From NCBI GenBank assembly GCA_009886115.1, contig VFJJ01000130.1, positions 1 to 49,710 on the forward strand: a DNA stretch of 49,710 nucleotides, in the 5' to 3' direction. Origin of the DNA: Actinomycetota bacterium (lineage in GTDB: Bacteria; Actinomycetota; Acidimicrobiia; IMCC26256; VFJJ01). A model generated the notes under the pieces. The model was not told where the DNA came from, did not search any database, and saw only the letters and a program-made list of their open reading frames with translations. Positions 1 through 49,710 of the stretch are shown in pieces. The translations under genes and the position numbers were made by a program. Within the stretch, counting starts at the first letter, position 1, and the number at the start of each line of letters is the position of its first letter.

Positions 1-105
1 CCGGAAACCCGAGCTCAACTTCTCCAACGACTTGTTGAACTCGATCCCGGTACTGGTCAGGTTCCTGTAGGCGTTGATCGCCCCGATGTTCTGATTGATG
101 CGCAC
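1..105 (-). CDS. fliC: Flagellin, N-terminal part (runs off window start)
   Basis: Not in ORF track. Manual reverse-complement gives GGAGG then GTG at 105: MRINQNIGAINAYRNLTSTGIEFNKSLEKLSSGFR, the classic flagellin N-terminus. Confidence 0.95.
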   Translation of the reverse strand, partial: MRINQNIGAINAYRNLTSTGIEFNKSLEKLSSGFR

Positions 106-109
106 TGTC

Positions 110-180
110 AACCTCCGTGTCGATGAGTGCGAACTCTGGGAGTGGGTGAACCCCTAGGGGGTTTCACGAGCATCCATGCT
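110..180 (-). promoter_or_regulatory. fliC 5' leader with two putative CsrA sites
   Basis: Minus strand: hairpin AGCA-TGGA-TGCT (169-180), a second hairpin (146-167), and CACGGAGG overlapping the SD; csrA and fliW are in the window. Confidence 0.7.
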
Positions 181-192
181 GCTCGAAGGTCC

Positions 193-221
193 CTATCGAC
201 GGGGGCCGTGATCGAGATAAG
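193..221 (-). promoter_or_regulatory. Sigma28-like promoter of fliC
   Basis: CTTA-N17-GTCGATAG on minus strand. Confidence 0.6.
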
Positions 222-308
222 TACGTGGCGTGGCGAATTTTCCGGCGATCCGTGGTTGTGCGGTCGATATTTCTCCAGAAAAGCCGCCAACCGTGACACC
301 ACGCCGAC

Positions 309-950
309 TCAACTCGAATGGTGAAGAACCCCTGGGAGTCCCCGACACCGCTGGGGGAGGTCTTCGTGCCCCTCCCGAGCCGAGGTGAACCGGACCGAGG
401 CGACCCGGCGCCCATCGGGCAGCGTCCGGAGAGCGCCCTGTCCCTGACGCATCCCCGCTGCTGTCATCACCCGGGCCGCCGCGGCGTTCCACGGCACAGC
501 CTCGGCCCAGACCTCACGCACGCCGAGATGCTCATGGGCCAGGCGCAACGCCAGGGTCACCGCCTCGGTGGCGATCCCCCGGCCGCGGCCCCGGCGATGC
601 ACGCTGAAGCCGAGCTGGACGGGCATGTGCTGCGGATCACCCTCGGGCATGGCCACGAGCTGCACGTGCCCGAGGAGCAGACCCGTCCTTGCATCGTCGA
701 TCGCCAGGTCGGCGATGAGGGGGTCGAGCGAGGCGTGCGCGATGTATTCGCGCGAGAACTCGACGACATCGTCGAGCGGGAGATCCCGATAGCCGTGGTT
801 CTCTCGGGACCGGTCGTCGTCGTACGCCGCAACCAGGTCGTCGAGGTCGGCCTCGGTGAGCGGACGGAGATCGACCCCGGAGCCGTGGAGCAGATGATGC
901 CGTCTTCCGGGGCCACCCGGCCGGCATTCGAGCCACGCATCGACCGTCAC
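309..950 (-). CDS. GNAT N-acetyltransferase (RimJ/RimL-like)
   Basis: LRPLTEADL, LGFSVHRRGRGRGIATEA acetyl-CoA motif, PWNAAAARV. Confidence 0.85.
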   Translation of the reverse strand: MTVDAWLECRPGGPGRRHHLLHGSGVDLRPLTEADLDDLVAAYDDDRSRENHGYRDLPLDDVVEFSREYIAHASLDPLIADLAIDDARTGLLLGHVQLVAMPEGDPQHMPVQLGFSVHRRGRGRGIATEAVTLALRLAHEHLGVREVWAEAVPWNAAAARVMTAAGMRQGQGALRTLPDGRRVASVRFTSAREGHEDLPQRCRGLPGVLHHSS

Positions 951-957
951 AGAAGGT

Positions 958-985
958 GCATCGGACCCAAACGGGGCTTTCTTGA
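958..985 (-). promoter_or_regulatory. Sigma28-like promoter of GNAT gene (probably leaderless)
   Basis: TCAAG-N15-TCCGATGC, 7 nt upstream of GTG at 950. Confidence 0.5.
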
Positions 986-999
986 CCCCATCTGAGCCC

Positions 1000-1026
1000 T
1001 AAACAGCCGGCGGCCCCGGCCGATGG
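1000..1026 (+). promoter_or_regulatory. Sigma28 promoter of fliS
   Basis: TAAA-N15-GCCGATGG, near-perfect sigma28 consensus. Confidence 0.8.
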
Positions 1027-1100
1027 GAGTCCGGGCCGCCCCTTGGGTGGCCGGCCAGGGTCTCGGCCGCCGCACCACGACAGCTCGAGGGCAGCACAGC

Positions 1101-1484
1101 GTGAATGCTCCGAACCGCTACCAGACCGACTCCATCTCCACTGCGGGACCGGCGCAGTTGGTGCTCATGCTCTACGACGGGGCCCTGACCGCGATCATGC
1201 GGTCGCGCGTTGCCCTCCTCGAGGGTGGGCCGATCGCTGTGGAGGTGTCGCACCGCGAGCTGCAGCGATGCCAGGACATCGTGTGGGAGCTGCGCATGTC
1301 GCTCGATCGCGACCGCGGCGGACCGATCGCGGCCAGCCTCGGTTCGCTCTACGACTACTGCATCGAGCAGCTCATCGCCGCGAACATCACCAAGGACGCG
1401 ACCAAGCTCGACATCGTCCAGGAGGTCGTCGGCGAGCTGCGCAGCGCGTGGGCCGAAGCCTGTTGCGGCGTCCCGACCGGCTGA
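1101..1484 (+). CDS. fliS: Flagellin export chaperone FliS
   Basis: YQTDSISTAGPAQLVLMLYDGAL, QDIVWELRMSLD, LGSLYDY, ELRSAW; GTG 1101 preferred over ATG 1023, which overlaps the promoter. Confidence 0.93.
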   Translation: MNAPNRYQTDSISTAGPAQLVLMLYDGALTAIMRSRVALLEGGPIAVEVSHRELQRCQDIVWELRMSLDRDRGGPIAASLGSLYDYCIEQLIAANITKDATKLDIVQEVVGELRSAWAEACCGVPTG

Positions 1485-1549
1485 AAGGGACGGCAGGGGC
1501 GGGATCGGGGCACAGCGAACGCCAACCGAGCCCGCACCGGCAGACCGGG

Positions 1550-1578
1550 CTCAACCACCACCACTGATCGTCCGATGA
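1550..1578 (+). promoter_or_regulatory. Sigma28-like promoter in fliS-flgB intergenic region
   Basis: CTCA-N17-TCCGATGA. Confidence 0.55.
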
Positions 1579-1584
1579 GACGTC

Positions 1585-1710
1585 CACGGAGCTCACCCCG
1601 CCGGCGTTGGCCGACCGGGGGAGCGCCACACAACGAGAAAACAGCTCCGGTCATGGATCGACCGGTTCGGGCATCCAGGGAAGAACGCCTCGGCGTTCTT
1701 CCCTTGTTTG
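1585..1710 (+). ncRNA. Candidate structured sRNA or attenuator with GGA motifs
   Basis: Lies between a sigma28-like promoter and an intrinsic terminator; hairpin CCGGTC-ATGGATC-GACCGG; ACGGA, GGGGA and AGGGA motifs; no plausible ORF. Confidence 0.45.
1677..1710 (+). terminator. Rho-independent terminator
   Basis: AGGGAAGAACGCC-TC-GGCGTTCTTCCCT perfect inverted repeat followed by TGTTTG. Confidence 0.75.
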
Positions 1711-1712
1711 CG

Positions 1713-1739
1713 TTCACCCCTGAAAGCGAGCACCGATGA
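1713..1739 (+). promoter_or_regulatory. Possible sigma28-like promoter of flgB operon
   Basis: TTCA-N15-ACCGATGA directly after the terminator. Confidence 0.4.
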
Positions 1740-2107
1740 TCGAGCGGTCCAGCAGCATCGCCGACACGACGATGAAGGCGATCGAGTACGCCATGGGCGG
1801 GCTCTCGCGCCGGGCCGACGTGCGAGCCAACAACATCGCCAACGGCGAGACCCCCGGGTTCAAGGCCAAGAGCCTGAGCTTCGAGCGGCAGCTCGGTCAC
1901 GCGCTGCGCAACGGCGAGATCGACAACGTGGCCGGGTTCTCGCAGGGCCTGCGCGACACCACCCCCGACGCCTTCGACAACACCGTCGAGCTCGAGGAGG
2001 AGGTGGCCGAGATGACCAAGGACAACCTCATGGTCACGGCCATGGTCAACGCCTACAACTACAAGGTCGGTCTCCTGCGTTCGGCCATCTCGGGCGGCGG
2101 TCGCTGA
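1736..2107 (+). CDS. flgB: Basal-body rod protein FlgB
   Basis: RADVRANNIANGETPGFKAK, NTVELEEE; start may be ATG 1772. Confidence 0.93.
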   Translation: MIERSSSIADTTMKAIEYAMGGLSRRADVRANNIANGETPGFKAKSLSFERQLGHALRNGEIDNVAGFSQGLRDTTPDAFDNTVELEEEVAEMTKDNLMVTAMVNAYNYKVGLLRSAISGGGR

Positions 2108-2109
2108 TC

Positions 2110-2526
2110 ATGGGCATGGGACCGTTCAGCACGATCGACGTCAGCACGACCGGGATCACGTTCTCGCGTTTCTGGCTCGACACGCTCGCTCACAACATGG
2201 CCAACGTCAACACCGTGCGCTCCTTCGACGAGGAGCCGTTCCGGGCCAAGTTCCTGCGCGCCGAGGAGACCGCCTCCGCCGACCGCGGCGGTCCCGGGCG
2301 AGGCGTGCACCTCGAGGAGATCGTTGCTACGCAAGGAGATCCGACTGTCGTGTTCGACCCCGACCACCCCCTGGCCAACGCACAGGGCCTCGTGAAGCGG
2401 GCGATGGTCGACATGGCCGGACAGATGTCGGACCTCATCGTGGCCCAGCGGTCGTACCAGATGAACATCCGCGTGGTGCAGGCCGCCAAAGAGGCCTACG
2501 AAGCAGCGCTCCGGGTCGGCCGGTAG
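2110..2526 (+). CDS. flgC: Basal-body rod protein FlgC
   Basis: AHNMANVNT, FDPDHPLANAQGLV, MSDLIVAQRSYQMN; ATG 2110 just after the flgB stop. Confidence 0.95.
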   Translation: MGMGPFSTIDVSTTGITFSRFWLDTLAHNMANVNTVRSFDEEPFRAKFLRAEETASADRGGPGRGVHLEEIVATQGDPTVVFDPDHPLANAQGLVKRAMVDMAGQMSDLIVAQRSYQMNIRVVQAAKEAYEAALRVGR

Positions 2527-2576
2527 GGCCGGGACCAGGACCAGAACCAGATGATCCAGAGGACGGGACACCAATC

Positions 2577-2891
2577 ATGAGCATCGGTGGCATTGCCAGC
2601 ATCGGCGGCGGGATCTCCCCGATCTCGCGCCCCATCCCGGGCATCGGCGCCGCCGAGATCGGGCCGGGGGGCGACAGCTTCAAGGACGCGGTCGCACGGG
2701 GGCTGCAGTCGGTGTCGAACCAGGAGAATCAGGCCGACGGCCTCAGCCAGGCCCTGGCCGCGGGCGAGCAGGTGCAGATCCACGACGTGATGGCCGCCAC
2801 CACCAAGGCCCAGCTGTCGGTCGATCTGCTCGTGCAGGTGCGCAACAAGGCCGTCGACGCGTACCGCGAGATCATGAACATGCAGGTCTGA
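2577..2891 (+). CDS. fliE: Hook-basal body protein FliE
   Basis: IHDVMAATTKAQLSVDLLVQVRNKAVDAYREIMNMQV. Confidence 0.96.
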   Translation: MSIGGIASIGGGISPISRPIPGIGAAEIGPGGDSFKDAVARGLQSVSNQENQADGLSQALAAGEQVQIHDVMAATTKAQLSVDLLVQVRNKAVDAYREIMNMQV

Positions 2892-2893
2892 CG

Positions 2894-4219
2894 ATGTCGA
2901 ACCCGACCGCGCTCGCCGTCGACGAGCTGTCCCAGCGCCTGCGCCGCACGGAGGTCTTCCGTGTCGGGGGCAGCGTCGCGGGCGTCATGGGCCACGAGGT
3001 GGAGGTGCGCGGGCTGCGTCTGCGGCTCGGCGACGTCCTCGGCGTCCACACCGAGGCCGGTGATCGCCTCGCTGAAGTCGTCGCTGTCGGCCCGGACTCG
3101 GCGAGCGCGCTCGTCTACGGCGAGACCGGCGGTATCGGCCGAGGTGATCGGGTCAGCCTGCGCCGCGAGGGCTTCGGCGCCGAGGTCGGAGCCGGACTGG
3201 TCGGACGGGTGATCGACGCATTCGGCCAGCCGATGGACGGAGGACCGCCCGTGCGGGGCGAACCCGTCCAGGTGCACATGGACGTTCCCGATCCGATGGA
3301 GCGCCAACGGATCTCGCAGCCCCTCCCCGTCGGGGTACGGGTCATCGACTCCCTGTGCACGATCGGACGAGGTCAGCGCCTCGGGATCTTCGGCGGCTCG
3401 GGTGTCGGCAAGTCGACGCTCCTCGGGATGATGGCCCGGGGCACCACGGCCGAGATCTCGGTCCTGGCGCTCATCGGTGAGCGCGGCCGTGAGGTGCGGG
3501 AGTTCATCGAGGACGACCTCGGCCCCGAAGGGATGCGCCGGTCGATCGTGGTGGTCGCCACCTCGGATCAGCCGCCGCTCGTCCGCCTGCGGGCCGGCTT
3601 CCTCGCCACGCGCATCGCCGAGTGGTTCGCCGATCGCGAGGCCGACGTGCTGTTGATGTTCGACTCACTCACCCGCATGGCCATGGCCCAGCGCGATGTG
3701 GGTCTCGCAGCGGGCGAGCCTCCCACGGCTCGCGGCTACACACCCTCGGTCTTCTCCCTGATGCCCAAGCTGCTCGAACGGGCGGGCCCCCGAGCCCGCG
3801 GCACGGTCACCGGCCTGTACACCGTGCTCGTCGACGGCGACGACATGAACGACCCGATCGCTGACGCCGCTCGCTCGATCCTCGACGGTCACATCGTGCT
3901 CGACCGTCGCATGGGCACCCTGGGGCGCTATCCGGCGATCGACCCGCTGGCCTCGTTGAGCCGGCTGGCGTCGAAGGTCACGACGCCCGAGCAGAGGGGC
4001 CAGGCCCAGGCCATCCGGGCTGCGCTCTCCGCAGCCGAGGAAGTGCGCGATCTGGTCGAGGTCGGCGCCTACGTGCCGGGCACGAATCCCTTGGCCGACA
4101 AGGGCTTGGCGGCGAGTCCCGACATCGTGCACGGCTTCTTGAAGCAGGACGCGCTCGAGGTGACGAGCTTCACCGACACGTGGGCCCGAGCTGCCGAGCT
4201 CGCCCGGAGGGTCGCATGA
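2894..4219 (+). CDS. fliI: Flagellar export ATPase FliI
   Basis: Walker A GGSGVGKST, ALIGERGREVREF, DSLTR, GEPPTARGYTPS, DPIADAARSILDGH. Confidence 0.97.
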   Translation: MSNPTALAVDELSQRLRRTEVFRVGGSVAGVMGHEVEVRGLRLRLGDVLGVHTEAGDRLAEVVAVGPDSASALVYGETGGIGRGDRVSLRREGFGAEVGAGLVGRVIDAFGQPMDGGPPVRGEPVQVHMDVPDPMERQRISQPLPVGVRVIDSLCTIGRGQRLGIFGGSGVGKSTLLGMMARGTTAEISVLALIGERGREVREFIEDDLGPEGMRRSIVVVATSDQPPLVRLRAGFLATRIAEWFADREADVLLMFDSLTRMAMAQRDVGLAAGEPPTARGYTPSVFSLMPKLLERAGPRARGTVTGLYTVLVDGDDMNDPIADAARSILDGHIVLDRRMGTLGRYPAIDPLASLSRLASKVTTPEQRGQAQAIRAALSAAEEVRDLVEVGAYVPGTNPLADKGLAASPDIVHGFLKQDALEVTSFTDTWARAAELARRVA

Positions 4220-4265
4220 GCGGGCCGAGCTCGAGCGAGCAGACGTCGAGCGAGCAGGGGGCACC

Positions 4266-4703
4266 GTGAAGAAGCGTGACCCCATCAAGACGCTGCTGCG
4301 GATCCGCGACATCCGCGAGCGTCAAGCCCGCGGGCGCCTGGCCGTGCAGCACCAGGAGCAGGCCAAGGCCGAGACCGCGCTCGAACGGCGTCAACGGGCC
4401 TACATGGAGCGCGACGTCCCGGCGCGCGAGCTCTCGCCCGCCCAACTCCGGGTGCTGAGCCTGCAGGGGATCCGTTCGCTCGAGCTCCTCAACGACGCCG
4501 CCCGGGCGCTCGACGAGGAACGGCTCCGCACCGAGCGCGTCCGCGACGCCTGGTCGCGAACCGCCAACGCGCTCCGGAGCGCCCAGCGTCTCGACGAGCG
4601 ACGCGAGATCGACGCAGCCGTTTCGGCCCGGAAGGCGTCCGACAAGGCGCTCGACGAGCTGGTGCTCACGCTGCGCGAACCCAAGCGGGGGAAGCGATCA
4701 TGA
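4266..4703 (+). CDS. fliJ: Flagellar export protein FliJ
   Basis: 145-aa coiled coil directly after fliI; TLLRIRDIRERQA, C-terminal KALDEL. Confidence 0.75.
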   Translation: MKKRDPIKTLLRIRDIRERQARGRLAVQHQEQAKAETALERRQRAYMERDVPARELSPAQLRVLSLQGIRSLELLNDAARALDEERLRTERVRDAWSRTANALRSAQRLDERREIDAAVSARKASDKALDELVLTLREPKRGKRS

Positions 4704-5431
4704 CGACGGACCTGCGCCCTGCCGGCCTCGACCGGGTACTGGCCCGCATGGCCGAGCTGCGCTCGAGCATGGGCGCGGGCAGATCGTCGGGCCCCACGTT
4801 CGACGACATGATGCTTGCTGCGGAGCGCCGCCCGACCGGCCCGGTCTATGCCGTCGCCGAGAGCCTCCCCGAGACATCGACCACCGCTGCAGCCGACGCG
4901 CTGCTCTCGACGGCCTCGGCCTATCCCCGCGTGGGCTCGACCACCGGGCTCGCCGGGACCGCATCGACGATCCCGGCCGTGGCCGACCTGTTCGACCCCA
5001 GCGCTCCGATCGATCCTTCGTGGGCGGCGGCACTGCCCGAGGCGGGGATGCCCTGGAGCGGAGCCATCGGGGATGCGGCTGCCCGCAACGGCGTCGACCC
5101 TCGACTGCTCAGCGCGCTGGTCTGGACCGAGTCGGGCTTCCGGCCTGAGGCCGTCTCCGAAGCCGGGGCCCGGGGTCTCGCTCAGCTCATGCCAGCCACC
5201 GCGGCCGGGCTCGGAGTCGATCCCGACGATCCGCTGCAGAACCTCGACGGCGGCGCCCGCTACCTCCGATCCGCCCTCGACCGCTTCGGTCGCCTCGACC
5301 TGGCCCTGGCCGCGTACAACGCCGGTCCTCGCCGGGTCGACGAGGCCGGCGGTGTTCCCGACATCCCCCAGACCCGCGCCTACGTGAGCAGGGTTCTCGA
5401 TCGCTACCGCCTCCTGGGAGGCCCGACATGA
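4700..5431 (+). CDS. Lytic transglycosylase (SLT domain)
   Basis: TESGF, GARGLAQLMP, ALAAYNAG. Confidence 0.93.
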   Translation: MTTDLRPAGLDRVLARMAELRSSMGAGRSSGPTFDDMMLAAERRPTGPVYAVAESLPETSTTAAADALLSTASAYPRVGSTTGLAGTASTIPAVADLFDPSAPIDPSWAAALPEAGMPWSGAIGDAAARNGVDPRLLSALVWTESGFRPEAVSEAGARGLAQLMPATAAGLGVDPDDPLQNLDGGARYLRSALDRFGRLDLALAAYNAGPRRVDEAGGVPDIPQTRAYVSRVLDRYRLLGGPT

Positions 5432-7254
5432 ACATCGCGTCCACCATCGTCGCTAGCGGAAGGGCCGAGCTCACCGGCATCCGAGCCGTCGACGCTCTCG
5501 GAGCCCCACGGATCCGCGGGGCGGGCACGTCGTCCGCCTTCAGCACGGTCCTGCAGAGCGAGCTCGACACCCCGACGACTGAAGCACGGCCCCGCACCGA
5601 CCGCCGGCCTGCCGGCGACCGCGCGCTGCGCGACCGTGATCACGACCATCGGCTTCCCGCAGCGCGCGCGGTTCGACCGAGCGCGCCGGCAAGCAACGAG
5701 CCCGCCATGGTCGACCGCACCGACGACCTCGAGGCCACCGAGGAGACAGGGGCCACCGACGAGACAGGGGCCACCGAGGAGACCGAGGCCACCGAGGAGA
5801 CCGAGGCCACCGAGGAGACCGAGGAGACCGAGGAGACAGGGGCCTCGCGCTCCGGACGGCTCGAGCACGATCCGCACCCGAGCGCGTCGGTGAGCCCGAC
5901 CGCCGTGGCGGCGCCGACGACGGCCGCTCCCCAACTTGCGGCACCGCCGACGACCGAGAGACCTGGTGACGTCGTCGTCGCAGCGATCGGTGCGCCCGCG
6001 TCCAGCGCAGTCGACGCCGTCGACGCGAGCCGGACCGCACCGGCCGTCGCCGCCCTGGCCGACACCCCGAACGGGCACACGAGCCCAGCCAACGCGGCGG
6101 CGACGGTGGCGTCGGGAGCGACGGCCGATGCGAGCACCGCGGCGACTGCCCTCGCACCGGCGACGACCGAGCTCAACGTGGCGCCGGGCTCGCCCGCACC
6201 GGTCTCGGCCACACCCGTCCCGAGCCCGACCGCGACAGCGCCTGCCGCGGTGACGCCAGGAGCCGAACCGTCGATAGCGACGCCGATCGCCGTCGATCCG
6301 GTCCCCGTGACGGCGGCCACTGTCCTCGCCGGAGTCGTCGCCAGCCCGGTCTCGAAGGCAACGTCGGGTGCCCGTGCCGCCGAAGACGAGCTGGCGCCGA
6401 CCGACGCTGCCGCTGCGACGACCCCGAGCGCGAGCACGGCGGCCGTTGCGACCACGGACACGGCCGCCAGCGCTGCTCTCGGCGGCGAAACAGCGGACGA
6501 CACCAGCGAAGCCGACGACGATCAGGTCGCCACCTCCGACGTCGCCGCACCGACCGAGCGCCCACAGACCACCGATGCGACGCCGATGGCGATCGCGACG
6601 GCCGACCCGGGTGCCGCGGCCCAGCTCGCCGCGGCCGCGGCCGCGGGGGCGCCCATCTCGACCGAGCTCACGGAGAGTGCACCGGCGACCACGAGCGGGC
6701 CCCGACCGGTAGGTGAGACCCCGATCGTGGGCGCCACCGCGACGACAGGACCAGCGGCTCCGGCAGGCTCGCTCACCGGTCCGAACAGCCTGGTCGAGCC
6801 GAAGATCGTTCCTTCGGAGACCCCGGCACCGACGAGCACCGCAGCCCAGCGGCTGATGGACATCGTCGAGCGTCTCGAGCACGCTCCCCCGCCTCGGCGG
6901 ATGTTCGTCGAGCTCCCCGAGCTCGCCGGCGCCCGGGTGGAAGTGGCGCTGCGCGGAACCGAGGTCCACGTTCGCATCGTCGGGGGATCGGCGATGTCGG
7001 CCGGCGACGGCTCGGACCGTGAGGCCTTCGGCTCCTTGGCCCGCGACCTCGATCGGGCACTCGCAGATCGGGGCTTCAGCCTCGGGGACAGCTCGGCCCG
7101 ACGTCAGGGCCACTCCCGCTCCGGCACCGACGACGAGCGTCCACCGCCCAACGGCGACCGCGCTCGGCCGATGACCGACGACGGATCACCGCGGCGATCT
7201 CGCCGCAGCGCGGGCGACGGGCCCGGAGCGGTACCGAGCGGATTGAGGATCTGA
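5428..7254 (+). CDS. fliK: Hook-length control protein FliK (putative)
   Basis: Long A/T/P-rich low-complexity region, FliK_C-like end (VELPELAGARVEVALRGTEVHVRI, LDRALADRGFSL), directly upstream of flgD. Confidence 0.75.
   Translation: MNIASTIVASGRAELTGIRAVDALGAPRIRGAGTSSAFSTVLQSELDTPTTEARPRTDRRPAGDRALRDRDHDHRLPAARAVRPSAPASNEPAMVDRTDDLEATEETGATDETGATEETEATEETEATEETEETEETGASRSGRLEHDPHPSASVSPTAVAAPTTAAPQLAAPPTTERPGDVVVAAIGAPASSAVDAVDASRTAPAVAALADTPNGHTSPANAAATVASGATADASTAATALAPATTELNVAPGSPAPVSATPVPSPTATAPAAVTPGAEPSIATPIAVDPVPVTAATVLAGVVASPVSKATSGARAAEDELAPTDAAAATTPSASTAAVATTDTAASAALGGETADDTSEADDDQVATSDVAAPTERPQTTDATPMAIATADPGAAAQLAAAAAAGAPISTELTESAPATTSGPRPVGETPIVGATATTGPAAPAGSLTGPNSLVEPKIVPSETPAPTSTAAQRLMDIVERLEHAPPPRRMFVELPELAGARVEVALRGTEVHVRIVGGSAMSAGDGSDREAFGSLARDLDRALADRGFSLGDSSARRQGHSRSGTDDERPPPNGDRARPMTDDGSPRRSRRSAGDGPGAVPSGLRI
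5731..5844 (+). repeat. In-frame 18/9-bp tandem repeat (ATEETE/G) in fliK
   Basis: Repeated GCCACCGAGGAGACC/AG and GAGGAGACC units. Confidence 0.9.
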
Positions 7255-7255
7255 G

Positions 7256-7789
7256 ATGCCCGAAGTCACGTACCAGCCGATCACGACGGTGCCCCGAGGA
7301 CCCGCCGTCGCTGCGCCCCGACAGGTGGTGGGAGGGAGCTCCATCCTCGGGGGCCTGGGCTCGGACGCCTTCTTGAAGCTGTTCATCGCGCAGCTCAAGT
7401 ACCAGAACCCCATGGAGCCCATGGACGGCACGCAGATGATGGCGCAGACCAGCCAGTTCACCATGGTCGAGACGCTGCAGGCCCTGTCGGAAGCCCAGAA
7501 GACGACCATGGGCTACACCCAGATGTCGACCGCCACCGGCCTCATCGGTCGCAGCGTGACCGCGCTCGACAACGGTGAGACGGTCACCGGGGTGATCGAC
7601 CGGGTCCAGGTCAGCACCGACGGGCCCGTCCTCGTGATGGGCGCCCGCAAGGTGCCGATCACTGCGGTCATCAGCGTCGGCGTCCCGCCGGCCTCGACGG
7701 GTGCCACCCCGGGCCCGGCCACCAGCACCACCCCGACCACGGGTGCCACCCCGGGCCCGGCCACCAGCACCACCCCGACCACCCCCTGA
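7256..7789 (+). CDS. flgD: Hook capping protein FlgD
   Basis: FLKLFIAQLKYQNPMEPMD, AQTSQFT, LIGRSV. Confidence 0.95.
   Translation: MPEVTYQPITTVPRGPAVAAPRQVVGGSSILGGLGSDAFLKLFIAQLKYQNPMEPMDGTQMMAQTSQFTMVETLQALSEAQKTTMGYTQMSTATGLIGRSVTALDNGETVTGVIDRVQVSTDGPVLVMGARKVPITAVISVGVPPASTGATPGPATSTTPTTGATPGPATSTTPTTP
7697..7780 (+). repeat. Perfect 42-bp tandem duplication in flgD 3' end
   Basis: ACGGGTGCCACCCCGGGCCCGGCCACCAGCACCACCCCGACC twice. Confidence 0.95.
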
Positions 7790-7851
7790 GCTACCGCTCA
7801 GCCCGCCCGAGCACCACGCGTTCCCCACGGAGCAAGGAGCCCCAACCCACC

Positions 7852-9102
7852 ATGATGCGATCGATGTTCTCCGGTGTTTCCGGTCTGCGAGCCCACCAGA
7901 CGATGATGGACGTCGTCGGCAACAACATCGCCAACGTCAACACCGCCGGATTCAAGGCATCCCAGGTCACCTTTCAAGAGGCGCTGTCCCAGACCGTTCG
8001 TGGAGCCTCCGGCAGCAGCGCGGCGGGGCGAGGTGGCACGAACCCCATCCAGCTCGGCCTCGGTGTGATCGTGGCCTCTGTCGACGGTGTCTTCACCCAG
8101 GGTGCCACCCAGGTGACGGGCCGCTCGACCGACCTCGCCGTGCAGGGTGACGGCTTTTTCATCGTCACGCAGAATCCCGCCGACCAGACCTACACCCGGG
8201 CCGGGGCGTTCAACTTCGACGAGGATGGCTACCTCGTCAACCCCGATGGCCTCAAGGTCCAGGGGTGGGTCCCGAACGCGGTGGGCGTGATCGACACCAA
8301 CACGACCGTCGCCGACATCACCCTGCCGATCGGCCAGGTGATCGACCCCACCCCCACGACGACGGCCTCGATCGGCGGGAACCTCTCGGCCGACGCCCCG
8401 GTCGCCACGCAGTCGGTCACCACCATCGGGGTGTACGACTCCGAAGGGCGAGCCCACCAGCTCCAGGTCACCTTCACCAAGACCGCGACGAACGCGTGGG
8501 ACGCCGCCGGACTCCTCGACGGTGTGACAACGATCGACATGAACGGGGCGGGTGCCGGCACGGTCGCCGCGGTCACGTTCAGCCCGACGGGCCAGCTCAC
8601 GTCGGGCAACATCACGCCTACCGCGATCGCGATCGCCGGCGCGAACACCATGACCGTCGTGCTCGACCTCACCGGCAGCAGCCCGCTGGTGCAGTTCGGT
8701 GGTGCATCGACGGCCGCGGCGTTCACGCAGAACGGCGAGGCCATCGGGTCCCTGCGGAACTTCGCCATCGGAGGCGACGGCTCGGTCACCGGCCAGTTCT
8801 CCAACGGCGCCACCAAGGTGCTGGCTCGCGTCGCCATCGCGACGTTCAACAACCCCACGGGTCTCACCCGGCAGGGGAACTCGAACTTCAGCCAGACGGT
8901 CAACTCCGGTCAGCCGATCATCGGGACGGCCGGCACGGGGAACCGCGGCACGCTCATCGCCGGCGCGGTCGAGATGTCGAACGTCGATCTGGCCCGGGAG
9001 TTCACCTCGATGATCATCGCCCAGCGTGGATTCCAGGCCAACTCCCGCATCATCACGACCTCGGACGAGATGCTGAACGAGCTCGTGAACCTCAAGCGCT
9101 GA
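7852..9102 (+). CDS. flgE: Hook protein FlgE
   Basis: GNNIANVNTAGFK, DLAVQGDGFF, YTRAGAF, EMSNVDLAREF, AQRGFQANSR. Confidence 0.97.
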   Translation: MMRSMFSGVSGLRAHQTMMDVVGNNIANVNTAGFKASQVTFQEALSQTVRGASGSSAAGRGGTNPIQLGLGVIVASVDGVFTQGATQVTGRSTDLAVQGDGFFIVTQNPADQTYTRAGAFNFDEDGYLVNPDGLKVQGWVPNAVGVIDTNTTVADITLPIGQVIDPTPTTTASIGGNLSADAPVATQSVTTIGVYDSEGRAHQLQVTFTKTATNAWDAAGLLDGVTTIDMNGAGAGTVAAVTFSPTGQLTSGNITPTAIAIAGANTMTVVLDLTGSSPLVQFGGASTAAAFTQNGEAIGSLRNFAIGGDGSVTGQFSNGATKVLARVAIATFNNPTGLTRQGNSNFSQTVNSGQPIIGTAGTGNRGTLIAGAVEMSNVDLAREFTSMIIAQRGFQANSRIITTSDEMLNELVNLKR

Positions 9103-9135
9103 TCCCGGGGCCGCGCCTGTCGCACGCACCGGTCG

Positions 9136-9162
9136 TTAACTCCTCGGCACTTCGTCCGACGA
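9136..9162 (+). promoter_or_regulatory. Sigma28-like promoter of flbD-fliL
   Basis: TTAA-N15-TCCGACGA. Confidence 0.5.
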
Positions 9163-9195
9163 GTGGGTCACAGGGGAACAACCCGGAGGTACCAC

Positions 9196-9462
9196 GTGAT
9201 CCTCGTTCATCGCCTGAAGGGCGAGCCGCTCTTCCTCAACGCCGACCTCATCGAGTGCATCGAGTCGACCCCCGACACGATGGTCACGCTCGCCGACGGC
9301 CGGAAGTACGCCGTGGCCGAGCGACCCGAGCAGGTCGTCGAGGCAGCGCGGACGTTCCGGGCATCGGTGCTCGTGGCGGCTCAGGACATGCGGTCGGGTC
9401 CTCCTGCTCCTGTGCTCCAACTGGCGCCGGTTCGTCTCACCGGTGAGGACGACGACGACTGA
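9196..9462 (+). CDS. flbD: Flagellar protein FlbD (SwrD family)
   Basis: MILVHRLKGEPLFLNADLIECIESTPDTMVTL; GGAGG then GTG 9196. Confidence 0.92.
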   Translation: MILVHRLKGEPLFLNADLIECIESTPDTMVTLADGRKYAVAERPEQVVEAARTFRASVLVAAQDMRSGPPAPVLQLAPVRLTGEDDDD

Positions 9463-9509
9463 TTCATCGCTGACCGGAGACGGCCTGCGATGCGACGGAG
9501 GAACCGAAG

Positions 9510-10154
9510 ATGGCCAAGAAGGCCAAGGGCAAGCCCCTCGCTGAAGGCGAGGAGCCCCCGAAGAAGGACAACAAGAAGAAGATCATCATCGTGGTCGCGC
9601 TGGCCGCGGCCTGGAAGATGGGCTTCCTGCCCATCGGGGGGTCGAAGGACGCCTCGGCGGTGACGACCACGACCGCCATGTGGCCGGGCGATGCCGTCGA
9701 CGTCGGCGAGCCCCTGGTCGTGAACCTGGCCGACGAGACCACGACGGCCTATGCCCGTGTAGGGATCGCCCTGGTGCTCCCCGGGCACGGCGTGCAACCG
9801 GGAACCGAGGACGAGGCTCACGCGCTCCCCGGCGCATCGCAGACGGTCCTCGCCGACGGCCTCCCGGTCGTCCCCGGCGGCTTCGGTGGTGGACGCGTCG
9901 GCGCCCCGCAGGTCGTGACCCCGGCTCCAGATCAGGGAGCGGGCGCGGTCGACCCGGTCGTGGCCCTGGAGAAGAAGTTCCCCCGGATGCGAGCTGCCGC
10001 CACCGACATCGTCCGAGCCCACACGTCCGAGGAGCTCGAGTCGGAGGACGGGACCGTGATGCTCGAAGACGAGCTCACCGAAGCGGCGTTCGAGATCTTC
10101 GGTGACCGCGACATCTACGGGGTCATCGTCACCGAGCTCGTCATCCAGAAGTAG
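9510..10154 (+). CDS. fliL: Basal body-associated protein FliL
   Basis: Lys-rich N-terminus then TM, VVNLAD, C-terminal TELVIQ; upstream of fliM. Confidence 0.85.
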   Translation: MAKKAKGKPLAEGEEPPKKDNKKKIIIVVALAAAWKMGFLPIGGSKDASAVTTTTAMWPGDAVDVGEPLVVNLADETTTAYARVGIALVLPGHGVQPGTEDEAHALPGASQTVLADGLPVVPGGFGGGRVGAPQVVTPAPDQGAGAVDPVVALEKKFPRMRAAATDIVRAHTSEELESEDGTVMLEDELTEAAFEIFGDRDIYGVIVTELVIQK

Positions 10155-10198
10155 GCCACGGCGGCCCGGCTCGGAGTCGGAGTCGGACGAGGTCTTCC

Positions 10199-10225
10199 TA
10201 CAGACGGCGGATCGGTGGCCGATAG
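10199..10225 (+). promoter_or_regulatory. Sigma28-like promoter of fliM
   Basis: TACA-N15-GCCGATAG. Confidence 0.65.
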
Positions 10226-10261
10226 ATGACGAACGGTACATAGCGGAACGAGACGGACGAG

Positions 10262-11239
10262 ATGGCGGACGGCAAACTCAGCCAGACGGAGATCGATGCG
10301 CTGCTCGCCGCCATGCGCCCGCAGTCGGTCGCGTCCACGCCGACGAAGAACTACGTCGAATTCGACTTCCGCCGCCCGAGCAAGTTCACCCGTGAGCTCA
10401 TCCGCTCGGTCGAGGCGTCACACGAGCTCTTCTCCCGGCGCTTCGCCGGGCTCGTGACCCAGCAGCTCCGGGCGGTCGTGCACGTCGAACCGCTGGCGAC
10501 CGACCAGATCACCTATCAGGACTACATCCGGTCGATGGCCAACCCGACCGTGCTCACGATTCTGAACCTCGCTCCATGGCCCGGCCAGGCCGTGATCGAG
10601 CTTTCGACCCAGATGGCGTTGACCCTGGTCGACCGCATGCTCGGCGGGCCCGGGCGGCCCATCCCCCTGCGGCGTCCCACCGATCTCGAGATCACCCTCA
10701 TACGCGTCCTGATGGACGCCGCCTGCTCGGCATTGAAGGAGACCTTCGCCGACGTGCTCGAGGTGACGCCCACGGTCAGCTCGGTGGAGCTCAACCCGAA
10801 CTTCGTCCAGGCCGTGGCTCCGTCGGAGATGGCGCTGCTGTTGTCGTATCAAATGTCGGTCACGTCGACCCGCCGCACCGACGGTCTCTTGACGCTCTGC
10901 TATCCGTTCTCGACCCTGCAGCCGGCGATGGAACGGCTCGAGCGTCAGGTGTGGACCGAAGACCGTCCCAGCCTGATGAGCGCCAACTCGAGCGGGATTC
11001 CACCGCTCAACGCACATCTCCGCGAGGTGGACGTCCCGATCACGGTCCGTCTGCGGGTCAGCAAGATCCCGGCGATCGACGTGGCGACGCTGCGACCAGG
11101 CGACGTGCTGCGACTCGATCATCGGGTGGGAGAGCCAGTGATCGGCACGGTCGAGGGCCGCGAGGTCCTCGAAGGCAACGTCGGACGCGTGGGGCGGAGA
11201 TTGGCCCTCCAGCTGACCGACTGGTTGGTCGACCAATGA
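10262..11239 (+). CDS. fliM: Motor switch protein FliM
   Basis: LSQTEIDALL CheY-binding peptide, FDFRRPSKF, MLGGPG, SpoA-like end. Confidence 0.96.
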   Translation: MADGKLSQTEIDALLAAMRPQSVASTPTKNYVEFDFRRPSKFTRELIRSVEASHELFSRRFAGLVTQQLRAVVHVEPLATDQITYQDYIRSMANPTVLTILNLAPWPGQAVIELSTQMALTLVDRMLGGPGRPIPLRRPTDLEITLIRVLMDAACSALKETFADVLEVTPTVSSVELNPNFVQAVAPSEMALLLSYQMSVTSTRRTDGLLTLCYPFSTLQPAMERLERQVWTEDRPSLMSANSSGIPPLNAHLREVDVPITVRLRVSKIPAIDVATLRPGDVLRLDHRVGEPVIGTVEGREVLEGNVGRVGRRLALQLTDWLVDQ

Positions 11240-11306
11240 CACAGGACCACTCGACCCGTCTCCACCGAGACGGCGCGCGCCCGAGCGGACACATCCGGGG
11301 ACGACG

Positions 11307-12368
11307 ATGAGCACCACCTCCACTTCCACCGAGTTCTTCAACGACGCGGTGGGTGAGATCGGCAACATGATGATGGGCGCCGGGGCCACCAACCTGGCCG
11401 GCCTCCTGGGGGTACCCGTCAGCATCACGACGCCACAGGTCGACGAGGGTGTCCCCGACGATGCCTATCCCGAAGGTCGTTCGGTGGTCGTGCGGGTCGA
11501 GCTCACCGGCGCGGTCTCCGGGCACTCGGTCTTCCTCTTGCCGACCGAGCAGACCATCGAGATCGTCAAGCTCATGACCGAGGGCATGGACCTCCCGGAG
11601 GAGGAGATCCTCGGCGAGTTCGGCATGTCTGCCATCGGCGAGGCGATGAACCAGCTCATCGCCGGCGCGGCCCGGGCGCTCGGCGAGATCGTCGGCGGGC
11701 TCGTCGACATCACGCCCCCGTTCATCGAGATCCTCGAGCGCGAAGACATCGACATCGGCTTCGACACCACGCGCACCTGCACGATCAGCTTCAACGTGCA
11801 GATCGGCGCCAACATGACGGGCCGGTTGTCGTGGCTCATGGACCGGGAGCTCGCCGCCGGGCTCATCCAGCGCGTCGAAGCCCACATGGCGGGCGGCTCG
11901 ACCCCGTCGCCGTCCGAACCTGTCGCTGCGTCGCCGCCACCGCCGGTTGCGGCCGCGCCCGCAGCTGCTCCCCCCCCTGTCTACGCCCCGGCGTCCGAGC
12001 CGTCGTATGCGGCCGCGGCCGCGCCCCCGCCTGGATACGCAGCGGCGCCGGCGCCTCAAGTTCAGCCGGCGTCCTTCCCCGAGCTCCGGGCTCCGGTGGG
12101 CCCACCGGCATCACAGGCCGACATCGCCAAGTTGTCGGACGTGACCCTCAACGTGACCGTCGAGCTCGGACGGACCACCTTGAAGGTCAAGGAACTGCTG
12201 GGCCTCGGGCCCGGCAGCGTCGTTGAGCTCGACCGGATCGCGGGTGCTCCCGTCGACATCCTGGTCAACGGAACGCTCGTCGCCCGAGGTGATGTCGTGG
12301 TGGTCGACGACGAGCTCGGCGTCCGAGTCAGTGAAGTCATCGATCCATCGGACAGGAAGGCCAACTGA
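11307..12368 (+). CDS. fliY: FliY (CheC-like phosphatase domain fused to FliN)
   Basis: GEIGN and GEAMN ExxN motifs, Pro/Ala linker, FliN domain VTVELGRT...GSVVELD...VDILVNG. Confidence 0.88.
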   Translation: MSTTSTSTEFFNDAVGEIGNMMMGAGATNLAGLLGVPVSITTPQVDEGVPDDAYPEGRSVVVRVELTGAVSGHSVFLLPTEQTIEIVKLMTEGMDLPEEEILGEFGMSAIGEAMNQLIAGAARALGEIVGGLVDITPPFIEILEREDIDIGFDTTRTCTISFNVQIGANMTGRLSWLMDRELAAGLIQRVEAHMAGGSTPSPSEPVAASPPPPVAAAPAAAPPPVYAPASEPSYAAAAAPPPGYAAAPAPQVQPASFPELRAPVGPPASQADIAKLSDVTLNVTVELGRTTLKVKELLGLGPGSVVELDRIAGAPVDILVNGTLVARGDVVVVDDELGVRVSEVIDPSDRKAN

Positions 12369-12369
12369 A

Positions 12370-12729
12370 ATGGCACGAATCATGGTTGTCGACGATGCAG
12401 CGTTCATGCGGACGGTGCTCAAGAAGATCCTCAGCGAGGCGGGACACGAGGTCGTCGGTGAGGCGACCGACGGCGTCGACGCCTGCGCGAAGTACGCCGA
12501 GCTCAAGCCCGATCTCGTGACGATGGACATCACCATGCCCAACATGGATGGGGTCCAGGCGCTCAAGCAGATCCGATCGATCGACGGCAACGCCCGGATC
12601 ATCATGTGCTCGGCCATGGGCCAGGAGTCACTTGTCGTCGAGGCGATCAGCAGTGGCGCCCGCGACTTCGTGGCCAAGCCCTTCGAGGCCGGCCGCGTCG
12701 TCGGTGCCATCGCCAAGGCCCTGCTCTGA
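12370..12729 (+). CDS. cheY: Chemotaxis response regulator CheY
   Basis: MARIMVVDDAAFMR, PDLVTMDITMP, MCSAMGQ, FVAKPF. Confidence 0.93.
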   Translation: MARIMVVDDAAFMRTVLKKILSEAGHEVVGEATDGVDACAKYAELKPDLVTMDITMPNMDGVQALKQIRSIDGNARIIMCSAMGQESLVVEAISSGARDFVAKPFEAGRVVGAIAKALL

Positions 12730-12805
12730 CGCTCATCGCACCTGCGATCGCGAATCCGATGCGCTCTCACACCTTCCTTCGTTCGACCAGCCGCGAGGCG
12801 AGTCG

Positions 12806-13303
12806 ATGACGACGGCCGACATCGTTCGGCTCGTGGTCTCGCTCGTCCTCGTGGTGGGCGGGCTCTTCGTGCTGCGCTGGTGGACCCAGCGCGGCCGCGG
12901 CCGCAGCCTCCGTCGGCAGGCGATGGTGGGGCGCGTCCCGATTCGCGTGATCGGCCGAGCCGGTCTGGCGCGAGGCGCGAGCGTCGCCGTCATCGAGGTG
13001 GGAACCCAGCGGTTCCTCGTCGGTGCCAGCGAGCACTCGGTGTCGCTCCTCTCGGAGCTCCCGGTCACCGGGCACGTCGAGAGCCGCTTGGAAGCGAGCG
13101 CCCCCGGATCGCAGGCGACCGGTGGCGCCGATGCTGGCGCGGCACCCGTCGCCGATGAAGTCCCCGAGCAGTTCGACTCCTCGGTCAGCACCCTTGATTC
13201 CTCCACGGATGCACATACTGGGCCACGGATGGGCCTCGTTGCGCGCTTGCAGCTGATGACGCTGCGAGCGCCCGACCGACGGCCATCCCGTGCAGTCTCG
13301 TAA
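12806..13303 (+). CDS. fliO: FliO/FliZ flagellar biosynthesis protein
   Basis: N-terminal TM, IRVIGRAGL...VAVIEVGTQRFLVGASEHSVSLL; precedes fliP. Confidence 0.85.
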   Translation: MTTADIVRLVVSLVLVVGGLFVLRWWTQRGRGRSLRRQAMVGRVPIRVIGRAGLARGASVAVIEVGTQRFLVGASEHSVSLLSELPVTGHVESRLEASAPGSQATGGADAGAAPVADEVPEQFDSSVSTLDSSTDAHTGPRMGLVARLQLMTLRAPDRRPSRAVS

Positions 13304-14255
13304 CGTCAGCGTCCGTCGCAGTCTCTCCAACCATCGTCAGGCTCTTCCCCCCGAGGTTCTTGCGCGGCGGGCCGCGATCCTGGCCAAGGTGCGCTCGTGG
13401 TCGTGGCTGTGCGCCGGCGCGATGTTCATCGTCTTGTCGTTCGGTGTCGCCAACGCGCCCGACGTGCGCGCCCAGGAAGCTCCCAGCGTGCCGCCCGACC
13501 CCGTGTTGACCGTCGACCCGCCCGTGATCGGTGAGCCCGATCCCCTGGTCGAGGTGCAATCGCCCGACGCCCCCAACGACCCCAACGACATCAACATCAA
13601 GGTCGACTCGGGCGAAGGCACGCTCTCGCGCACGGTGGTCATCATCCTCCTGATGACGGTGGCCTCGATCGCCCCTTCGGTCTTGTTGCTCACGACCTGC
13701 TTCACGCGCTTCATCATCACGTTGTCGTTGACCCGCAACGCCCTCGGCGCCCAGACCCTGCCACCGACGCAGGTCCTGGTCGGGTTGGCTCTGTTCCTCA
13801 CGGTCTTCGTGATGCGCCCGATCTTCGTGCAGATCAACGACGACGCCGTCCAGCCCATGCTGAACAACGAGATCGAGGCGGGCGAGGCGTTCGAGAAGGG
13901 CTTCGACCCGTTGCGCAAGTTCATGCTCCGCCAGGTCGACGACAAGGACCTGGCCCTGTTCGTGAACCTGGCCGATCAGCCCAAGCCCGAGAGCAACGAG
14001 GACATCTCGCCGACGACACTCATCCCGGCCTACGTGATCTCCGAGCTGCGCCACGCCTTCGTGATCGGCTTCGTGATCTTCGTGCCGTTCCTCATCATCG
14101 ACCTGGTGGCGTCGTCGGTGCTGATGTCGATGGGCATGGTCATGCTCCCGCCGGTGTTCATCTCCCTGCCGCTCAAGCTCCTCCTGTTCGTGCTGGTCGA
14201 CGGGTGGAACCTCATCATCGGCTCGGTGGTCCGATCCGTCCAAGGAGTCACGTAG
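13290..14255 (+). CDS. fliP: Export gate protein FliP
   Basis: TCFTRFII, PPTQVLVGLALFLT, LIPAYVISEL, MGMVMLPP, KLLLFVLVDGW; start uncertain. Confidence 0.96.
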   Translation: MQSRNVSVRRSLSNHRQALPPEVLARRAAILAKVRSWSWLCAGAMFIVLSFGVANAPDVRAQEAPSVPPDPVLTVDPPVIGEPDPLVEVQSPDAPNDPNDINIKVDSGEGTLSRTVVIILLMTVASIAPSVLLLTTCFTRFIITLSLTRNALGAQTLPPTQVLVGLALFLTVFVMRPIFVQINDDAVQPMLNNEIEAGEAFEKGFDPLRKFMLRQVDDKDLALFVNLADQPKPESNEDISPTTLIPAYVISELRHAFVIGFVIFVPFLIIDLVASSVLMSMGMVMLPPVFISLPLKLLLFVLVDGWNLIIGSVVRSVQGVT

Positions 14256-14259
14256 CGCC

Positions 14260-14529
14260 ATGACCGACGCGCAAGTTCTCGATCTCGTTCGCAGCGGCCT
14301 GGTGCTCGGCGCCAAGGTGTCGGCGCCGCTGTTGATCGCCAGCCTCGTCGTGGGCGTGGCGATCTCGCTGCTGCAGACGGTCACGCAGATTCAGGAGATG
14401 ACGCTCACCTTCGTGCCCAAGCTCGTCGTCTCGGCGGTGATCATCCTCCTCGCCGGGAACTGGATGATGCACGAGATGGTCACCTGGGTCACCAACCTCT
14501 GGGGTGGGATCCCCGAGATGGTGAGCTGA
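14260..14529 (+). CDS. fliQ: Export gate protein FliQ
   Basis: QTVTQIQEMTLTFVPK. Confidence 0.97.
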   Translation: MTDAQVLDLVRSGLVLGAKVSAPLLIASLVVGVAISLLQTVTQIQEMTLTFVPKLVVSAVIILLAGNWMMHEMVTWVTNLWGGIPEMVS

Positions 14530-15293
14530 TGGACATCACGATCAACGCCCACTGGGTTGCGGGCTTCTTGTTCTCGGTCACGAGGATGGGAGCGTTCGTC
14601 GCGGCGTCGCCGGCATTCAACCGATCCCTCCCCCGGCTGGGTCGCCTGGCACTGGTGATGTCGGTGGGGCTGTTCCTCGCCGACCCGGTGTCCACCGAGC
14701 TCACCGTGGTGCGCATCGTGTACGGCGCGGCGATCAACCTCACCGTGGGCCTGATGATCGGGCTCTTGACGGGGTTCTTGTTCCATCTCTTCGCCATCGC
14801 CGGCGATCTCATCGACGTGCAGTCGGGGCTCGCCAACTCGGCCCTGTTCGATCCGGTCTCGGGCCACAACTCGGCGCTGTTCACCCGCATGTTCTCGATG
14901 ACCTCGCTCACCGTGTTCTTCCTGATCGGGGGCGATCGCCTGATGATCGCCGGGATGGCAACCAGCGTCGACGCCATCCCGCTCGACGGCACGATCTCCG
15001 TGAGCGACGGACTGGGCAACCTGATCCTGCCCCTGATCTCGCGCATCTTCGTCGCCGGCATCGAGTTGGCTGCGCCGGTGATGGCGGCGCTGTTCGTCAC
15101 CGATGCCGTCCTCGGCATCGCCAACCGGTTCGCGCCGCAGATGAACGTGTTCATGCTGGGCATGCCGATCAAGCTGCTGCTGACGCTCTCGACCGTGGGG
15201 ATCGTGCTGATGCTGTTCTCCCCCTTCGAGCAGGGGCTCCTCAACGACATCCCCCGCATCACCACCGACGTGCTCCGCGGCCTGCGGCCATAA
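14529..15293 (+). CDS. fliR: Export gate protein FliR
   Basis: AGDLIDVQSG, LAAPV, RFAPQMNVF. Confidence 0.96.
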   Translation: MDITINAHWVAGFLFSVTRMGAFVAASPAFNRSLPRLGRLALVMSVGLFLADPVSTELTVVRIVYGAAINLTVGLMIGLLTGFLFHLFAIAGDLIDVQSGLANSALFDPVSGHNSALFTRMFSMTSLTVFFLIGGDRLMIAGMATSVDAIPLDGTISVSDGLGNLILPLISRIFVAGIELAAPVMAALFVTDAVLGIANRFAPQMNVFMLGMPIKLLLTLSTVGIVLMLFSPFEQGLLNDIPRITTDVLRGLRP

Positions 15294-15324
15294 GGGCATT
15301 CGTCCGCTTCGCCCCGATCCGTCG

Positions 15325-15353
15325 TTCAAGGGGCGCCACCGACGTGCCGATAG
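15325..15353 (+). promoter_or_regulatory. Sigma28-like promoter of flhB-flhA
   Basis: TCAAG-N15-GCCGATAG. Confidence 0.7.
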
Positions 15354-15361
15354 CTGCTCCT

Positions 15362-15433
15362 GACCCAGGATGGGTCGCGACCCGTCGGGTCGGCATCACC
15401 CGGAGCCACGGATCGGCGCTCCCCGCGAAAGCG
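15362..15433 (+). promoter_or_regulatory. Structured flhB leader with two GGA-loop hairpins (putative CsrA sites)
   Basis: GACCC-AGGAT-GGGTC (15362-15376), GCC-ACGGATC-GGC (15405-15417), CGC-GAAA-GCG tetraloop. Confidence 0.55.
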
Positions 15434-15440
15434 CGAGGCT

Positions 15441-16484
15441 GTGGCCCAGGCCGAAGGACGTACCGAGAAAGCGACACCCAAACGCAAGCGCGACGCGCGC
15501 CGTGAGGGCCAGGTCGTGAAGTCGGTCGAGGTCTCCACTGCCCTGTCGCTCCTGGCCGGCCTCATCGCGATCAAGGCCTTCGTGCCCCTCGTGACCGGCA
15601 GCATCGTGGATGGCGCCCGTGGGATCTGGGCCAACGCCGGCGCTGGGATCTCCCGCGATGCCCTGGCCGGGGATGCATCGAGGATGTTCCTGGTCGGCGC
15701 GGCGCCGTTTCTCGGTACCGCGCTCGTGCTCGGGGTGGTCGGAGGCTTCGCCCAGACCGGCTTCGCCTTCGCCATAGCAGCCGCCAAGCCCAAGCTCTCG
15801 AACCTGAGCCTGAAGCGGGGGCTCGGACAGCTCAAGCCCGGTCGGGCCGGCTGGACCCTCCTGAAGGAGTCCCTCAAGGTCGGGATCTTCTTCCTCGCCG
15901 TCAAGGGCCCGATCACCAACTGGATGGCGGGCTTCTCGACGGCCAAGTCGCTGTCGGCCTGGGTGACGAGCACCAGCACGATGGTGTGGTTGGCCCTCGT
16001 GCGGGGTGTCGTGCTCGGTTTCGTGATCGGGGCGGCCGACTACCTCGTGGCCAAGCGGCGCATCAACAAGCAGATCCGGATGTCGAAGCAGGAGGTGAAG
16101 GAAGAGCACAAGAGCAACGAAGGCGACCCGAGAATCAAGGGCCAGCGGCGCCGTCGAGCCCAGGAGCTCTCCCGGAACCGGATGATGAGCGAGGTGGGCA
16201 ACGCCGACGTCGTGATCACGAACCCGACGCACTACGCCGTGGCGCTCAAGTACGTCGACGGTGAGCCCGCGCCGCGAGTCGTGGCCATGGGCGCCGACCA
16301 CCTGGCGCTCAAGATCCGGAAGCTGGCTTACCGCCACGGCGTGCTCGTCCAACAAGACCCCCCGCTCGCTCGAGCCATCTACCGCCGCTGCAAGGTGGGT
16401 CAGTACATCCCGTCGATGCTCTACGAGGCCGTTGCCGTCGTGATCGCCACGGCGTACCGCCGTCGACTCAGAGGGATCGCATGA
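15441..16484 (+). CDS. flhB: Substrate-specificity switch FlhB
   Basis: TEKATPKR, EGDPRIK, NPTH autocleavage motif. Confidence 0.97.
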   Translation: MAQAEGRTEKATPKRKRDARREGQVVKSVEVSTALSLLAGLIAIKAFVPLVTGSIVDGARGIWANAGAGISRDALAGDASRMFLVGAAPFLGTALVLGVVGGFAQTGFAFAIAAAKPKLSNLSLKRGLGQLKPGRAGWTLLKESLKVGIFFLAVKGPITNWMAGFSTAKSLSAWVTSTSTMVWLALVRGVVLGFVIGAADYLVAKRRINKQIRMSKQEVKEEHKSNEGDPRIKGQRRRRAQELSRNRMMSEVGNADVVITNPTHYAVALKYVDGEPAPRVVAMGADHLALKIRKLAYRHGVLVQQDPPLARAIYRRCKVGQYIPSMLYEAVAVVIATAYRRRLRGIA

Positions 16485-18529
16485 AGAACCGCATGGCCAA
16501 CGGTGCGCTGCCGATGTTCGTCATCGGCGCCCTCTTGATGATGGTGCTGCCCGTCCCGCCGTTCGTCCTCGACATCATGCTGACGCTGAACATCGGCGTG
16601 GCCATCCTCATCCTCATCACCACCATCCTCTTGAAGGACAGCGTCGACTTCTCGATCATGCCGTCGCTGCTCCTGGTGACGACGTTGGTTCGGCTGTCGC
16701 TGTCGGTGGCGGCCACCCGCCTGGTGCTGATCCACGGCCATGCCGGCAAGGTGATCGAGACCTTCGGCCACATCGTGATCGGCGGGTCGGTCGTCGTCGG
16801 CCTCGTCATCTTCTTGATCCTGATCGTCATCCAGGCCGCGGTGATCACCCACGGCGCCGGACGCGTCGCCGAGGTCGCGGCCCGCTTCACGCTCGACGCC
16901 ATGCCCGGCAAGCAGATGGCGATCGACGCCGACCTGACCTCCGGGCTCGTCGACGAAGAGGGCGCCCGCGAGCGGCGGCGGCTCGTCGCCAAGGAAGCCG
17001 ACTTCTACGGGGCGATGGACGGCGCGTCGAAGTTCGTCAAGGGCGACGTGATGGCCGGGATCGTGATCGTGATGGTCAACCTGCTCGGTGGCTTCGCCAT
17101 CGGGGTCGGCCAGAAGGGGATGAGCTTCGGCGAAGCCATCACCACTTACTCCCTGCTGACGATCGGCGAGGGCCTCGTCGCTCAGATCCCGGCGCTGCTG
17201 ATCTCGATCTCGACCGGTCTGCTCGTCACCCGGGTGGGCACCGGTGACGACCTCGGAAGCTCCGTCGGCACCCAGCTGCTCGGCGGGGGCCGCAACATGC
17301 GCATAGCCGGCATCGTCATCGGCATCTTCGCTCTGCTCCCGGGCCTGCCGAAGCTGCCGTTCATCCTCGTGGCCGGGACCATGTTCCTCCTCGGGAGCCG
17401 GCCGATGCCAGATGCGCTCGGGGGCGGTCCCGTCGACGACGTTCCGGCCGTCAAGGTCAATCCCGATACGCCCGAGGCGATCATCGGCGAGATGCGGGTC
17501 GAGCCCCTCGAGCTGCACCTGGCCTATGACATCCTCGATCTGATCGACACGGCTCGAGGTGGGGACCTCCTCGAGCGGGTCCGGGCGTTGCGCCGCCAGA
17601 TCGCCATGGAGCTCGGCGTCGTGATGCCGTTCGTGCGGACTCGCGACGACGTGACCCTGGACCCCACGTCGTATCGCGTGCTCGTGCAGGGCACCGAGAC
17701 CGCGAAGGGGACGGCCCCACGCGACCAGGTGCTCGCGCTGCCGATGGGCGATGGGCGTGACCTGCGCAACCTCGGCGGTACCGACACGATCGAGCCGGTC
17801 TTCGGGCTCACAGCGTTCTGGGTACCGGTCCACAACCGGGCCGCAGCCGCAGCGACCGGCGCCACGGTCGTCGACCGATCGTCGGTGATCGTGACCCACC
17901 TCGCCGAGGTCGTGCGCCGCAACGCCGCCCGGCTGCTGTCGCGCCAGGACGTGCAGATGCTCGTGGAAGGCCTGCGCTACGAGGAGCCCCTCCTGGCCAA
18001 CGAGATCGGCTCGGAGCATCTCCCGCTGAGCACGCTCCACGCCGTGCTGCGCGGGCTCCTCGACGACGCCGTGTGCATTCGCGACCTCGGTCGCATCACC
18101 GAGGCCATCTCGGGCAAGGCCCGCGAGACCCGGTCGGTCGAGACGCTCGTGGCCGCGGCCCGGGTGGCGCTGGCCCCGGCGATCATCGCGGCGCTGGCCC
18201 CCCAGGGGAAGTTGGCCATCATCGTCTTCGATCCGCAGCAGGAGACCCAGCTCCACGAGTCGCTGCGCGAGATCGACGGCGAGGTCCGTCTCGTCCTCGA
18301 GCCCCAGCGGACCAACCACATCCAGCAGGAGATCCAGACCATCGTGGCCACGGGCAACGACGGCGCCAACCCGGTCGCCGTCGTGTGCAGCCAAGCCCTG
18401 CGCAATCCGTTGCACCGGCTGCTCCAGGCCCTGGGCCTCGAGACGAACGTCATCGCCTACCCCGAGCTCCCGAACTCGTTGGAGCTCGTCACGATCGGAG
18501 TGATCGGCCATGCCCGAGTCGAAGTCTGA
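16481..18529 (+). CDS. flhA: Export gate protein FlhA
   Basis: RVAEVAARFTLDAMPGKQMAIDADL, FYGAMDGASKFVKGD. Confidence 0.98.
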   Translation: MKNRMANGALPMFVIGALLMMVLPVPPFVLDIMLTLNIGVAILILITTILLKDSVDFSIMPSLLLVTTLVRLSLSVAATRLVLIHGHAGKVIETFGHIVIGGSVVVGLVIFLILIVIQAAVITHGAGRVAEVAARFTLDAMPGKQMAIDADLTSGLVDEEGARERRRLVAKEADFYGAMDGASKFVKGDVMAGIVIVMVNLLGGFAIGVGQKGMSFGEAITTYSLLTIGEGLVAQIPALLISISTGLLVTRVGTGDDLGSSVGTQLLGGGRNMRIAGIVIGIFALLPGLPKLPFILVAGTMFLLGSRPMPDALGGGPVDDVPAVKVNPDTPEAIIGEMRVEPLELHLAYDILDLIDTARGGDLLERVRALRRQIAMELGVVMPFVRTRDDVTLDPTSYRVLVQGTETAKGTAPRDQVLALPMGDGRDLRNLGGTDTIEPVFGLTAFWVPVHNRAAAAATGATVVDRSSVIVTHLAEVVRRNAARLLSRQDVQMLVEGLRYEEPLLANEIGSEHLPLSTLHAVLRGLLDDAVCIRDLGRITEAISGKARETRSVETLVAAARVALAPAIIAALAPQGKLAIIVFDPQQETQLHESLREIDGEVRLVLEPQRTNHIQQEIQTIVATGNDGANPVAVVCSQALRNPLHRLLQALGLETNVIAYPELPNSLELVTIGVIGHARVEV

Positions 18530-20117
18530 GCTGTACGAACCCACGACGTTCCGGTCCTCGTCGGGCCCATCGGCCGCCTCGGGCGGACGTGCGCCGGTGA
18601 CGCTCGACATCGACGAGGGGATCATCGTGGTCGAAGCGCCGACCGCCGAGCAGGCGCTGGCGCAGGTGGCGGCCCAGCTCGGCGACGACGCCCGCATCGT
18701 CTCGGCCGAGCGAATCCAACGCGGCGGACTGGCCGGGTTCTTCGCCAAGGAGATGGTCCAGATCACGGCCCAGAGCGCATCCAGCGCCGGAGCTGCACCG
18801 TCACCGACGCGCACTCCGCTGGAGTCGCGACGCTCGAACGACCGGGACGATCCCAGCGGGGCACCGGTTGGCGTCGATCGGGTGCTCGATCTGTTGTCGG
18901 ACCGGGTCGACGATCGCGAGCAGGACTTCGGCGCTGCCTTGCGCGAGCACCTCCGGGAGCGACGCGACCGACCAGGCGAGGGTCTCACCGGAGGATCGGG
19001 CGCGATGGCCGGCGCGATGGGCGAGTCCGCGTCGGCACCGTCGCACGCGGCACCGTCGGAGAGCTCGACCTGGCGTCGACCGGTTCCCGTTCCGACGCCG
19101 CGGCAGTCTCTGGACCAGGCGGTCCAAGACCGGGCGGTCCAGGACCACACGGCACCTGGGCGGGGTCGGGCCGATCGACCGATCACGGTCCCAACCCCGC
19201 CCCGGCCGTCGACGTCACCTCGCCGGGCCGCGCCGGCTGCGGTCGAGCACATCCTCCGACAGGCCATCGCCGACCTCCCCGAGATCACGAGCCCCCCTCC
19301 CGAACCCGCAACCCCGCGCCGAAACGGTGCCACCAACGCTGATCGCAGCGGTGATCCCGTGCCTGGTCAGACCCATGTTCGCGCAGAATCGGCGGCAGAA
19401 TCGGCGGCAGAATCGGCCATCGAATCGGCCGCCGAATCGACCGCCGAATCGACACGTCCGACGACCACCGCAACGGCCACCGCAACCACGGCCGCCCCCA
19501 CCACTGCCCCCACGATCACGGCATCGCCACGACGAGGCCGACTCGCCGCCACGTACGACACATTCGTCACGCCGGGTCAGGGAGCGATCGGATGGAGCAC
19601 CGACGCGCTCGTCCACCGGGGCGTTCCCCTCACGATCTGCCGGTCGACCTTCGATCTCGATCCCGACGACGACGCCGGCTGGATCTACGCGATCGCCGGC
19701 GCCGTCAGCCCCTATTGCCGACCGCTCCCTGCCGGGTCCTCGGTCATTGCCGGCCCCCGCCTCGACCGGGTGGCCGAGGCCCTCGACGTGCCGTTGGTGA
19801 GCTACCCCGATGACCCGCCCTACGGGGGCTCGGTGGCGCTGCGGATGCGCACCGAGGACGCTGCGTCACGGTCATGGTTCGATCGTGTCCGGGGTGATCG
19901 CTGGTTGCATGTCGTGGCCGGCGGGCCCTGGAAGGACCTCGTGGCCCAGGAGCCGGCAGTGGTCTCGTGGGTCGGTGACGACGGGCTCATCCGAGCCCTG
20001 CAGCTGTGCGCGACCTACGACGTGGGGCTGGCGTACGGAACCTTGGGCAACCAACTGGTCCGCACCCAGCCGGTCGACGTCGCCATCGCTCTGCGTGGCT
20101 TGATCGACCGTCACTGA
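18510..20117 (+). CDS. FlhF-like protein without recognisable SRP-GTPase motifs
   Basis: FlhF N-terminus EAPTAEQALAQVAAQLGDDARIVSAERIQRGGLAGFF, directly after flhA; no GxxGxGKT or DTAG. Confidence 0.65.
   Translation: MPESKSELYEPTTFRSSSGPSAASGGRAPVTLDIDEGIIVVEAPTAEQALAQVAAQLGDDARIVSAERIQRGGLAGFFAKEMVQITAQSASSAGAAPSPTRTPLESRRSNDRDDPSGAPVGVDRVLDLLSDRVDDREQDFGAALREHLRERRDRPGEGLTGGSGAMAGAMGESASAPSHAAPSESSTWRRPVPVPTPRQSLDQAVQDRAVQDHTAPGRGRADRPITVPTPPRPSTSPRRAAPAAVEHILRQAIADLPEITSPPPEPATPRRNGATNADRSGDPVPGQTHVRAESAAESAAESAIESAAESTAESTRPTTTATATATTAAPTTAPTITASPRRGRLAATYDTFVTPGQGAIGWSTDALVHRGVPLTICRSTFDLDPDDDAGWIYAIAGAVSPYCRPLPAGSSVIAGPRLDRVAEALDVPLVSYPDDPPYGGSVALRMRTEDAASRSWFDRVRGDRWLHVVAGGPWKDLVAQEPAVVSWVGDDGLIRALQLCATYDVGLAYGTLGNQLVRTQPVDVAIALRGLIDRH
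19383..19454 (+). repeat. In-frame 12-bp tandem repeat (AESA) x6
   Basis: GCAGAATCGGCG-like units. Confidence 0.9.
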
Positions 20118-20130
20118 CGAGGAGCCGGCC

Positions 20131-20481
20131 ATGGACCCCGACGAGGCGCAACCGGGACCGATCGACGTCACCGACACGGGGCTCGATCCTCTCGACGCGC
20201 CGACAGGCACGATCGCCGAAGCTGCGAGCCCCGTCCGGTCGGCCACGCTCCCGGGCAGGACGAGCCCGTTGCGCCGGCTGATCGGCGTGCTCGGGCTGCT
20301 GGCCCTCGTACCGACCGCCTGGATGCTGTTCAAGGATCAGATCACCGTGTCGGACGCCGGACAGCGAGCCGCCATCACCTACGTCGCGGTCCGGATCGCC
20401 TTGCGCTTGACCGGTTGGGGGATCGCCAGCGTGGCCCAGTTCCTCGACACGAACGACACCGGTATCCCCAAGCCGCTCTGA
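20131..20481 (+). CDS. Small hypothetical membrane protein
   Basis: GAGGAG RBS, two hydrophobic segments, last gene of the flhB operon. Confidence 0.7.
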   Translation: MDPDEAQPGPIDVTDTGLDPLDAPTGTIAEAASPVRSATLPGRTSPLRRLIGVLGLLALVPTAWMLFKDQITVSDAGQRAAITYVAVRIALRLTGWGIASVAQFLDTNDTGIPKPL

Positions 20482-20599
20482 CGGGTCTCGGCGACGAACA
20501 GCGCGGCCAGCCGGGGGTTCGCGCGTTCATCCCGGAGCGCAAAGTGTCCGGGACCGATCACGGCCCGAGGGGACCGGCCCGAGGGGACCGGCTCCTGCA

Positions 20600-22120
20600 T
20601 CAGCCCGAGCCGAAGAGCTCCAGGGCAGCGCGAACGACCATGGGGTCGAAGCGCACCCCGGCGCCTTCTTGGAGCCTGGCGACGACCTCGCTCATGGTGA
20701 ACGCCTTCCGGGCCGCCGATCCGGTGATCGGGTTGCTCCAGCTGTCGTAGGCGTCAGCCACGGCGATGATGCGAGCCCCGAGGGGGATCTCCTCGCCCGC
20801 GAGCCCATCGGGGAACCCGGTGCCGTCCCAATGCTCGTGATGGGCCCGGATCGCCTTCGACACGTCGGGCCCGGCCGACACCCGCGCGTACCGGTCGCTC
20901 CGAATCGCGTGCTGCTGCCACCGGTCGATCATCTCCGGGTCGCCGTCGGTCGGCGGTTCCATCATCGCGTCATCGGGCAATCCGACCTTCCCGATGTCGT
21001 GCAACAGAGCGGCCAGACGGATCCGCACGAACTCCTGCCCGTCGTAGCCGAGTTGCTTGGCGAGCTCACCGGCATAGTCGGCCACGCGCGAGCTGTGCGA
21101 TCCCGGATACCCGTCGATCTCGTCGACGTGCGCCGCCAGCTTCAGGGCCGCTTCCAGCTCGGTGCTCGAGGCGAGCGATTTCGAGAGCTCGTCCGCCGAG
21201 ACCGTTCCGCCCCCCTCGATACTGCGTGCGGCCTCCAGGGCCCGTTCCGCCAACTCCCTGGCGATGCGAACGTCGGACGCGACCTCGGGGCCGGCGTGGC
21301 CCATGGCCATCCTGAGCGCCTCGCTGTTGACGGGCGAGAAGGTCGCGGTGACCTCGGCCATCTCCCGACCGAGCTCGAGGGCGCCCGCGATCGACAGGTC
21401 GCTGGCGAGGAGCGCGAATCGGGCCTCGTCGATCGTGAACAACTCGGAATTCACCTGCCGCGCCAGGTCGGCGAGCAGCAGCGACATCCGTCGGCGGAGG
21501 AGCCGCAGGGCCTCGCGGTCCATACCCCTGATCGCGGCTTCCATGTTGATGATCTCGAGGAATCCCACACGCGGGAGCACCCGATCCTGGGAGAGCTCGG
21601 CCAGGCGCAGCTCGAAGGCTGACGACCCGGGCAGGTTGGTGATCTCGTCGCGCCCGCGCGCCGAGGCGTCGCCGGCTCGATACCGGTCGACCCGCTTCTC
21701 GTACGAGCTGCTCAGCGAGTCCTCGCTGTCGGGGTACCCGAGGAACGACCTGATGCCCTGCTCGTTGCCCTCACCCACGATGGCTGCGGCGCCGGCCTGC
21801 ATGATCTCGATGGCCACCGCCTCGCCGCCCGCGTGGCAGACCACGACGATCGGGGCGTTCGTGATGGTACGGAGCTCCTCGACGAGGCCGAGCGAACGCC
21901 CTCGTGGCACACGCGTCGAGACGGCGATCAGATCCGCCTGCGCGGCCCGGTGCCCATCGTCTGTGATCTCCACCGGGCAGGCGTCGGTGATGCGCTGCCG
22001 CGAGGCATCCGAGAGCCAGTAGGTCACGATCAGTCCACTGGTGACCTTGGCCGGCGGCGTCGGGGGCTGAGCCGTCGCGACGGCACCACCAGCTTCGGGG
22101 GACTCCGACATGTTGGTCAC
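20600..22120 (-). CDS. HD-GYP phosphodiesterase with pseudo-receiver and degenerate GGDEF domains
   Basis: HSSRVA, LLHDIGK, HHEHWDGTGFPDGLAGEEIP, IIAVADAYD; DEITNLPG marks the GGDEF start. Confidence 0.9.
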   Translation of the reverse strand: MTNMSESPEAGGAVATAQPPTPPAKVTSGLIVTYWLSDASRQRITDACPVEITDDGHRAAQADLIAVSTRVPRGRSLGLVEELRTITNAPIVVVCHAGGEAVAIEIMQAGAAAIVGEGNEQGIRSFLGYPDSEDSLSSSYEKRVDRYRAGDASARGRDEITNLPGSSAFELRLAELSQDRVLPRVGFLEIINMEAAIRGMDREALRLLRRRMSLLLADLARQVNSELFTIDEARFALLASDLSIAGALELGREMAEVTATFSPVNSEALRMAMGHAGPEVASDVRIARELAERALEAARSIEGGGTVSADELSKSLASSTELEAALKLAAHVDEIDGYPGSHSSRVADYAGELAKQLGYDGQEFVRIRLAALLHDIGKVGLPDDAMMEPPTDGDPEMIDRWQQHAIRSDRYARVSAGPDVSKAIRAHHEHWDGTGFPDGLAGEEIPLGARIIAVADAYDSWSNPITGSAARKAFTMSEVVARLQEGAGVRFDPMVVRAALELFGSG

Positions 22121-22129
22121 CGATCCTTG

Positions 22130-23083
22130 TCAGGCCCGAGCGTCGGCACTGCCGCCCGCCCACGGTGCCTGCCCGGTGAGGGCCGCAACGTAGGCCGCGC
22201 GACTGCGCTTACCGGGGGCATCGGTGGCCACGTCGGGAACGCCGTCGTAGATCACCGCGAAGTAGGCTCGCATCGAGTTGACGGCTTCCGAGCGGATCTG
22301 TGAGACCCGGGCCTCGGTGAGATCCATCGACTCGGCGATGCTCTGGAGCAGCTCGCTCTTGAGGTAGTACCGCTCGATCACCTCGCGCTGGATCGGCGGC
22401 AGGTGCACGACGGCCTTCTCGAGTGCTCCCACCATCTCCCGATGGTCGAACGCCTGATCCGGAAGACGGTCGATCGACTGCTCGGGGATACGCTCACCGA
22501 GGGGGATGTCATCGACATCGGGCTGATCGAGATGCAACAGGCTGGCGTTGACCGCGGCAGCTCGGCGCAGACGCAGATCGTCGGGCGTGATGCCCAGCAG
22601 CTTTGCCAGCTCGGCGTCGGCCGGTCGCCGACCATGCTCGCTCTCGAAACGCTCCTCGACGAGCTGGAGCTCTCGGAATCCACGTCGCACACTCCGAGCC
22701 GCCCAGTCGCGTGAGCGGGTGGAGTCGATGATCGCGCCCCGGATACGGATCGAGGCGTACCGCGGGAAGGGGATGCCGGTCTCGGGCCTGTACGCGCGCG
22801 CTGCATCCACCAGCCCGAACGCGCCCGCGCTCCAGAGCTCCTGGCGGTCGACGTGGCGGGGGTACCGCATCGCAACCTGGTTGACCACGTGGGCGACGAG
22901 GTCGAGGTGCGCGGTGGCCAAGGCGTTGGCCGAAAGCCGCTCCTCTTCAGTCAGTGGTCGCTGGACCACATGTCCTCCCCGCTGGCGCCTGCCGATCGGC
23001 AGACCGTCACGACCAACCTCATCGGCCACCGCCCAGGCCGTCTTGAGCACCGGGGCCCGACCGGAAGGCGCGTCTTGGGACAT
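22130..23083 (-). CDS. fliA: FliA/WhiG-family sigma factor (sigma28)
   Basis: YASIRIRGAIIDSTRSRDW, region 4 LTEARVSQIRSEA; start uncertain. Confidence 0.92.
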   Translation of the reverse strand: MSQDAPSGRAPVLKTAWAVADEVGRDGLPIGRRQRGGHVVQRPLTEEERLSANALATAHLDLVAHVVNQVAMRYPRHVDRQELWSAGAFGLVDAARAYRPETGIPFPRYASIRIRGAIIDSTRSRDWAARSVRRGFRELQLVEERFESEHGRRPADAELAKLLGITPDDLRLRRAAAVNASLLHLDQPDVDDIPLGERIPEQSIDRLPDQAFDHREMVGALEKAVVHLPPIQREVIERYYLKSELLQSIAESMDLTEARVSQIRSEAVNSMRAYFAVIYDGVPDVATDAPGKRSRAAYVAALTGQAPWAGGSADARA

Positions 23084-23089
23084 TGGCCG

Positions 23090-23117
23090 CTCAAGTTCTC
23101 CGGGCTTCTGCCGACAG
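23090..23117 (+). promoter_or_regulatory. Sigma28-like promoter of flgN-like gene
   Basis: CTCA-N16-GCCGACAG, 7 nt before ATG 23125. Confidence 0.65.
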
Positions 23118-23124
23118 GAGCCCC

Positions 23125-23652
23125 ATGAAGCATGAGCAGGTGCTGGTGCAGTTGGTGAACGTGCTCGACCAGGAACAGGCTGCGCTGCGCCGCCTCCTCT
23201 ACCGGATGAAGCTGTGCACACTGCACCTGGCCGGTGGAGACGCCCGATTCCTCGCCCGGGCGTCCGACGACCTCAACGAGGCCCAGCAGACGTTGGCCGG
23301 GCTCGAGCTGTCGCGTGCGGTGATCGTGGCCGAAGCCGCGGCCATGCTCGACATCCCCGAGGCCGAATGCACGCTCGCGGTCATGTCGGCCCACGCACCA
23401 TCGCATCTGCAACTCGCGTTCGAGGGGTTCCGCAACAAGTCGATCGGTCTCGTGCGCGAGATCGAGGAGCTGCGCTCGATGAGCGAGCACGTGGCCACCC
23501 GGGCCGTGGCCCTGGTCGTCGATCGCATCGATCGACTCACCATGGCGTCGCTCTCGCTCACCTACGGCGAGACGTACAGCGAGAGATACGGCAGCGAGGC
23601 CTCACCAGGCTCGACCGCCGTATCGAGCGGCCGCTTCGACACCGCGCTCTAG
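23125..23652 (+). CDS. FlgN-family export chaperone (paralog 1)
   Basis: LRRLLYRM...LAGGDARFLARA...LELSRA resembles actinobacterial FlgN and the protein at 39690-40217. Confidence 0.75.
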   Translation: MKHEQVLVQLVNVLDQEQAALRRLLYRMKLCTLHLAGGDARFLARASDDLNEAQQTLAGLELSRAVIVAEAAAMLDIPEAECTLAVMSAHAPSHLQLAFEGFRNKSIGLVREIEELRSMSEHVATRAVALVVDRIDRLTMASLSLTYGETYSERYGSEASPGSTAVSSGRFDTAL

Positions 23653-23686
23653 CGCGGTCGCCGATCGTCCGGTCGGGCGCGCACCG

Positions 23687-25081
23687 TCACCCAGCCGCGG
23701 CGGCGGCTTCGTCGGCGATGGCGAGCACGTCATCGAGGATGGCCACACCGTGGCGGGCCTCGTCGGGCGTGATGACCAGTGGCGGGGCGACGATCACGAC
23801 GTTCCAGTGGATGAACAGCGACAGCCCCTTGGCGAGCGCAGCCTTGGTGAGCGCCCCGACGAGCGCGGCATCGGGACCCGAGGCGTTGAACGGGACGAGC
23901 ATCTCGCGGCTGGCCTTCGACTTCACGAGCTCCACGCCCCAGAAGCATCCGCGGCCGCGCACCTCGCCGACCGACGGATGACGGGCGACGAGGGCGCCGA
24001 GCTCCGGAGCGAAGACCTCGTCGCCGATGCGCCGGGAGTTCTCGACGATGCCCTCCTCACGGAAGGCGTTGATCGACGCGACAGCAGAGGCGCAGGCCAG
24101 GGGATGGCCCGAGTACGTGAGCCCGCCGGGGAACGGACGGTCGCTGAACACCTCGGCGATACGTCGGGAGATGATGAGCGCGCCGAGCGGCACGTACCCC
24201 GAGTTGATGCCCTTGGCACAGGAGATCAGGTCGGGGGTGACGTCCCAGAGCTGATGGGCGAACCAGGCCCCGGCCCGTCCGAAGCCGGCCATGACCTCGT
24301 CGCAGATGAGCAGGATGCCGTGACGGTCGCAGATCGACCGGAGTCCCTGGAGATACCCGTCGGGCGGGACGAGGATCCCGTTGGTTCCCACGATGGGTTC
24401 CACGATGATCGCGGCGACCGTGTGGGCACCTTCGAACATCAGCACTTCCTCGACGTGCGCCAGGGCCCGCTCACACTCCTGCGCGTCGTCGCCGGCGTGG
24501 AACGACGACCGGTACGCGTACGGGCCGTTGAACCTCACGACCCCCGGGATACCCGGCTCCGACGGCCAGCGTCGCGGATCGCCGGTGAGCGTGATCGCCC
24601 CCGCGGTCGCGCCGTGATAGGAGCGGTACGACGCCATGACCTTGTGGCGCCCCGTGTACAGCCGGGCGATACGGATGGCGTTCTCGTTGGCCTCGGCGCC
24701 ACCGTTGGTGAAGAACGCCATGTCGAGATCGCCGCCCGCGATCTCCGACAGCATCCGGGCCAACTCGCCTCGCTTGTCGTTGGCCATCGAGGGCCCGATG
24801 GTGCACAGACGGTCGGCCTGCTCCTTGATCGCCGCCACCATCTTGGGGTGCTGATGGCCGATCGAGACGTTCATGAGCTGCGACGAGAAATCGAGGTAGC
24901 GATTCCCTTCGTAGTCCCAGAACCAGCACCCCAGGGCGCCGGCCACCGGGAGCGGGTTGATCTGGCCCTGCGCCGACCACGAATGGAACACGTGGGCGCG
25001 GTCGTCGGCCCGGATCCGCTCGCCCGCCCGTGGGTCGGCCGCCGTCACGCTCGAACCCATCTCGATCACCATTCGTGTCAC
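23687..25081 (-). CDS. Class III PLP aminotransferase (beta-alanine/omega-amino acid type)
   Basis: HVFHSWSAQ, YLDFSSQL, SYHG, DEVMAGFGR, CAKG, GLTYSGHP. Confidence 0.92.
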   Translation of the reverse strand: MTRMVIEMGSSVTAADPRAGERIRADDRAHVFHSWSAQGQINPLPVAGALGCWFWDYEGNRYLDFSSQLMNVSIGHQHPKMVAAIKEQADRLCTIGPSMANDKRGELARMLSEIAGGDLDMAFFTNGGAEANENAIRIARLYTGRHKVMASYRSYHGATAGAITLTGDPRRWPSEPGIPGVVRFNGPYAYRSSFHAGDDAQECERALAHVEEVLMFEGAHTVAAIIVEPIVGTNGILVPPDGYLQGLRSICDRHGILLICDEVMAGFGRAGAWFAHQLWDVTPDLISCAKGINSGYVPLGALIISRRIAEVFSDRPFPGGLTYSGHPLACASAVASINAFREEGIVENSRRIGDEVFAPELGALVARHPSVGEVRGRGCFWGVELVKSKASREMLVPFNASGPDAALVGALTKAALAKGLSLFIHWNVVIVAPPLVITPDEARHGVAILDDVLAIADEAAAAAG

Positions 25082-25096
25082 CTCGCATCGGAGGAC

Positions 25097-25126
25097 GCGC
25101 GGGAGGGGAGCGATCCCCTCCCGCGC
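25097..25126. terminator. GC-rich hairpin between SBP and aminotransferase genes
   Basis: GCGCGGGAGGGGA-GCGA-TCCCCTCCCGCGC 13-bp stem with no U-tract; possibly an mRNA-stabilising stem. Confidence 0.6.
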
Positions 25127-25137
25127 ACCCGTGGTAC

Positions 25138-26349
25138 CTACTCGCCGCCGGGATTGAGGGTCACGGTCAACGGCGTGAACGCTTCGCCGGTGACGTCGAG
25201 GCCCTCAGCCTTCAACTCCGCGAGCGCCTGCTCGACGTAGATGTTCGTGAACGCCTCGGCGTCGGGGGCCTTGGTGATGACGGTCGTTCCCTCGAGGTTC
25301 TTGGCCTCGAGCGCCACGTTGACCGTCTGGTCCCACAGGGCCTGGTCGATCACCCCGGCTCCGGCCGGTGACGGCCAGATGAGGTTGTTGATCTCGTTCA
25401 TCTGCCACAGCTGATGGCTCAGGCCCAGCGTGGAGCCACGAGCCACGACGATGTCGCGGCAGCTCTCGGGGTTCTCCCGGCAGAACACCCAGCCCTCGAT
25501 CGAGGCCTTGATGAACCGCACGGTGATGTCCTGGTACGCCGGGTCGCTGGCGAGCTTCTCGCTGTTGGCCCAGATGGCGTCCTGGAGCATGGCCGTACCG
25601 ACCGTGTTCCAGTTGATCACCGTGAGGTCCTCAGCCGTGTAGAGCTCGCCCGTTGCCGGGTTCTCGGCCTCGAGCACCTGCGCGTACTCGTTGTAGATCA
25701 TGGCCTGGGCGGCGTCGATGTCGCCCGCGAGCAACGCCTGCATGTCGAACTGCTGACCCACCAGGTTGACGTCGGTCGCGGGATCGAGGCCAGCCAGGGT
25801 GATCCCGGCGAAGAGCTCGAACTCGTTGCCGAAGCCCCAGTTGCCCACGTTCTTGCCCTCGAGATCGGCCGGCTCACTGATGCCGGCGTCGAGGAGCGAC
25901 ACCTGGAGGGTGCCCGAACGCTGGAAGATCTGGGCCACGTCGGTGATAAGCGCGCCTGCTTCGCGAGACGCCAGGGCCTTGGGCACCCACGCGATCGCGA
26001 AGTCGGCGGCCCCGGTCGCCAGCTGGGTCTGGGGCACGATCTCGATCCCACCTTCGAGGATCTCGACGCTGAGGCAGTTGCGCTCGTAGAAGCCCTGGTC
26101 GTCGGCCGCGAAGTACCCGGCGAACTGGGCCTGGGTGACCCACTGCAGCTGCAGCTTCACACTGTCGACCGTGGCACAACCCGCTCCATCAGCTGCCGGC
26201 GTTGCGGTCGTTCCGTCGGCTGCCGGTGCTGTGGTCACACCATCAGCTGCCGGCGTTGCGTCATCGTCGTCGTCGCCACATGCTGTGGCGAGCAACGTCA
26301 AGGCTGCGCCCAACACGACGACGCTCCTCAACCATCTGTGATTGCTCAT
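25138..26349 (-). CDS. ABC substrate-binding lipoprotein (NMT1/THI5-like)
   Basis: Lipobox LLATAC, LQLQWVTQAQFAGY; TPAADG repeats in the linker. Confidence 0.92.
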   Translation of the reverse strand: MSNHRWLRSVVVLGAALTLLATACGDDDDDATPAADGVTTAPAADGTTATPAADGAGCATVDSVKLQLQWVTQAQFAGYFAADDQGFYERNCLSVEILEGGIEIVPQTQLATGAADFAIAWVPKALASREAGALITDVAQIFQRSGTLQVSLLDAGISEPADLEGKNVGNWGFGNEFELFAGITLAGLDPATDVNLVGQQFDMQALLAGDIDAAQAMIYNEYAQVLEAENPATGELYTAEDLTVINWNTVGTAMLQDAIWANSEKLASDPAYQDITVRFIKASIEGWVFCRENPESCRDIVVARGSTLGLSHQLWQMNEINNLIWPSPAGAGVIDQALWDQTVNVALEAKNLEGTTVITKAPDAEAFTNIYVEQALAELKAEGLDVTGEAFTPLTVTLNPGGE

Positions 26350-26434
26350 TGGAACCCCCTCTGGTTCTGTCTGCTTCGGTACAGACACCTTGTTGTTGTA
26401 ACGATCTTGTCGCAACGGCCTCGTCGCAAAGGTC

Positions 26435-27226
26435 TCACGTCGCACCCCGGCGCTTGGCCTGCCAGGGCATGGCCAGGCGTTCGAGCACGAGTGAGATGAG
26501 ATAGAACGTCAACCCCAGCGCGCAGGCAGCAACCACATAGGCCCACGCCCGGCCGTTGGCCGAGTTCGACACGGCCGACGTGATCCGGGAGCCGAGCCCG
26601 TTCTGCGCTCCCCCGAAATACTCGGCGACGACCGCGGCGATCACAGCCAACGACGCGGCGATCTTGAGTGACGTGAACAGGAACGGTAGTGCGTTGGGGA
26701 GCCGGAGCTTGCGCAGCACGTGGGAATCGCTCGACGCGTACGAGCGCATGAGCTCGACGTGGGTGGCGTCGACCTGGGTCAAACCCTTGAGGATGTTGAG
26801 AAACACCGGGAAGAACACGACGATCGTGACCACCAGCCGCCGCGGGACGGGGCTGGTCGACGAGAACATGTTGTTGAACATCGGGGCCAGAGCGATGATC
26901 GGCATGGTGTTGAGCGCCGCGGCCACGGGTAACGCCATGTCGCGAAACAGCCGGAACCGGCTGGCGACGAGCGCCCCGAGCACCCCTGCCGCCGTCCCGA
27001 ACACCAGGCCCACCAAGGCGTTCGTTCCCGAGACCTTCGTGGCCTCCCAGATCTTGTCGTCGAACGCCCAGAACTGATCCCAGATCAGCGAGGGGGCAGG
27101 GAGCAGGAAGGGCTGGATGTCTCGGGCCTTGACGAACGCCTCCCACAGCCCGATCAGCACTGCGGCAACGACGATCGGCGGCCCGATCTGGGCCATGCGG
27201 CTGCGCAGGCGCGCCTTGGCCATCAC
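26435..27226 (-). CDS. ABC permease (NitT/TauT type)
   Basis: LPAPS, PIIALAP, KLRLPNALP, AEYFGG. Confidence 0.93.
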   Translation of the reverse strand: MMAKARLRSRMAQIGPPIVVAAVLIGLWEAFVKARDIQPFLLPAPSLIWDQFWAFDDKIWEATKVSGTNALVGLVFGTAAGVLGALVASRFRLFRDMALPVAAALNTMPIIALAPMFNNMFSSTSPVPRRLVVTIVVFFPVFLNILKGLTQVDATHVELMRSYASSDSHVLRKLRLPNALPFLFTSLKIAASLAVIAAVVAEYFGGAQNGLGSRITSAVSNSANGRAWAYVVAACALGLTFYLISLVLERLAMPWQAKRRGAT

Positions 27227-28065
27227 CTGAGGTCGCCTCCGGCGTGGCGGAGCCGCTCGACCTCGGCGGGTCCGAGGTCGCCCCCGCCCTCCGTGCCCCG
27301 CAAGGCCTCACGCACCTCGGTGATCTTCTTGAAGAACTCGGCCGACTCACGGGTGTCGTCGTCGCGCCGGCCCAGCGGCACGTCGACCACACGCACGATG
27401 CGCCCCGGCCGCGGCGACATCACCACGACCCGGTTCGAGAGATACACGGCCTCGGGTATCGAGTGGGTGACGAACACGACCGTGGTGCCGGTCTCCGAGC
27501 AGATCCGCAGCAGCTCGGCTTGCATGTGCTCGCGCGTCATCTCGTCGAGCGCACCGAACGGCTCGTCCATGAGCAGCATCCGGGGACGGAACGAGAGGGC
27601 CCGGGCGATGGCGACCCGCTGTTGCATGCCGCCCGAGAGCTCCCAGGGATGGTGGTTCGCGAACTCGCCCAGCTTCACCAGCTCGAGCATCTCCGACGCC
27701 CGGGCCCGGCGCTCGGCCTTGCTCCACTTGCGGAGCTCCAACGGAAGCTCGATGTTCCTGGCGACGGTCCGCCACTCGAACAGCCCGGCCTGCTGGAAGG
27801 CCATCCCGTAGTCCTGGTCGAGCCGGGCCTGCCGGGCCGACTTCCCGTTGACGGCCAATTCGCCGCTCGTGGGCTCGATCAGGTTGGCGATCAGTCGCAA
27901 CAGGGTGCTCTTGCCGCACCCCGATGGCCCGATCAGCGAGACGAGCTCGCCCGGCTCGACCGTGAGGTCGACGTCGATCAGAGCATCGACCTGGTTCGCC
28001 TTGTCGGGGTTGAAGATCTTGCTGACCGCCACCGCTCGGACGGTCGCCGGCTCAGGCGTGTTCAT
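27223..28065 (-). CDS. ABC ATP-binding protein (NitT/TauT type)
   Basis: GPSGCGKST, LSGGMQQR, MDEPFGALD, VTH. Confidence 0.96.
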   Translation of the reverse strand: MNTPEPATVRAVAVSKIFNPDKANQVDALIDVDLTVEPGELVSLIGPSGCGKSTLLRLIANLIEPTSGELAVNGKSARQARLDQDYGMAFQQAGLFEWRTVARNIELPLELRKWSKAERRARASEMLELVKLGEFANHHPWELSGGMQQRVAIARALSFRPRMLLMDEPFGALDEMTREHMQAELLRICSETGTTVVFVTHSIPEAVYLSNRVVVMSPRPGRIVRVVDVPLGRRDDDTRESAEFFKKITEVREALRGTEGGGDLGPAEVERLRHAGGDLR

Positions 28066-28973
28066 CGCACGTCTCCCAGCGGACGGTTGCGCAGCACCCA
28101 GAGCTCTACCAGGTTGACCACCCCGGCCACGACCAGGCCCAACAAGGCGGCACCCAGCATCGCCGTGTACACCTTGGGCGGATCGCTCGAAGCCTGCTGC
28201 GAGTACTCGAGGATGAGCCGTCCGAGCCCGCCCCGGCGCCCCACCGAGATCTCGGCCACGATCGAGCCCACGATGGCCGAGGCAAAGGCCAGCCGCAGCG
28301 CCGGGATGAGGTAGGGGACCGCCGACGGGAACCGGACCTTGAACAGGGTCGCCCGTGCCGGGGCGGCATAGGAGCTCATCAGCTCGATCGTCGCCGGGCT
28401 CGGCGACTGGAGGCCCTTCAGGGCCCCCACGGCGATCGGGAAGAACGCCAGGTAGGACGCGATGAACGAGACCGACATCCACTGCTCCCACTCGTAACCG
28501 AGCACGTCGAAGCGCCCGCTCCAACCTGCGACCAACGGCGCCAAGGCGGCGAAGGGGACGGTCTGCGAGAGGATCACGTAGGGCAGCAGGCCCCGCTCGG
28601 CCACCCGGAACCGTTGCATGAGCACGGCCAGGCCCAACCCGACCGCGATGCCCACGGCCAAGCCCAACCCGGCGAGCTGGAGCGTGTACCACGCGCCCTT
28701 GAGCACCGAGACCCCGACCGACTCGGTGGTTCCCCGATTCGTGGGCTCGGAGAAGCGGGCGACGACATCGGTGAGGTGGGGCATCGACAGGTCGTCGTAG
28801 CGCGCCGGCAGGTCCCAGCCCAGGACGGTCCCGTCGGTCGCTTCGCCCAGGACCTTGTACCCCTCCCACATGCCGCACAGCGCCGCGACGGCCGCGACGG
28901 CCAGCACCCACCGCCGGAGACGCTGGCCGAGGCGCCCAGCGGAACCTCCGGCATCATCATCGGCTCGGCCCAC
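28062..28973 (-). CDS. ABC permease (NitT/TauT type)
   Basis: SQTVPFAALAP, KVRFPSAVP, GGLGRLI. Confidence 0.92.
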   Translation of the reverse strand: MGRADDDAGGSAGRLGQRLRRWVLAVAAVAALCGMWEGYKVLGEATDGTVLGWDLPARYDDLSMPHLTDVVARFSEPTNRGTTESVGVSVLKGAWYTLQLAGLGLAVGIAVGLGLAVLMQRFRVAERGLLPYVILSQTVPFAALAPLVAGWSGRFDVLGYEWEQWMSVSFIASYLAFFPIAVGALKGLQSPSPATIELMSSYAAPARATLFKVRFPSAVPYLIPALRLAFASAIVGSIVAEISVGRRGGLGRLILEYSQQASSDPPKVYTAMLGAALLGLVVAGVVNLVELWVLRNRPLGDVR

Positions 28974-29995
28974 TACGACCGGGCCCTGACCCTGTCGACG
29001 ATGACGGGCATGATCTTCTCGCCATAGGCGTCGAGCGTGGTTTCCTTGCCATCGTGCTGGAGGTAGATGGCGAACTGGTCGACGCCCAGCACCCGAAGCT
29101 CCTCGAGCCGCTCGACGTGGCGCTCGACCGGACCCAGGAGGCAGAACCGATCGACGATCTCGTCGGGCACGAAGCTGGTGTGGATGTTACCCACCTGCCC
29201 ATGCTCGTTGTAGTCGTATCCCTGGCGGCCCTTGATGTATTCGGTGAGCGCAGCTGGTATCTGTTCGTTTCCCGCGTCGCCGTAGCGCTCCACGATGTCG
29301 GCCACGTGGTTCCCGACCATCCCGCCGAACCATCGGCACTGGTCGCGCATGTACGGCAGGTCGTCGCCCACGTACGCCGGTGCAGCCACGCAGATCTTCA
29401 CCGTGTCGGGGTCGCGGCCGGCCGCCGCTGCCGCGTCTCTCACCGCCTTGATGGTCCAGGCGACGATCGACGGATCGGCGAGCTGGAGGATGAACCCGTC
29501 GGCCACCTCGCCCGTCAGCTGCAGGGCCTTCGGTCCGTAGGCCGCGATCCACACGTCGAGGCGGCTCCGCGAGCCCCACGGGAAACGCAGACCCGTGCCC
29601 TTGTAGTCGACCTCGCGGCCGTTGGCGAGCTCGCGAATGACGTGCACCGACTCCCGCAGCGTGGCCAGCGTGGTGGGGCTGCCATTGGTGACCCGCACGG
29701 CGGAGTCGCCCCGGCCGATCCCGCAGATCGTCCGGTTCCCGTACATGTCGTTGAGCGTGGCGAACAACGATGCCGTCACGGTCCAGTCGCGGGTTGCCGG
29801 GTTGGTGACCATGGGGCCCACGATGACCTTGCGGGTCTCGGCCAGGATCTGGCTGTAGATGACGAAGGGCTCCTGCCACAGGATGTGCGAGTCGAACGTC
29901 CAGACATGGCTGAACCCGTGGTTCTCGGCCTGGCGCGCCAGATCGACGACCCGCGAGGCCGGAGGATTCGTCTGCAGCACCACACCGAAGTCCAT
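28973..29995 (-). CDS. LLM-class, probably F420-dependent oxidoreductase (TIGR03842-like)
   Basis: MDFGVVLQT, WTFDSHILWQEP, GPMVTNP, GIGRGDSA, AAYGPKAL. Confidence 0.88.
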   Translation of the reverse strand: MDFGVVLQTNPPASRVVDLARQAENHGFSHVWTFDSHILWQEPFVIYSQILAETRKVIVGPMVTNPATRDWTVTASLFATLNDMYGNRTICGIGRGDSAVRVTNGSPTTLATLRESVHVIRELANGREVDYKGTGLRFPWGSRSRLDVWIAAYGPKALQLTGEVADGFILQLADPSIVAWTIKAVRDAAAAAGRDPDTVKICVAAPAYVGDDLPYMRDQCRWFGGMVGNHVADIVERYGDAGNEQIPAALTEYIKGRQGYDYNEHGQVGNIHTSFVPDEIVDRFCLLGPVERHVERLEELRVLGVDQFAIYLQHDGKETTLDAYGEKIMPVIVDRVRARS

Positions 29996-30008
29996 GAGCG
30001 GTCGCTCC

Positions 30009-31505
<1,497 letters not shown>

Positions 31506-31576
31506 GGCGCCTCCCGATCCTCGTGCCGCGTCCGCCGCTCCGGCCGCTCCGGCCGTCGCGCTGCCCAGCTCGTCGC

Positions 31577-32980
31577 TCACAGCAGGTATTGACAGCGCTC
31601 GCGGCGCAGATAGCTGCCGTGGCCCTTGGCACCCACATAGGCGCCGTCGTCGATGACGACCCGACCCCGCGACATGACCATGTCCGAGCGTCCCTGGATC
31701 TCCCAGCCCTCATAACACGAGTAATCGGTGTTCATGTGGTGCGTGTCTGCTGACAGGGTCTGGCGGGCCGTCGGGTCGTAGATCACGATGTCGGCGTCGG
31801 ATCCGGGAGCGATGGTTCCCTTCTTGCCATAGAGCCCGAACATCCGCGCCGGGGTGGCCGCAGCGATCTCGATCCACCGGCGCAAGCCGATCTTGCCGTC
31901 GACGACGCCCTGGTGCAGAAGGTCCATACGGTGCTCGACACCGGGCAGCCCGTTGGGGATCTTCGAGAAGTCGCCCTGCCCCAGCTCCTTCTGCCCCTTG
32001 AAGCAGAACGGGCAGTGATCGGTGGCCACCACTTGCAGGTCGTTGGTGCGCAGACCCCGCCACATGTGAGGGAGGTGCTCCTCGGGCCGGAGGGGCGGCG
32101 AGCACACGAACTTGGCGCCCTCGAATCCCGGTCGGGCCATGCCTTCGTCGGTGAGGTACAGGTACTGCGGACAGGTCTCGGCGAAGGCGTTCTGTCCGGT
32201 GTCGCGTGCCGCGGTCACCGCCGCCAGGGCCTCGGCCGCCGACAGGTGCACGATGTAGATGGGCGTTCCCGCAGCCTTGGCGAGCTGGATGGCCCGATGC
32301 GTCGCCTCGCCCTCGAGCGTCGACGGTCGGGTGAGACCGTGGTACTTCGGATCGGTGTTACCTCGCGCCAGCGCCTGGACCACCAGCTGGTCGATGACGC
32401 TGCCGTTCTCGGCGTGCATCATCACGAGACCGCCGTTGTTCCCCGTCTGTTGCAGGGCCCGGAAGATCTCGCCGTCGGTGCTGTAGAACACGCCGGGATA
32501 GGCCATGAAGAGCTTGAACGAGGTGATGCCCTCGTCGACGAGCTGGTCCATCTCCTTCAGGGTGCCGTCGTTGACGTCGCCCACGATCATGTGGAAGCCG
32601 TAGTCGATCGCGCACTCACCCTCGGCCCTGGCGAACCAGGTGTCGAGACCGTGGCGCAGCGTCTGGCCCTTGGTCTGCACGGCGAAGTCGATGATCGTGG
32701 TCGTACCGCCCCAGGCCGCGGCCCGAGTTCCGGTCTCGAAGGTGTCGGACGCGTTCGTTCCTCCGAAGGGCAGCTCCATGTGCGTGTGCACGTCGATGCC
32801 GCCAGGGATCACGTACCTCCCCGATGCGTCGATGACCCGGTCGGCACCCGAGAGCCAGGTCTCGCGCATCCCCGACGCCGGCGAGCCCAGCGCCACCACG
32901 GTTTCGCCGTCGATCAGGACGTCGGCCTCCACCACGTCGGCCGCCGTCACCACCGTCCCGTTGATGATGACCGTCGTCAC
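31577..32980 (-). CDS. hydA: Dihydropyrimidinase/hydantoinase
   Basis: PGGIDVHTH, GGTTT, SFKLFMAYPG, MHAENG, TDHCPF, IPNGLPG. Confidence 0.95.
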   Translation of the reverse strand: MTTVIINGTVVTAADVVEADVLIDGETVVALGSPASGMRETWLSGADRVIDASGRYVIPGGIDVHTHMELPFGGTNASDTFETGTRAAAWGGTTTIIDFAVQTKGQTLRHGLDTWFARAEGECAIDYGFHMIVGDVNDGTLKEMDQLVDEGITSFKLFMAYPGVFYSTDGEIFRALQQTGNNGGLVMMHAENGSVIDQLVVQALARGNTDPKYHGLTRPSTLEGEATHRAIQLAKAAGTPIYIVHLSAAEALAAVTAARDTGQNAFAETCPQYLYLTDEGMARPGFEGAKFVCSPPLRPEEHLPHMWRGLRTNDLQVVATDHCPFCFKGQKELGQGDFSKIPNGLPGVEHRMDLLHQGVVDGKIGLRRWIEIAAATPARMFGLYGKKGTIAPGSDADIVIYDPTARQTLSADTHHMNTDYSCYEGWEIQGRSDMVMSRGRVVIDDGAYVGAKGHGSYLRRERCQYLL

Positions 32981-33071
32981 GATGATCCTTCTTCCATTTC
33001 GGCGTACCGGAGCTCGAAGATGCTGAGCCGGGCTCGGTCGGGGTTCAGCCGGGGTCGCTAGGCCGGGGTCG

Positions 33072-33914
33072 CTAGGCCTGGGCCAGCGGGCCGTACATGT
33101 CGGGGCGTCGGTCGCGGTAGAAGGCCCACTGCGATCGCACCTCGTCGATGCGGTCGAAGTCGAGATCGCGCACGACGAGCTCCTCATCGTGGTCGGAAGC
33201 CACATCGCCGACGAACTGACCCCTGGGGTCGACGAAGTACGACGTTCCGTAGAAGTCGTTGTCGCCGAGGTCCTCGACGCCCACCCGGTTGATCGCTCCC
33301 ACGTAGTACATGTTGGCGACCGCGGACGCCGGCTGCTCGAGCTTCCACAGATACGACGACAGGCCCCGCGAGGTTGCCGACGGATTGAACACGAGTTGGG
33401 CTCCCGCCAGGCCGAGTGCCCTCCAGCCCTCGGGGAAGTGGCGGTCGTAACAGATGTACACGCCAACCCGACCGACCGCAGTGTCGAAGATCGGATATCC
33501 CAGGTTTCCCGGCCGGAAGTAGAACTTCTCCCAGAATCCCTTCACCTGGGGGATGTGGGTCTTGCGGTACTTGCCGAGATAGGTGCCGTCGGCGTCGATC
33601 ACAGCCGCCGTGTTGTAGAGCACGCCGCTCTGCTCCTGCTCGTACATCGGCAGGACCAGCACCATGCCGAGGTCGCGGGCCACGTCGCACATCAGCTGCG
33701 TGGTCGGACCATCGGGAATGGGCTCCGCATAATCATAGTAGACACTATCTTGCACCTGACAGAAGTACGGGCCATAGAACAGCTCCTGGAAGCACATGAC
33801 CTGGGCTCCCTGAGACGCCGCTTGGCGCGCGTACTCGAGGTTGCGCTCGATCATCGACGTCTTGTCGCCCGTCCACCTGGTCTGAACGATGGCCGCTCGA
33901 ACGATGTTCGCCAT
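33072..33914 (-). CDS. Nitrilase-family C-N hydrolase (beta-ureidopropionase-like)
   Basis: FQELF, KYRKTHIP, WEKFYFRPG, ICYDRHFPE (E-K-C triad). Confidence 0.92.
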   Translation of the reverse strand: MANIVRAAIVQTRWTGDKTSMIERNLEYARQAASQGAQVMCFQELFYGPYFCQVQDSVYYDYAEPIPDGPTTQLMCDVARDLGMVLVLPMYEQEQSGVLYNTAAVIDADGTYLGKYRKTHIPQVKGFWEKFYFRPGNLGYPIFDTAVGRVGVYICYDRHFPEGWRALGLAGAQLVFNPSATSRGLSSYLWKLEQPASAVANMYYVGAINRVGVEDLGDNDFYGTSYFVDPRGQFVGDVASDHDEELVVRDLDFDRIDEVRSQWAFYRDRRPDMYGPLAQA

Positions 33915-34003
33915 GTGAACCCCCTGAAGGCTCGCTACCAACCGAGCAGCATCCTGGCCCAGTCGCGGGCTCTGGCCACGGAACGTACTGTACGGGCATG
34001 CTC

Positions 34004-34030
34004 GCGAACAAGGATATGAATGTTCGCCAT
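34004..34030. promoter_or_regulatory. Candidate MocR operator
   Basis: Inverted repeat GCGAACA-N10-TGTTCGC in the divergent promoter; ATGTTCGCCAT also occurs at 33904-33914. Confidence 0.45.
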
Positions 34031-34057
34031 ACAAACACCGGTAGGGACCCGCAACCG

Positions 34058-35440
34058 ATGACGCAGCCCACCTCCGCCCTCGAGGTCATCACCGGATCGG
34101 TGCGACAGCGCACGGCCCGGGGGATGGCCGACGCCGTCAGCGCGCTCGTGGCCGACGGGCTGCTCGAAGCGGGGTCGGCGCTGCCCACGGTGCGAGCGCT
34201 GGCCCTGGCCGTGGGCGTCAACCCGGCGACGGTGGCCCAGGCGTGGCAACTGCTCCTGCGCGCCCGAGTGATCGAGACCCAGGGCCGGCGGGGCTCCTTC
34301 GTCGCCGACGTGTCCGAGCACCAGGTGATCTCGCGTTTCTGGCAACTGGCGGGACGGGCAGGCTCTCACGCGCTCGACCTCAGCACCGGGATGCCCGACT
34401 CGACCCTGCTCCCCAAGCTCGGGCCGGCGTTGCGTCGCGTCGGTGCCCAGCACCAGGTCTCGAGCTACCTCGACCGGCCGGTCCTCCCCGAGCTCGAAGA
34501 CCACCTCCGCTCGTCGTGGGCGGCCCTGTTCGAGCCCGAGGCGATCACGATCGTCAACGGAGCGCTCGACGCCGTCGACCGGGTCACGAACGTGCTCATC
34601 CGGCCAGGCGATCACGTGCTCGTCGAGAACCCGACGTTCCCGCCACTGCTCGATCTCTTCCAGCTCGCCGGGGCCCGAGTGGTGGGCCTCCCGCTCGATG
34701 CCGACGGCCTGAAGCCCGAGGCACTCGAACGGGCGCTACGCGTGCGTCCGGCGGCGATCTTCCTCCAGCCCCGGGCTCAGAATCCCACGGGGATCATCAC
34801 GACCCCGACCCGCATCGCAGCGCTGGCCGCCGTGCTCGAAGGCTCGCCCCGGACGATGGTCGTCGAGGACGACCACCAGGGCGACATCGCTTCGTCACCG
34901 GCGGTGAGCCTGGGCACGTACCTGCCCGAGAGAACCGTCCGCATCCAGAGCTTCTCGAAGTCCCACGGTCCCGACCTCCGGCTGGCGGCCGTCGGCGGAC
35001 CGGCGACGGTCATCGATCCGCTCACCGAGCGCATGCGGCTGGGCCCGTCGTGGTCGAGTCGCCTGCTCCAGCACGTGCTCGTGGACATGCTCACCCACGA
35101 CAGCACCCGCAGGGCGGTTCGTCGGGCCCGAACCGAGTACGCCGACCGGCGGACCGCACTGGTCAGGGCGCTGAGCGCTCGATCGGTGGCCACCACCGGA
35201 ACCGACGGGATCAACCTCTGGGTCACCGTCGCCCGCGAAGCCGACGCTCTCCTGCTCCTCGCGTCACACGGGATCGGGGTCGCGGCGGGCTCGCCGTTCT
35301 TCGTGGCCAAGGACGACACCCGCCACATCCGGGTCACCTGCGGCCTGGTGGCATGCGATCACGAGGCCCTCGCCGACCGCATCGCCGAAGCGGCCTCGAC
35401 CCCCGGGCGCCCCGGCCGCAGCCCACGCGCCGTCCGCTGA
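34058..35440 (+). CDS. GntR/MocR-family PLP-dependent regulator
   Basis: wHTH LPTVRALALAVGVNPATVAQAW, QNPTG, EDD, SFSK. Confidence 0.93.
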   Translation: MTQPTSALEVITGSVRQRTARGMADAVSALVADGLLEAGSALPTVRALALAVGVNPATVAQAWQLLLRARVIETQGRRGSFVADVSEHQVISRFWQLAGRAGSHALDLSTGMPDSTLLPKLGPALRRVGAQHQVSSYLDRPVLPELEDHLRSSWAALFEPEAITIVNGALDAVDRVTNVLIRPGDHVLVENPTFPPLLDLFQLAGARVVGLPLDADGLKPEALERALRVRPAAIFLQPRAQNPTGIITTPTRIAALAAVLEGSPRTMVVEDDHQGDIASSPAVSLGTYLPERTVRIQSFSKSHGPDLRLAAVGGPATVIDPLTERMRLGPSWSSRLLQHVLVDMLTHDSTRRAVRRARTEYADRRTALVRALSARSVATTGTDGINLWVTVAREADALLLLASHGIGVAAGSPFFVAKDDTRHIRVTCGLVACDHEALADRIAEAASTPGRPGRSPRAVR

Positions 35441-35461
35441 ACGGTGCGATTGCCGCCCTGC

Positions 35462-35508
35462 TTCTTTGTGTCCAGAACCGCTCACGGAGTGGTTCTGGAC
35501 ACAAAGAA
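35462..35508. terminator. 22-bp inverted repeat between convergent genes
   Basis: TTCTTTGTGTCCAGAACCGCTC-ACG-GAGTGGTTCTGGACACAAAGAA with one G-U pair. Confidence 0.75.
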
Positions 35509-35530
35509 CGGTGGGGAGACGGTGGGGTGG

Positions 35531-36319
35531 CTAGGTCAGCCCCATCATCGCGGCGACCCCGTAGCCGTGCCCTGCCGTGTAGCCCCCGTCGACCGGGAGG
35601 GCCACACCGGTCACGAACGAGGCGTCGTCGGAGGCGAGGAACAGCGCCGCGCCGGCGATCTCATCGGCCCGGCCGAAACGTCCGAGCTTGTGCTGACGGC
35701 GGGTCGCTTCCCGCACCTCGGCCGTGGCGTCGGAGCCGTACACCGAACGGAACATGGGCGTGTCGATGAATCCCGGGCAGATGGTGTTGGCGCGGATCCC
35801 GAGCAGGCCGTAGTCGCAGGCGATGTTCTTGGTGAGCAGCACCACGCCCCCCTTCGAGGCGTTGTAGGTACTGCCACCCTCGCAGCCTTCGAGTCCCTCG
35901 ACCGAGGCGATCGTGACGATGCTCCCTGAGCGCTGCGCGATCATCGCGGGCAGGACCGCCTTGGCCGACAGGAACGTCCCGGTCAAGTTGATGTCCTGCA
36001 CCCGTTGCCACTCGGCGAGCGACAGCGAGTGGATGGGTCCCCCGCCGGCGACGCCCGCCGCGGTCACGAGCACGTCGATGCGGCCGTGCGTGGCCCGAAC
36101 CGCTTCCCCCGCCTCCAGCTGAGCGTCCTCGTCACGCACGTCGAACGTGGAGAAACCCGAGGCCGGGGCGAGATCGGCGATCTCCTTCCACGCCTCAGGC
36201 TCGATGAGATCGGCCCCGATCACGACCGCTCCCTCGGCCGCGAAGCGCGTACAGCACGCCAAGCCGATCCCCGACGCCGCCCCCGTCACGTAGGCGACCT
36301 TCCCCGTCATGCGTCCCAT
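35531..36319 (-). CDS. Short-chain dehydrogenase/reductase
   Basis: TGAASGIG, YNASK, PGFIDT, VDGG. Confidence 0.95.
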   Translation of the reverse strand: MGRMTGKVAYVTGAASGIGLACCTRFAAEGAVVIGADLIEPEAWKEIADLAPASGFSTFDVRDEDAQLEAGEAVRATHGRIDVLVTAAGVAGGGPIHSLSLAEWQRVQDINLTGTFLSAKAVLPAMIAQRSGSIVTIASVEGLEGCEGGSTYNASKGGVVLLTKNIACDYGLLGIRANTICPGFIDTPMFRSVYGSDATAEVREATRRQHKLGRFGRADEIAGAALFLASDDASFVTGVALPVDGGYTAGHGYGVAAMMGLT

Positions 36320-36407
36320 TGCTCTCTCCACGGCTCGGCCTGGGCCCTCGTCGGGCAGTGGCGTCAGCTTCCCGCACAGGCCACGCGCACGCACGCCGCC
36401 GGGGCGA

Positions 36408-36716
36408 TCAGAGATCGGGCGAGGGTGGACGAACGGGCGGCGCCGGACGCTCCGCCACGGGTGTCCCGGCCGAGCCCGGGGCACCACCAGCCGGCTTCTT
36501 GCGCCGCAGGAGGTCCTGAGCGGCCGTGGCCGTGGAAGCCACCGCGGCGACGTTCTCGCTCATCACCTGGCGATAGATCTCTTCGCGGTGCACCGTGACC
36601 GAGCGGGGGGCGTCGATCCCCAAGCGGATCTGCTCGCCCCGAACCTCGAGCACCGTGACGACGATGTTGTTACCGATCACGACGGACTCACCGGGTCGGC
36701 GGGTCAACACGAGCAT
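36408..36716 (-). CDS. csrA: Translational regulator CsrA (with C-terminal extension)
   Basis: [30 protein letters not shown]; strong RBS. Confidence 0.97.
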
Positions 36717-36822
36717 GCGTCGGCCCTCCTCCTCGATTCCCACGTGGTGGGCTTCCGTCCCTGGATGTTCCCGTCCACGACAGCCTCCCAGCCCGTCGGT
36801 CCGAATCTGTCGCGAACGACGG

Positions 36823-37416
36823 CTACGCCGCTGACAGTTTCACCATGGCTCGAACGGGATAGTCCGAGTCGGCCAGCACCACCTGCCGGCCCTCCAGCGT
36901 ACGGAGGTTCACCACGAAGGGTCCGAGCAGGTTCACGAACACCATGTCGGGTTCAGCGGAAAGGGTCACGGGACAGAACACGATCGCGTCCTCGGGCGAC
37001 TCGAGGCCGATCTGCTTGCGCTCGAGATCACTGATCTCGGGGGAGTAATCGGGGAAGAACAACCACGGCACGCTCACGATCAGCGCCACCGCCGGATCGT
37101 CGAGGCTCTGGAGGAGCTGGAACACGGCGTCGTCGCTGTCGTTGATCAGCACGAAACGGGTGCTCCCGGGAAAGCCCAGGATGCCATCGGGGAACTCGAT
37201 GACCTTCTCGTCGTGTTCGTCGGCGCTGTGCTCGGCAGGTGCGACCACGGTCCTCCCCTTCGTGGCCGAATCGTACCGGTGCGCGGTAGGAGTGCCGGAG
37301 GATGGTGAGCTGCCAGCATCGGAGGGCCTCCCGGCGTCCGGAGATGCCTTCTCGGGCCGTTCGACGACGGCCGCGCTGTCGGTACCCATCTCCAGCATCC
37401 TCATTTCCCGACTCAC
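36823..37416 (-). CDS. fliW: Flagellar assembly factor FliW
   Basis: [37 protein letters not shown]; start uncertain. Confidence 0.95.
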
Positions 37417-38306
37417 CGCAAGAAGTCGACGAGCGACGGTTGAATGGCCTTGGCGACCGCCCCGAGGGTGGCCTTGTAGGCGATCTCCTCGGTCTGGAGC
37501 TCCAGCACGGCCTTGGCGAAGTCGGTGTCCTCGGTCTCCGACAGGTAGGCCTTGATCGACAGGCTCTCCTCCCGGTTGCGCTCGATGGCCGTCTCGATGG
37601 TGGCCTGCCGGGCGCCGTAGATCCCGAGCGAGGTCTGGACCGTCCCGAAGGTGGCGTCGAGCTGGGCGAGGCCGCTGGCCATTCCCGCATCGTTGCCGGA
37701 TCCGACCGCGGTGACGACCTGGTCGAACACGCTGAACACGTCGTTGCCGGCACCCAGCGAGAAGCCGAAGACCTGATCGGCCGTCTGGTTGACCGTCACG
37801 ACCTCGGAGTCGCTGATGCGCCGCTGCACCTGGCCACCATCGCCGGTGTAGGTCCAGGTTGCTCCGACCCTGGTGATGGCGTCACCACCCGAGAAGCCCG
37901 CGAACAGGCCTCTCCCGAGATGACGGCTGTTGGCCGTCGAGACCAGCTCACCCTGGATGGCACGGAGCTCGTCGGCGATCGCCTGGCGATCCTGGGGTCC
38001 GCTGGCGCCCGAGCGGGCCTGGATGACGAGGTCGCGCGCCCGGCGCATGCGCTCGAGTGAGTTCTGGAGCTTGGAATCGCCGAGCTGGGTCCACGTCTGG
38101 CCGTCCTCGCCGTTGCGGGCCTCCTGGTCGCGCAGCCGCTGATCGGCGCGCAACATGAGCGCCCGGTTCATCCCGCCCGCATCGTCGGACGGCTTCTGCA
38201 GGATCTTTCCCGACGCCAACTGCCCCTGGACCGTGTTGAACCGCTCCAGTCGGCTGGTGAGCCGACGGAGGGAGCTGTCCATGAGGGTCTCGCTCGAGAT
38301 GCGCAT
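37413..38306 (-). CDS. flgL: Hook-filament junction protein FlgL
   Basis: [33 protein letters not shown]. Confidence 0.95.
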   Translation of the reverse strand: MRISSETLMDSSLRRLTSRLERFNTVQGQLASGKILQKPSDDAGGMNRALMLRADQRLRDQEARNGEDGQTWTQLGDSKLQNSLERMRRARDLVIQARSGASGPQDRQAIADELRAIQGELVSTANSRHLGRGLFAGFSGGDAITRVGATWTYTGDGGQVQRRISDSEVVTVNQTADQVFGFSLGAGNDVFSVFDQVVTAVGSGNDAGMASGLAQLDATFGTVQTSLGIYGARQATIETAIERNREESLSIKAYLSETEDTDFAKAVLELQTEEIAYKATLGAVAKAIQPSLVDFLR

Positions 38307-38328
38307 CGCCGACTCTCCTGTCCCGGGC

Positions 38329-39690
38329 CTATCGCCCGACCATGCCGGTGCCCTTGATGAGGGTCTCCAGCATCTGGTCGACGGTCGTCATCATGCGGGC
38401 CGATGCGCTGTAGGAATGCTGGAACTGGAGCATCTGGACCATCTCCTCATCGAGGGAGACGCCCTGGGTGCCCTTGCGGGTGAGCTCGGCCGCGGCGACG
38501 AGCTCGTCCTGTGACCGCGTCGCTTGCGTCTCGTTCTGGGTCAGCGCTCCGAGTTCGGTGATGAACTGTCTGATCGACGCGTCGAACGTCAAGGTGTTGG
38601 TGTTGGCGCTCAACGAGTTCCGCAGGTTGGCCATCGCCTGGGCGTTCGTCCCGCTGTTGGGCGCGTACGGCGCCCCCGACATCGCGAGCAGGGCCGGGTT
38701 CGTGATCACCACCGCGATCGAGCCGGACGGGTTGGCCGCGTTGTAGCTGAGCAGCGCTCCACCCGGTGTCGCTGCTGCGGTCTCACCGAGGGCGTGCTGG
38801 GTGTTGAAGGCGTTGACGAGGTCGATCGAGAACGTGTCGAGGCGCGTCCGGTAGGTGGTCAGGTCGGTGGTGAGGAACTTCTGGATGCCGGCGACCTCAC
38901 CTCCCACGGTGACCGTGGAACCCGCTGCGGTGATGGCGTAGCCAGGTGGCGCTCCCACGCTCATCGATTGGATGCTCGATCCGTCAACCAGGCCGACGCC
39001 GCCGAGCACCATCCGCACGGTCCCGTTCGACTGCACCTGCGACGTGGCGCCGACGGTCTGGGCCAGCTTGTCGATGAGCAGGTCGCGCTGGTCGAGCAGG
39101 TCGTTGGGCGCTCCGGCGAAGGCGGTGGTCTCCTGGATCTCGGTGTTCAGCTCGGCCAACTGCCGCAACGCCAGGTTGGCGTCGTCGATGCGCAGGCGCA
39201 GCCTGTCGGCGGCGTCACCCTGGAGCCGGTCCCAGCCCGCCCTCACACCGTTGATACGCCCCGTCAGGTTCTGCAGCTCGCTCAAGGCGTTGGAACGGGC
39301 AGCGCTGTCGCTGGGGCTCAATGCCACATCCTCGAACGCCGACCAGACCTCACCCAGCGCCCGGCTCACACCCAGGTCGGGTTCGTTCATCTGGCCCTCG
39401 AGCCGACCGAGCAGATCGGCCCGCTCCTTGAGCGAGCCCTGGGTGTCGTAGGCCGAGCGCACCCGGTCGTCGAGGAATGCGTCGCGGACCCGACTGATCC
39501 GAGCGACCTCGACCCCCGAGCCCAGCGGCCCGTACTGCGACAGGAAGGGGAAGCGAGTCTGCAGGTCGACGATCTGGCGGGTGTAGCCCTTGGTGTGGGC
39601 GTTGGCGACATTGTGGGAGGCCGTGTCGATTCCGACCTGGGCCGCCCGCAGACCCGAGTACGCCGTGTTCAGCGCCGAGAAGTCGGGCAT
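38329..39690 (-). CDS. flgK: Hook-filament junction protein FlgK
   Basis: HNVANAHTKGYTRQ, NDLLDQRD, GVSLDEE, QHSYSASAR. Confidence 0.96.
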   Translation of the reverse strand: MPDFSALNTAYSGLRAAQVGIDTASHNVANAHTKGYTRQIVDLQTRFPFLSQYGPLGSGVEVARISRVRDAFLDDRVRSAYDTQGSLKERADLLGRLEGQMNEPDLGVSRALGEVWSAFEDVALSPSDSAARSNALSELQNLTGRINGVRAGWDRLQGDAADRLRLRIDDANLALRQLAELNTEIQETTAFAGAPNDLLDQRDLLIDKLAQTVGATSQVQSNGTVRMVLGGVGLVDGSSIQSMSVGAPPGYAITAAGSTVTVGGEVAGIQKFLTTDLTTYRTRLDTFSIDLVNAFNTQHALGETAAATPGGALLSYNAANPSGSIAVVITNPALLAMSGAPYAPNSGTNAQAMANLRNSLSANTNTLTFDASIRQFITELGALTQNETQATRSQDELVAAAELTRKGTQGVSLDEEMVQMLQFQHSYSASARMMTTVDQMLETLIKGTGMVGR

Positions 39691-40217
39691 CAGAGCACCC
39701 TGTCGACTCGGTAGGCGACGCCCGCGGGGAGCTCGCGGCCACCCACTGCCGTGTAGGCCTGGGTGTCGACACCCGACAGGGCCTCGTCGCCGACGACGAC
39801 CGTCATCAGCTCCCTGACCTCTGCCAGACCGGCCGACGCCAGCTTCTTGTTCTCGCGTGACACCGCCTCGACCTCGGCCGTGGTGGCCAGGAAGAAGTCG
39901 CGGTGATCCTCGAACACGGTGCGAGCAGGCTCGGGGGCGTGGTCGGCGAGGTACACGAGCGTGATCCGGTCCTTCGGGATGCCCCAGGCGTTGGCCAGAC
40001 GGGCCGTCACCAGCGATCGCTGGAGCTCGCAGACCCTGATCTTCTCCAAGACCCGTTCGACCTCGCCGAACGACAAGGCGACGAAGCGCTTCTCGTCAGC
40101 CGCCAGGACGAGCTTCGCCGAGACGAGCCGGTACAACAAGAGATCGAGCAGCCGCCGACCCGTCCAGAGGACCTCGGTCAGTTGCTGCAGCTCACGGGTG
40201 TGGTGGTGTCGCTCCAT
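39690..40217 (-). CDS. flgN: FlgN-family export chaperone
   Basis: VLWTGRRLLDLLLYRL, APEP...DHR; directly upstream of flgK. Confidence 0.85.
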   Translation of the reverse strand: MERHHHTRELQQLTEVLWTGRRLLDLLLYRLVSAKLVLAADEKRFVALSFGEVERVLEKIRVCELQRSLVTARLANAWGIPKDRITLVYLADHAPEPARTVFEDHRDFFLATTAEVEAVSRENKKLASAGLAEVRELMTVVVGDEALSGVDTQAYTAVGGRELPAGVAYRVDRVL

Positions 40218-40225
40218 CGCACGCC

Positions 40226-40253
40226 TCGTCGGCGTCGGCCAGCCCGACTTAAG
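40226..40253 (-). promoter_or_regulatory. Sigma28-like promoter of flgN-flgK-flgL-fliW-csrA
   Basis: CTTA-N16-GCCGACGA, 8 nt before ATG 40217. Confidence 0.7.
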
Positions 40254-40294
40254 CGGATCGGAGCCCCTTCGCTCGAGCAGTTAGCCTCTTCCAG

Positions 40295-40942
40295 GTGGCA
40301 GCCGACCCCTCCGTGGAGGAGACCCCAGACGAGGAGCCCGAGTCGGCGGCTCAGGCTGGCGGCCCTGCGAGCGCTCCCGTCGACCGCACCCGGGAGCTTC
40401 ACGAGCGCATCGCCTTCCTCGAGGCACACCTGGCCCGACGCTCCGCCGAGGTCCGCCAGCTCCGCCTCCAGGTCGATGTCTTCTCCACGACCGACGGGGC
40501 GACGGGGCTCGCCAACCGGAACGGCATGGTCGACCTGATCGAGCTGGCCTTGGCTCGCCTGGAACGTCGGGGAGAGCCCTTCGCCGTCGCCGCTGTGGGG
40601 TTTCCGACGCTCGAGCCAGACGACGTCGCCGTCGAGGACGTGCAGCACGTGAGCGCCCTGCTCACCGCCGGCCTGCGCCGCATGGACCGAACGGCGCGCA
40701 TCGACCACGCCGTGCTCGGCGCCGTCCTGCCCGATCTCACCGCCGCGCACGTCTCGGTCGTCGAGCGCCGGCTGCGGAGCCTCCTGAGCGCTTCGACCGA
40801 TCTCGATCTCGACGCCCGGATCGGCGTTGTGCTCGTCGACGCCGAATCGACGCTCCTCGATCCCGTCGCCCTCGTCGAGCGCGCCGACCGTCTCCAGGCC
40901 GAGCTCGCCCCCGGCCGCACGTCCGTCGTCACGGCGTCCTAG
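40295..40942 (+). CDS. Coiled-coil plus degenerate GGDEF-domain protein
   Basis: DGATGLANR, LRRMDRTARIDHAVL (RxxD kept, GGDEF lost), LVERAD. Confidence 0.8.
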   Translation: MAADPSVEETPDEEPESAAQAGGPASAPVDRTRELHERIAFLEAHLARRSAEVRQLRLQVDVFSTTDGATGLANRNGMVDLIELALARLERRGEPFAVAAVGFPTLEPDDVAVEDVQHVSALLTAGLRRMDRTARIDHAVLGAVLPDLTAAHVSVVERRLRSLLSASTDLDLDARIGVVLVDAESTLLDPVALVERADRLQAELAPGRTSVVTAS

Positions 40943-41283
40943 CCCGCCGCCACAGGGGCGACGACGGGCATTGCAGGATTCGGACAGCTCGAGTACGTCA
41001 CGCCGATCATGAGAGCTCCGCATGCCTGGCGAGTCGTTGGTCGAAGGTTGCCACTGCTGTGTGCTGACGGGCTGCGGTGGCCAGAAAGCAGCCGTCGAGC
41101 CCGGTGAACAGGCACCCGATGGCCGGGCTGACACATCACGGGACCGGGGTGGCAGCGGAGTCGTCGGCGGCGAAGCGGGAACGGACCCGTCCGAGCTGCC
41201 ACCGGGCCCAGCTGCGGAGCGATCGCGAGCGGCCCTCGGGGGCGTCCGGCCCGGCACCCGATGCGCCGTTCGCCGCGGCGCCG

Positions 41284-41715
41284 GCCTCCGGCCAGCAACG
41301 CCAGCGCGGCGTGGTCGAAGTCGGGTTCGGTGTCGCGCAGACCGAGATGGAACCCGAGGAACAAGAACACCAGGCCCAGCGCCGCTCCGAGCTTGGTGAA
41401 CAGCACGACCAGCCCGCTCGCCAACGCCGGCACGCCGAGCGTCAGCTTGTCGATGGGCCGCATCCGCACCTCGCTGTTGGGAAACAGCGACTCGAGATCG
41501 CCCTGCGGGATGTTGCGGAACAGCTTCAGCATCATCGACCCGGGCCGGAAGCGCAGCTCCCCGAGATCGCGCCCGCGGGCGAGGAAGTGCTCGGCCGGCT
41601 TGAACTTCACGTACACGAGCACCCGCTCGTAGTTCAGGAACTCGATCGGCACCTTGCGCAGGCCCAGCCAGCGCCGAAGGGTCTCGGCGTGCACGGTCTC
41701 GCCCCGGCGGCTCAG
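41284..41715 (-). pseudogene. Internal fragment of DUF3754/TMEM143-like membrane protein
   Basis: YERVLVYVKFK, LKLFRNIPQGDLESLFPN, MRPIDKL then TM; no independent start, and drifts into non-protein-like sequence. Confidence 0.65.
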
Positions 41716-42959
41716 GGTTGCACCACCAGGTCGAGACGCTCGCGCCCGCGCAGCGGCGTCCAGGCCGTCCACTGCGAACGTTCGTCACCGGCGAAGTCGA
41801 TCGACGCGAAGGTGTCGAGGAGCACGTTGATCGCGACCCTGGCTTCAAGACGAGCCAGGTTGGCGCCCAGGCAGAAGTGGATGCCGTAGCCCAACGACAG
41901 GTGGCGCAGGTCGCTGCGATCGTGGAACCGCGCCACGTCGAACTCGTACGGACCCGGACCCGGGCCCACGCCGGCCCAGTGCTCGGGGTCGAAGTTCGCC
42001 GCCGTCAAGAAGAACACCGCGAGCTGGCCGGCCGCCACCGGGAGCCCGCTGATCTCCACGTCCTCCTTGGCCACACGCGACGTGAACGTGATGGGCGGGT
42101 CGAATCGCATGCTCTCCTCGACGGCCGACGGCACGAGCGAGCGGTCGGCCCGCAAACGGGCCAGCTGCTCGGGGTTCTCGAGCAGCCGGTACACCAGGTT
42201 CCCCAGGAGGTTCCTGGTCGTCTCGTGCCCCGCGAACATGAGCTGGATCACCATGGTGACGAGCTCCTCGTGCGAGAGCCGGTCGCCCGCCTCCTCGGCG
42301 AGGATGAGCTCGCTGAGCAGATCGGGACGCGGGTCGCGCCGACGCAGCTCGATCTGCTCGCCCACGTAGGCCATGAACTCGCCCATGGCCCGGTTGCCGG
42401 CGGCCTGGCCCTCGGGCGTGCTCATGCCGGATGCCGCGCTCAGGGCCTCGGTCCATTCGCCCATGCGCTCGTGATCGAGGCGAGGCACGCCGAGCATCTC
42501 GCAGATGGCGTGCAGCGGAACCAGACGGGCCCAGCCGTGCACGAGCTCGATCGAACCGGCGACGGCCGCTTCACCCGAGAGCTGACGGGCGATCCGCTCG
42601 GTCACCTCCGCCATGTGCTCGATGGCCCGGGGGGTGAAGGCCCGGTTCACGAGCTTGCGCAGCCGGGTGTGGTCGGGCGGGTCGACCATCACGATGTTCT
42701 TTCGGGTCCAGTCGATCCAGGGCCCTTCGCTCCATCCCTGCATCTCGAAGAAGCGCGACCCGATCTGGCCCAGCCGGGAGTCGAGCAGCGCTTCGGCGCA
42801 CTCACGGTGCCGGAGGAACATCACCGTGTCGAACCCCGGCGTGTACGCGGCGCGAACGTCGCTCTCGAGCAAGGGGCGCACGGTCAGCGCGGGCTCGCGC
42901 CAGAACGGCTCGGCGGTCATGTCGACGGTCGGGAGATGGCTGTACGCGCTGATCGTCAT
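41712..42959 (-). CDS. Cytochrome P450
   Basis: DPPDHTRLR, AGHETT, EESMR, GYGIHFCLG heme motif. Confidence 0.96.
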   Translation of the reverse strand: MTISAYSHLPTVDMTAEPFWREPALTVRPLLESDVRAAYTPGFDTVMFLRHRECAEALLDSRLGQIGSRFFEMQGWSEGPWIDWTRKNIVMVDPPDHTRLRKLVNRAFTPRAIEHMAEVTERIARQLSGEAAVAGSIELVHGWARLVPLHAICEMLGVPRLDHERMGEWTEALSAASGMSTPEGQAAGNRAMGEFMAYVGEQIELRRRDPRPDLLSELILAEEAGDRLSHEELVTMVIQLMFAGHETTRNLLGNLVYRLLENPEQLARLRADRSLVPSAVEESMRFDPPITFTSRVAKEDVEISGLPVAAGQLAVFFLTAANFDPEHWAGVGPGPGPYEFDVARFHDRSDLRHLSLGYGIHFCLGANLARLEARVAINVLLDTFASIDFAGDERSQWTAWTPLRGRERLDLVVQP

Positions 42960-42993
42960 GCATGCAACCTAAGACCTCGGCCACACTCTCGTC

Positions 42994-43731
42994 ATGGAGA
43001 CCACCAGCTTGCTCGATGCGCTCCGCCGTGAGGCCGCCGATGTCGCCGTCGCAGCCCGGATCGATCTGAACGCCGCCGTTCCCAACTGCCCGGGCTGGAC
43101 GGTGGCCGAGCTGGTGCGCCACACCGGACGGGCACACCGTTGGGGCCTCACCAACGTCAGGGCCGCATCCCCCGACAGCCAGACCAAGGGAGACGACATC
43201 GTGTTCCCTCCCGACGCCGAGCTGCCGACGTGGATCGAAGCCGGCGCGGCCGAGCTGGCGACCACGATCGCCGCCGATCCCGATCGTCCGTGCTGGTCGT
43301 TCGCGCCCCATCAGCGCACGGCAGCCTTCTGGGCCCGGCGGGCGGCTCAGGAGACGCTCGTGCACCGCTGGGACGCCGAGATCGCCGTGGGCCTGGTGCC
43401 GGGTCAGCTCGACGGCGAGACGGCACTCGACGGCATCGAGGAGTTCTTCGGCGTGTTCATCCCGCTGGTGATGCGCCGCAGCGGCAAGGTCGTCCCCGAG
43501 GGCACGCTGCACCTGCACCGCACCGACGGCGACGGGGAGTGGATGCTGCAGCAGGGCTCCGACGGAGGTTTGTCGGTCACGCGAGAGCACGGCAAGGGTG
43601 ATGCCGCCGTGCGGGCCTCGGCGTCCGATCTGCTCCTGCTCCTGTGGGGCCGGCTCGAGCCCGATGCTCCGGCGCTGCAGGTCTTCGGAGACCGGTCGAT
43701 CGTGGACGCGTGGCGGGTCATGGCGCCGTGA
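42994..43731 (+). CDS. Maleylpyruvate isomerase-family (MDMPI, DinB superfamily) protein
   Basis: VPNCPGWTVAELVRH, ETLVHRWD, DGIEE, LLLWGR. Confidence 0.9.
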   Translation: METTSLLDALRREAADVAVAARIDLNAAVPNCPGWTVAELVRHTGRAHRWGLTNVRAASPDSQTKGDDIVFPPDAELPTWIEAGAAELATTIAADPDRPCWSFAPHQRTAAFWARRAAQETLVHRWDAEIAVGLVPGQLDGETALDGIEEFFGVFIPLVMRRSGKVVPEGTLHLHRTDGDGEWMLQQGSDGGLSVTREHGKGDAAVRASASDLLLLLWGRLEPDAPALQVFGDRSIVDAWRVMAP

Positions 43732-43884
43732 CGATCACCGGGGCCGACACCTCCAGCGCCCGGGCCGACATCCTGGCCGCGTCCCGGAGTCGGCCGGCTG
43801 GAGTTCTGGCGGTACCCAACCGATACACTATCCCGTCGCTCTCGGTGCCCCTTTCGCGGTGCGCCCCCCACAGGAGTTCGTCAC

Positions 43885-44121
43885 GTGTCACGAGTCTGTC
43901 AGGTCACCGGCCGCCGCCCCCGCAGTGGGAACAGCATCTCCCACTCGCACCGCGTCACCAAGCGGCGCTTCCTCCCGAACGTGCACGACCACCGCTTCTT
44001 CGTCGCGAGCGAGAAGCGTTGGGTCACGCTCCGGGTGAGCACGAAGGGTCTGCGCACGATCGACAAGCTGGGCATCGAGTCCGTCCTCGCCGACCTCCGT
44101 CGGCGTGGCGAGAAGGTCTAG
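43885..44121 (+). CDS. rpmB: 50S ribosomal protein L28 (zinc-ribbon-less form)
   Basis: [32 protein letters not shown]. Confidence 0.96.
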
Positions 44122-44145
44122 AAGGTCTAGGACAGGAGCACCGAC

Positions 44146-44298
44146 ATGCGCGAGAAGATCAAGCTCGTCTCCACGGCAGGCACCGGCCACTTCTACGTGA
44201 CCAAGAAGAACAAGAAGAACCAGCGCGAGAAGCTCGAGATGAAGAAGTTCGACCCGGTGCTGCGTCAACACGTGCTGTACAAGGAATCCAAGGTCTGA
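44146..44298 (+). CDS. rpmG: 50S ribosomal protein L33 (Cys-free form)
   Basis: Not in ORF track; manual translation [58 protein letters not shown]. Confidence 0.96.
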
Positions 44299-44434
44299 CC
44301 AGCTCGGCAGCACCGATCAGCTCGCACGACCCTCGAGCGCCCTCCGGGGCGCTCGATCGCGTCTGCCTGGCTTCCACCCGCTCCCGAGGTCGGCCCTGTA
44401 ACACATCGAAGCACGACGGAGTCGGAGCTGCCGT

Positions 44435-46180
44435 ATGACGACGCTGATCGCCCGGATCGAGCGGGCTGCCCTGGGCTCGGGTCGCCTCACGCTCGTTGGC
44501 AGCGCTGGCGGTGGTCCCGACGCCGTCGTCGAGGTTCCCTGGGCCGAGCTCCACGGAGAGGCTCGGGCCCTGGCCGCCGACCTGCAGGCCCGCGGTGTCG
44601 AAGCGGGCGATCACGTGGCGCTCCTCGGCCCGACGACCAGGCGCCTCGTGACCGCCATCCAGGCCGTGTACCTCTGCGGCGCGGCGAACGTCGTGCTTCC
44701 CCTGCCGATGCGGATGGGCTCGATCGAGGAGTTCGTCGCCCAGAGCCGGGCGCGCATCCGCAACGCCGATGCGGTGATCGTGCTCGTCGACGACGATCTG
44801 GCGCCGTTCCTCGACGGCGTACTCACCGACGACGATCCCCCGTTGGTGCTGCTGGGCGACCTGGCACCCTTCGCCGACCCGGCCACGGAAGGCGCGTACG
44901 CCGACACGAGCCCGCCGGAAGCGCTCGGGTATCGACGCCCGCTCGACGATCCCGATGCGCTGGCGATCGTGCAGTTCACCAGCGGCTCGACCGCCGATCC
45001 GAAGGGGGTGATGCTCCCGCATCGGTGCGTGCTCGCCAACATCGACGCCATGACGACGGCCGCGGCGCTGTCGCCGCGCGACGTGTTCGTCTCGTGGCTA
45101 CCGCTGTACCACGACATGGGGCTCATCGGGTTCCTGACCCTGCCCATGGCCACGGGCACCAACCTCGTGCTCGCCGCGCCGCAAGACTTCATGGGCGCAC
45201 CCGTGCGCTGGCTCGAGTGGATCGCTCGATTTCGGGGGACGGTCACTGCCGGCCCCAACTTCTCGTACGCGCTCGCCGCTCGGGCGATGGGGCGCGCCGA
45301 AGGTCTCGACCTGTCCTGCTGGCGGATCGCGCTCAACGGCGCCGAGCCCGTCGATCCCGATGCCGTCGACACCTTCGTGAGCGCAGGCGCACGTCACGGC
45401 ATGTCACCGGGTGTGGTGTTCGGCGCCTACGGGATGGCCGAAGCCACGTTGGCCATCACGTTCCCCCCGCCGGGCACCGGCATGACGTTCGACACCGTCG
45501 ACCGGCACGCGCTCGAGACCGAGCGCCGGGCCATCTCGTTGCCAGTCGACACTGTGAACACCACCGAGCGGCCGGTGCGGCGCCTCGCTCGACTGGGAAC
45601 GCCCATCCCGGGCTTCGAGCTCCGCGTGTGCAACCCCACCGACGGCTCGGAACTCGGTGAGCGTGAGGTGGGCGAGATCGAGCTGCGAGGAACCTCGATC
45701 ACACCTGGCTACTACCGACGCCTCGAGGCGACCGCGGCGGCGTTCCGCGGCGATCCGCACGACGGGGGCTGGCTGCGGACCGGCGATCTCGGCTACTGGG
45801 GTGACGGCGAGGTCGTGGTGTGCGGGCGCATGAAGGACGTGGTCATCGTCGGTGGTCGCAACGTCTTCCCCGAGGATGTCGAACGGGCCGTGGCCGAGAT
45901 CGACGGTGTACGCGCCGGCAACGTGATCGCCTTCGGAGCCGAGGTTCGGCGGGGCCGCGAGAGCCTCATCGTGGTGGCCGAGGTCAAGGGCGACGACCTC
46001 CCCTTCATCCGGTCGCAGGTGCACAAGCGGGTCACCGACGCCGTGGGTATCCCTCCCGAGGAGGTCGTGCTCGTCGACGCCGGGACACTGCCCAAGACCT
46101 CGTCGGGCAAGCTCCAACGCAGCCTGTGCAAGCGCCGGTGGGACGAAGGCGTGCTCGTCGACCTCTCACGGACCCGCTGA
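44435..46180 (+). CDS. Fatty acyl-AMP ligase (FAAL-like)
   Basis: QFTSGSTADPKGV, SWLPLYHDMGLIG, YGMAEATL, RTGDLG, PKTSSGKLQR. Confidence 0.92.
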   Translation: MTTLIARIERAALGSGRLTLVGSAGGGPDAVVEVPWAELHGEARALAADLQARGVEAGDHVALLGPTTRRLVTAIQAVYLCGAANVVLPLPMRMGSIEEFVAQSRARIRNADAVIVLVDDDLAPFLDGVLTDDDPPLVLLGDLAPFADPATEGAYADTSPPEALGYRRPLDDPDALAIVQFTSGSTADPKGVMLPHRCVLANIDAMTTAAALSPRDVFVSWLPLYHDMGLIGFLTLPMATGTNLVLAAPQDFMGAPVRWLEWIARFRGTVTAGPNFSYALAARAMGRAEGLDLSCWRIALNGAEPVDPDAVDTFVSAGARHGMSPGVVFGAYGMAEATLAITFPPPGTGMTFDTVDRHALETERRAISLPVDTVNTTERPVRRLARLGTPIPGFELRVCNPTDGSELGEREVGEIELRGTSITPGYYRRLEATAAAFRGDPHDGGWLRTGDLGYWGDGEVVVCGRMKDVVIVGGRNVFPEDVERAVAEIDGVRAGNVIAFGAEVRRGRESLIVVAEVKGDDLPFIRSQVHKRVTDAVGIPPEEVVLVDAGTLPKTSSGKLQRSLCKRRWDEGVLVDLSRTR

Positions 46181-46203
46181 ACCTGCAGGACCCGCCGACC
46201 GTA
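46178..46203 (+). promoter_or_regulatory. ECF (SigL/SigU-type) promoter, probably autoregulatory
   Basis: TGAACC-N16-CGTA upstream of the ECF sigma gene. Confidence 0.55.
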
Positions 46204-46331
46204 CCCCCGGGTGGACCCGCTGAACCTCCGTGACCTGCCGGACCCGCCAGCCGGGCTCCGAGCGACCCGATGGACCCCGATCAACCCCGATCAACCCCGA
46301 TGCATGGCACCGCCACGAGAGGAGCGAAGCG

Positions 46332-46907
46332 ATGGGATCCACACGAACGCTGCGGAGCGCTCCAGCGGCCGGACCCTCCCCCACGTTCAACGAACTCTGC
46401 GACGACCAGGGGATTCGCGAGGCCTACAACGCCCACGGCGGGGAGCTCTACCGATTCGCGTTGCAGTCGCTGCACGACTCCGGCAGCGCCGAGGAAGCCG
46501 TGCAAGAGACGCTGGTGCGGGCGTGGCGTCATTGCGAGCGCTTCGACGCCGGGCTGGCGTCGTTGCGAACGTGGCTCTTCGCCATCATCCGCAACGTGAT
46601 CATCGACATCGCCCGGGCCCGGGCCGTGCGGCCCCAGCTCTCCCGGGTCGATCCCTCGAGCCCCGGGGCGCACACCCCCGTCGAGGACGCCATCGAGCCG
46701 CTCCTGTTGTCGTGGCAGCTCGAGGAGGCGCTCCGGCGCATCAGCGACGAGCACCGCGAGGCGATCGTCGAGACCCACTATCGCGGTCGTCCCCACGCTG
46801 AGGTGGCCGCCGAGCTGGGCGTGCCGATCGGCACGGTCAGGAGCCGGGTCTTTTACGGGCTCAAGGCGCTCCGGCTGGCCCTGGAAGAGATGGGGTGGAA
46901 CGAGTGA
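46332..46907 (+). CDS. ECF sigma factor (SigL/SigU-like)
   Basis: AEEAVQETLVRAWRH, RTWLFAIIRN, GTVRSRVFYGLKALR. Confidence 0.93.
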   Translation: MGSTRTLRSAPAAGPSPTFNELCDDQGIREAYNAHGGELYRFALQSLHDSGSAEEAVQETLVRAWRHCERFDAGLASLRTWLFAIIRNVIIDIARARAVRPQLSRVDPSSPGAHTPVEDAIEPLLLSWQLEEALRRISDEHREAIVETHYRGRPHAEVAAELGVPIGTVRSRVFYGLKALRLALEEMGWNE

Positions 46908-47656
46908 GCCCCGTCGACCCGCCCGAGTCGGGCCAGCACGAGCCCGCCGACGACGCCCATCGCCCGTTCCGGGAGATGTTGGGTGCCTACCTGCTCGGCC
47001 ATCTCACCGACGAGGAGCGCGTCGCCGTCGAGGCCCGTCTCGACGGCTCCCCGTCGCTGCGAGCCGAGCTGGCCGAGCTGCGACCCGTCGTCGCCCTGCT
47101 ACCACACGTGAGAGGAGAGGACCTCGGCACCCGCCCCGCGCCGCCCGCCGATCTCGGCGACCGCATCATACAGCGGATCGGCCGGGAGCGGGCCGCGACC
47201 CGGCTCGGCGTCAGACGTCAGCTCTGGCGGAGCACCACGATCGGGGGGGCGGTGCTGGCCGCGGCCGCCGTGATCGCGTTGGCCTTCGCCATCCGGTCCG
47301 ACGGCGATACGCCTGGACCGCAGCGCCCGACCCGCGAGATCGAGCTGGCGTCCTCGGTCGAGGGTCAGACGGCCCGGGCCACCCTCACCGGCTTCGGCTG
47401 GGGAACCCGCATCGAGATCGCGGCCCAAGGACTCGTCGATCCCGGCACCGTCTACACGGTCTACCTCGAAGACGCCGCCGGCAACCGCATCGCGGCGGGC
47501 ACGTTCCGGGGCCTGGCCGACCAGCCCATCGAGTGCGTGATGTCGTCCGCGCTGCAGCTCGGCGAGGCAAGCGACCTCACCATCGAGATCGAGACCCCCG
47601 ACGGCGAGCCGGGGGGCAACGACGGTGGATCGGCGGTGTTCACCGGCGCCCTGTGA
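46904..47656 (+). CDS. Membrane-anchored anti-sigma factor with degenerate ZAS motif
   Basis: GTGA coupling to the sigma gene; LGAYLLGHL...EARLDGSPSLRAEL, TM, WGTRI extracytoplasmic domain. Confidence 0.85.
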   Translation: MSPVDPPESGQHEPADDAHRPFREMLGAYLLGHLTDEERVAVEARLDGSPSLRAELAELRPVVALLPHVRGEDLGTRPAPPADLGDRIIQRIGRERAATRLGVRRQLWRSTTIGGAVLAAAAVIALAFAIRSDGDTPGPQRPTREIELASSVEGQTARATLTGFGWGTRIEIAAQGLVDPGTVYTVYLEDAAGNRIAAGTFRGLADQPIECVMSSALQLGEASDLTIEIETPDGEPGGNDGGSAVFTGAL

Positions 47657-47734
47657 GCTCTCGCGCGGACGAGCACAGGCCCGCTGGGCTCCCGCCGGGC
47701 ACAGGCTCGCGCCGCGCCCGCACGGGAGCTGGGT

Positions 47735-48682
47735 TCAGACGGCTTCGAGGAGTGACCTGCTGTCGAGGGTCTCGGCCTTGACCCGGAGCTTGGCGAGCGT
47801 CTGCTTCTCGATCTGCCGCACGCGCTCCTCGCTCAAGCCGAGCTTCTTCGAGATCTGCACGAGGGTGTGATCGGGCCCGTCGAGGCCGTAGCGCCAGCGG
47901 ATCACGGTACGTGAGGTCTCGTCGAGACCGGCGAGGAGCCGTTCGATCTCGAGGGGCAGCATCGAACGGGCGACCTCGTCGAACGGTGACATCGCGCTGT
48001 CGGCCACGAAATCGCCGCGGGAGTCGTCGCCGTCCTCACCGATGCCCTCGTCGAGGGAGATGGGGTCGGATGCCGCCGTGAGCAGCTCGACGACCCGGGC
48101 CAGCGTGAGCCCGGTCTCGGCGACGAGCTCCGACAGAGTGGCCTGTCGACCCTGTCGGGCCTCGAACTCGATCTGGGCCCGCAACACCCGGGTGAGGGCG
48201 TCGCCGGAGTGCAGCGGCATCCGGATGACCCGGGCCGAGTTGGCCACGCCGCGCTGGATCGACTGACGGATCCACCACGTGGCGTAGGTCGAGAACTTGA
48301 AGCCCTTGCGCCAGTCGAACTTGTCGACGGCGTGCATCAGGCCGAAGTTGCCCTCCTGGACGAGATCGAGGAGCGGCAGGCCCGAGGACTGGTACTTCTT
48401 GGCCACCGACACGACGAGGCGGAGGTTGGCGTTGATGAACTGCTGACGGGCCTCGGCCCCGGCCAGGACCGCAGCGCGGAGCTTGCGACGCTCGCCGATG
48501 GGGACCGTGCGTCCCGCTTCAGCTGCGGCGCGCAGGGCTGCCTCGGCCTCACGGCCGTCTTCGATCTGCTTGGAGAGCTGGGATTCGTCGTCCTTGGTCA
48601 GGAGACGATGCTGACTGATGTCGTCGAGGTAGAGACGTACGAGATCTTCGTCCCGCTCAAGCGGGCGCCGCTTGGTGTGCAT
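47735..48682 (-). CDS. Group 2 sigma70 factor (SigB/HrdD-like, no region 1.1)
   Basis: DLVRLYL, ANLRLVVSVAKKY, DLVQEGN, FKFSTYATWWIRQ, ERVRQIE. Confidence 0.93.
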   Translation of the reverse strand: MHTKRRPLERDEDLVRLYLDDISQHRLLTKDDESQLSKQIEDGREAEAALRAAAEAGRTVPIGERRKLRAAVLAGAEARQQFINANLRLVVSVAKKYQSSGLPLLDLVQEGNFGLMHAVDKFDWRKGFKFSTYATWWIRQSIQRGVANSARVIRMPLHSGDALTRVLRAQIEFEARQGRQATLSELVAETGLTLARVVELLTAASDPISLDEGIGEDGDDSRGDFVADSAMSPFDEVARSMLPLEIERLLAGLDETSRTVIRWRYGLDGPDHTLVQISKKLGLSEERVRQIEKQTLAKLRVKAETLDSRSLLEAV

Positions 48683-48759
48683 ACGCGGTCCTTCTGTCAC
48701 AGAACCCAACCTGGATGCACCGGGTTCTGTTCCCGGATGTGACCAGATAGCGTTCCGAC

Positions 48760-49046
48760 ATGGTTCGAGCCGAATAGAACGGGGCGGTCATCGCTGAGAG
48801 CGACAAGACGGTGGTGGTCGAAGGCAACCACTACTTTCCCAGGACGGCCGTGAGAGACGAATACCTCGCCCCGAGCACCACCCAAACCATCTGCCCCTGG
48901 AAGGGAACCGCAGGGTACCACTCAATCGTCGTGAACGGTGAAACCAATACCGATGCCGCCTGGTACTACCCCAACCCTCAGCCGCAGCGGCCGAGATCGC
49001 CGACCATGTGGCGTTCTGGCGTGGCGTCCGGGTGATCACGAGCTGA
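48760..49046 (+). pseudogene. DUF427 family pseudogene
   Basis: MVRAE*NGAVIAESD..VEGNHYFP..CPWKG..AWYYP; TAG at 48775 where W is expected; frameshift near 48975 before AAEIADHVAFWRGV. Confidence 0.88.
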
Positions 49047-49066
49047 ACTTGGGGCGGTTCGCGAAC

Positions 49067-49094
49067 CTCACGCGGTCGCGTTCGGGGCCGATAG
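49067..49094 (+). promoter_or_regulatory. Sigma28-like promoter of the CopC-domain gene
   Basis: CTCA-N16-GCCGATAG, 7 nt before GTG 49102. Confidence 0.55.
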
Positions 49095-49101
49095 GGGTAC
49101 C

Positions 49102-49710
49102 GTGCTCCGGATGATCCGCCGACTGCTGATGATCGCGGCTCTGCTGGCTGGGACACTCGGGGCCACCGTGGCGACCGTGGCTTCGGCCCGACCCGCGGCG
49201 GCTCACGCCGACTTCGTCGGCAGCACCCCGGCCGACGGATCGACGCTGATCGAGGCGCCGACGACGGTCGTCCTCGAGTTCAGCGAGCCGGCATCGTCGA
49301 CGGCGGCCGAGTTCCAGCTCTTCGACCCGTCGGGCACGCTCGTTCCCGGCGTCACGCTGGTCACCACGACCTCACCCAGCGCGAGCTTCGAGCTCACCCT
49401 GCCCAACGGCCTCGCCTCGGGAACCTGGGTCGTGGTCTGGCAGGGCCTCGTGAGCCTGGAAGGTCATGGGATCTCCGGGCAGATCCGGTTCAGCATCGGA
49501 GCGCCCACCGCCGGGGGAGCGGTCGCGATTGCCACCGCCGACGATGCCGGAGGCTGGGTCGACACCAGCACCGACGCGGTCAAGGCCCTCTGGTTCGTAG
49601 CCTTCGCCGTGGTGGTCGGGGCGCTCGTGCTCATGGTCTGGGGCCTCGCCCGCTCGGCGGCCCCGGCACCGGCTGCCACCGACGCCGTCGAGGCCCGCAC
49701 CATCGAGACC
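49102..49710 (+). CDS. CopC-domain copper-binding membrane protein (runs off window end)
   Basis: Not in ORF track; signal peptide then AHADFVGSTPADGSTL...LEFSEP...VVWQGLVSLEGHGISGQIRFSIG, followed by a TM segment. Confidence 0.88.
   Translation, partial: MLRMIRRLLMIAALLAGTLGATVATVASARPAAAHADFVGSTPADGSTLIEAPTTVVLEFSEPASSTAAEFQLFDPSGTLVPGVTLVTTTSPSASFELTLPNGLASGTWVVVWQGLVSLEGHGISGQIRFSIGAPTAGGAVAIATADDAGGWVDTSTDAVKALWFVAFAVVVGALVLMVWGLARSAAPAPAATDAVEARTIET

Follow-up and report, generated by a model that had tools for sequence, protein, structure and literature searches.

CsrA paired with its protein antagonist FliW is regarded as the original version of the Csr system, and most work on it has concerned flagellin mRNA. 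In Bacillus subtilis the hag leader is transcribed from a sigma-D (sigma-28) promoter and carries two CsrA sites, of which BS1 is in the loop of a hairpin and BS2 covers the Shine-Dalgarno sequence, and FliW acts as the protein antagonist of CsrA in the FliW-CsrA-Hag partner switch. To our knowledge, hag is the main or only direct CsrA target of that organism. A CsrA dimer bridges two GGA sites that lie about 10 to 63 nt apart. CsrA also protects the 5' end of the leader of flhDC, an early flagellar operon. Protein antitermination with a binding site that overlaps the 5' arm of the terminator is known from HutP and from the RAT sequences of LicT/SacY, and the flgB leader of Clostridioides difficile contains a c-di-GMP riboswitch attenuator that gates the flgB operon. 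Flagellar regulation in the Actinobacteria is, as far as we know, almost unstudied. Campylobacter jejuni has both FliW and CsrA, and the part of the published account available to us describes no known Csr sRNA, CsrA binding to many flagellar mRNA leaders and a flaA leader that can titrate CsrA (PMC4894983). In the Escherichia coli pgaA leader, CsrA reportedly unfolds the RNA and so favors Rho-dependent termination (PMC4052769), and this was the only termination case among the papers listed in our search of the open-access literature and bioRxiv. The same sources yielded no publication on actinobacterial targets of CsrA; in the available part of a study of actinobacterial flagella (PMC10746217), CsrA and FliW serve only as BLAST queries.

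We analyzed the 251-nt spacer between fliS and flgB in an actinobacterial contig, for which the initial annotation had proposed either a sigma-28-driven, CsrA-binding small RNA or an attenuator of the basal-body operon. The window, by which we mean the whole stretch of DNA analyzed (49,710 nt), corresponds to contig C142 in an assembly of 224 contigs and 5.4 Mb (68.5% G+C), and the organisms compared here are uncultured MAGs throughout. Pfam confirmed the assignment of both flanking genes, fliS (1101-1484, plus strand; FliS, E 4.9e-34) and flgB (1736-2107, plus strand), the frame of which opens at 1724 and has its ATG start codon at 1736. Ahead of fliS lie the 5' end of a flagellin gene (1-105, minus strand) and a GNAT acetyltransferase gene (309-950, minus strand), both assigned by Pfam. 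The flgB operon (1736-18526, plus strand) consists by Pfam of flgB, flgC, fliE, fliI, a fliJ-like gene, an SLT lytic transglycosylase gene, a fliK-like gene, flgD, flgE, flbD, fliL, fliM, fliN/Y, cheY, fliP, fliQ, fliR, flhB and flhA. The host had been taken to contain FliW, and Pfam bore this out: the window encodes both fliW (36823-37416, minus strand) and csrA (36408 to a probable start at 36716, minus strand), located after flgK and flgL. A FliA/WhiG sigma factor is encoded elsewhere in the genome (G000:C39; TIGR02479, 280 bits, above cut-off), and a second, weaker match to the same model lies inside the window (168 bits, 22262-22918, minus strand). FlgM was not found in the genome, which is 95.6% complete. 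Across the order, CsrA was present in 137 of 264 genomes (a tally that takes in G243, flagged as unpublished) and FlgB in 48 of 264; all but 2 of the 48 FlgB-positive genomes had CsrA, and both exceptions are incomplete. In three related loci (L052, L026 and L028), fliS and flgB are separated by an additional ORF of about 100 aa that is absent from the window, and we saw no sign in the window that the spacer is a remnant of this ORF.

Our reading of positions 1551-1735 is that they form a sigma-28-type promoter followed by an approximately 150-nt flgB leader, which would contain a CsrA-type element and a terminator and would be modulated by CsrA; we put the probability of this reading at roughly 0.55. 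We read the region as a leader because in relatives the promoter and the GGA element stand directly before flgB, and because no other flgB promoter was seen.

Sigma-28 promoters combine a -35 element like TAAA and a -10 element like GCCGATAA with about 15-16 nt between them, and transcription starts 6-9 nt past the -10. The promoter-like sequence pointed out earlier, CTCA (1550-1553)-N17-TCCGATGA (1571-1578), is present as described. It reads equally well as TCAA-N16-TCCGATGA (1551-1578), which matches the sigma-28 consensus at 2 of 4 and 6 of 8 positions. We took this form, with TCAA at 1551-1554, as the putative sigma-28 (FliA/WhiG)-type promoter of the flgB operon (1551-1579, plus strand), from which transcription would be predicted to start near 1585-1587. 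When we searched up to 330 nt upstream of flgB for the pattern T[CA]A[AG]-N15-17-CCGAT, it was found in 19 of 27 loci of the same order, against a background of 0.055 per 330 nt; this background was taken from all fetched DNA, and most of its 29 matches are the same flgB sites. These shared promoters and the FliA/WhiG sigma factor in the genome support the sigma-28-type reading. The promoter of the relatives, CTCAA(G/C)T..(G)CCGAT, is located roughly 70-250 nt ahead of flgB, and the spacer of the element in the window is, counted by eye, 1 nt longer than in relatives of family f9. For direct alignment of the fliS-flgB spacer we had a single close relative, G001, which belongs to the same genus (FlgB 94% identical, spacer 88%); FlgB scans of metagenome and genome collections returned nothing closer. 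The promoter in G001 is unchanged except for 2 substitutions between its -35 and -10.

The window holds seven matches to the promoter pattern in total, two of which we took as chance. Matches other than that of flgB precede fliS (TAAA-N15-GCCGATGG, 1000-1027, plus strand), flhB (15326-15354), the sigma gene (23018-23046, minus strand) and the GNAT gene (957-985, minus strand). In G001 the fliS and fliC promoters keep their -35 and -10 blocks while the sequence between them has diverged, which is the pattern expected of real promoters. The word CCGATGA was not enriched in the window (19 found, 15.9 expected). The initial annotation had also assigned flgB another promoter-like element (CACCGATGA, 1731-1739), which we rejected since it runs over the ATG of flgB (1736) and is not accompanied by a suitable -35. 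No other promoter-like element for flgB was seen between 1705 and the ATG.

RNA spanning 1580-1712 folded as three hairpins with a free energy of -66.5 kcal/mol, while shuffled sequences averaged -49.3 (z -4.78); 0 of 200 shuffles were as stable, and every helix had a pair probability above 0.97. At the 5' end of the predicted leader is H1, a GC-rich 40-nt hairpin (1588-1627, plus strand; -26.7 kcal/mol) that still forms in G001 in spite of 8 substitutions in the 40 nt. H1 is specific to the genus and has no counterpart in more distant relatives, whose GGA hairpin begins about 20-25 nt past the -10; H1 is possibly a 5' stabiliser. Partly within its 5' arm, at the 5' end of the predicted leader, is CCACGGAG (1584-1591, plus strand, read from the sequence), a word that in relatives forms the second site of the dual-GGA element. 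The word CCACGGA occurs 675 times in the genome, and within the window it is also found ahead of flgE (7825), fliP (13203 and 13223), flhB (15406) and the flgN/flgK operon (40316, minus strand). All four GGA motifs noted earlier are present, at 1588, 1619, 1655 and 1678. Four in about 125 nt is near a rough composition estimate of about 2.3; two of the four are buried in H1, and a single one is displayed in a hairpin loop. This GGA hairpin, CCGGUC-AUGGAUC-GACCGG, lies at 1647-1665 as described.

It had further been proposed that pairing of 1587-1593 with 1643-1649 would allow two alternative folds. The pairing does exist, but it is minor and does not act on the terminator. When we forced the alternative fold, its free energy was -61.0 kcal/mol, 5.5 kcal/mol worse than the preferred fold, its pair probability was 0.00025 and the terminator stayed intact; we therefore rejected a two-fold switch. 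The description of the RNA as about 125 non-coding nt held insofar as no reading frame is conserved, G001 having indels of 3 and 1 nt; the extent of the RNA follows from the positions of the promoter and terminator. A 54-aa frame at 1575-1739 and a shorter frame starting at the AUG within CAUGGAU were both rejected, as neither has a Pfam match and both are broken by these indels. No Rfam family reached its gathering score anywhere in the window, and at a relaxed E-value the region 1400-1800 gave two chance-level matches, to an archaeal snoRNA and to HIV SD.

The second hairpin, H2, belongs to a dual-GGA element of flgB leaders (1643-1686, plus strand). In the window this element comprises H2 (1647-1665; pair probability 0.97), with AUGGAUC in its loop, and a second, single-stranded site, CAUCCAGGGA, at 1672-1681. 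H2 is unchanged in G001. The GGA motifs at 1655 and 1678 are 23 nt apart, and a spacing of 23-26 nt was found in 11 of 14 motif rows (G001 and relatives). This geometry fits one CsrA dimer and makes the element a candidate binding site. In relatives, a hairpin of 6-8 bp with a CA(N)GGA loop is followed by a linker of about 10 nt that ends in UCC and then by a second A(N)GGA; further GGA motifs often continue to the Shine-Dalgarno sequence, and in several relatives (e.g. L042, L049 and L035) GGA lies over the Shine-Dalgarno sequence or start. In the window, a weak Shine-Dalgarno-like GAAAGCGAG and the flgB ATG (1722-1738, plus strand) are without GGA, and no GGA occurs near the Shine-Dalgarno sequence within 1705-1738. 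For a strict motif, defined post hoc after viewing the loci, we required a stem of at least 6 bp, a loop of 5-9 nt that contains GGA, and another GGA 20-29 nt further on. Of the 28 loci of relatives, 9 had this motif in the 110 nt that precede flgB, while 200 dinucleotide shuffles gave a mean of 0.63 and a maximum of 4; the related genomes in these locus counts are not independent samples.

We also trained a covariance model (R1) on five relatives (L042, L049, L035, L046 and L048), whose FlgB is about 32-40% identical to that of the window by tblastn, leaving the window sequence out of the training. Searched over the whole window with all filters off, R1 had its top match at 1643-1686 on the plus strand (25.9 bits, E 7.2e-5 as a rough value), and the runner-up among the matches listed (n=63) scored 15.2 bits. 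In the relatives, 16 of the 19 non-training matches with E < 0.1 were sense-strand matches within the 250 nt that precede flgB, and these 16 span seven families (f1, f3, f7, f9, f14, f19 and f22). The exceptions were L036:302-340, L034:2241-2288 and L052:1444-1483, the last being upstream of fliS. All 6 pairs of the H2 stem vary on both sides, and pairing cells amounted to 95.5%, as compared to 74% in shuffles and 39-49% with the partner column slid; both results come from an alignment made with R1, which leans towards the model. The two sequences of the genus, the window and G001, cannot by themselves carry a covariation test, and G001 scored just 16.5 bits with R1. The GGA hairpin, on whose conservation the earlier proposal had been made to depend, recurs upstream of flgB across families, indicating that the putative CsrA-type dual-GGA element is conserved across this actinobacterial order. 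Genome-wide, with 150 of 5670 candidates scored, the best other R1 match reached 23.4 bits, which leaves the window's score little above noise on this scale, and the window's own match was not among the matches listed; the four best listed matches that we inspected are inside likely coding regions. A simpler genome-wide scan for hairpins with ATGGA in the loop and a stem of at least 6 bp returned 226 cases in 10.9 Mb of strand, so that the one in the spacer exceeds chance, but with a crude coding filter the scan gave no discrimination.

The third hairpin is an intrinsic terminator (1677-1715, plus strand) with a stem formed by AGGGAAGAACGC and GCGUUCUUCCCU (1677-1704), a CUCG loop, a free energy of -22.4 kcal/mol and the U-rich tail UGUUUGCGUU. 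It is present as previously annotated, except that we count 12 bp in the stem instead of 13. The terminator is located 31 nt ahead of the flgB ATG. A hairpin and T-tract of such strength occurs 77 times in the genome (both strands) and once in the window, which makes it unusual for this organism and more than a chance feature. Read from the sequence, the 5' arm begins inside the second GGA site, and this overlap of an intrinsic terminator with a GGA site is specific to the genus. The terminator is identical in G001 and absent from the order-level relatives, so it is confined to two genomes of one genus, although a different terminator-like hairpin lies ahead of flgB in L052. Relative to the other members of the order, H1 at the start of the leader and the strong terminator are additions of this genus. 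No terminator is present between fliS and 1677, and transcripts of fliS should therefore end at, or pass, the same terminator. We saw no antiterminator helix, and the forced alternative pairing keeps the terminator, which means that any control needs a factor bound to the terminator 5' arm. One metatranscriptome run contained 25% of the sampled words, and its contigs cover 1040-1358, 1427-1577, 1611-2070 and the GNAT gene. The contig at 1611-2070 bridges the terminator into flgB at a low, even depth, so that DNA carry-over is possible. Assembled contigs are without information on starts, ends, strand or level, and the gap at 1578-1610 carries no weight.

The link of the flgB leader to CsrA is circumstantial and draws in part on words shared with other leaders. 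CATGGAT is found in the leaders of fliC, flgB and fliF; with 267 occurrences in 10.9 Mb of strand, 0.0037 are expected per 150 nt. The fliF leader, on another contig, has CAUGGAU about 15 nt past a CTCAAG..GTCGATGC element, followed by a hairpin with CGGA in its loop. The second site, CAUCCAGGGA, has 11 occurrences in the genome, including the flgB leader and the GGA-rich csrA leader, where it is one of several GGA-containing words (36767-36758); CATCCAGGGA likewise occurs 11 times, the leaders of flgB and csrA included. The fliC promoter and leader (106-221, minus strand) consist of CTTA-N17-GTCGATAG (221-193), followed by the hairpin CGAGCA-GCAUGGA-UGCUCG (185-167) and by CACGGAGG, which covers the Shine-Dalgarno sequence (119-112); apart from the diverged promoter spacer, all of this is kept in G001. 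This leader closely resembles that of B. subtilis hag, the textbook CsrA target. Flagellin leaders of two relatives show the same loop, CAUGGAUC, and their Shine-Dalgarno sequence is covered by CACGGAGGAG. R1 found nothing below E 0.2 when applied to flagellin and fliF loci: these leaders share words with the flgB leader, not its arrangement. The maintenance of the element across families and the words shared with the fliC, fliF and csrA leaders support the reading of the GGA hairpin as CsrA-type, and the element is probably read by the FliW and CsrA proteins that the window encodes.

The flgB leader resembles the hag leader in its sigma-28-type promoter, its loop GGA, a second GGA downstream and the presence of FliW; unlike in hag, the second site lies off the ribosome binding site. 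Its plan of a promoter, a site overlapping the terminator 5' arm, a terminator and a first gene is that of the HutP, LicT/SacY and C. difficile flgB systems, from which it differs in the binder or ligand and in sequence, and we claim no homology. As in C. jejuni (PMC4894983, in the part available), GGA motifs occur in several flagellar operon leaders, not on flagellin alone, and the leader may titrate CsrA. The C. jejuni system belongs to another phylum, whereas the target here is the flgB basal-body/export operon with a sigma-28-type promoter, and binding here is predicted. Moreover, compared with what the same portion of that account describes, the flgB leader has a fixed hairpin with a second site about 23 nt away, an overlap with a terminator and no GGA at the flgB Shine-Dalgarno sequence. 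With pgaA (as described in the accessible part of PMC4052769) and flhDC it would have in common that CsrA in a 5' leader alters elongation or stability, beyond blocking the ribosome. In contrast to pgaA, the stop here is intrinsic and the effect would be antitermination; the overlap of a terminator arm with a GGA site is a feature of the flgB leader, and of neither pgaA, as far as that part of the report goes, nor flhDC.

Taking these observations together, we read the fliS-flgB spacer as, most probably, a promoter and untranslated leader that serve the basal-body operon, and not as a free-standing small RNA. A stand-alone, sigma-28-driven CsrA sponge of about 125 nt that works beside FliW, with flgB transcribed separately, seems improbable to us. 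Like the CsrB/RsmZ sponges, the region displays GGA in the loop of a hairpin and comprises about 125 nt, with no conserved reading frame, between a promoter-like element and a strong terminator; its two CsrA-like sites, 23 nt apart, recall the two-site flaA leader, which titrates CsrA in Campylobacter according to the available part of PMC4894983. However, the homologs of the element in relatives belong to flgB leaders that have no terminator, and the RNA in the window precedes the operon and is probably co-transcribed with it, unlike CsrB/RsmZ. The many repeated GGA hairpins of those sponges also compare with one loop GGA here, the remaining GGA motifs being near the chance estimate in number and two of them buried in H1. 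In addition, we found neither an Rfam match nor another copy in the genome, a separate flgB promoter was not seen, and the RNA-library contig, with the reservation of DNA carry-over, runs through the terminator into flgB. Since the relatives' element precedes flgB without a terminator, and only one GGA is in a loop, we preferred the attenuator or leader half of the earlier proposal, which fits better; the sponge half fared poorly.

It is less probable still that the region is an ordinary spacer, whose hairpins are the fliS 3' UTR and its terminator and whose GGA words and promoter match arose by chance. Counts of GGA and CCGATGA that are not above chance, and a direct alignment that rests on one close relative, would agree with such a spacer. 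It is contradicted by distant relatives, in which both the promoter type and the dual-GGA element recur ahead of flgB, and by the rare words shared with the fliC, fliF and csrA leaders. A more serious rival, though one that we consider unlikely, keeps the conserved CsrA-type element and supposes that the terminator is constitutive and leaky and common to the fliS and flgB transcripts. CsrA would then act on stability or translation, as presumably in the relatives that have no terminator. This would account for the occurrence of the element without a terminator in order-level relatives, for the lack of an antiterminator fold and for the absence of a terminator of fliS's own before 1677. On the other hand, the stem starts exactly within the second GGA site, this genome has few canonical terminators (77 in total), and an unregulated strong stop 30 nt ahead of the first gene would come at a high cost, as we see no second promoter for the 17-kb operon.

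For the CsrA-modulated leader that we favor, the arrangement suggests attenuation at the terminator that overlaps the second GGA site; for this regulated step we allow about one chance in three. Transcripts from the promoter, and those reading in from fliS, would stop at 1705-1715 unless the base of the terminator were blocked. A CsrA dimer on the H2 loop and CCAGGGAAG would occupy the first 5-6 nt of the terminator stem. The lower 5-6 bp beside the U-tract would then be unable to form, the hairpin would be uncoupled and polymerase would read into flgB. The approximately 125-nt RNA would be the terminated leader, offering about one CsrA dimer site per molecule, and basal-body expression would follow the pool of free CsrA, which would be set by FliW and unexported flagellin. 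The transcription start, the binding of CsrA and the direction of its effect on termination are predictions from the sequence, and CsrA may affect the terminator with the opposite sign. As a counterpoint to attenuation, a 12-bp stem reduced by 5-6 bp might still terminate. The terminator, being confined to two genomes of one genus, could also be a recent, unregulated insertion, and its absence from the order-level relatives means that attenuation cannot have been the ancestral role of the element.

The kinds of parts that make up this leader are already known, namely CsrA-type sites in flagellar leaders and leader terminators before flgB. In open-access papers and bioRxiv we found no description of a conserved CsrA-type element on an actinobacterial flgB operon, of sigma-28-type promoters heading early actinobacterial flagellar operons, or of a CsrA-type site that overlaps an intrinsic terminator. 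The most far-reaching version of our reading, which we regard as doubtful, is that CsrA acts as an antiterminator at an intrinsic terminator, that sigma-28-type promoters with CsrA-type leaders head early flagellar operons across the order, and that the order of assembly is set post-transcriptionally. If this were true, free CsrA would signify flagellin not yet exported, and a CsrA clamp on the H2 loop and CCAGGGAAG would open the 17-kb operon; capture of CsrA by FliW would let the leader terminate and leave an approximately 125-nt CsrA-binding RNA. The flgB and fliF genes, as well as the flagellin gene, would be headed by sigma-28-type promoters and CsrA-type leaders, and the order of flagellar assembly would be set by the FliW-CsrA switch after transcription, not by a sigma cascade. 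The overlap between a CsrA-type site and an intrinsic terminator offers a simple, testable candidate for a further mode of CsrA action, and an order-wide leader element ahead of the basal-body genes would bring early flagellar genes into the FliW-CsrA circuit.

The leader region of fliC (106-221, minus strand) contained a sigma-28-like element, CTTA-N17-GTCGATAG, and two hairpins: CGAGCA-GCAUGGA-UGCUCG (185-167), with a GGA word in its loop, and AACCCC-CUA-GGGGUU. The sequence CACGGAGG covers its Shine-Dalgarno sequence (119-112). The layout was retained in the same-genus genome G001. The arrangement is like that of hag, a CsrA target. The fliW-csrA spacer directly before the csrA start at 36716 (36717-36800, minus strand) was also GGA-rich (GGACGGGAACAUCCAGGGACGGAAG ... 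GGGAAUCGAGGAGGAGGG), and looks like a site of CsrA autoregulation; it matched R1, the covariance model of the dual-GGA element built from flgB leaders of five distant relatives, only weakly (10.4 bits). Inside the long flagellar operon, CCACGGAUG occurred as an exact repeat 20 nt apart (13203-13231, plus strand), ~60 nt upstream of fliP, with an R1 score of 14.3 bits (E 0.065), and may be an internal CsrA site. In addition, a sigma-28-type match, TCAAGG-N-GCCGATAGC, was followed by CCACGGA at 15406, ~35 nt upstream of flhB (15326-15412, plus strand); these may be a promoter within the operon and its GGA leader.

Three relatives in which fliS likewise precedes flgB (L052:2300-2535, L026:1180-1512, and L028 on its minus strand) carried an extra ORF of ~100 aa between the two genes that is missing from the window. 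The L052 spacer contained GCUGACGGAGGGCC in three copies and a terminator-like hairpin, AAGGAGGAGGC-GUUU-GCCUCCUCCUU, immediately upstream of flgB. In L026 a hairpin sequestered the Shine-Dalgarno sequence. In the order-level search, CsrA was found in all genomes of families f11 (34/34), f20 (11/11) and f10 (7/7), with no FlgB match in these families; one genome, G059, had 12 CsrA matches. These families appear to possess CsrA without flagella, or else flagellar proteins too divergent for the query used.

A FliA/WhiG-like sigma gene (22262-22918, minus strand) scored 168 bits, under the family cut-off. TCAAGA-N-GCCGATGAG lies upstream of it (23018-23046, minus strand), through which this flagellar sigma factor may activate its own expression. 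Despite the sigma-28-type promoters, FlgM (PF04316) had no match in the whole genome (95.6% complete). Another sigma-28-type match (957-985, minus strand) ended 7 nt upstream of the GTG of a GNAT acetyltransferase gene situated between fliC and fliS, which may be leaderless and encode a flagellum-linked acetyltransferase. The fliF gene is located on a different contig (G000:C15), where its upstream region (L076, ~1164-1240) contained CTCAAG-N-GTCGATGC, then CCAUGGAUGGA, then the hairpin GCCACGA-CGGA-UCGUGGC. The early flagellar operon of fliF is thus likewise headed by a promoter of the sigma-28 type followed by a GGA leader.

Follow-up and report, generated by a model that had tools for sequence, protein, structure and literature searches.

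In the Acidimicrobiia genome described here, the flagellar genes fliF, fliG and fliH are detached from the long operon that holds most of their partners, and are found as an intact three-gene operon on a different contig; what is seen is a genuine variation in the gene order of a known flagellar system, and not a different machine. The conserved order of this region is fliE-fliF-fliG-fliH-fliI, where FliF is the MS ring, FliG the rotor, and FliH the ATPase stalk. The explanation that best accounts for the data as a whole, to which we would assign a probability of about 90%, is that of relocation, in which the fliF-fliG-fliH block would have been cleanly excised from its place between fliE and fliI in an ancestor, leaving these two genes 2 nt apart. 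The detached genes would then have been kept intact as an operon of their own on contig C15, with a sugar-modification island in divergent orientation on one side and lgt in convergent orientation on the other, and the block and the main operon may be coordinated in trans through a shared sigma-28-like motif and a sigma factor encoded in the window, the product being an ordinary rotating flagellum.

The window, that is, the whole stretch of 49,710 nucleotides that was analyzed, is contig C142 of a 5.45-Mb metagenome bin (G000; 224 contigs, 95.6% complete, 3% contamination), and has a GC content of 68.5%. Its genes were called from the ORF listing and from Pfam and NCBIfam scans of the long ORFs, and are the following:

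1..114, minus strand: 5' end of a flagellin gene, truncated by the contig start; its translation includes RINQNIGAINAYRNLTSTGIEFNKSLEKLSSGFR
309..950, minus strand: GNAT acetyltransferase gene (PF13302, 74 bits)
1023..1484, plus strand: fliS (PF02561, 116.6 bits)
1551..1577, plus strand: candidate sigma-28-like promoter motif TCAA-N16-TCCGATG, 159 nt 5' of flgB
1736..2107, plus strand: flgB (PF00460; tblastn orthologues at the equivalent position in relatives)
2110..2526, plus strand: flgC (PF06429), its ATG 2 nt past the flgB stop
2577..2891, plus strand: fliE (PF02049, 89.4 bits; TIGR00205, 84.2 bits against a cut-off of 30)
2892..2893, plus strand: fliE-fliI junction, 2 nt (CG), the slot of fliF-fliG-fliH in canonical clusters
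2894..4219, plus strand: fliI, the export ATPase (ATP-synt_ab, 282.6 bits, and T3SS_ATPase_C; TIGR01026, 510 against a cut-off of 379.5)
4266..4703, plus strand: putative fliJ, from its position after fliI and its conservation there in relatives
4700..5431, plus strand: SLT-domain lytic transglycosylase gene (PF01464, 89.2 bits)
5428..7254, plus strand: putative fliK (hook-length control), from its position before flgD and weak C-terminal tblastn matches in relatives
7256..7789, plus strand: flgD (Pfam)
7852..9102, plus strand: flgE (Pfam)
9163..12368, plus strand: flbD, fliL, fliM and fliY, in this order (Pfam)
12223..20117, plus strand: cheY-like receiver gene, fliO, fliP, fliQ, fliR, flhB, flhA and a 535-aa ORF (Pfam/NCBIfam)
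22130..23221, minus strand: FliA/WhiG-family sigma factor gene (Sigma70 r2, r3 and r4 domains)
36823..39690, minus strand: fliW, flgL and flgK (Pfam/NCBIfam)

Beyond the flhA region, the sigma factor gene is accompanied by a gene for an HD-GYP protein, also on the minus strand, and approximately 13 kb of metabolic genes precede fliW, flgL and flgK. Neither the putative fliJ nor the putative fliK has a match to any Pfam or NCBIfam family, while the 535-aa ORF near flhA weakly matches the FlhF N-terminus, FliI carries the Walker A sequence GGSGVGKST, and the flagellin-like ORF at 37413-38306 on the minus strand is FlgL (TIGR02550, 198.9 bits against a cut-off of 127.2). The ORF at 318-995 on the plus strand, which overlaps the GNAT gene and is without a Pfam match, is probably spurious, and the true start of the sigma factor gene probably lies downstream of 23221. 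In Bacillus subtilis, the fla/che operon has the order flgB-flgC-fliE-fliF-fliG-fliH-fliI-fliJ-...-fliK-flgD-flgE-flbD-fliL-fliM-fliY-cheY-fliO/Z-fliP-fliQ-fliR-flhB-flhA-flhF. The window matches this type from flgB to flhA, including flbD, an embedded cheY and a fliY whose product has CheC-like domains, but differs from it in that fliF-fliG-fliH are lacking between fliE and fliI and in the presence of the SLT transglycosylase gene after the putative fliJ. No ORF matching FliF, FliG or FliH occurs within the window, a statement already made from the sequence alone and borne out by both the genome search and the Pfam scans of the long ORFs.

Whole-genome family searches with PF01514 (YscJ_FliF), PF01706 (FliG_C) and PF02108 (FliH) found FliF, FliG and FliH once each, all of them on C15 and none with internal stops:

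C15 8937-10616: fliF, 559 aa (PF01514, 171.9 bits, and PF08345, YscJ_FliF_C; TIGR00206, 174.8 against 129.75)
C15 10693-11724: fliG, 343 aa (TIGR00207, 328.6 against 226.7)
C15 11721-12287: fliH, 188 aa, directly after fliG (PF02108, 45.8 bits against 24.1)

All three proteins exceed the cut-offs of their Pfam families. The FliF protein reaches a score of only 54.1 with the SctJ model, whose cut-off is 161.95. All three FliG domains are recognized (FliG_N, 107.2 bits; FliG_M, 108.2 bits; FliG_C, 134.9 bits), and the functionally important EHPQT and MFVFED motifs are invariant in an alignment of eight sequences. FliH falls under the cut-off of every NCBIfam FliH equivalog, the best score being 49.6 against 180. 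The three genes form an operon of their own in the same Acidimicrobiia genome as the window. Upstream of fliF, in divergent orientation, lies a sugar-modification island (FdtA/WxcM-like protein, DegT aminotransferase, GNAT, methyltransferase and GT2), and downstream of fliH, in convergent orientation, the sole lgt copy of the genome. The GC content of C15 is 68.7%, that of the window contig 68.5%. Within G000, C15 is linked to the window contig by binning, in the bin of 224 contigs and 3% contamination already mentioned.

The position of the detached block with respect to the main operon can be approached through the congeneric genome G001, in which the context lgt-fliH-fliG-fliF-FdtA-DegT is the same as on C15 of G000. 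A single contig of G001 (C112) runs from lgt through fliH-fliG-fliF, the sugar island and the gene for a protein of 1932 aa with three GT2 domains, and reaches the 3' end of fliD. In G000, contig C212 has a flagellin 3' end at its edge, preceding fliD, and the window starts with a flagellin 5' end in an orientation that matches the C212 fragment. One layout consistent with this would be lgt> <fliH <fliG <fliF, sugar island>, <GT <fliD <fliC <GNAT, fliS> flgB> flgC> fliE> fliI>. Since the G001 contig joins the fliFGH operon to fliD via the sugar island, the block probably still belongs in the same flagellar neighbourhood, and fliF is probably located some 20 kb upstream of flgB, in opposite orientation, the distance being an inferred one. 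An alternative neighbour of the window is C213, which carries a second flagellin 3' end, so that the flagellin gene at the left edge of the window could be completed by the 3' fragment of either contig. Between G000 and G001, identity falls to 78% in the sugar island, with flanks at about 89-90%; the island is possibly one for flagellin glycosylation.

The distribution of the split was followed first within the order and then across the class. FliG was detected in 13 of 60 relatives searched, and 12 of these 13 belong to other families of the same order; all 12 display the canonical flgB-flgC-fliE-fliF-fliG-(gap)-fliI arrangement, FliH being found by tblastn in three of them and a fliH-sized gap being present in the other nine. 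In a class-wide sample of 301 genomes, FliG and FliI were both found in 35. Among the 34 of these other than G000, fliG and fliI lie on one contig in 33, separated by at most 1.4 kb in 31 and by 4.5-5 kb in the remaining two (G312 and G157). The sole genome with the two genes on separate contigs, G254, has flgB-flgC-fliE followed by fliI, with the junction TGA-GC-GTG. A scan of named genome records with an alignment of FliG (80 loci in all) added two loci, L051 and L052, where fliS...fliF-fliG-fliH occurs without flgB, flgC or fliE upstream, and in the corresponding genomes, G321 and G322, fliE is followed by fliI. In G321, both parts of the operon are carried by a single 53-kb contig with the order lgt> flgB> flgC> fliE> fliI> ... 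flhA> orf535> <HD-GYP <sigma <fliW <flgL <flgK <fliH <fliG <fliF ... <fliS, the detached block being upstream of flgK. The adjacency of fliE and fliI in relatives, which the sequence-only reading had proposed to check, is thus present in G001, G254, G321 and G322, and the junction is common to five genomes when G000 is counted.

In a tree built from FliF, FliG, FliI and FlgC of 34 genomes, the five genomes with the split group as a single clade (SH-aLRT 98), and they do so with a support of 99 when FliF and FliG alone are used. With FliI and FlgC alone, the free search gives two changes, and a tree constrained to a single clade is 11.9 lnL better (AU p 0.68). Because the five genomes group in this manner in flagellar-protein trees, the split fits a single ancestral excision as its most economical reading, and within the genomes examined it is confined to one clade.

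Trees also bear on a very improbable rival explanation: that the native fliF, fliG and fliH genes were lost, and that those on C15 replaced them as a separate acquisition from another lineage. The C15 operon does adjoin a variable sugar island, at 78% identity between flanks of about 89-90%, and the flagellar proteins of G000 resemble those of other orders of Acidimicrobiia more closely than those of their own order, both of which would be in keeping with acquisition from outside. However, the affinity is the same for a gene that stayed as for one that moved, FliI being 63-68% identical to its counterparts in other orders versus 53-57% within the order, and FliG 46-57% versus 42-48%; any transfer should therefore have taken the whole system, and not fliFGH alone. 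In addition, trees of 21 genomes built from FliF and FliG on the one hand, and from FliI and FlgC on the other, both place G000 and G001 in the same 8-genome clade, with an SH-aLRT support of 100 each, and this agreement between moved and stayed genes argues against a foreign origin of the detached block.

The junction itself reads ...CAGGTC TGA CG ATG TCG..., so that the claim, made from the letters alone, that fliE stops at 2891 and that fliI follows from 2894 with no remnant between them holds in full; a gap of 2 nt leaves no space for any remnant of fliF-fliG-fliH. The same spacing is found between flgB and flgC (TGA-TC-ATG). The congener G001 carries an identical TGACGATG junction, within a region of the same order as in the window (fliS-flgB-flgC-fliE-fliI-fliJ-SLT) and of approximately 90% DNA identity. 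Contigs from three other sequencing runs span the 2891/2894 position: record 10 of X2 covers 1864-3065 with 0 differences, record 15 of X3, from a different study, covers 1500-3423 with 9 differences, and record 4 of X10, from an RNA library, covers 2695-2967 with 0 differences. The latter record could represent carried-over DNA despite the nature of the library. Since it is the same in G001 and is bridged by contigs from three other runs, the fliE-fliI junction is not an assembly artefact, and the misassembly that had been envisaged at this point is not borne out.

A broader version of this objection would hold that either the junction or the assignment of C15 results from faulty assembly or binning, the canonical order being the real one, or the C15 genes stemming from another organism. 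Such a view could draw on the fragmentation and 3% contamination of the 224-contig bin, as well as on the fact that the window contig ends within one of the repeated flagellin genes, but it is very hard to sustain in the face of the identical junction in G001, the bridging contigs, one of them from a different study, and the same adjacency in G254, G321 and G322. Furthermore, each flagellar family searched is present in a single copy, which leaves no second cluster to which C15 could belong, the GC contents are alike, and G001 has the context seen on C15.

Other parts of the flagellum are encoded both in the window and elsewhere in the genome. MotA (C134 8820-9608, minus strand; MotA_ExbB and MotA_N) and MotB (C134 7319-8620, minus strand; MotB_plug and OmpA) are both present, fliD is complete on C212, and the C-ring (FliM, FliN/Y), the export gate (FliPQR, FlhA, FlhB) and the FliI ATPase are all encoded. 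FliM contains both the N-terminal CheY-binding peptide, LSQTEIDALL, and the GGPG motif, as had been noted from the sequence alone. Flagellin genes are cut at four contig ends, C142 and C5 carrying a 5' part and C212 and C213 a 3' part, and the 5' end within the window (1..114) has a 98% identical, 121-nt copy at the end of C5; this is the pattern expected where repeated flagellin genes break an assembly. The gene set for a rotating flagellum is thus complete, except for the unassembled middles of the flagellin genes. The sequence-only reading had regarded the parts encoded in the window as intact, and this is the case for FliM/FliY, the export gate and the ATPase, but not for the filament gene, of which only the first 114 nt lie in the window, on the minus strand where the contig begins. 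Loss of FlgF and FlgG has been described, in a survey of Actinobacteria, for the lineage of Acidimicrobiia, Nitriliruptoria and Actinomycetia (PMC10746217).

Judged by gene content, the flagellum that this genome encodes is an ordinary, rotating one whose genes are arranged in a different order, a conclusion drawn from finding fliF, fliG and fliH intact in an operon of their own elsewhere in the genome, and from the presence of MotA/MotB and of C-ring, export gate, rod, hook, junction, cap and flagellin genes. The sequence-only reading had weighed relocation of the three genes as a module, which the C15 operon upholds, against a locus building a flagellum-derived, non-rotating appendage or secretion machine on another membrane scaffold, devoid of MS ring, rotor and ATPase stalk; the latter, for which nothing speaks except that the window lacks fliF, fliG and fliH, can practically be discarded, given that the proposed genome-wide search recovered these genes intact in the same genome and from the same flagellar lineage, that MotA/MotB are present, that FliM retains its CheY-binding peptide and GGPG motif, and that both parts of the operon share one contig in the related G321.

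With relocation as the preferred reading, a wider one can be put forward as a tentative and rather doubtful suggestion, namely that fliF-fliG-fliH may behave as a movable cassette with fixed boundaries, which would have been excised once, leaving the tight fliE-fliI pair, and would since have occupied at least two positions, while the flagellar region may have crossed between orders of Acidimicrobiia. The block is found upstream of flgK-flgL-fliW in G254 and G321, and beside lgt and the sugar island in G000 and G001. The possible passage between orders stems from the observation that the flagellar proteins of this genus group with those of other orders, and not with those of its own. If the cassette reading were true, the module that is assembled earliest (MS ring, rotor and stalk) would be under separate transcriptional control. 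With lgt as a landmark, a derivation of the G000 layout from that of G321 by one or two inversions was considered and abandoned, as no simple scheme fits all orientations. Co-transfer of lgt with the flagellar region was likewise set aside: the Lgt of G000 is 39-53% identical to those of genomes of the same order and 51-59% to those of G321, G322 and G254, ranges that are too close to decide. One of the same-order genomes compared, G054, is unpublished, and no conclusion rests on it. Outside Actinomycetota, fliG without fliI within 3-8 kb downstream is also seen at the Armatimonadota/Fimbriimonadales loci L056, L057, L060 and L061 and at the Fervidobacterium loci L115 and L120.

Broken flagellar clusters as such are already well known, and Helicobacter and Campylobacter possess a separate fliF-fliG-fliH unit. 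In Campylobacterota, more than 50 flagellar genes are distributed over about 30 loci and give rise to functional, rotating flagella (PMC9321776), and this dispersal provides a precedent for fliFGH apart from fliE and fliI. The present case differs from that of Campylobacterota in that a long canonical operon remains, from which only fliFGH has moved, and in that the organism is a monoderm actinobacterium. Flagellar clusters are common in Acidimicrobiia, and gene order is described as "relatively conserved" across Actinobacteria in part of the survey cited above (PMC10746217), a pattern from which the five-genome clade departs. In that same portion of the survey, the sole literature match on flagellar fliF of Acidimicrobiia, no mention of a detached fliFGH was found (PMC10746217), and a literature search for a described fliFGH operon returned only papers on E. 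coli operons. What emerges is a clean change in gene order, probably of single origin, in a little-studied actinobacterial class, and a natural case in which fliE and fliI are coupled with no FliH between them. The result also has corrective value: an operon seemingly without MS ring and rotor would have been a striking find, yet the genes are simply relocated, and a gene "missing" from a 50-kb window calls for a check of the whole genome before any biological reading.

The upstream regions of the two units, finally, provide indications as to their regulation. The 370-nt region 5' of fliF is strongly conserved between G000 and G001, and contains CTCAA-N16-GTCGATG (C15 8721-8747), while CTCAA-N16-TCCGATG lies upstream of flgB; the -35-like and -10-like elements of both motifs are kept in G001, with different spacers. 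A sigma-28 consensus comprises a TAAA-like -35 element and a -10 element with CGA, at a spacing of approximately 15-17 nt. A simple scan for sigma-70 promoters and terminators around fliFGH gave nothing, and an Rfam search of the flgB and fliF leaders gave only a chance-level snoRNA match (E 0.15). The TGTCGATRC repeat found 5' of fliF was rejected, its single match in the window comparing with 1.03 expected. A relaxed form of the motif, TCAA-N15-17-NYCGAT[AG], counted on both strands, has 109 matches in the genome, and was detected upstream of neither of the two flagellin genes, nor of fliD or flgK. Six matches fall within 2574 nt of flagellar upstream sequence, versus 0.026 expected. Two of these six sites, those preceding flgB and fliF, had been viewed before the motif was defined; the other four, which are independent, precede the GNAT-flagellin unit, flhB, the gene for the sigma factor and motA. 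The sigma factor encoded in the window scores 166.4 bits with TIGR02479, under the cut-off of 189.6. The likeness of the flgB and fliF motifs, together with the presence of a FliA/WhiG-type sigma gene in the window, suggests that the two units may be co-regulated in trans through this sigma-28-like sequence, which represents a candidate flagellar promoter motif for Acidimicrobiia.

Six flagellar units of the genome bin, distributed over the window, the contig that carries fliF-fliG-fliH (C15) and the contig that carries motA and motB (C134), are preceded by a sigma-28-like motif, TCAA-N15-17-NYCGAT[AG], with six matches identified versus 0.026 expected:

Window 1551-1577, upstream of flgB
Window 959-985, reverse strand, upstream of the GNAT-flagellin unit
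Window 15326-15352, upstream of flhB
Window 23020-23046, reverse strand, just upstream of the likely true start of the sigma-factor gene
C15 8721-8747, upstream of fliF
C134 9651-9676, reverse strand, upstream of motA

The position of the fourth match hints that the sigma-factor gene may be autoregulated. The flgB leader (window 1585-1740, forward strand) shows strong secondary structure (MFE -74.7 kcal/mol; z -4.7): UUGUUU, approximately 20 nt ahead of the start codon, comes after a GC-rich hairpin of 12 bp, an arrangement that is kept in G001, a genome of the same genus. The leader matched no Rfam family, and its structure could serve as an attenuator or as a stabilising element.

FliG of this genus displays 46-57% identity to other Acidimicrobiia orders versus 42-48% to its own order, while the corresponding values for FliI are 63-68% and 53-57%; trees concur, and these sequence comparisons suggest that the whole flagellar region was possibly moved by intra-class transfer. 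In G321, which shares the fliE-fliI adjacency, the junction region (locus L130, about 6810-7125, reverse strand) has a 45-aa ORF with SQSDIDALI between the two genes, and FliI bears an N-terminal extension with LTQEEIDALV; both motifs resemble the CheY-binding peptide of FliM/FliY. In one Acidimicrobiia genus (G262, locus L046, and G080) fliG and fliI are separated by less than 100 nt, and thus no fliH lies between them, and in another (G312, locus L045, and G157) 4.5-5 kb are inserted between the same genes.

Flagellin genes are interrupted at four contig edges:

Window 1-114, reverse strand, flagellin 5' end
C5 60178-60288, forward strand, flagellin 5' end
C212 7761-7877, reverse strand, flagellin 3' end
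C213 11896-12012, reverse strand, flagellin 3' end

These copies are 98% identical to one another, and the presence of two 5' and two 3' ends indicates that the genome holds at least two flagellin genes, at which the assembly is broken; fliD comes after one of them (C212). In the window, a GNAT acetyltransferase gene (309-950, reverse strand, PF13302) separates the flagellin gene from fliS, on the strand opposite a long ORF ahead of fliS (318-995, forward strand) that matched no family. In G001, a candidate flagellin glycosyltransferase of 1932 aa, which carries three GT2 domains, is encoded between the island of sugar-modification genes and fliD (contig C112, locus L132, 13376-19174, reverse strand); this portion of the island displays no DNA-level conservation in the genome studied here.

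The sigma/HD-GYP pair and fliW-flgL-flgK are set apart by approximately 13 kb of metabolic genes (window about 23650-36500: aminotransferase, ABC transporter, luciferase-like monooxygenase, aldehyde dehydrogenase, amidohydrolase, nitrilase-family protein and GntR regulator), a distance far smaller, about 2.5 kb, in G321 and G254. Downstream of flhA, a 535-aa ORF (window 18510-20117, forward strand), which matches the FlhF N-terminus only weakly (36.6 bits, cut-off 174) and yielded no GTPase-domain match, keeps the same position in G321.
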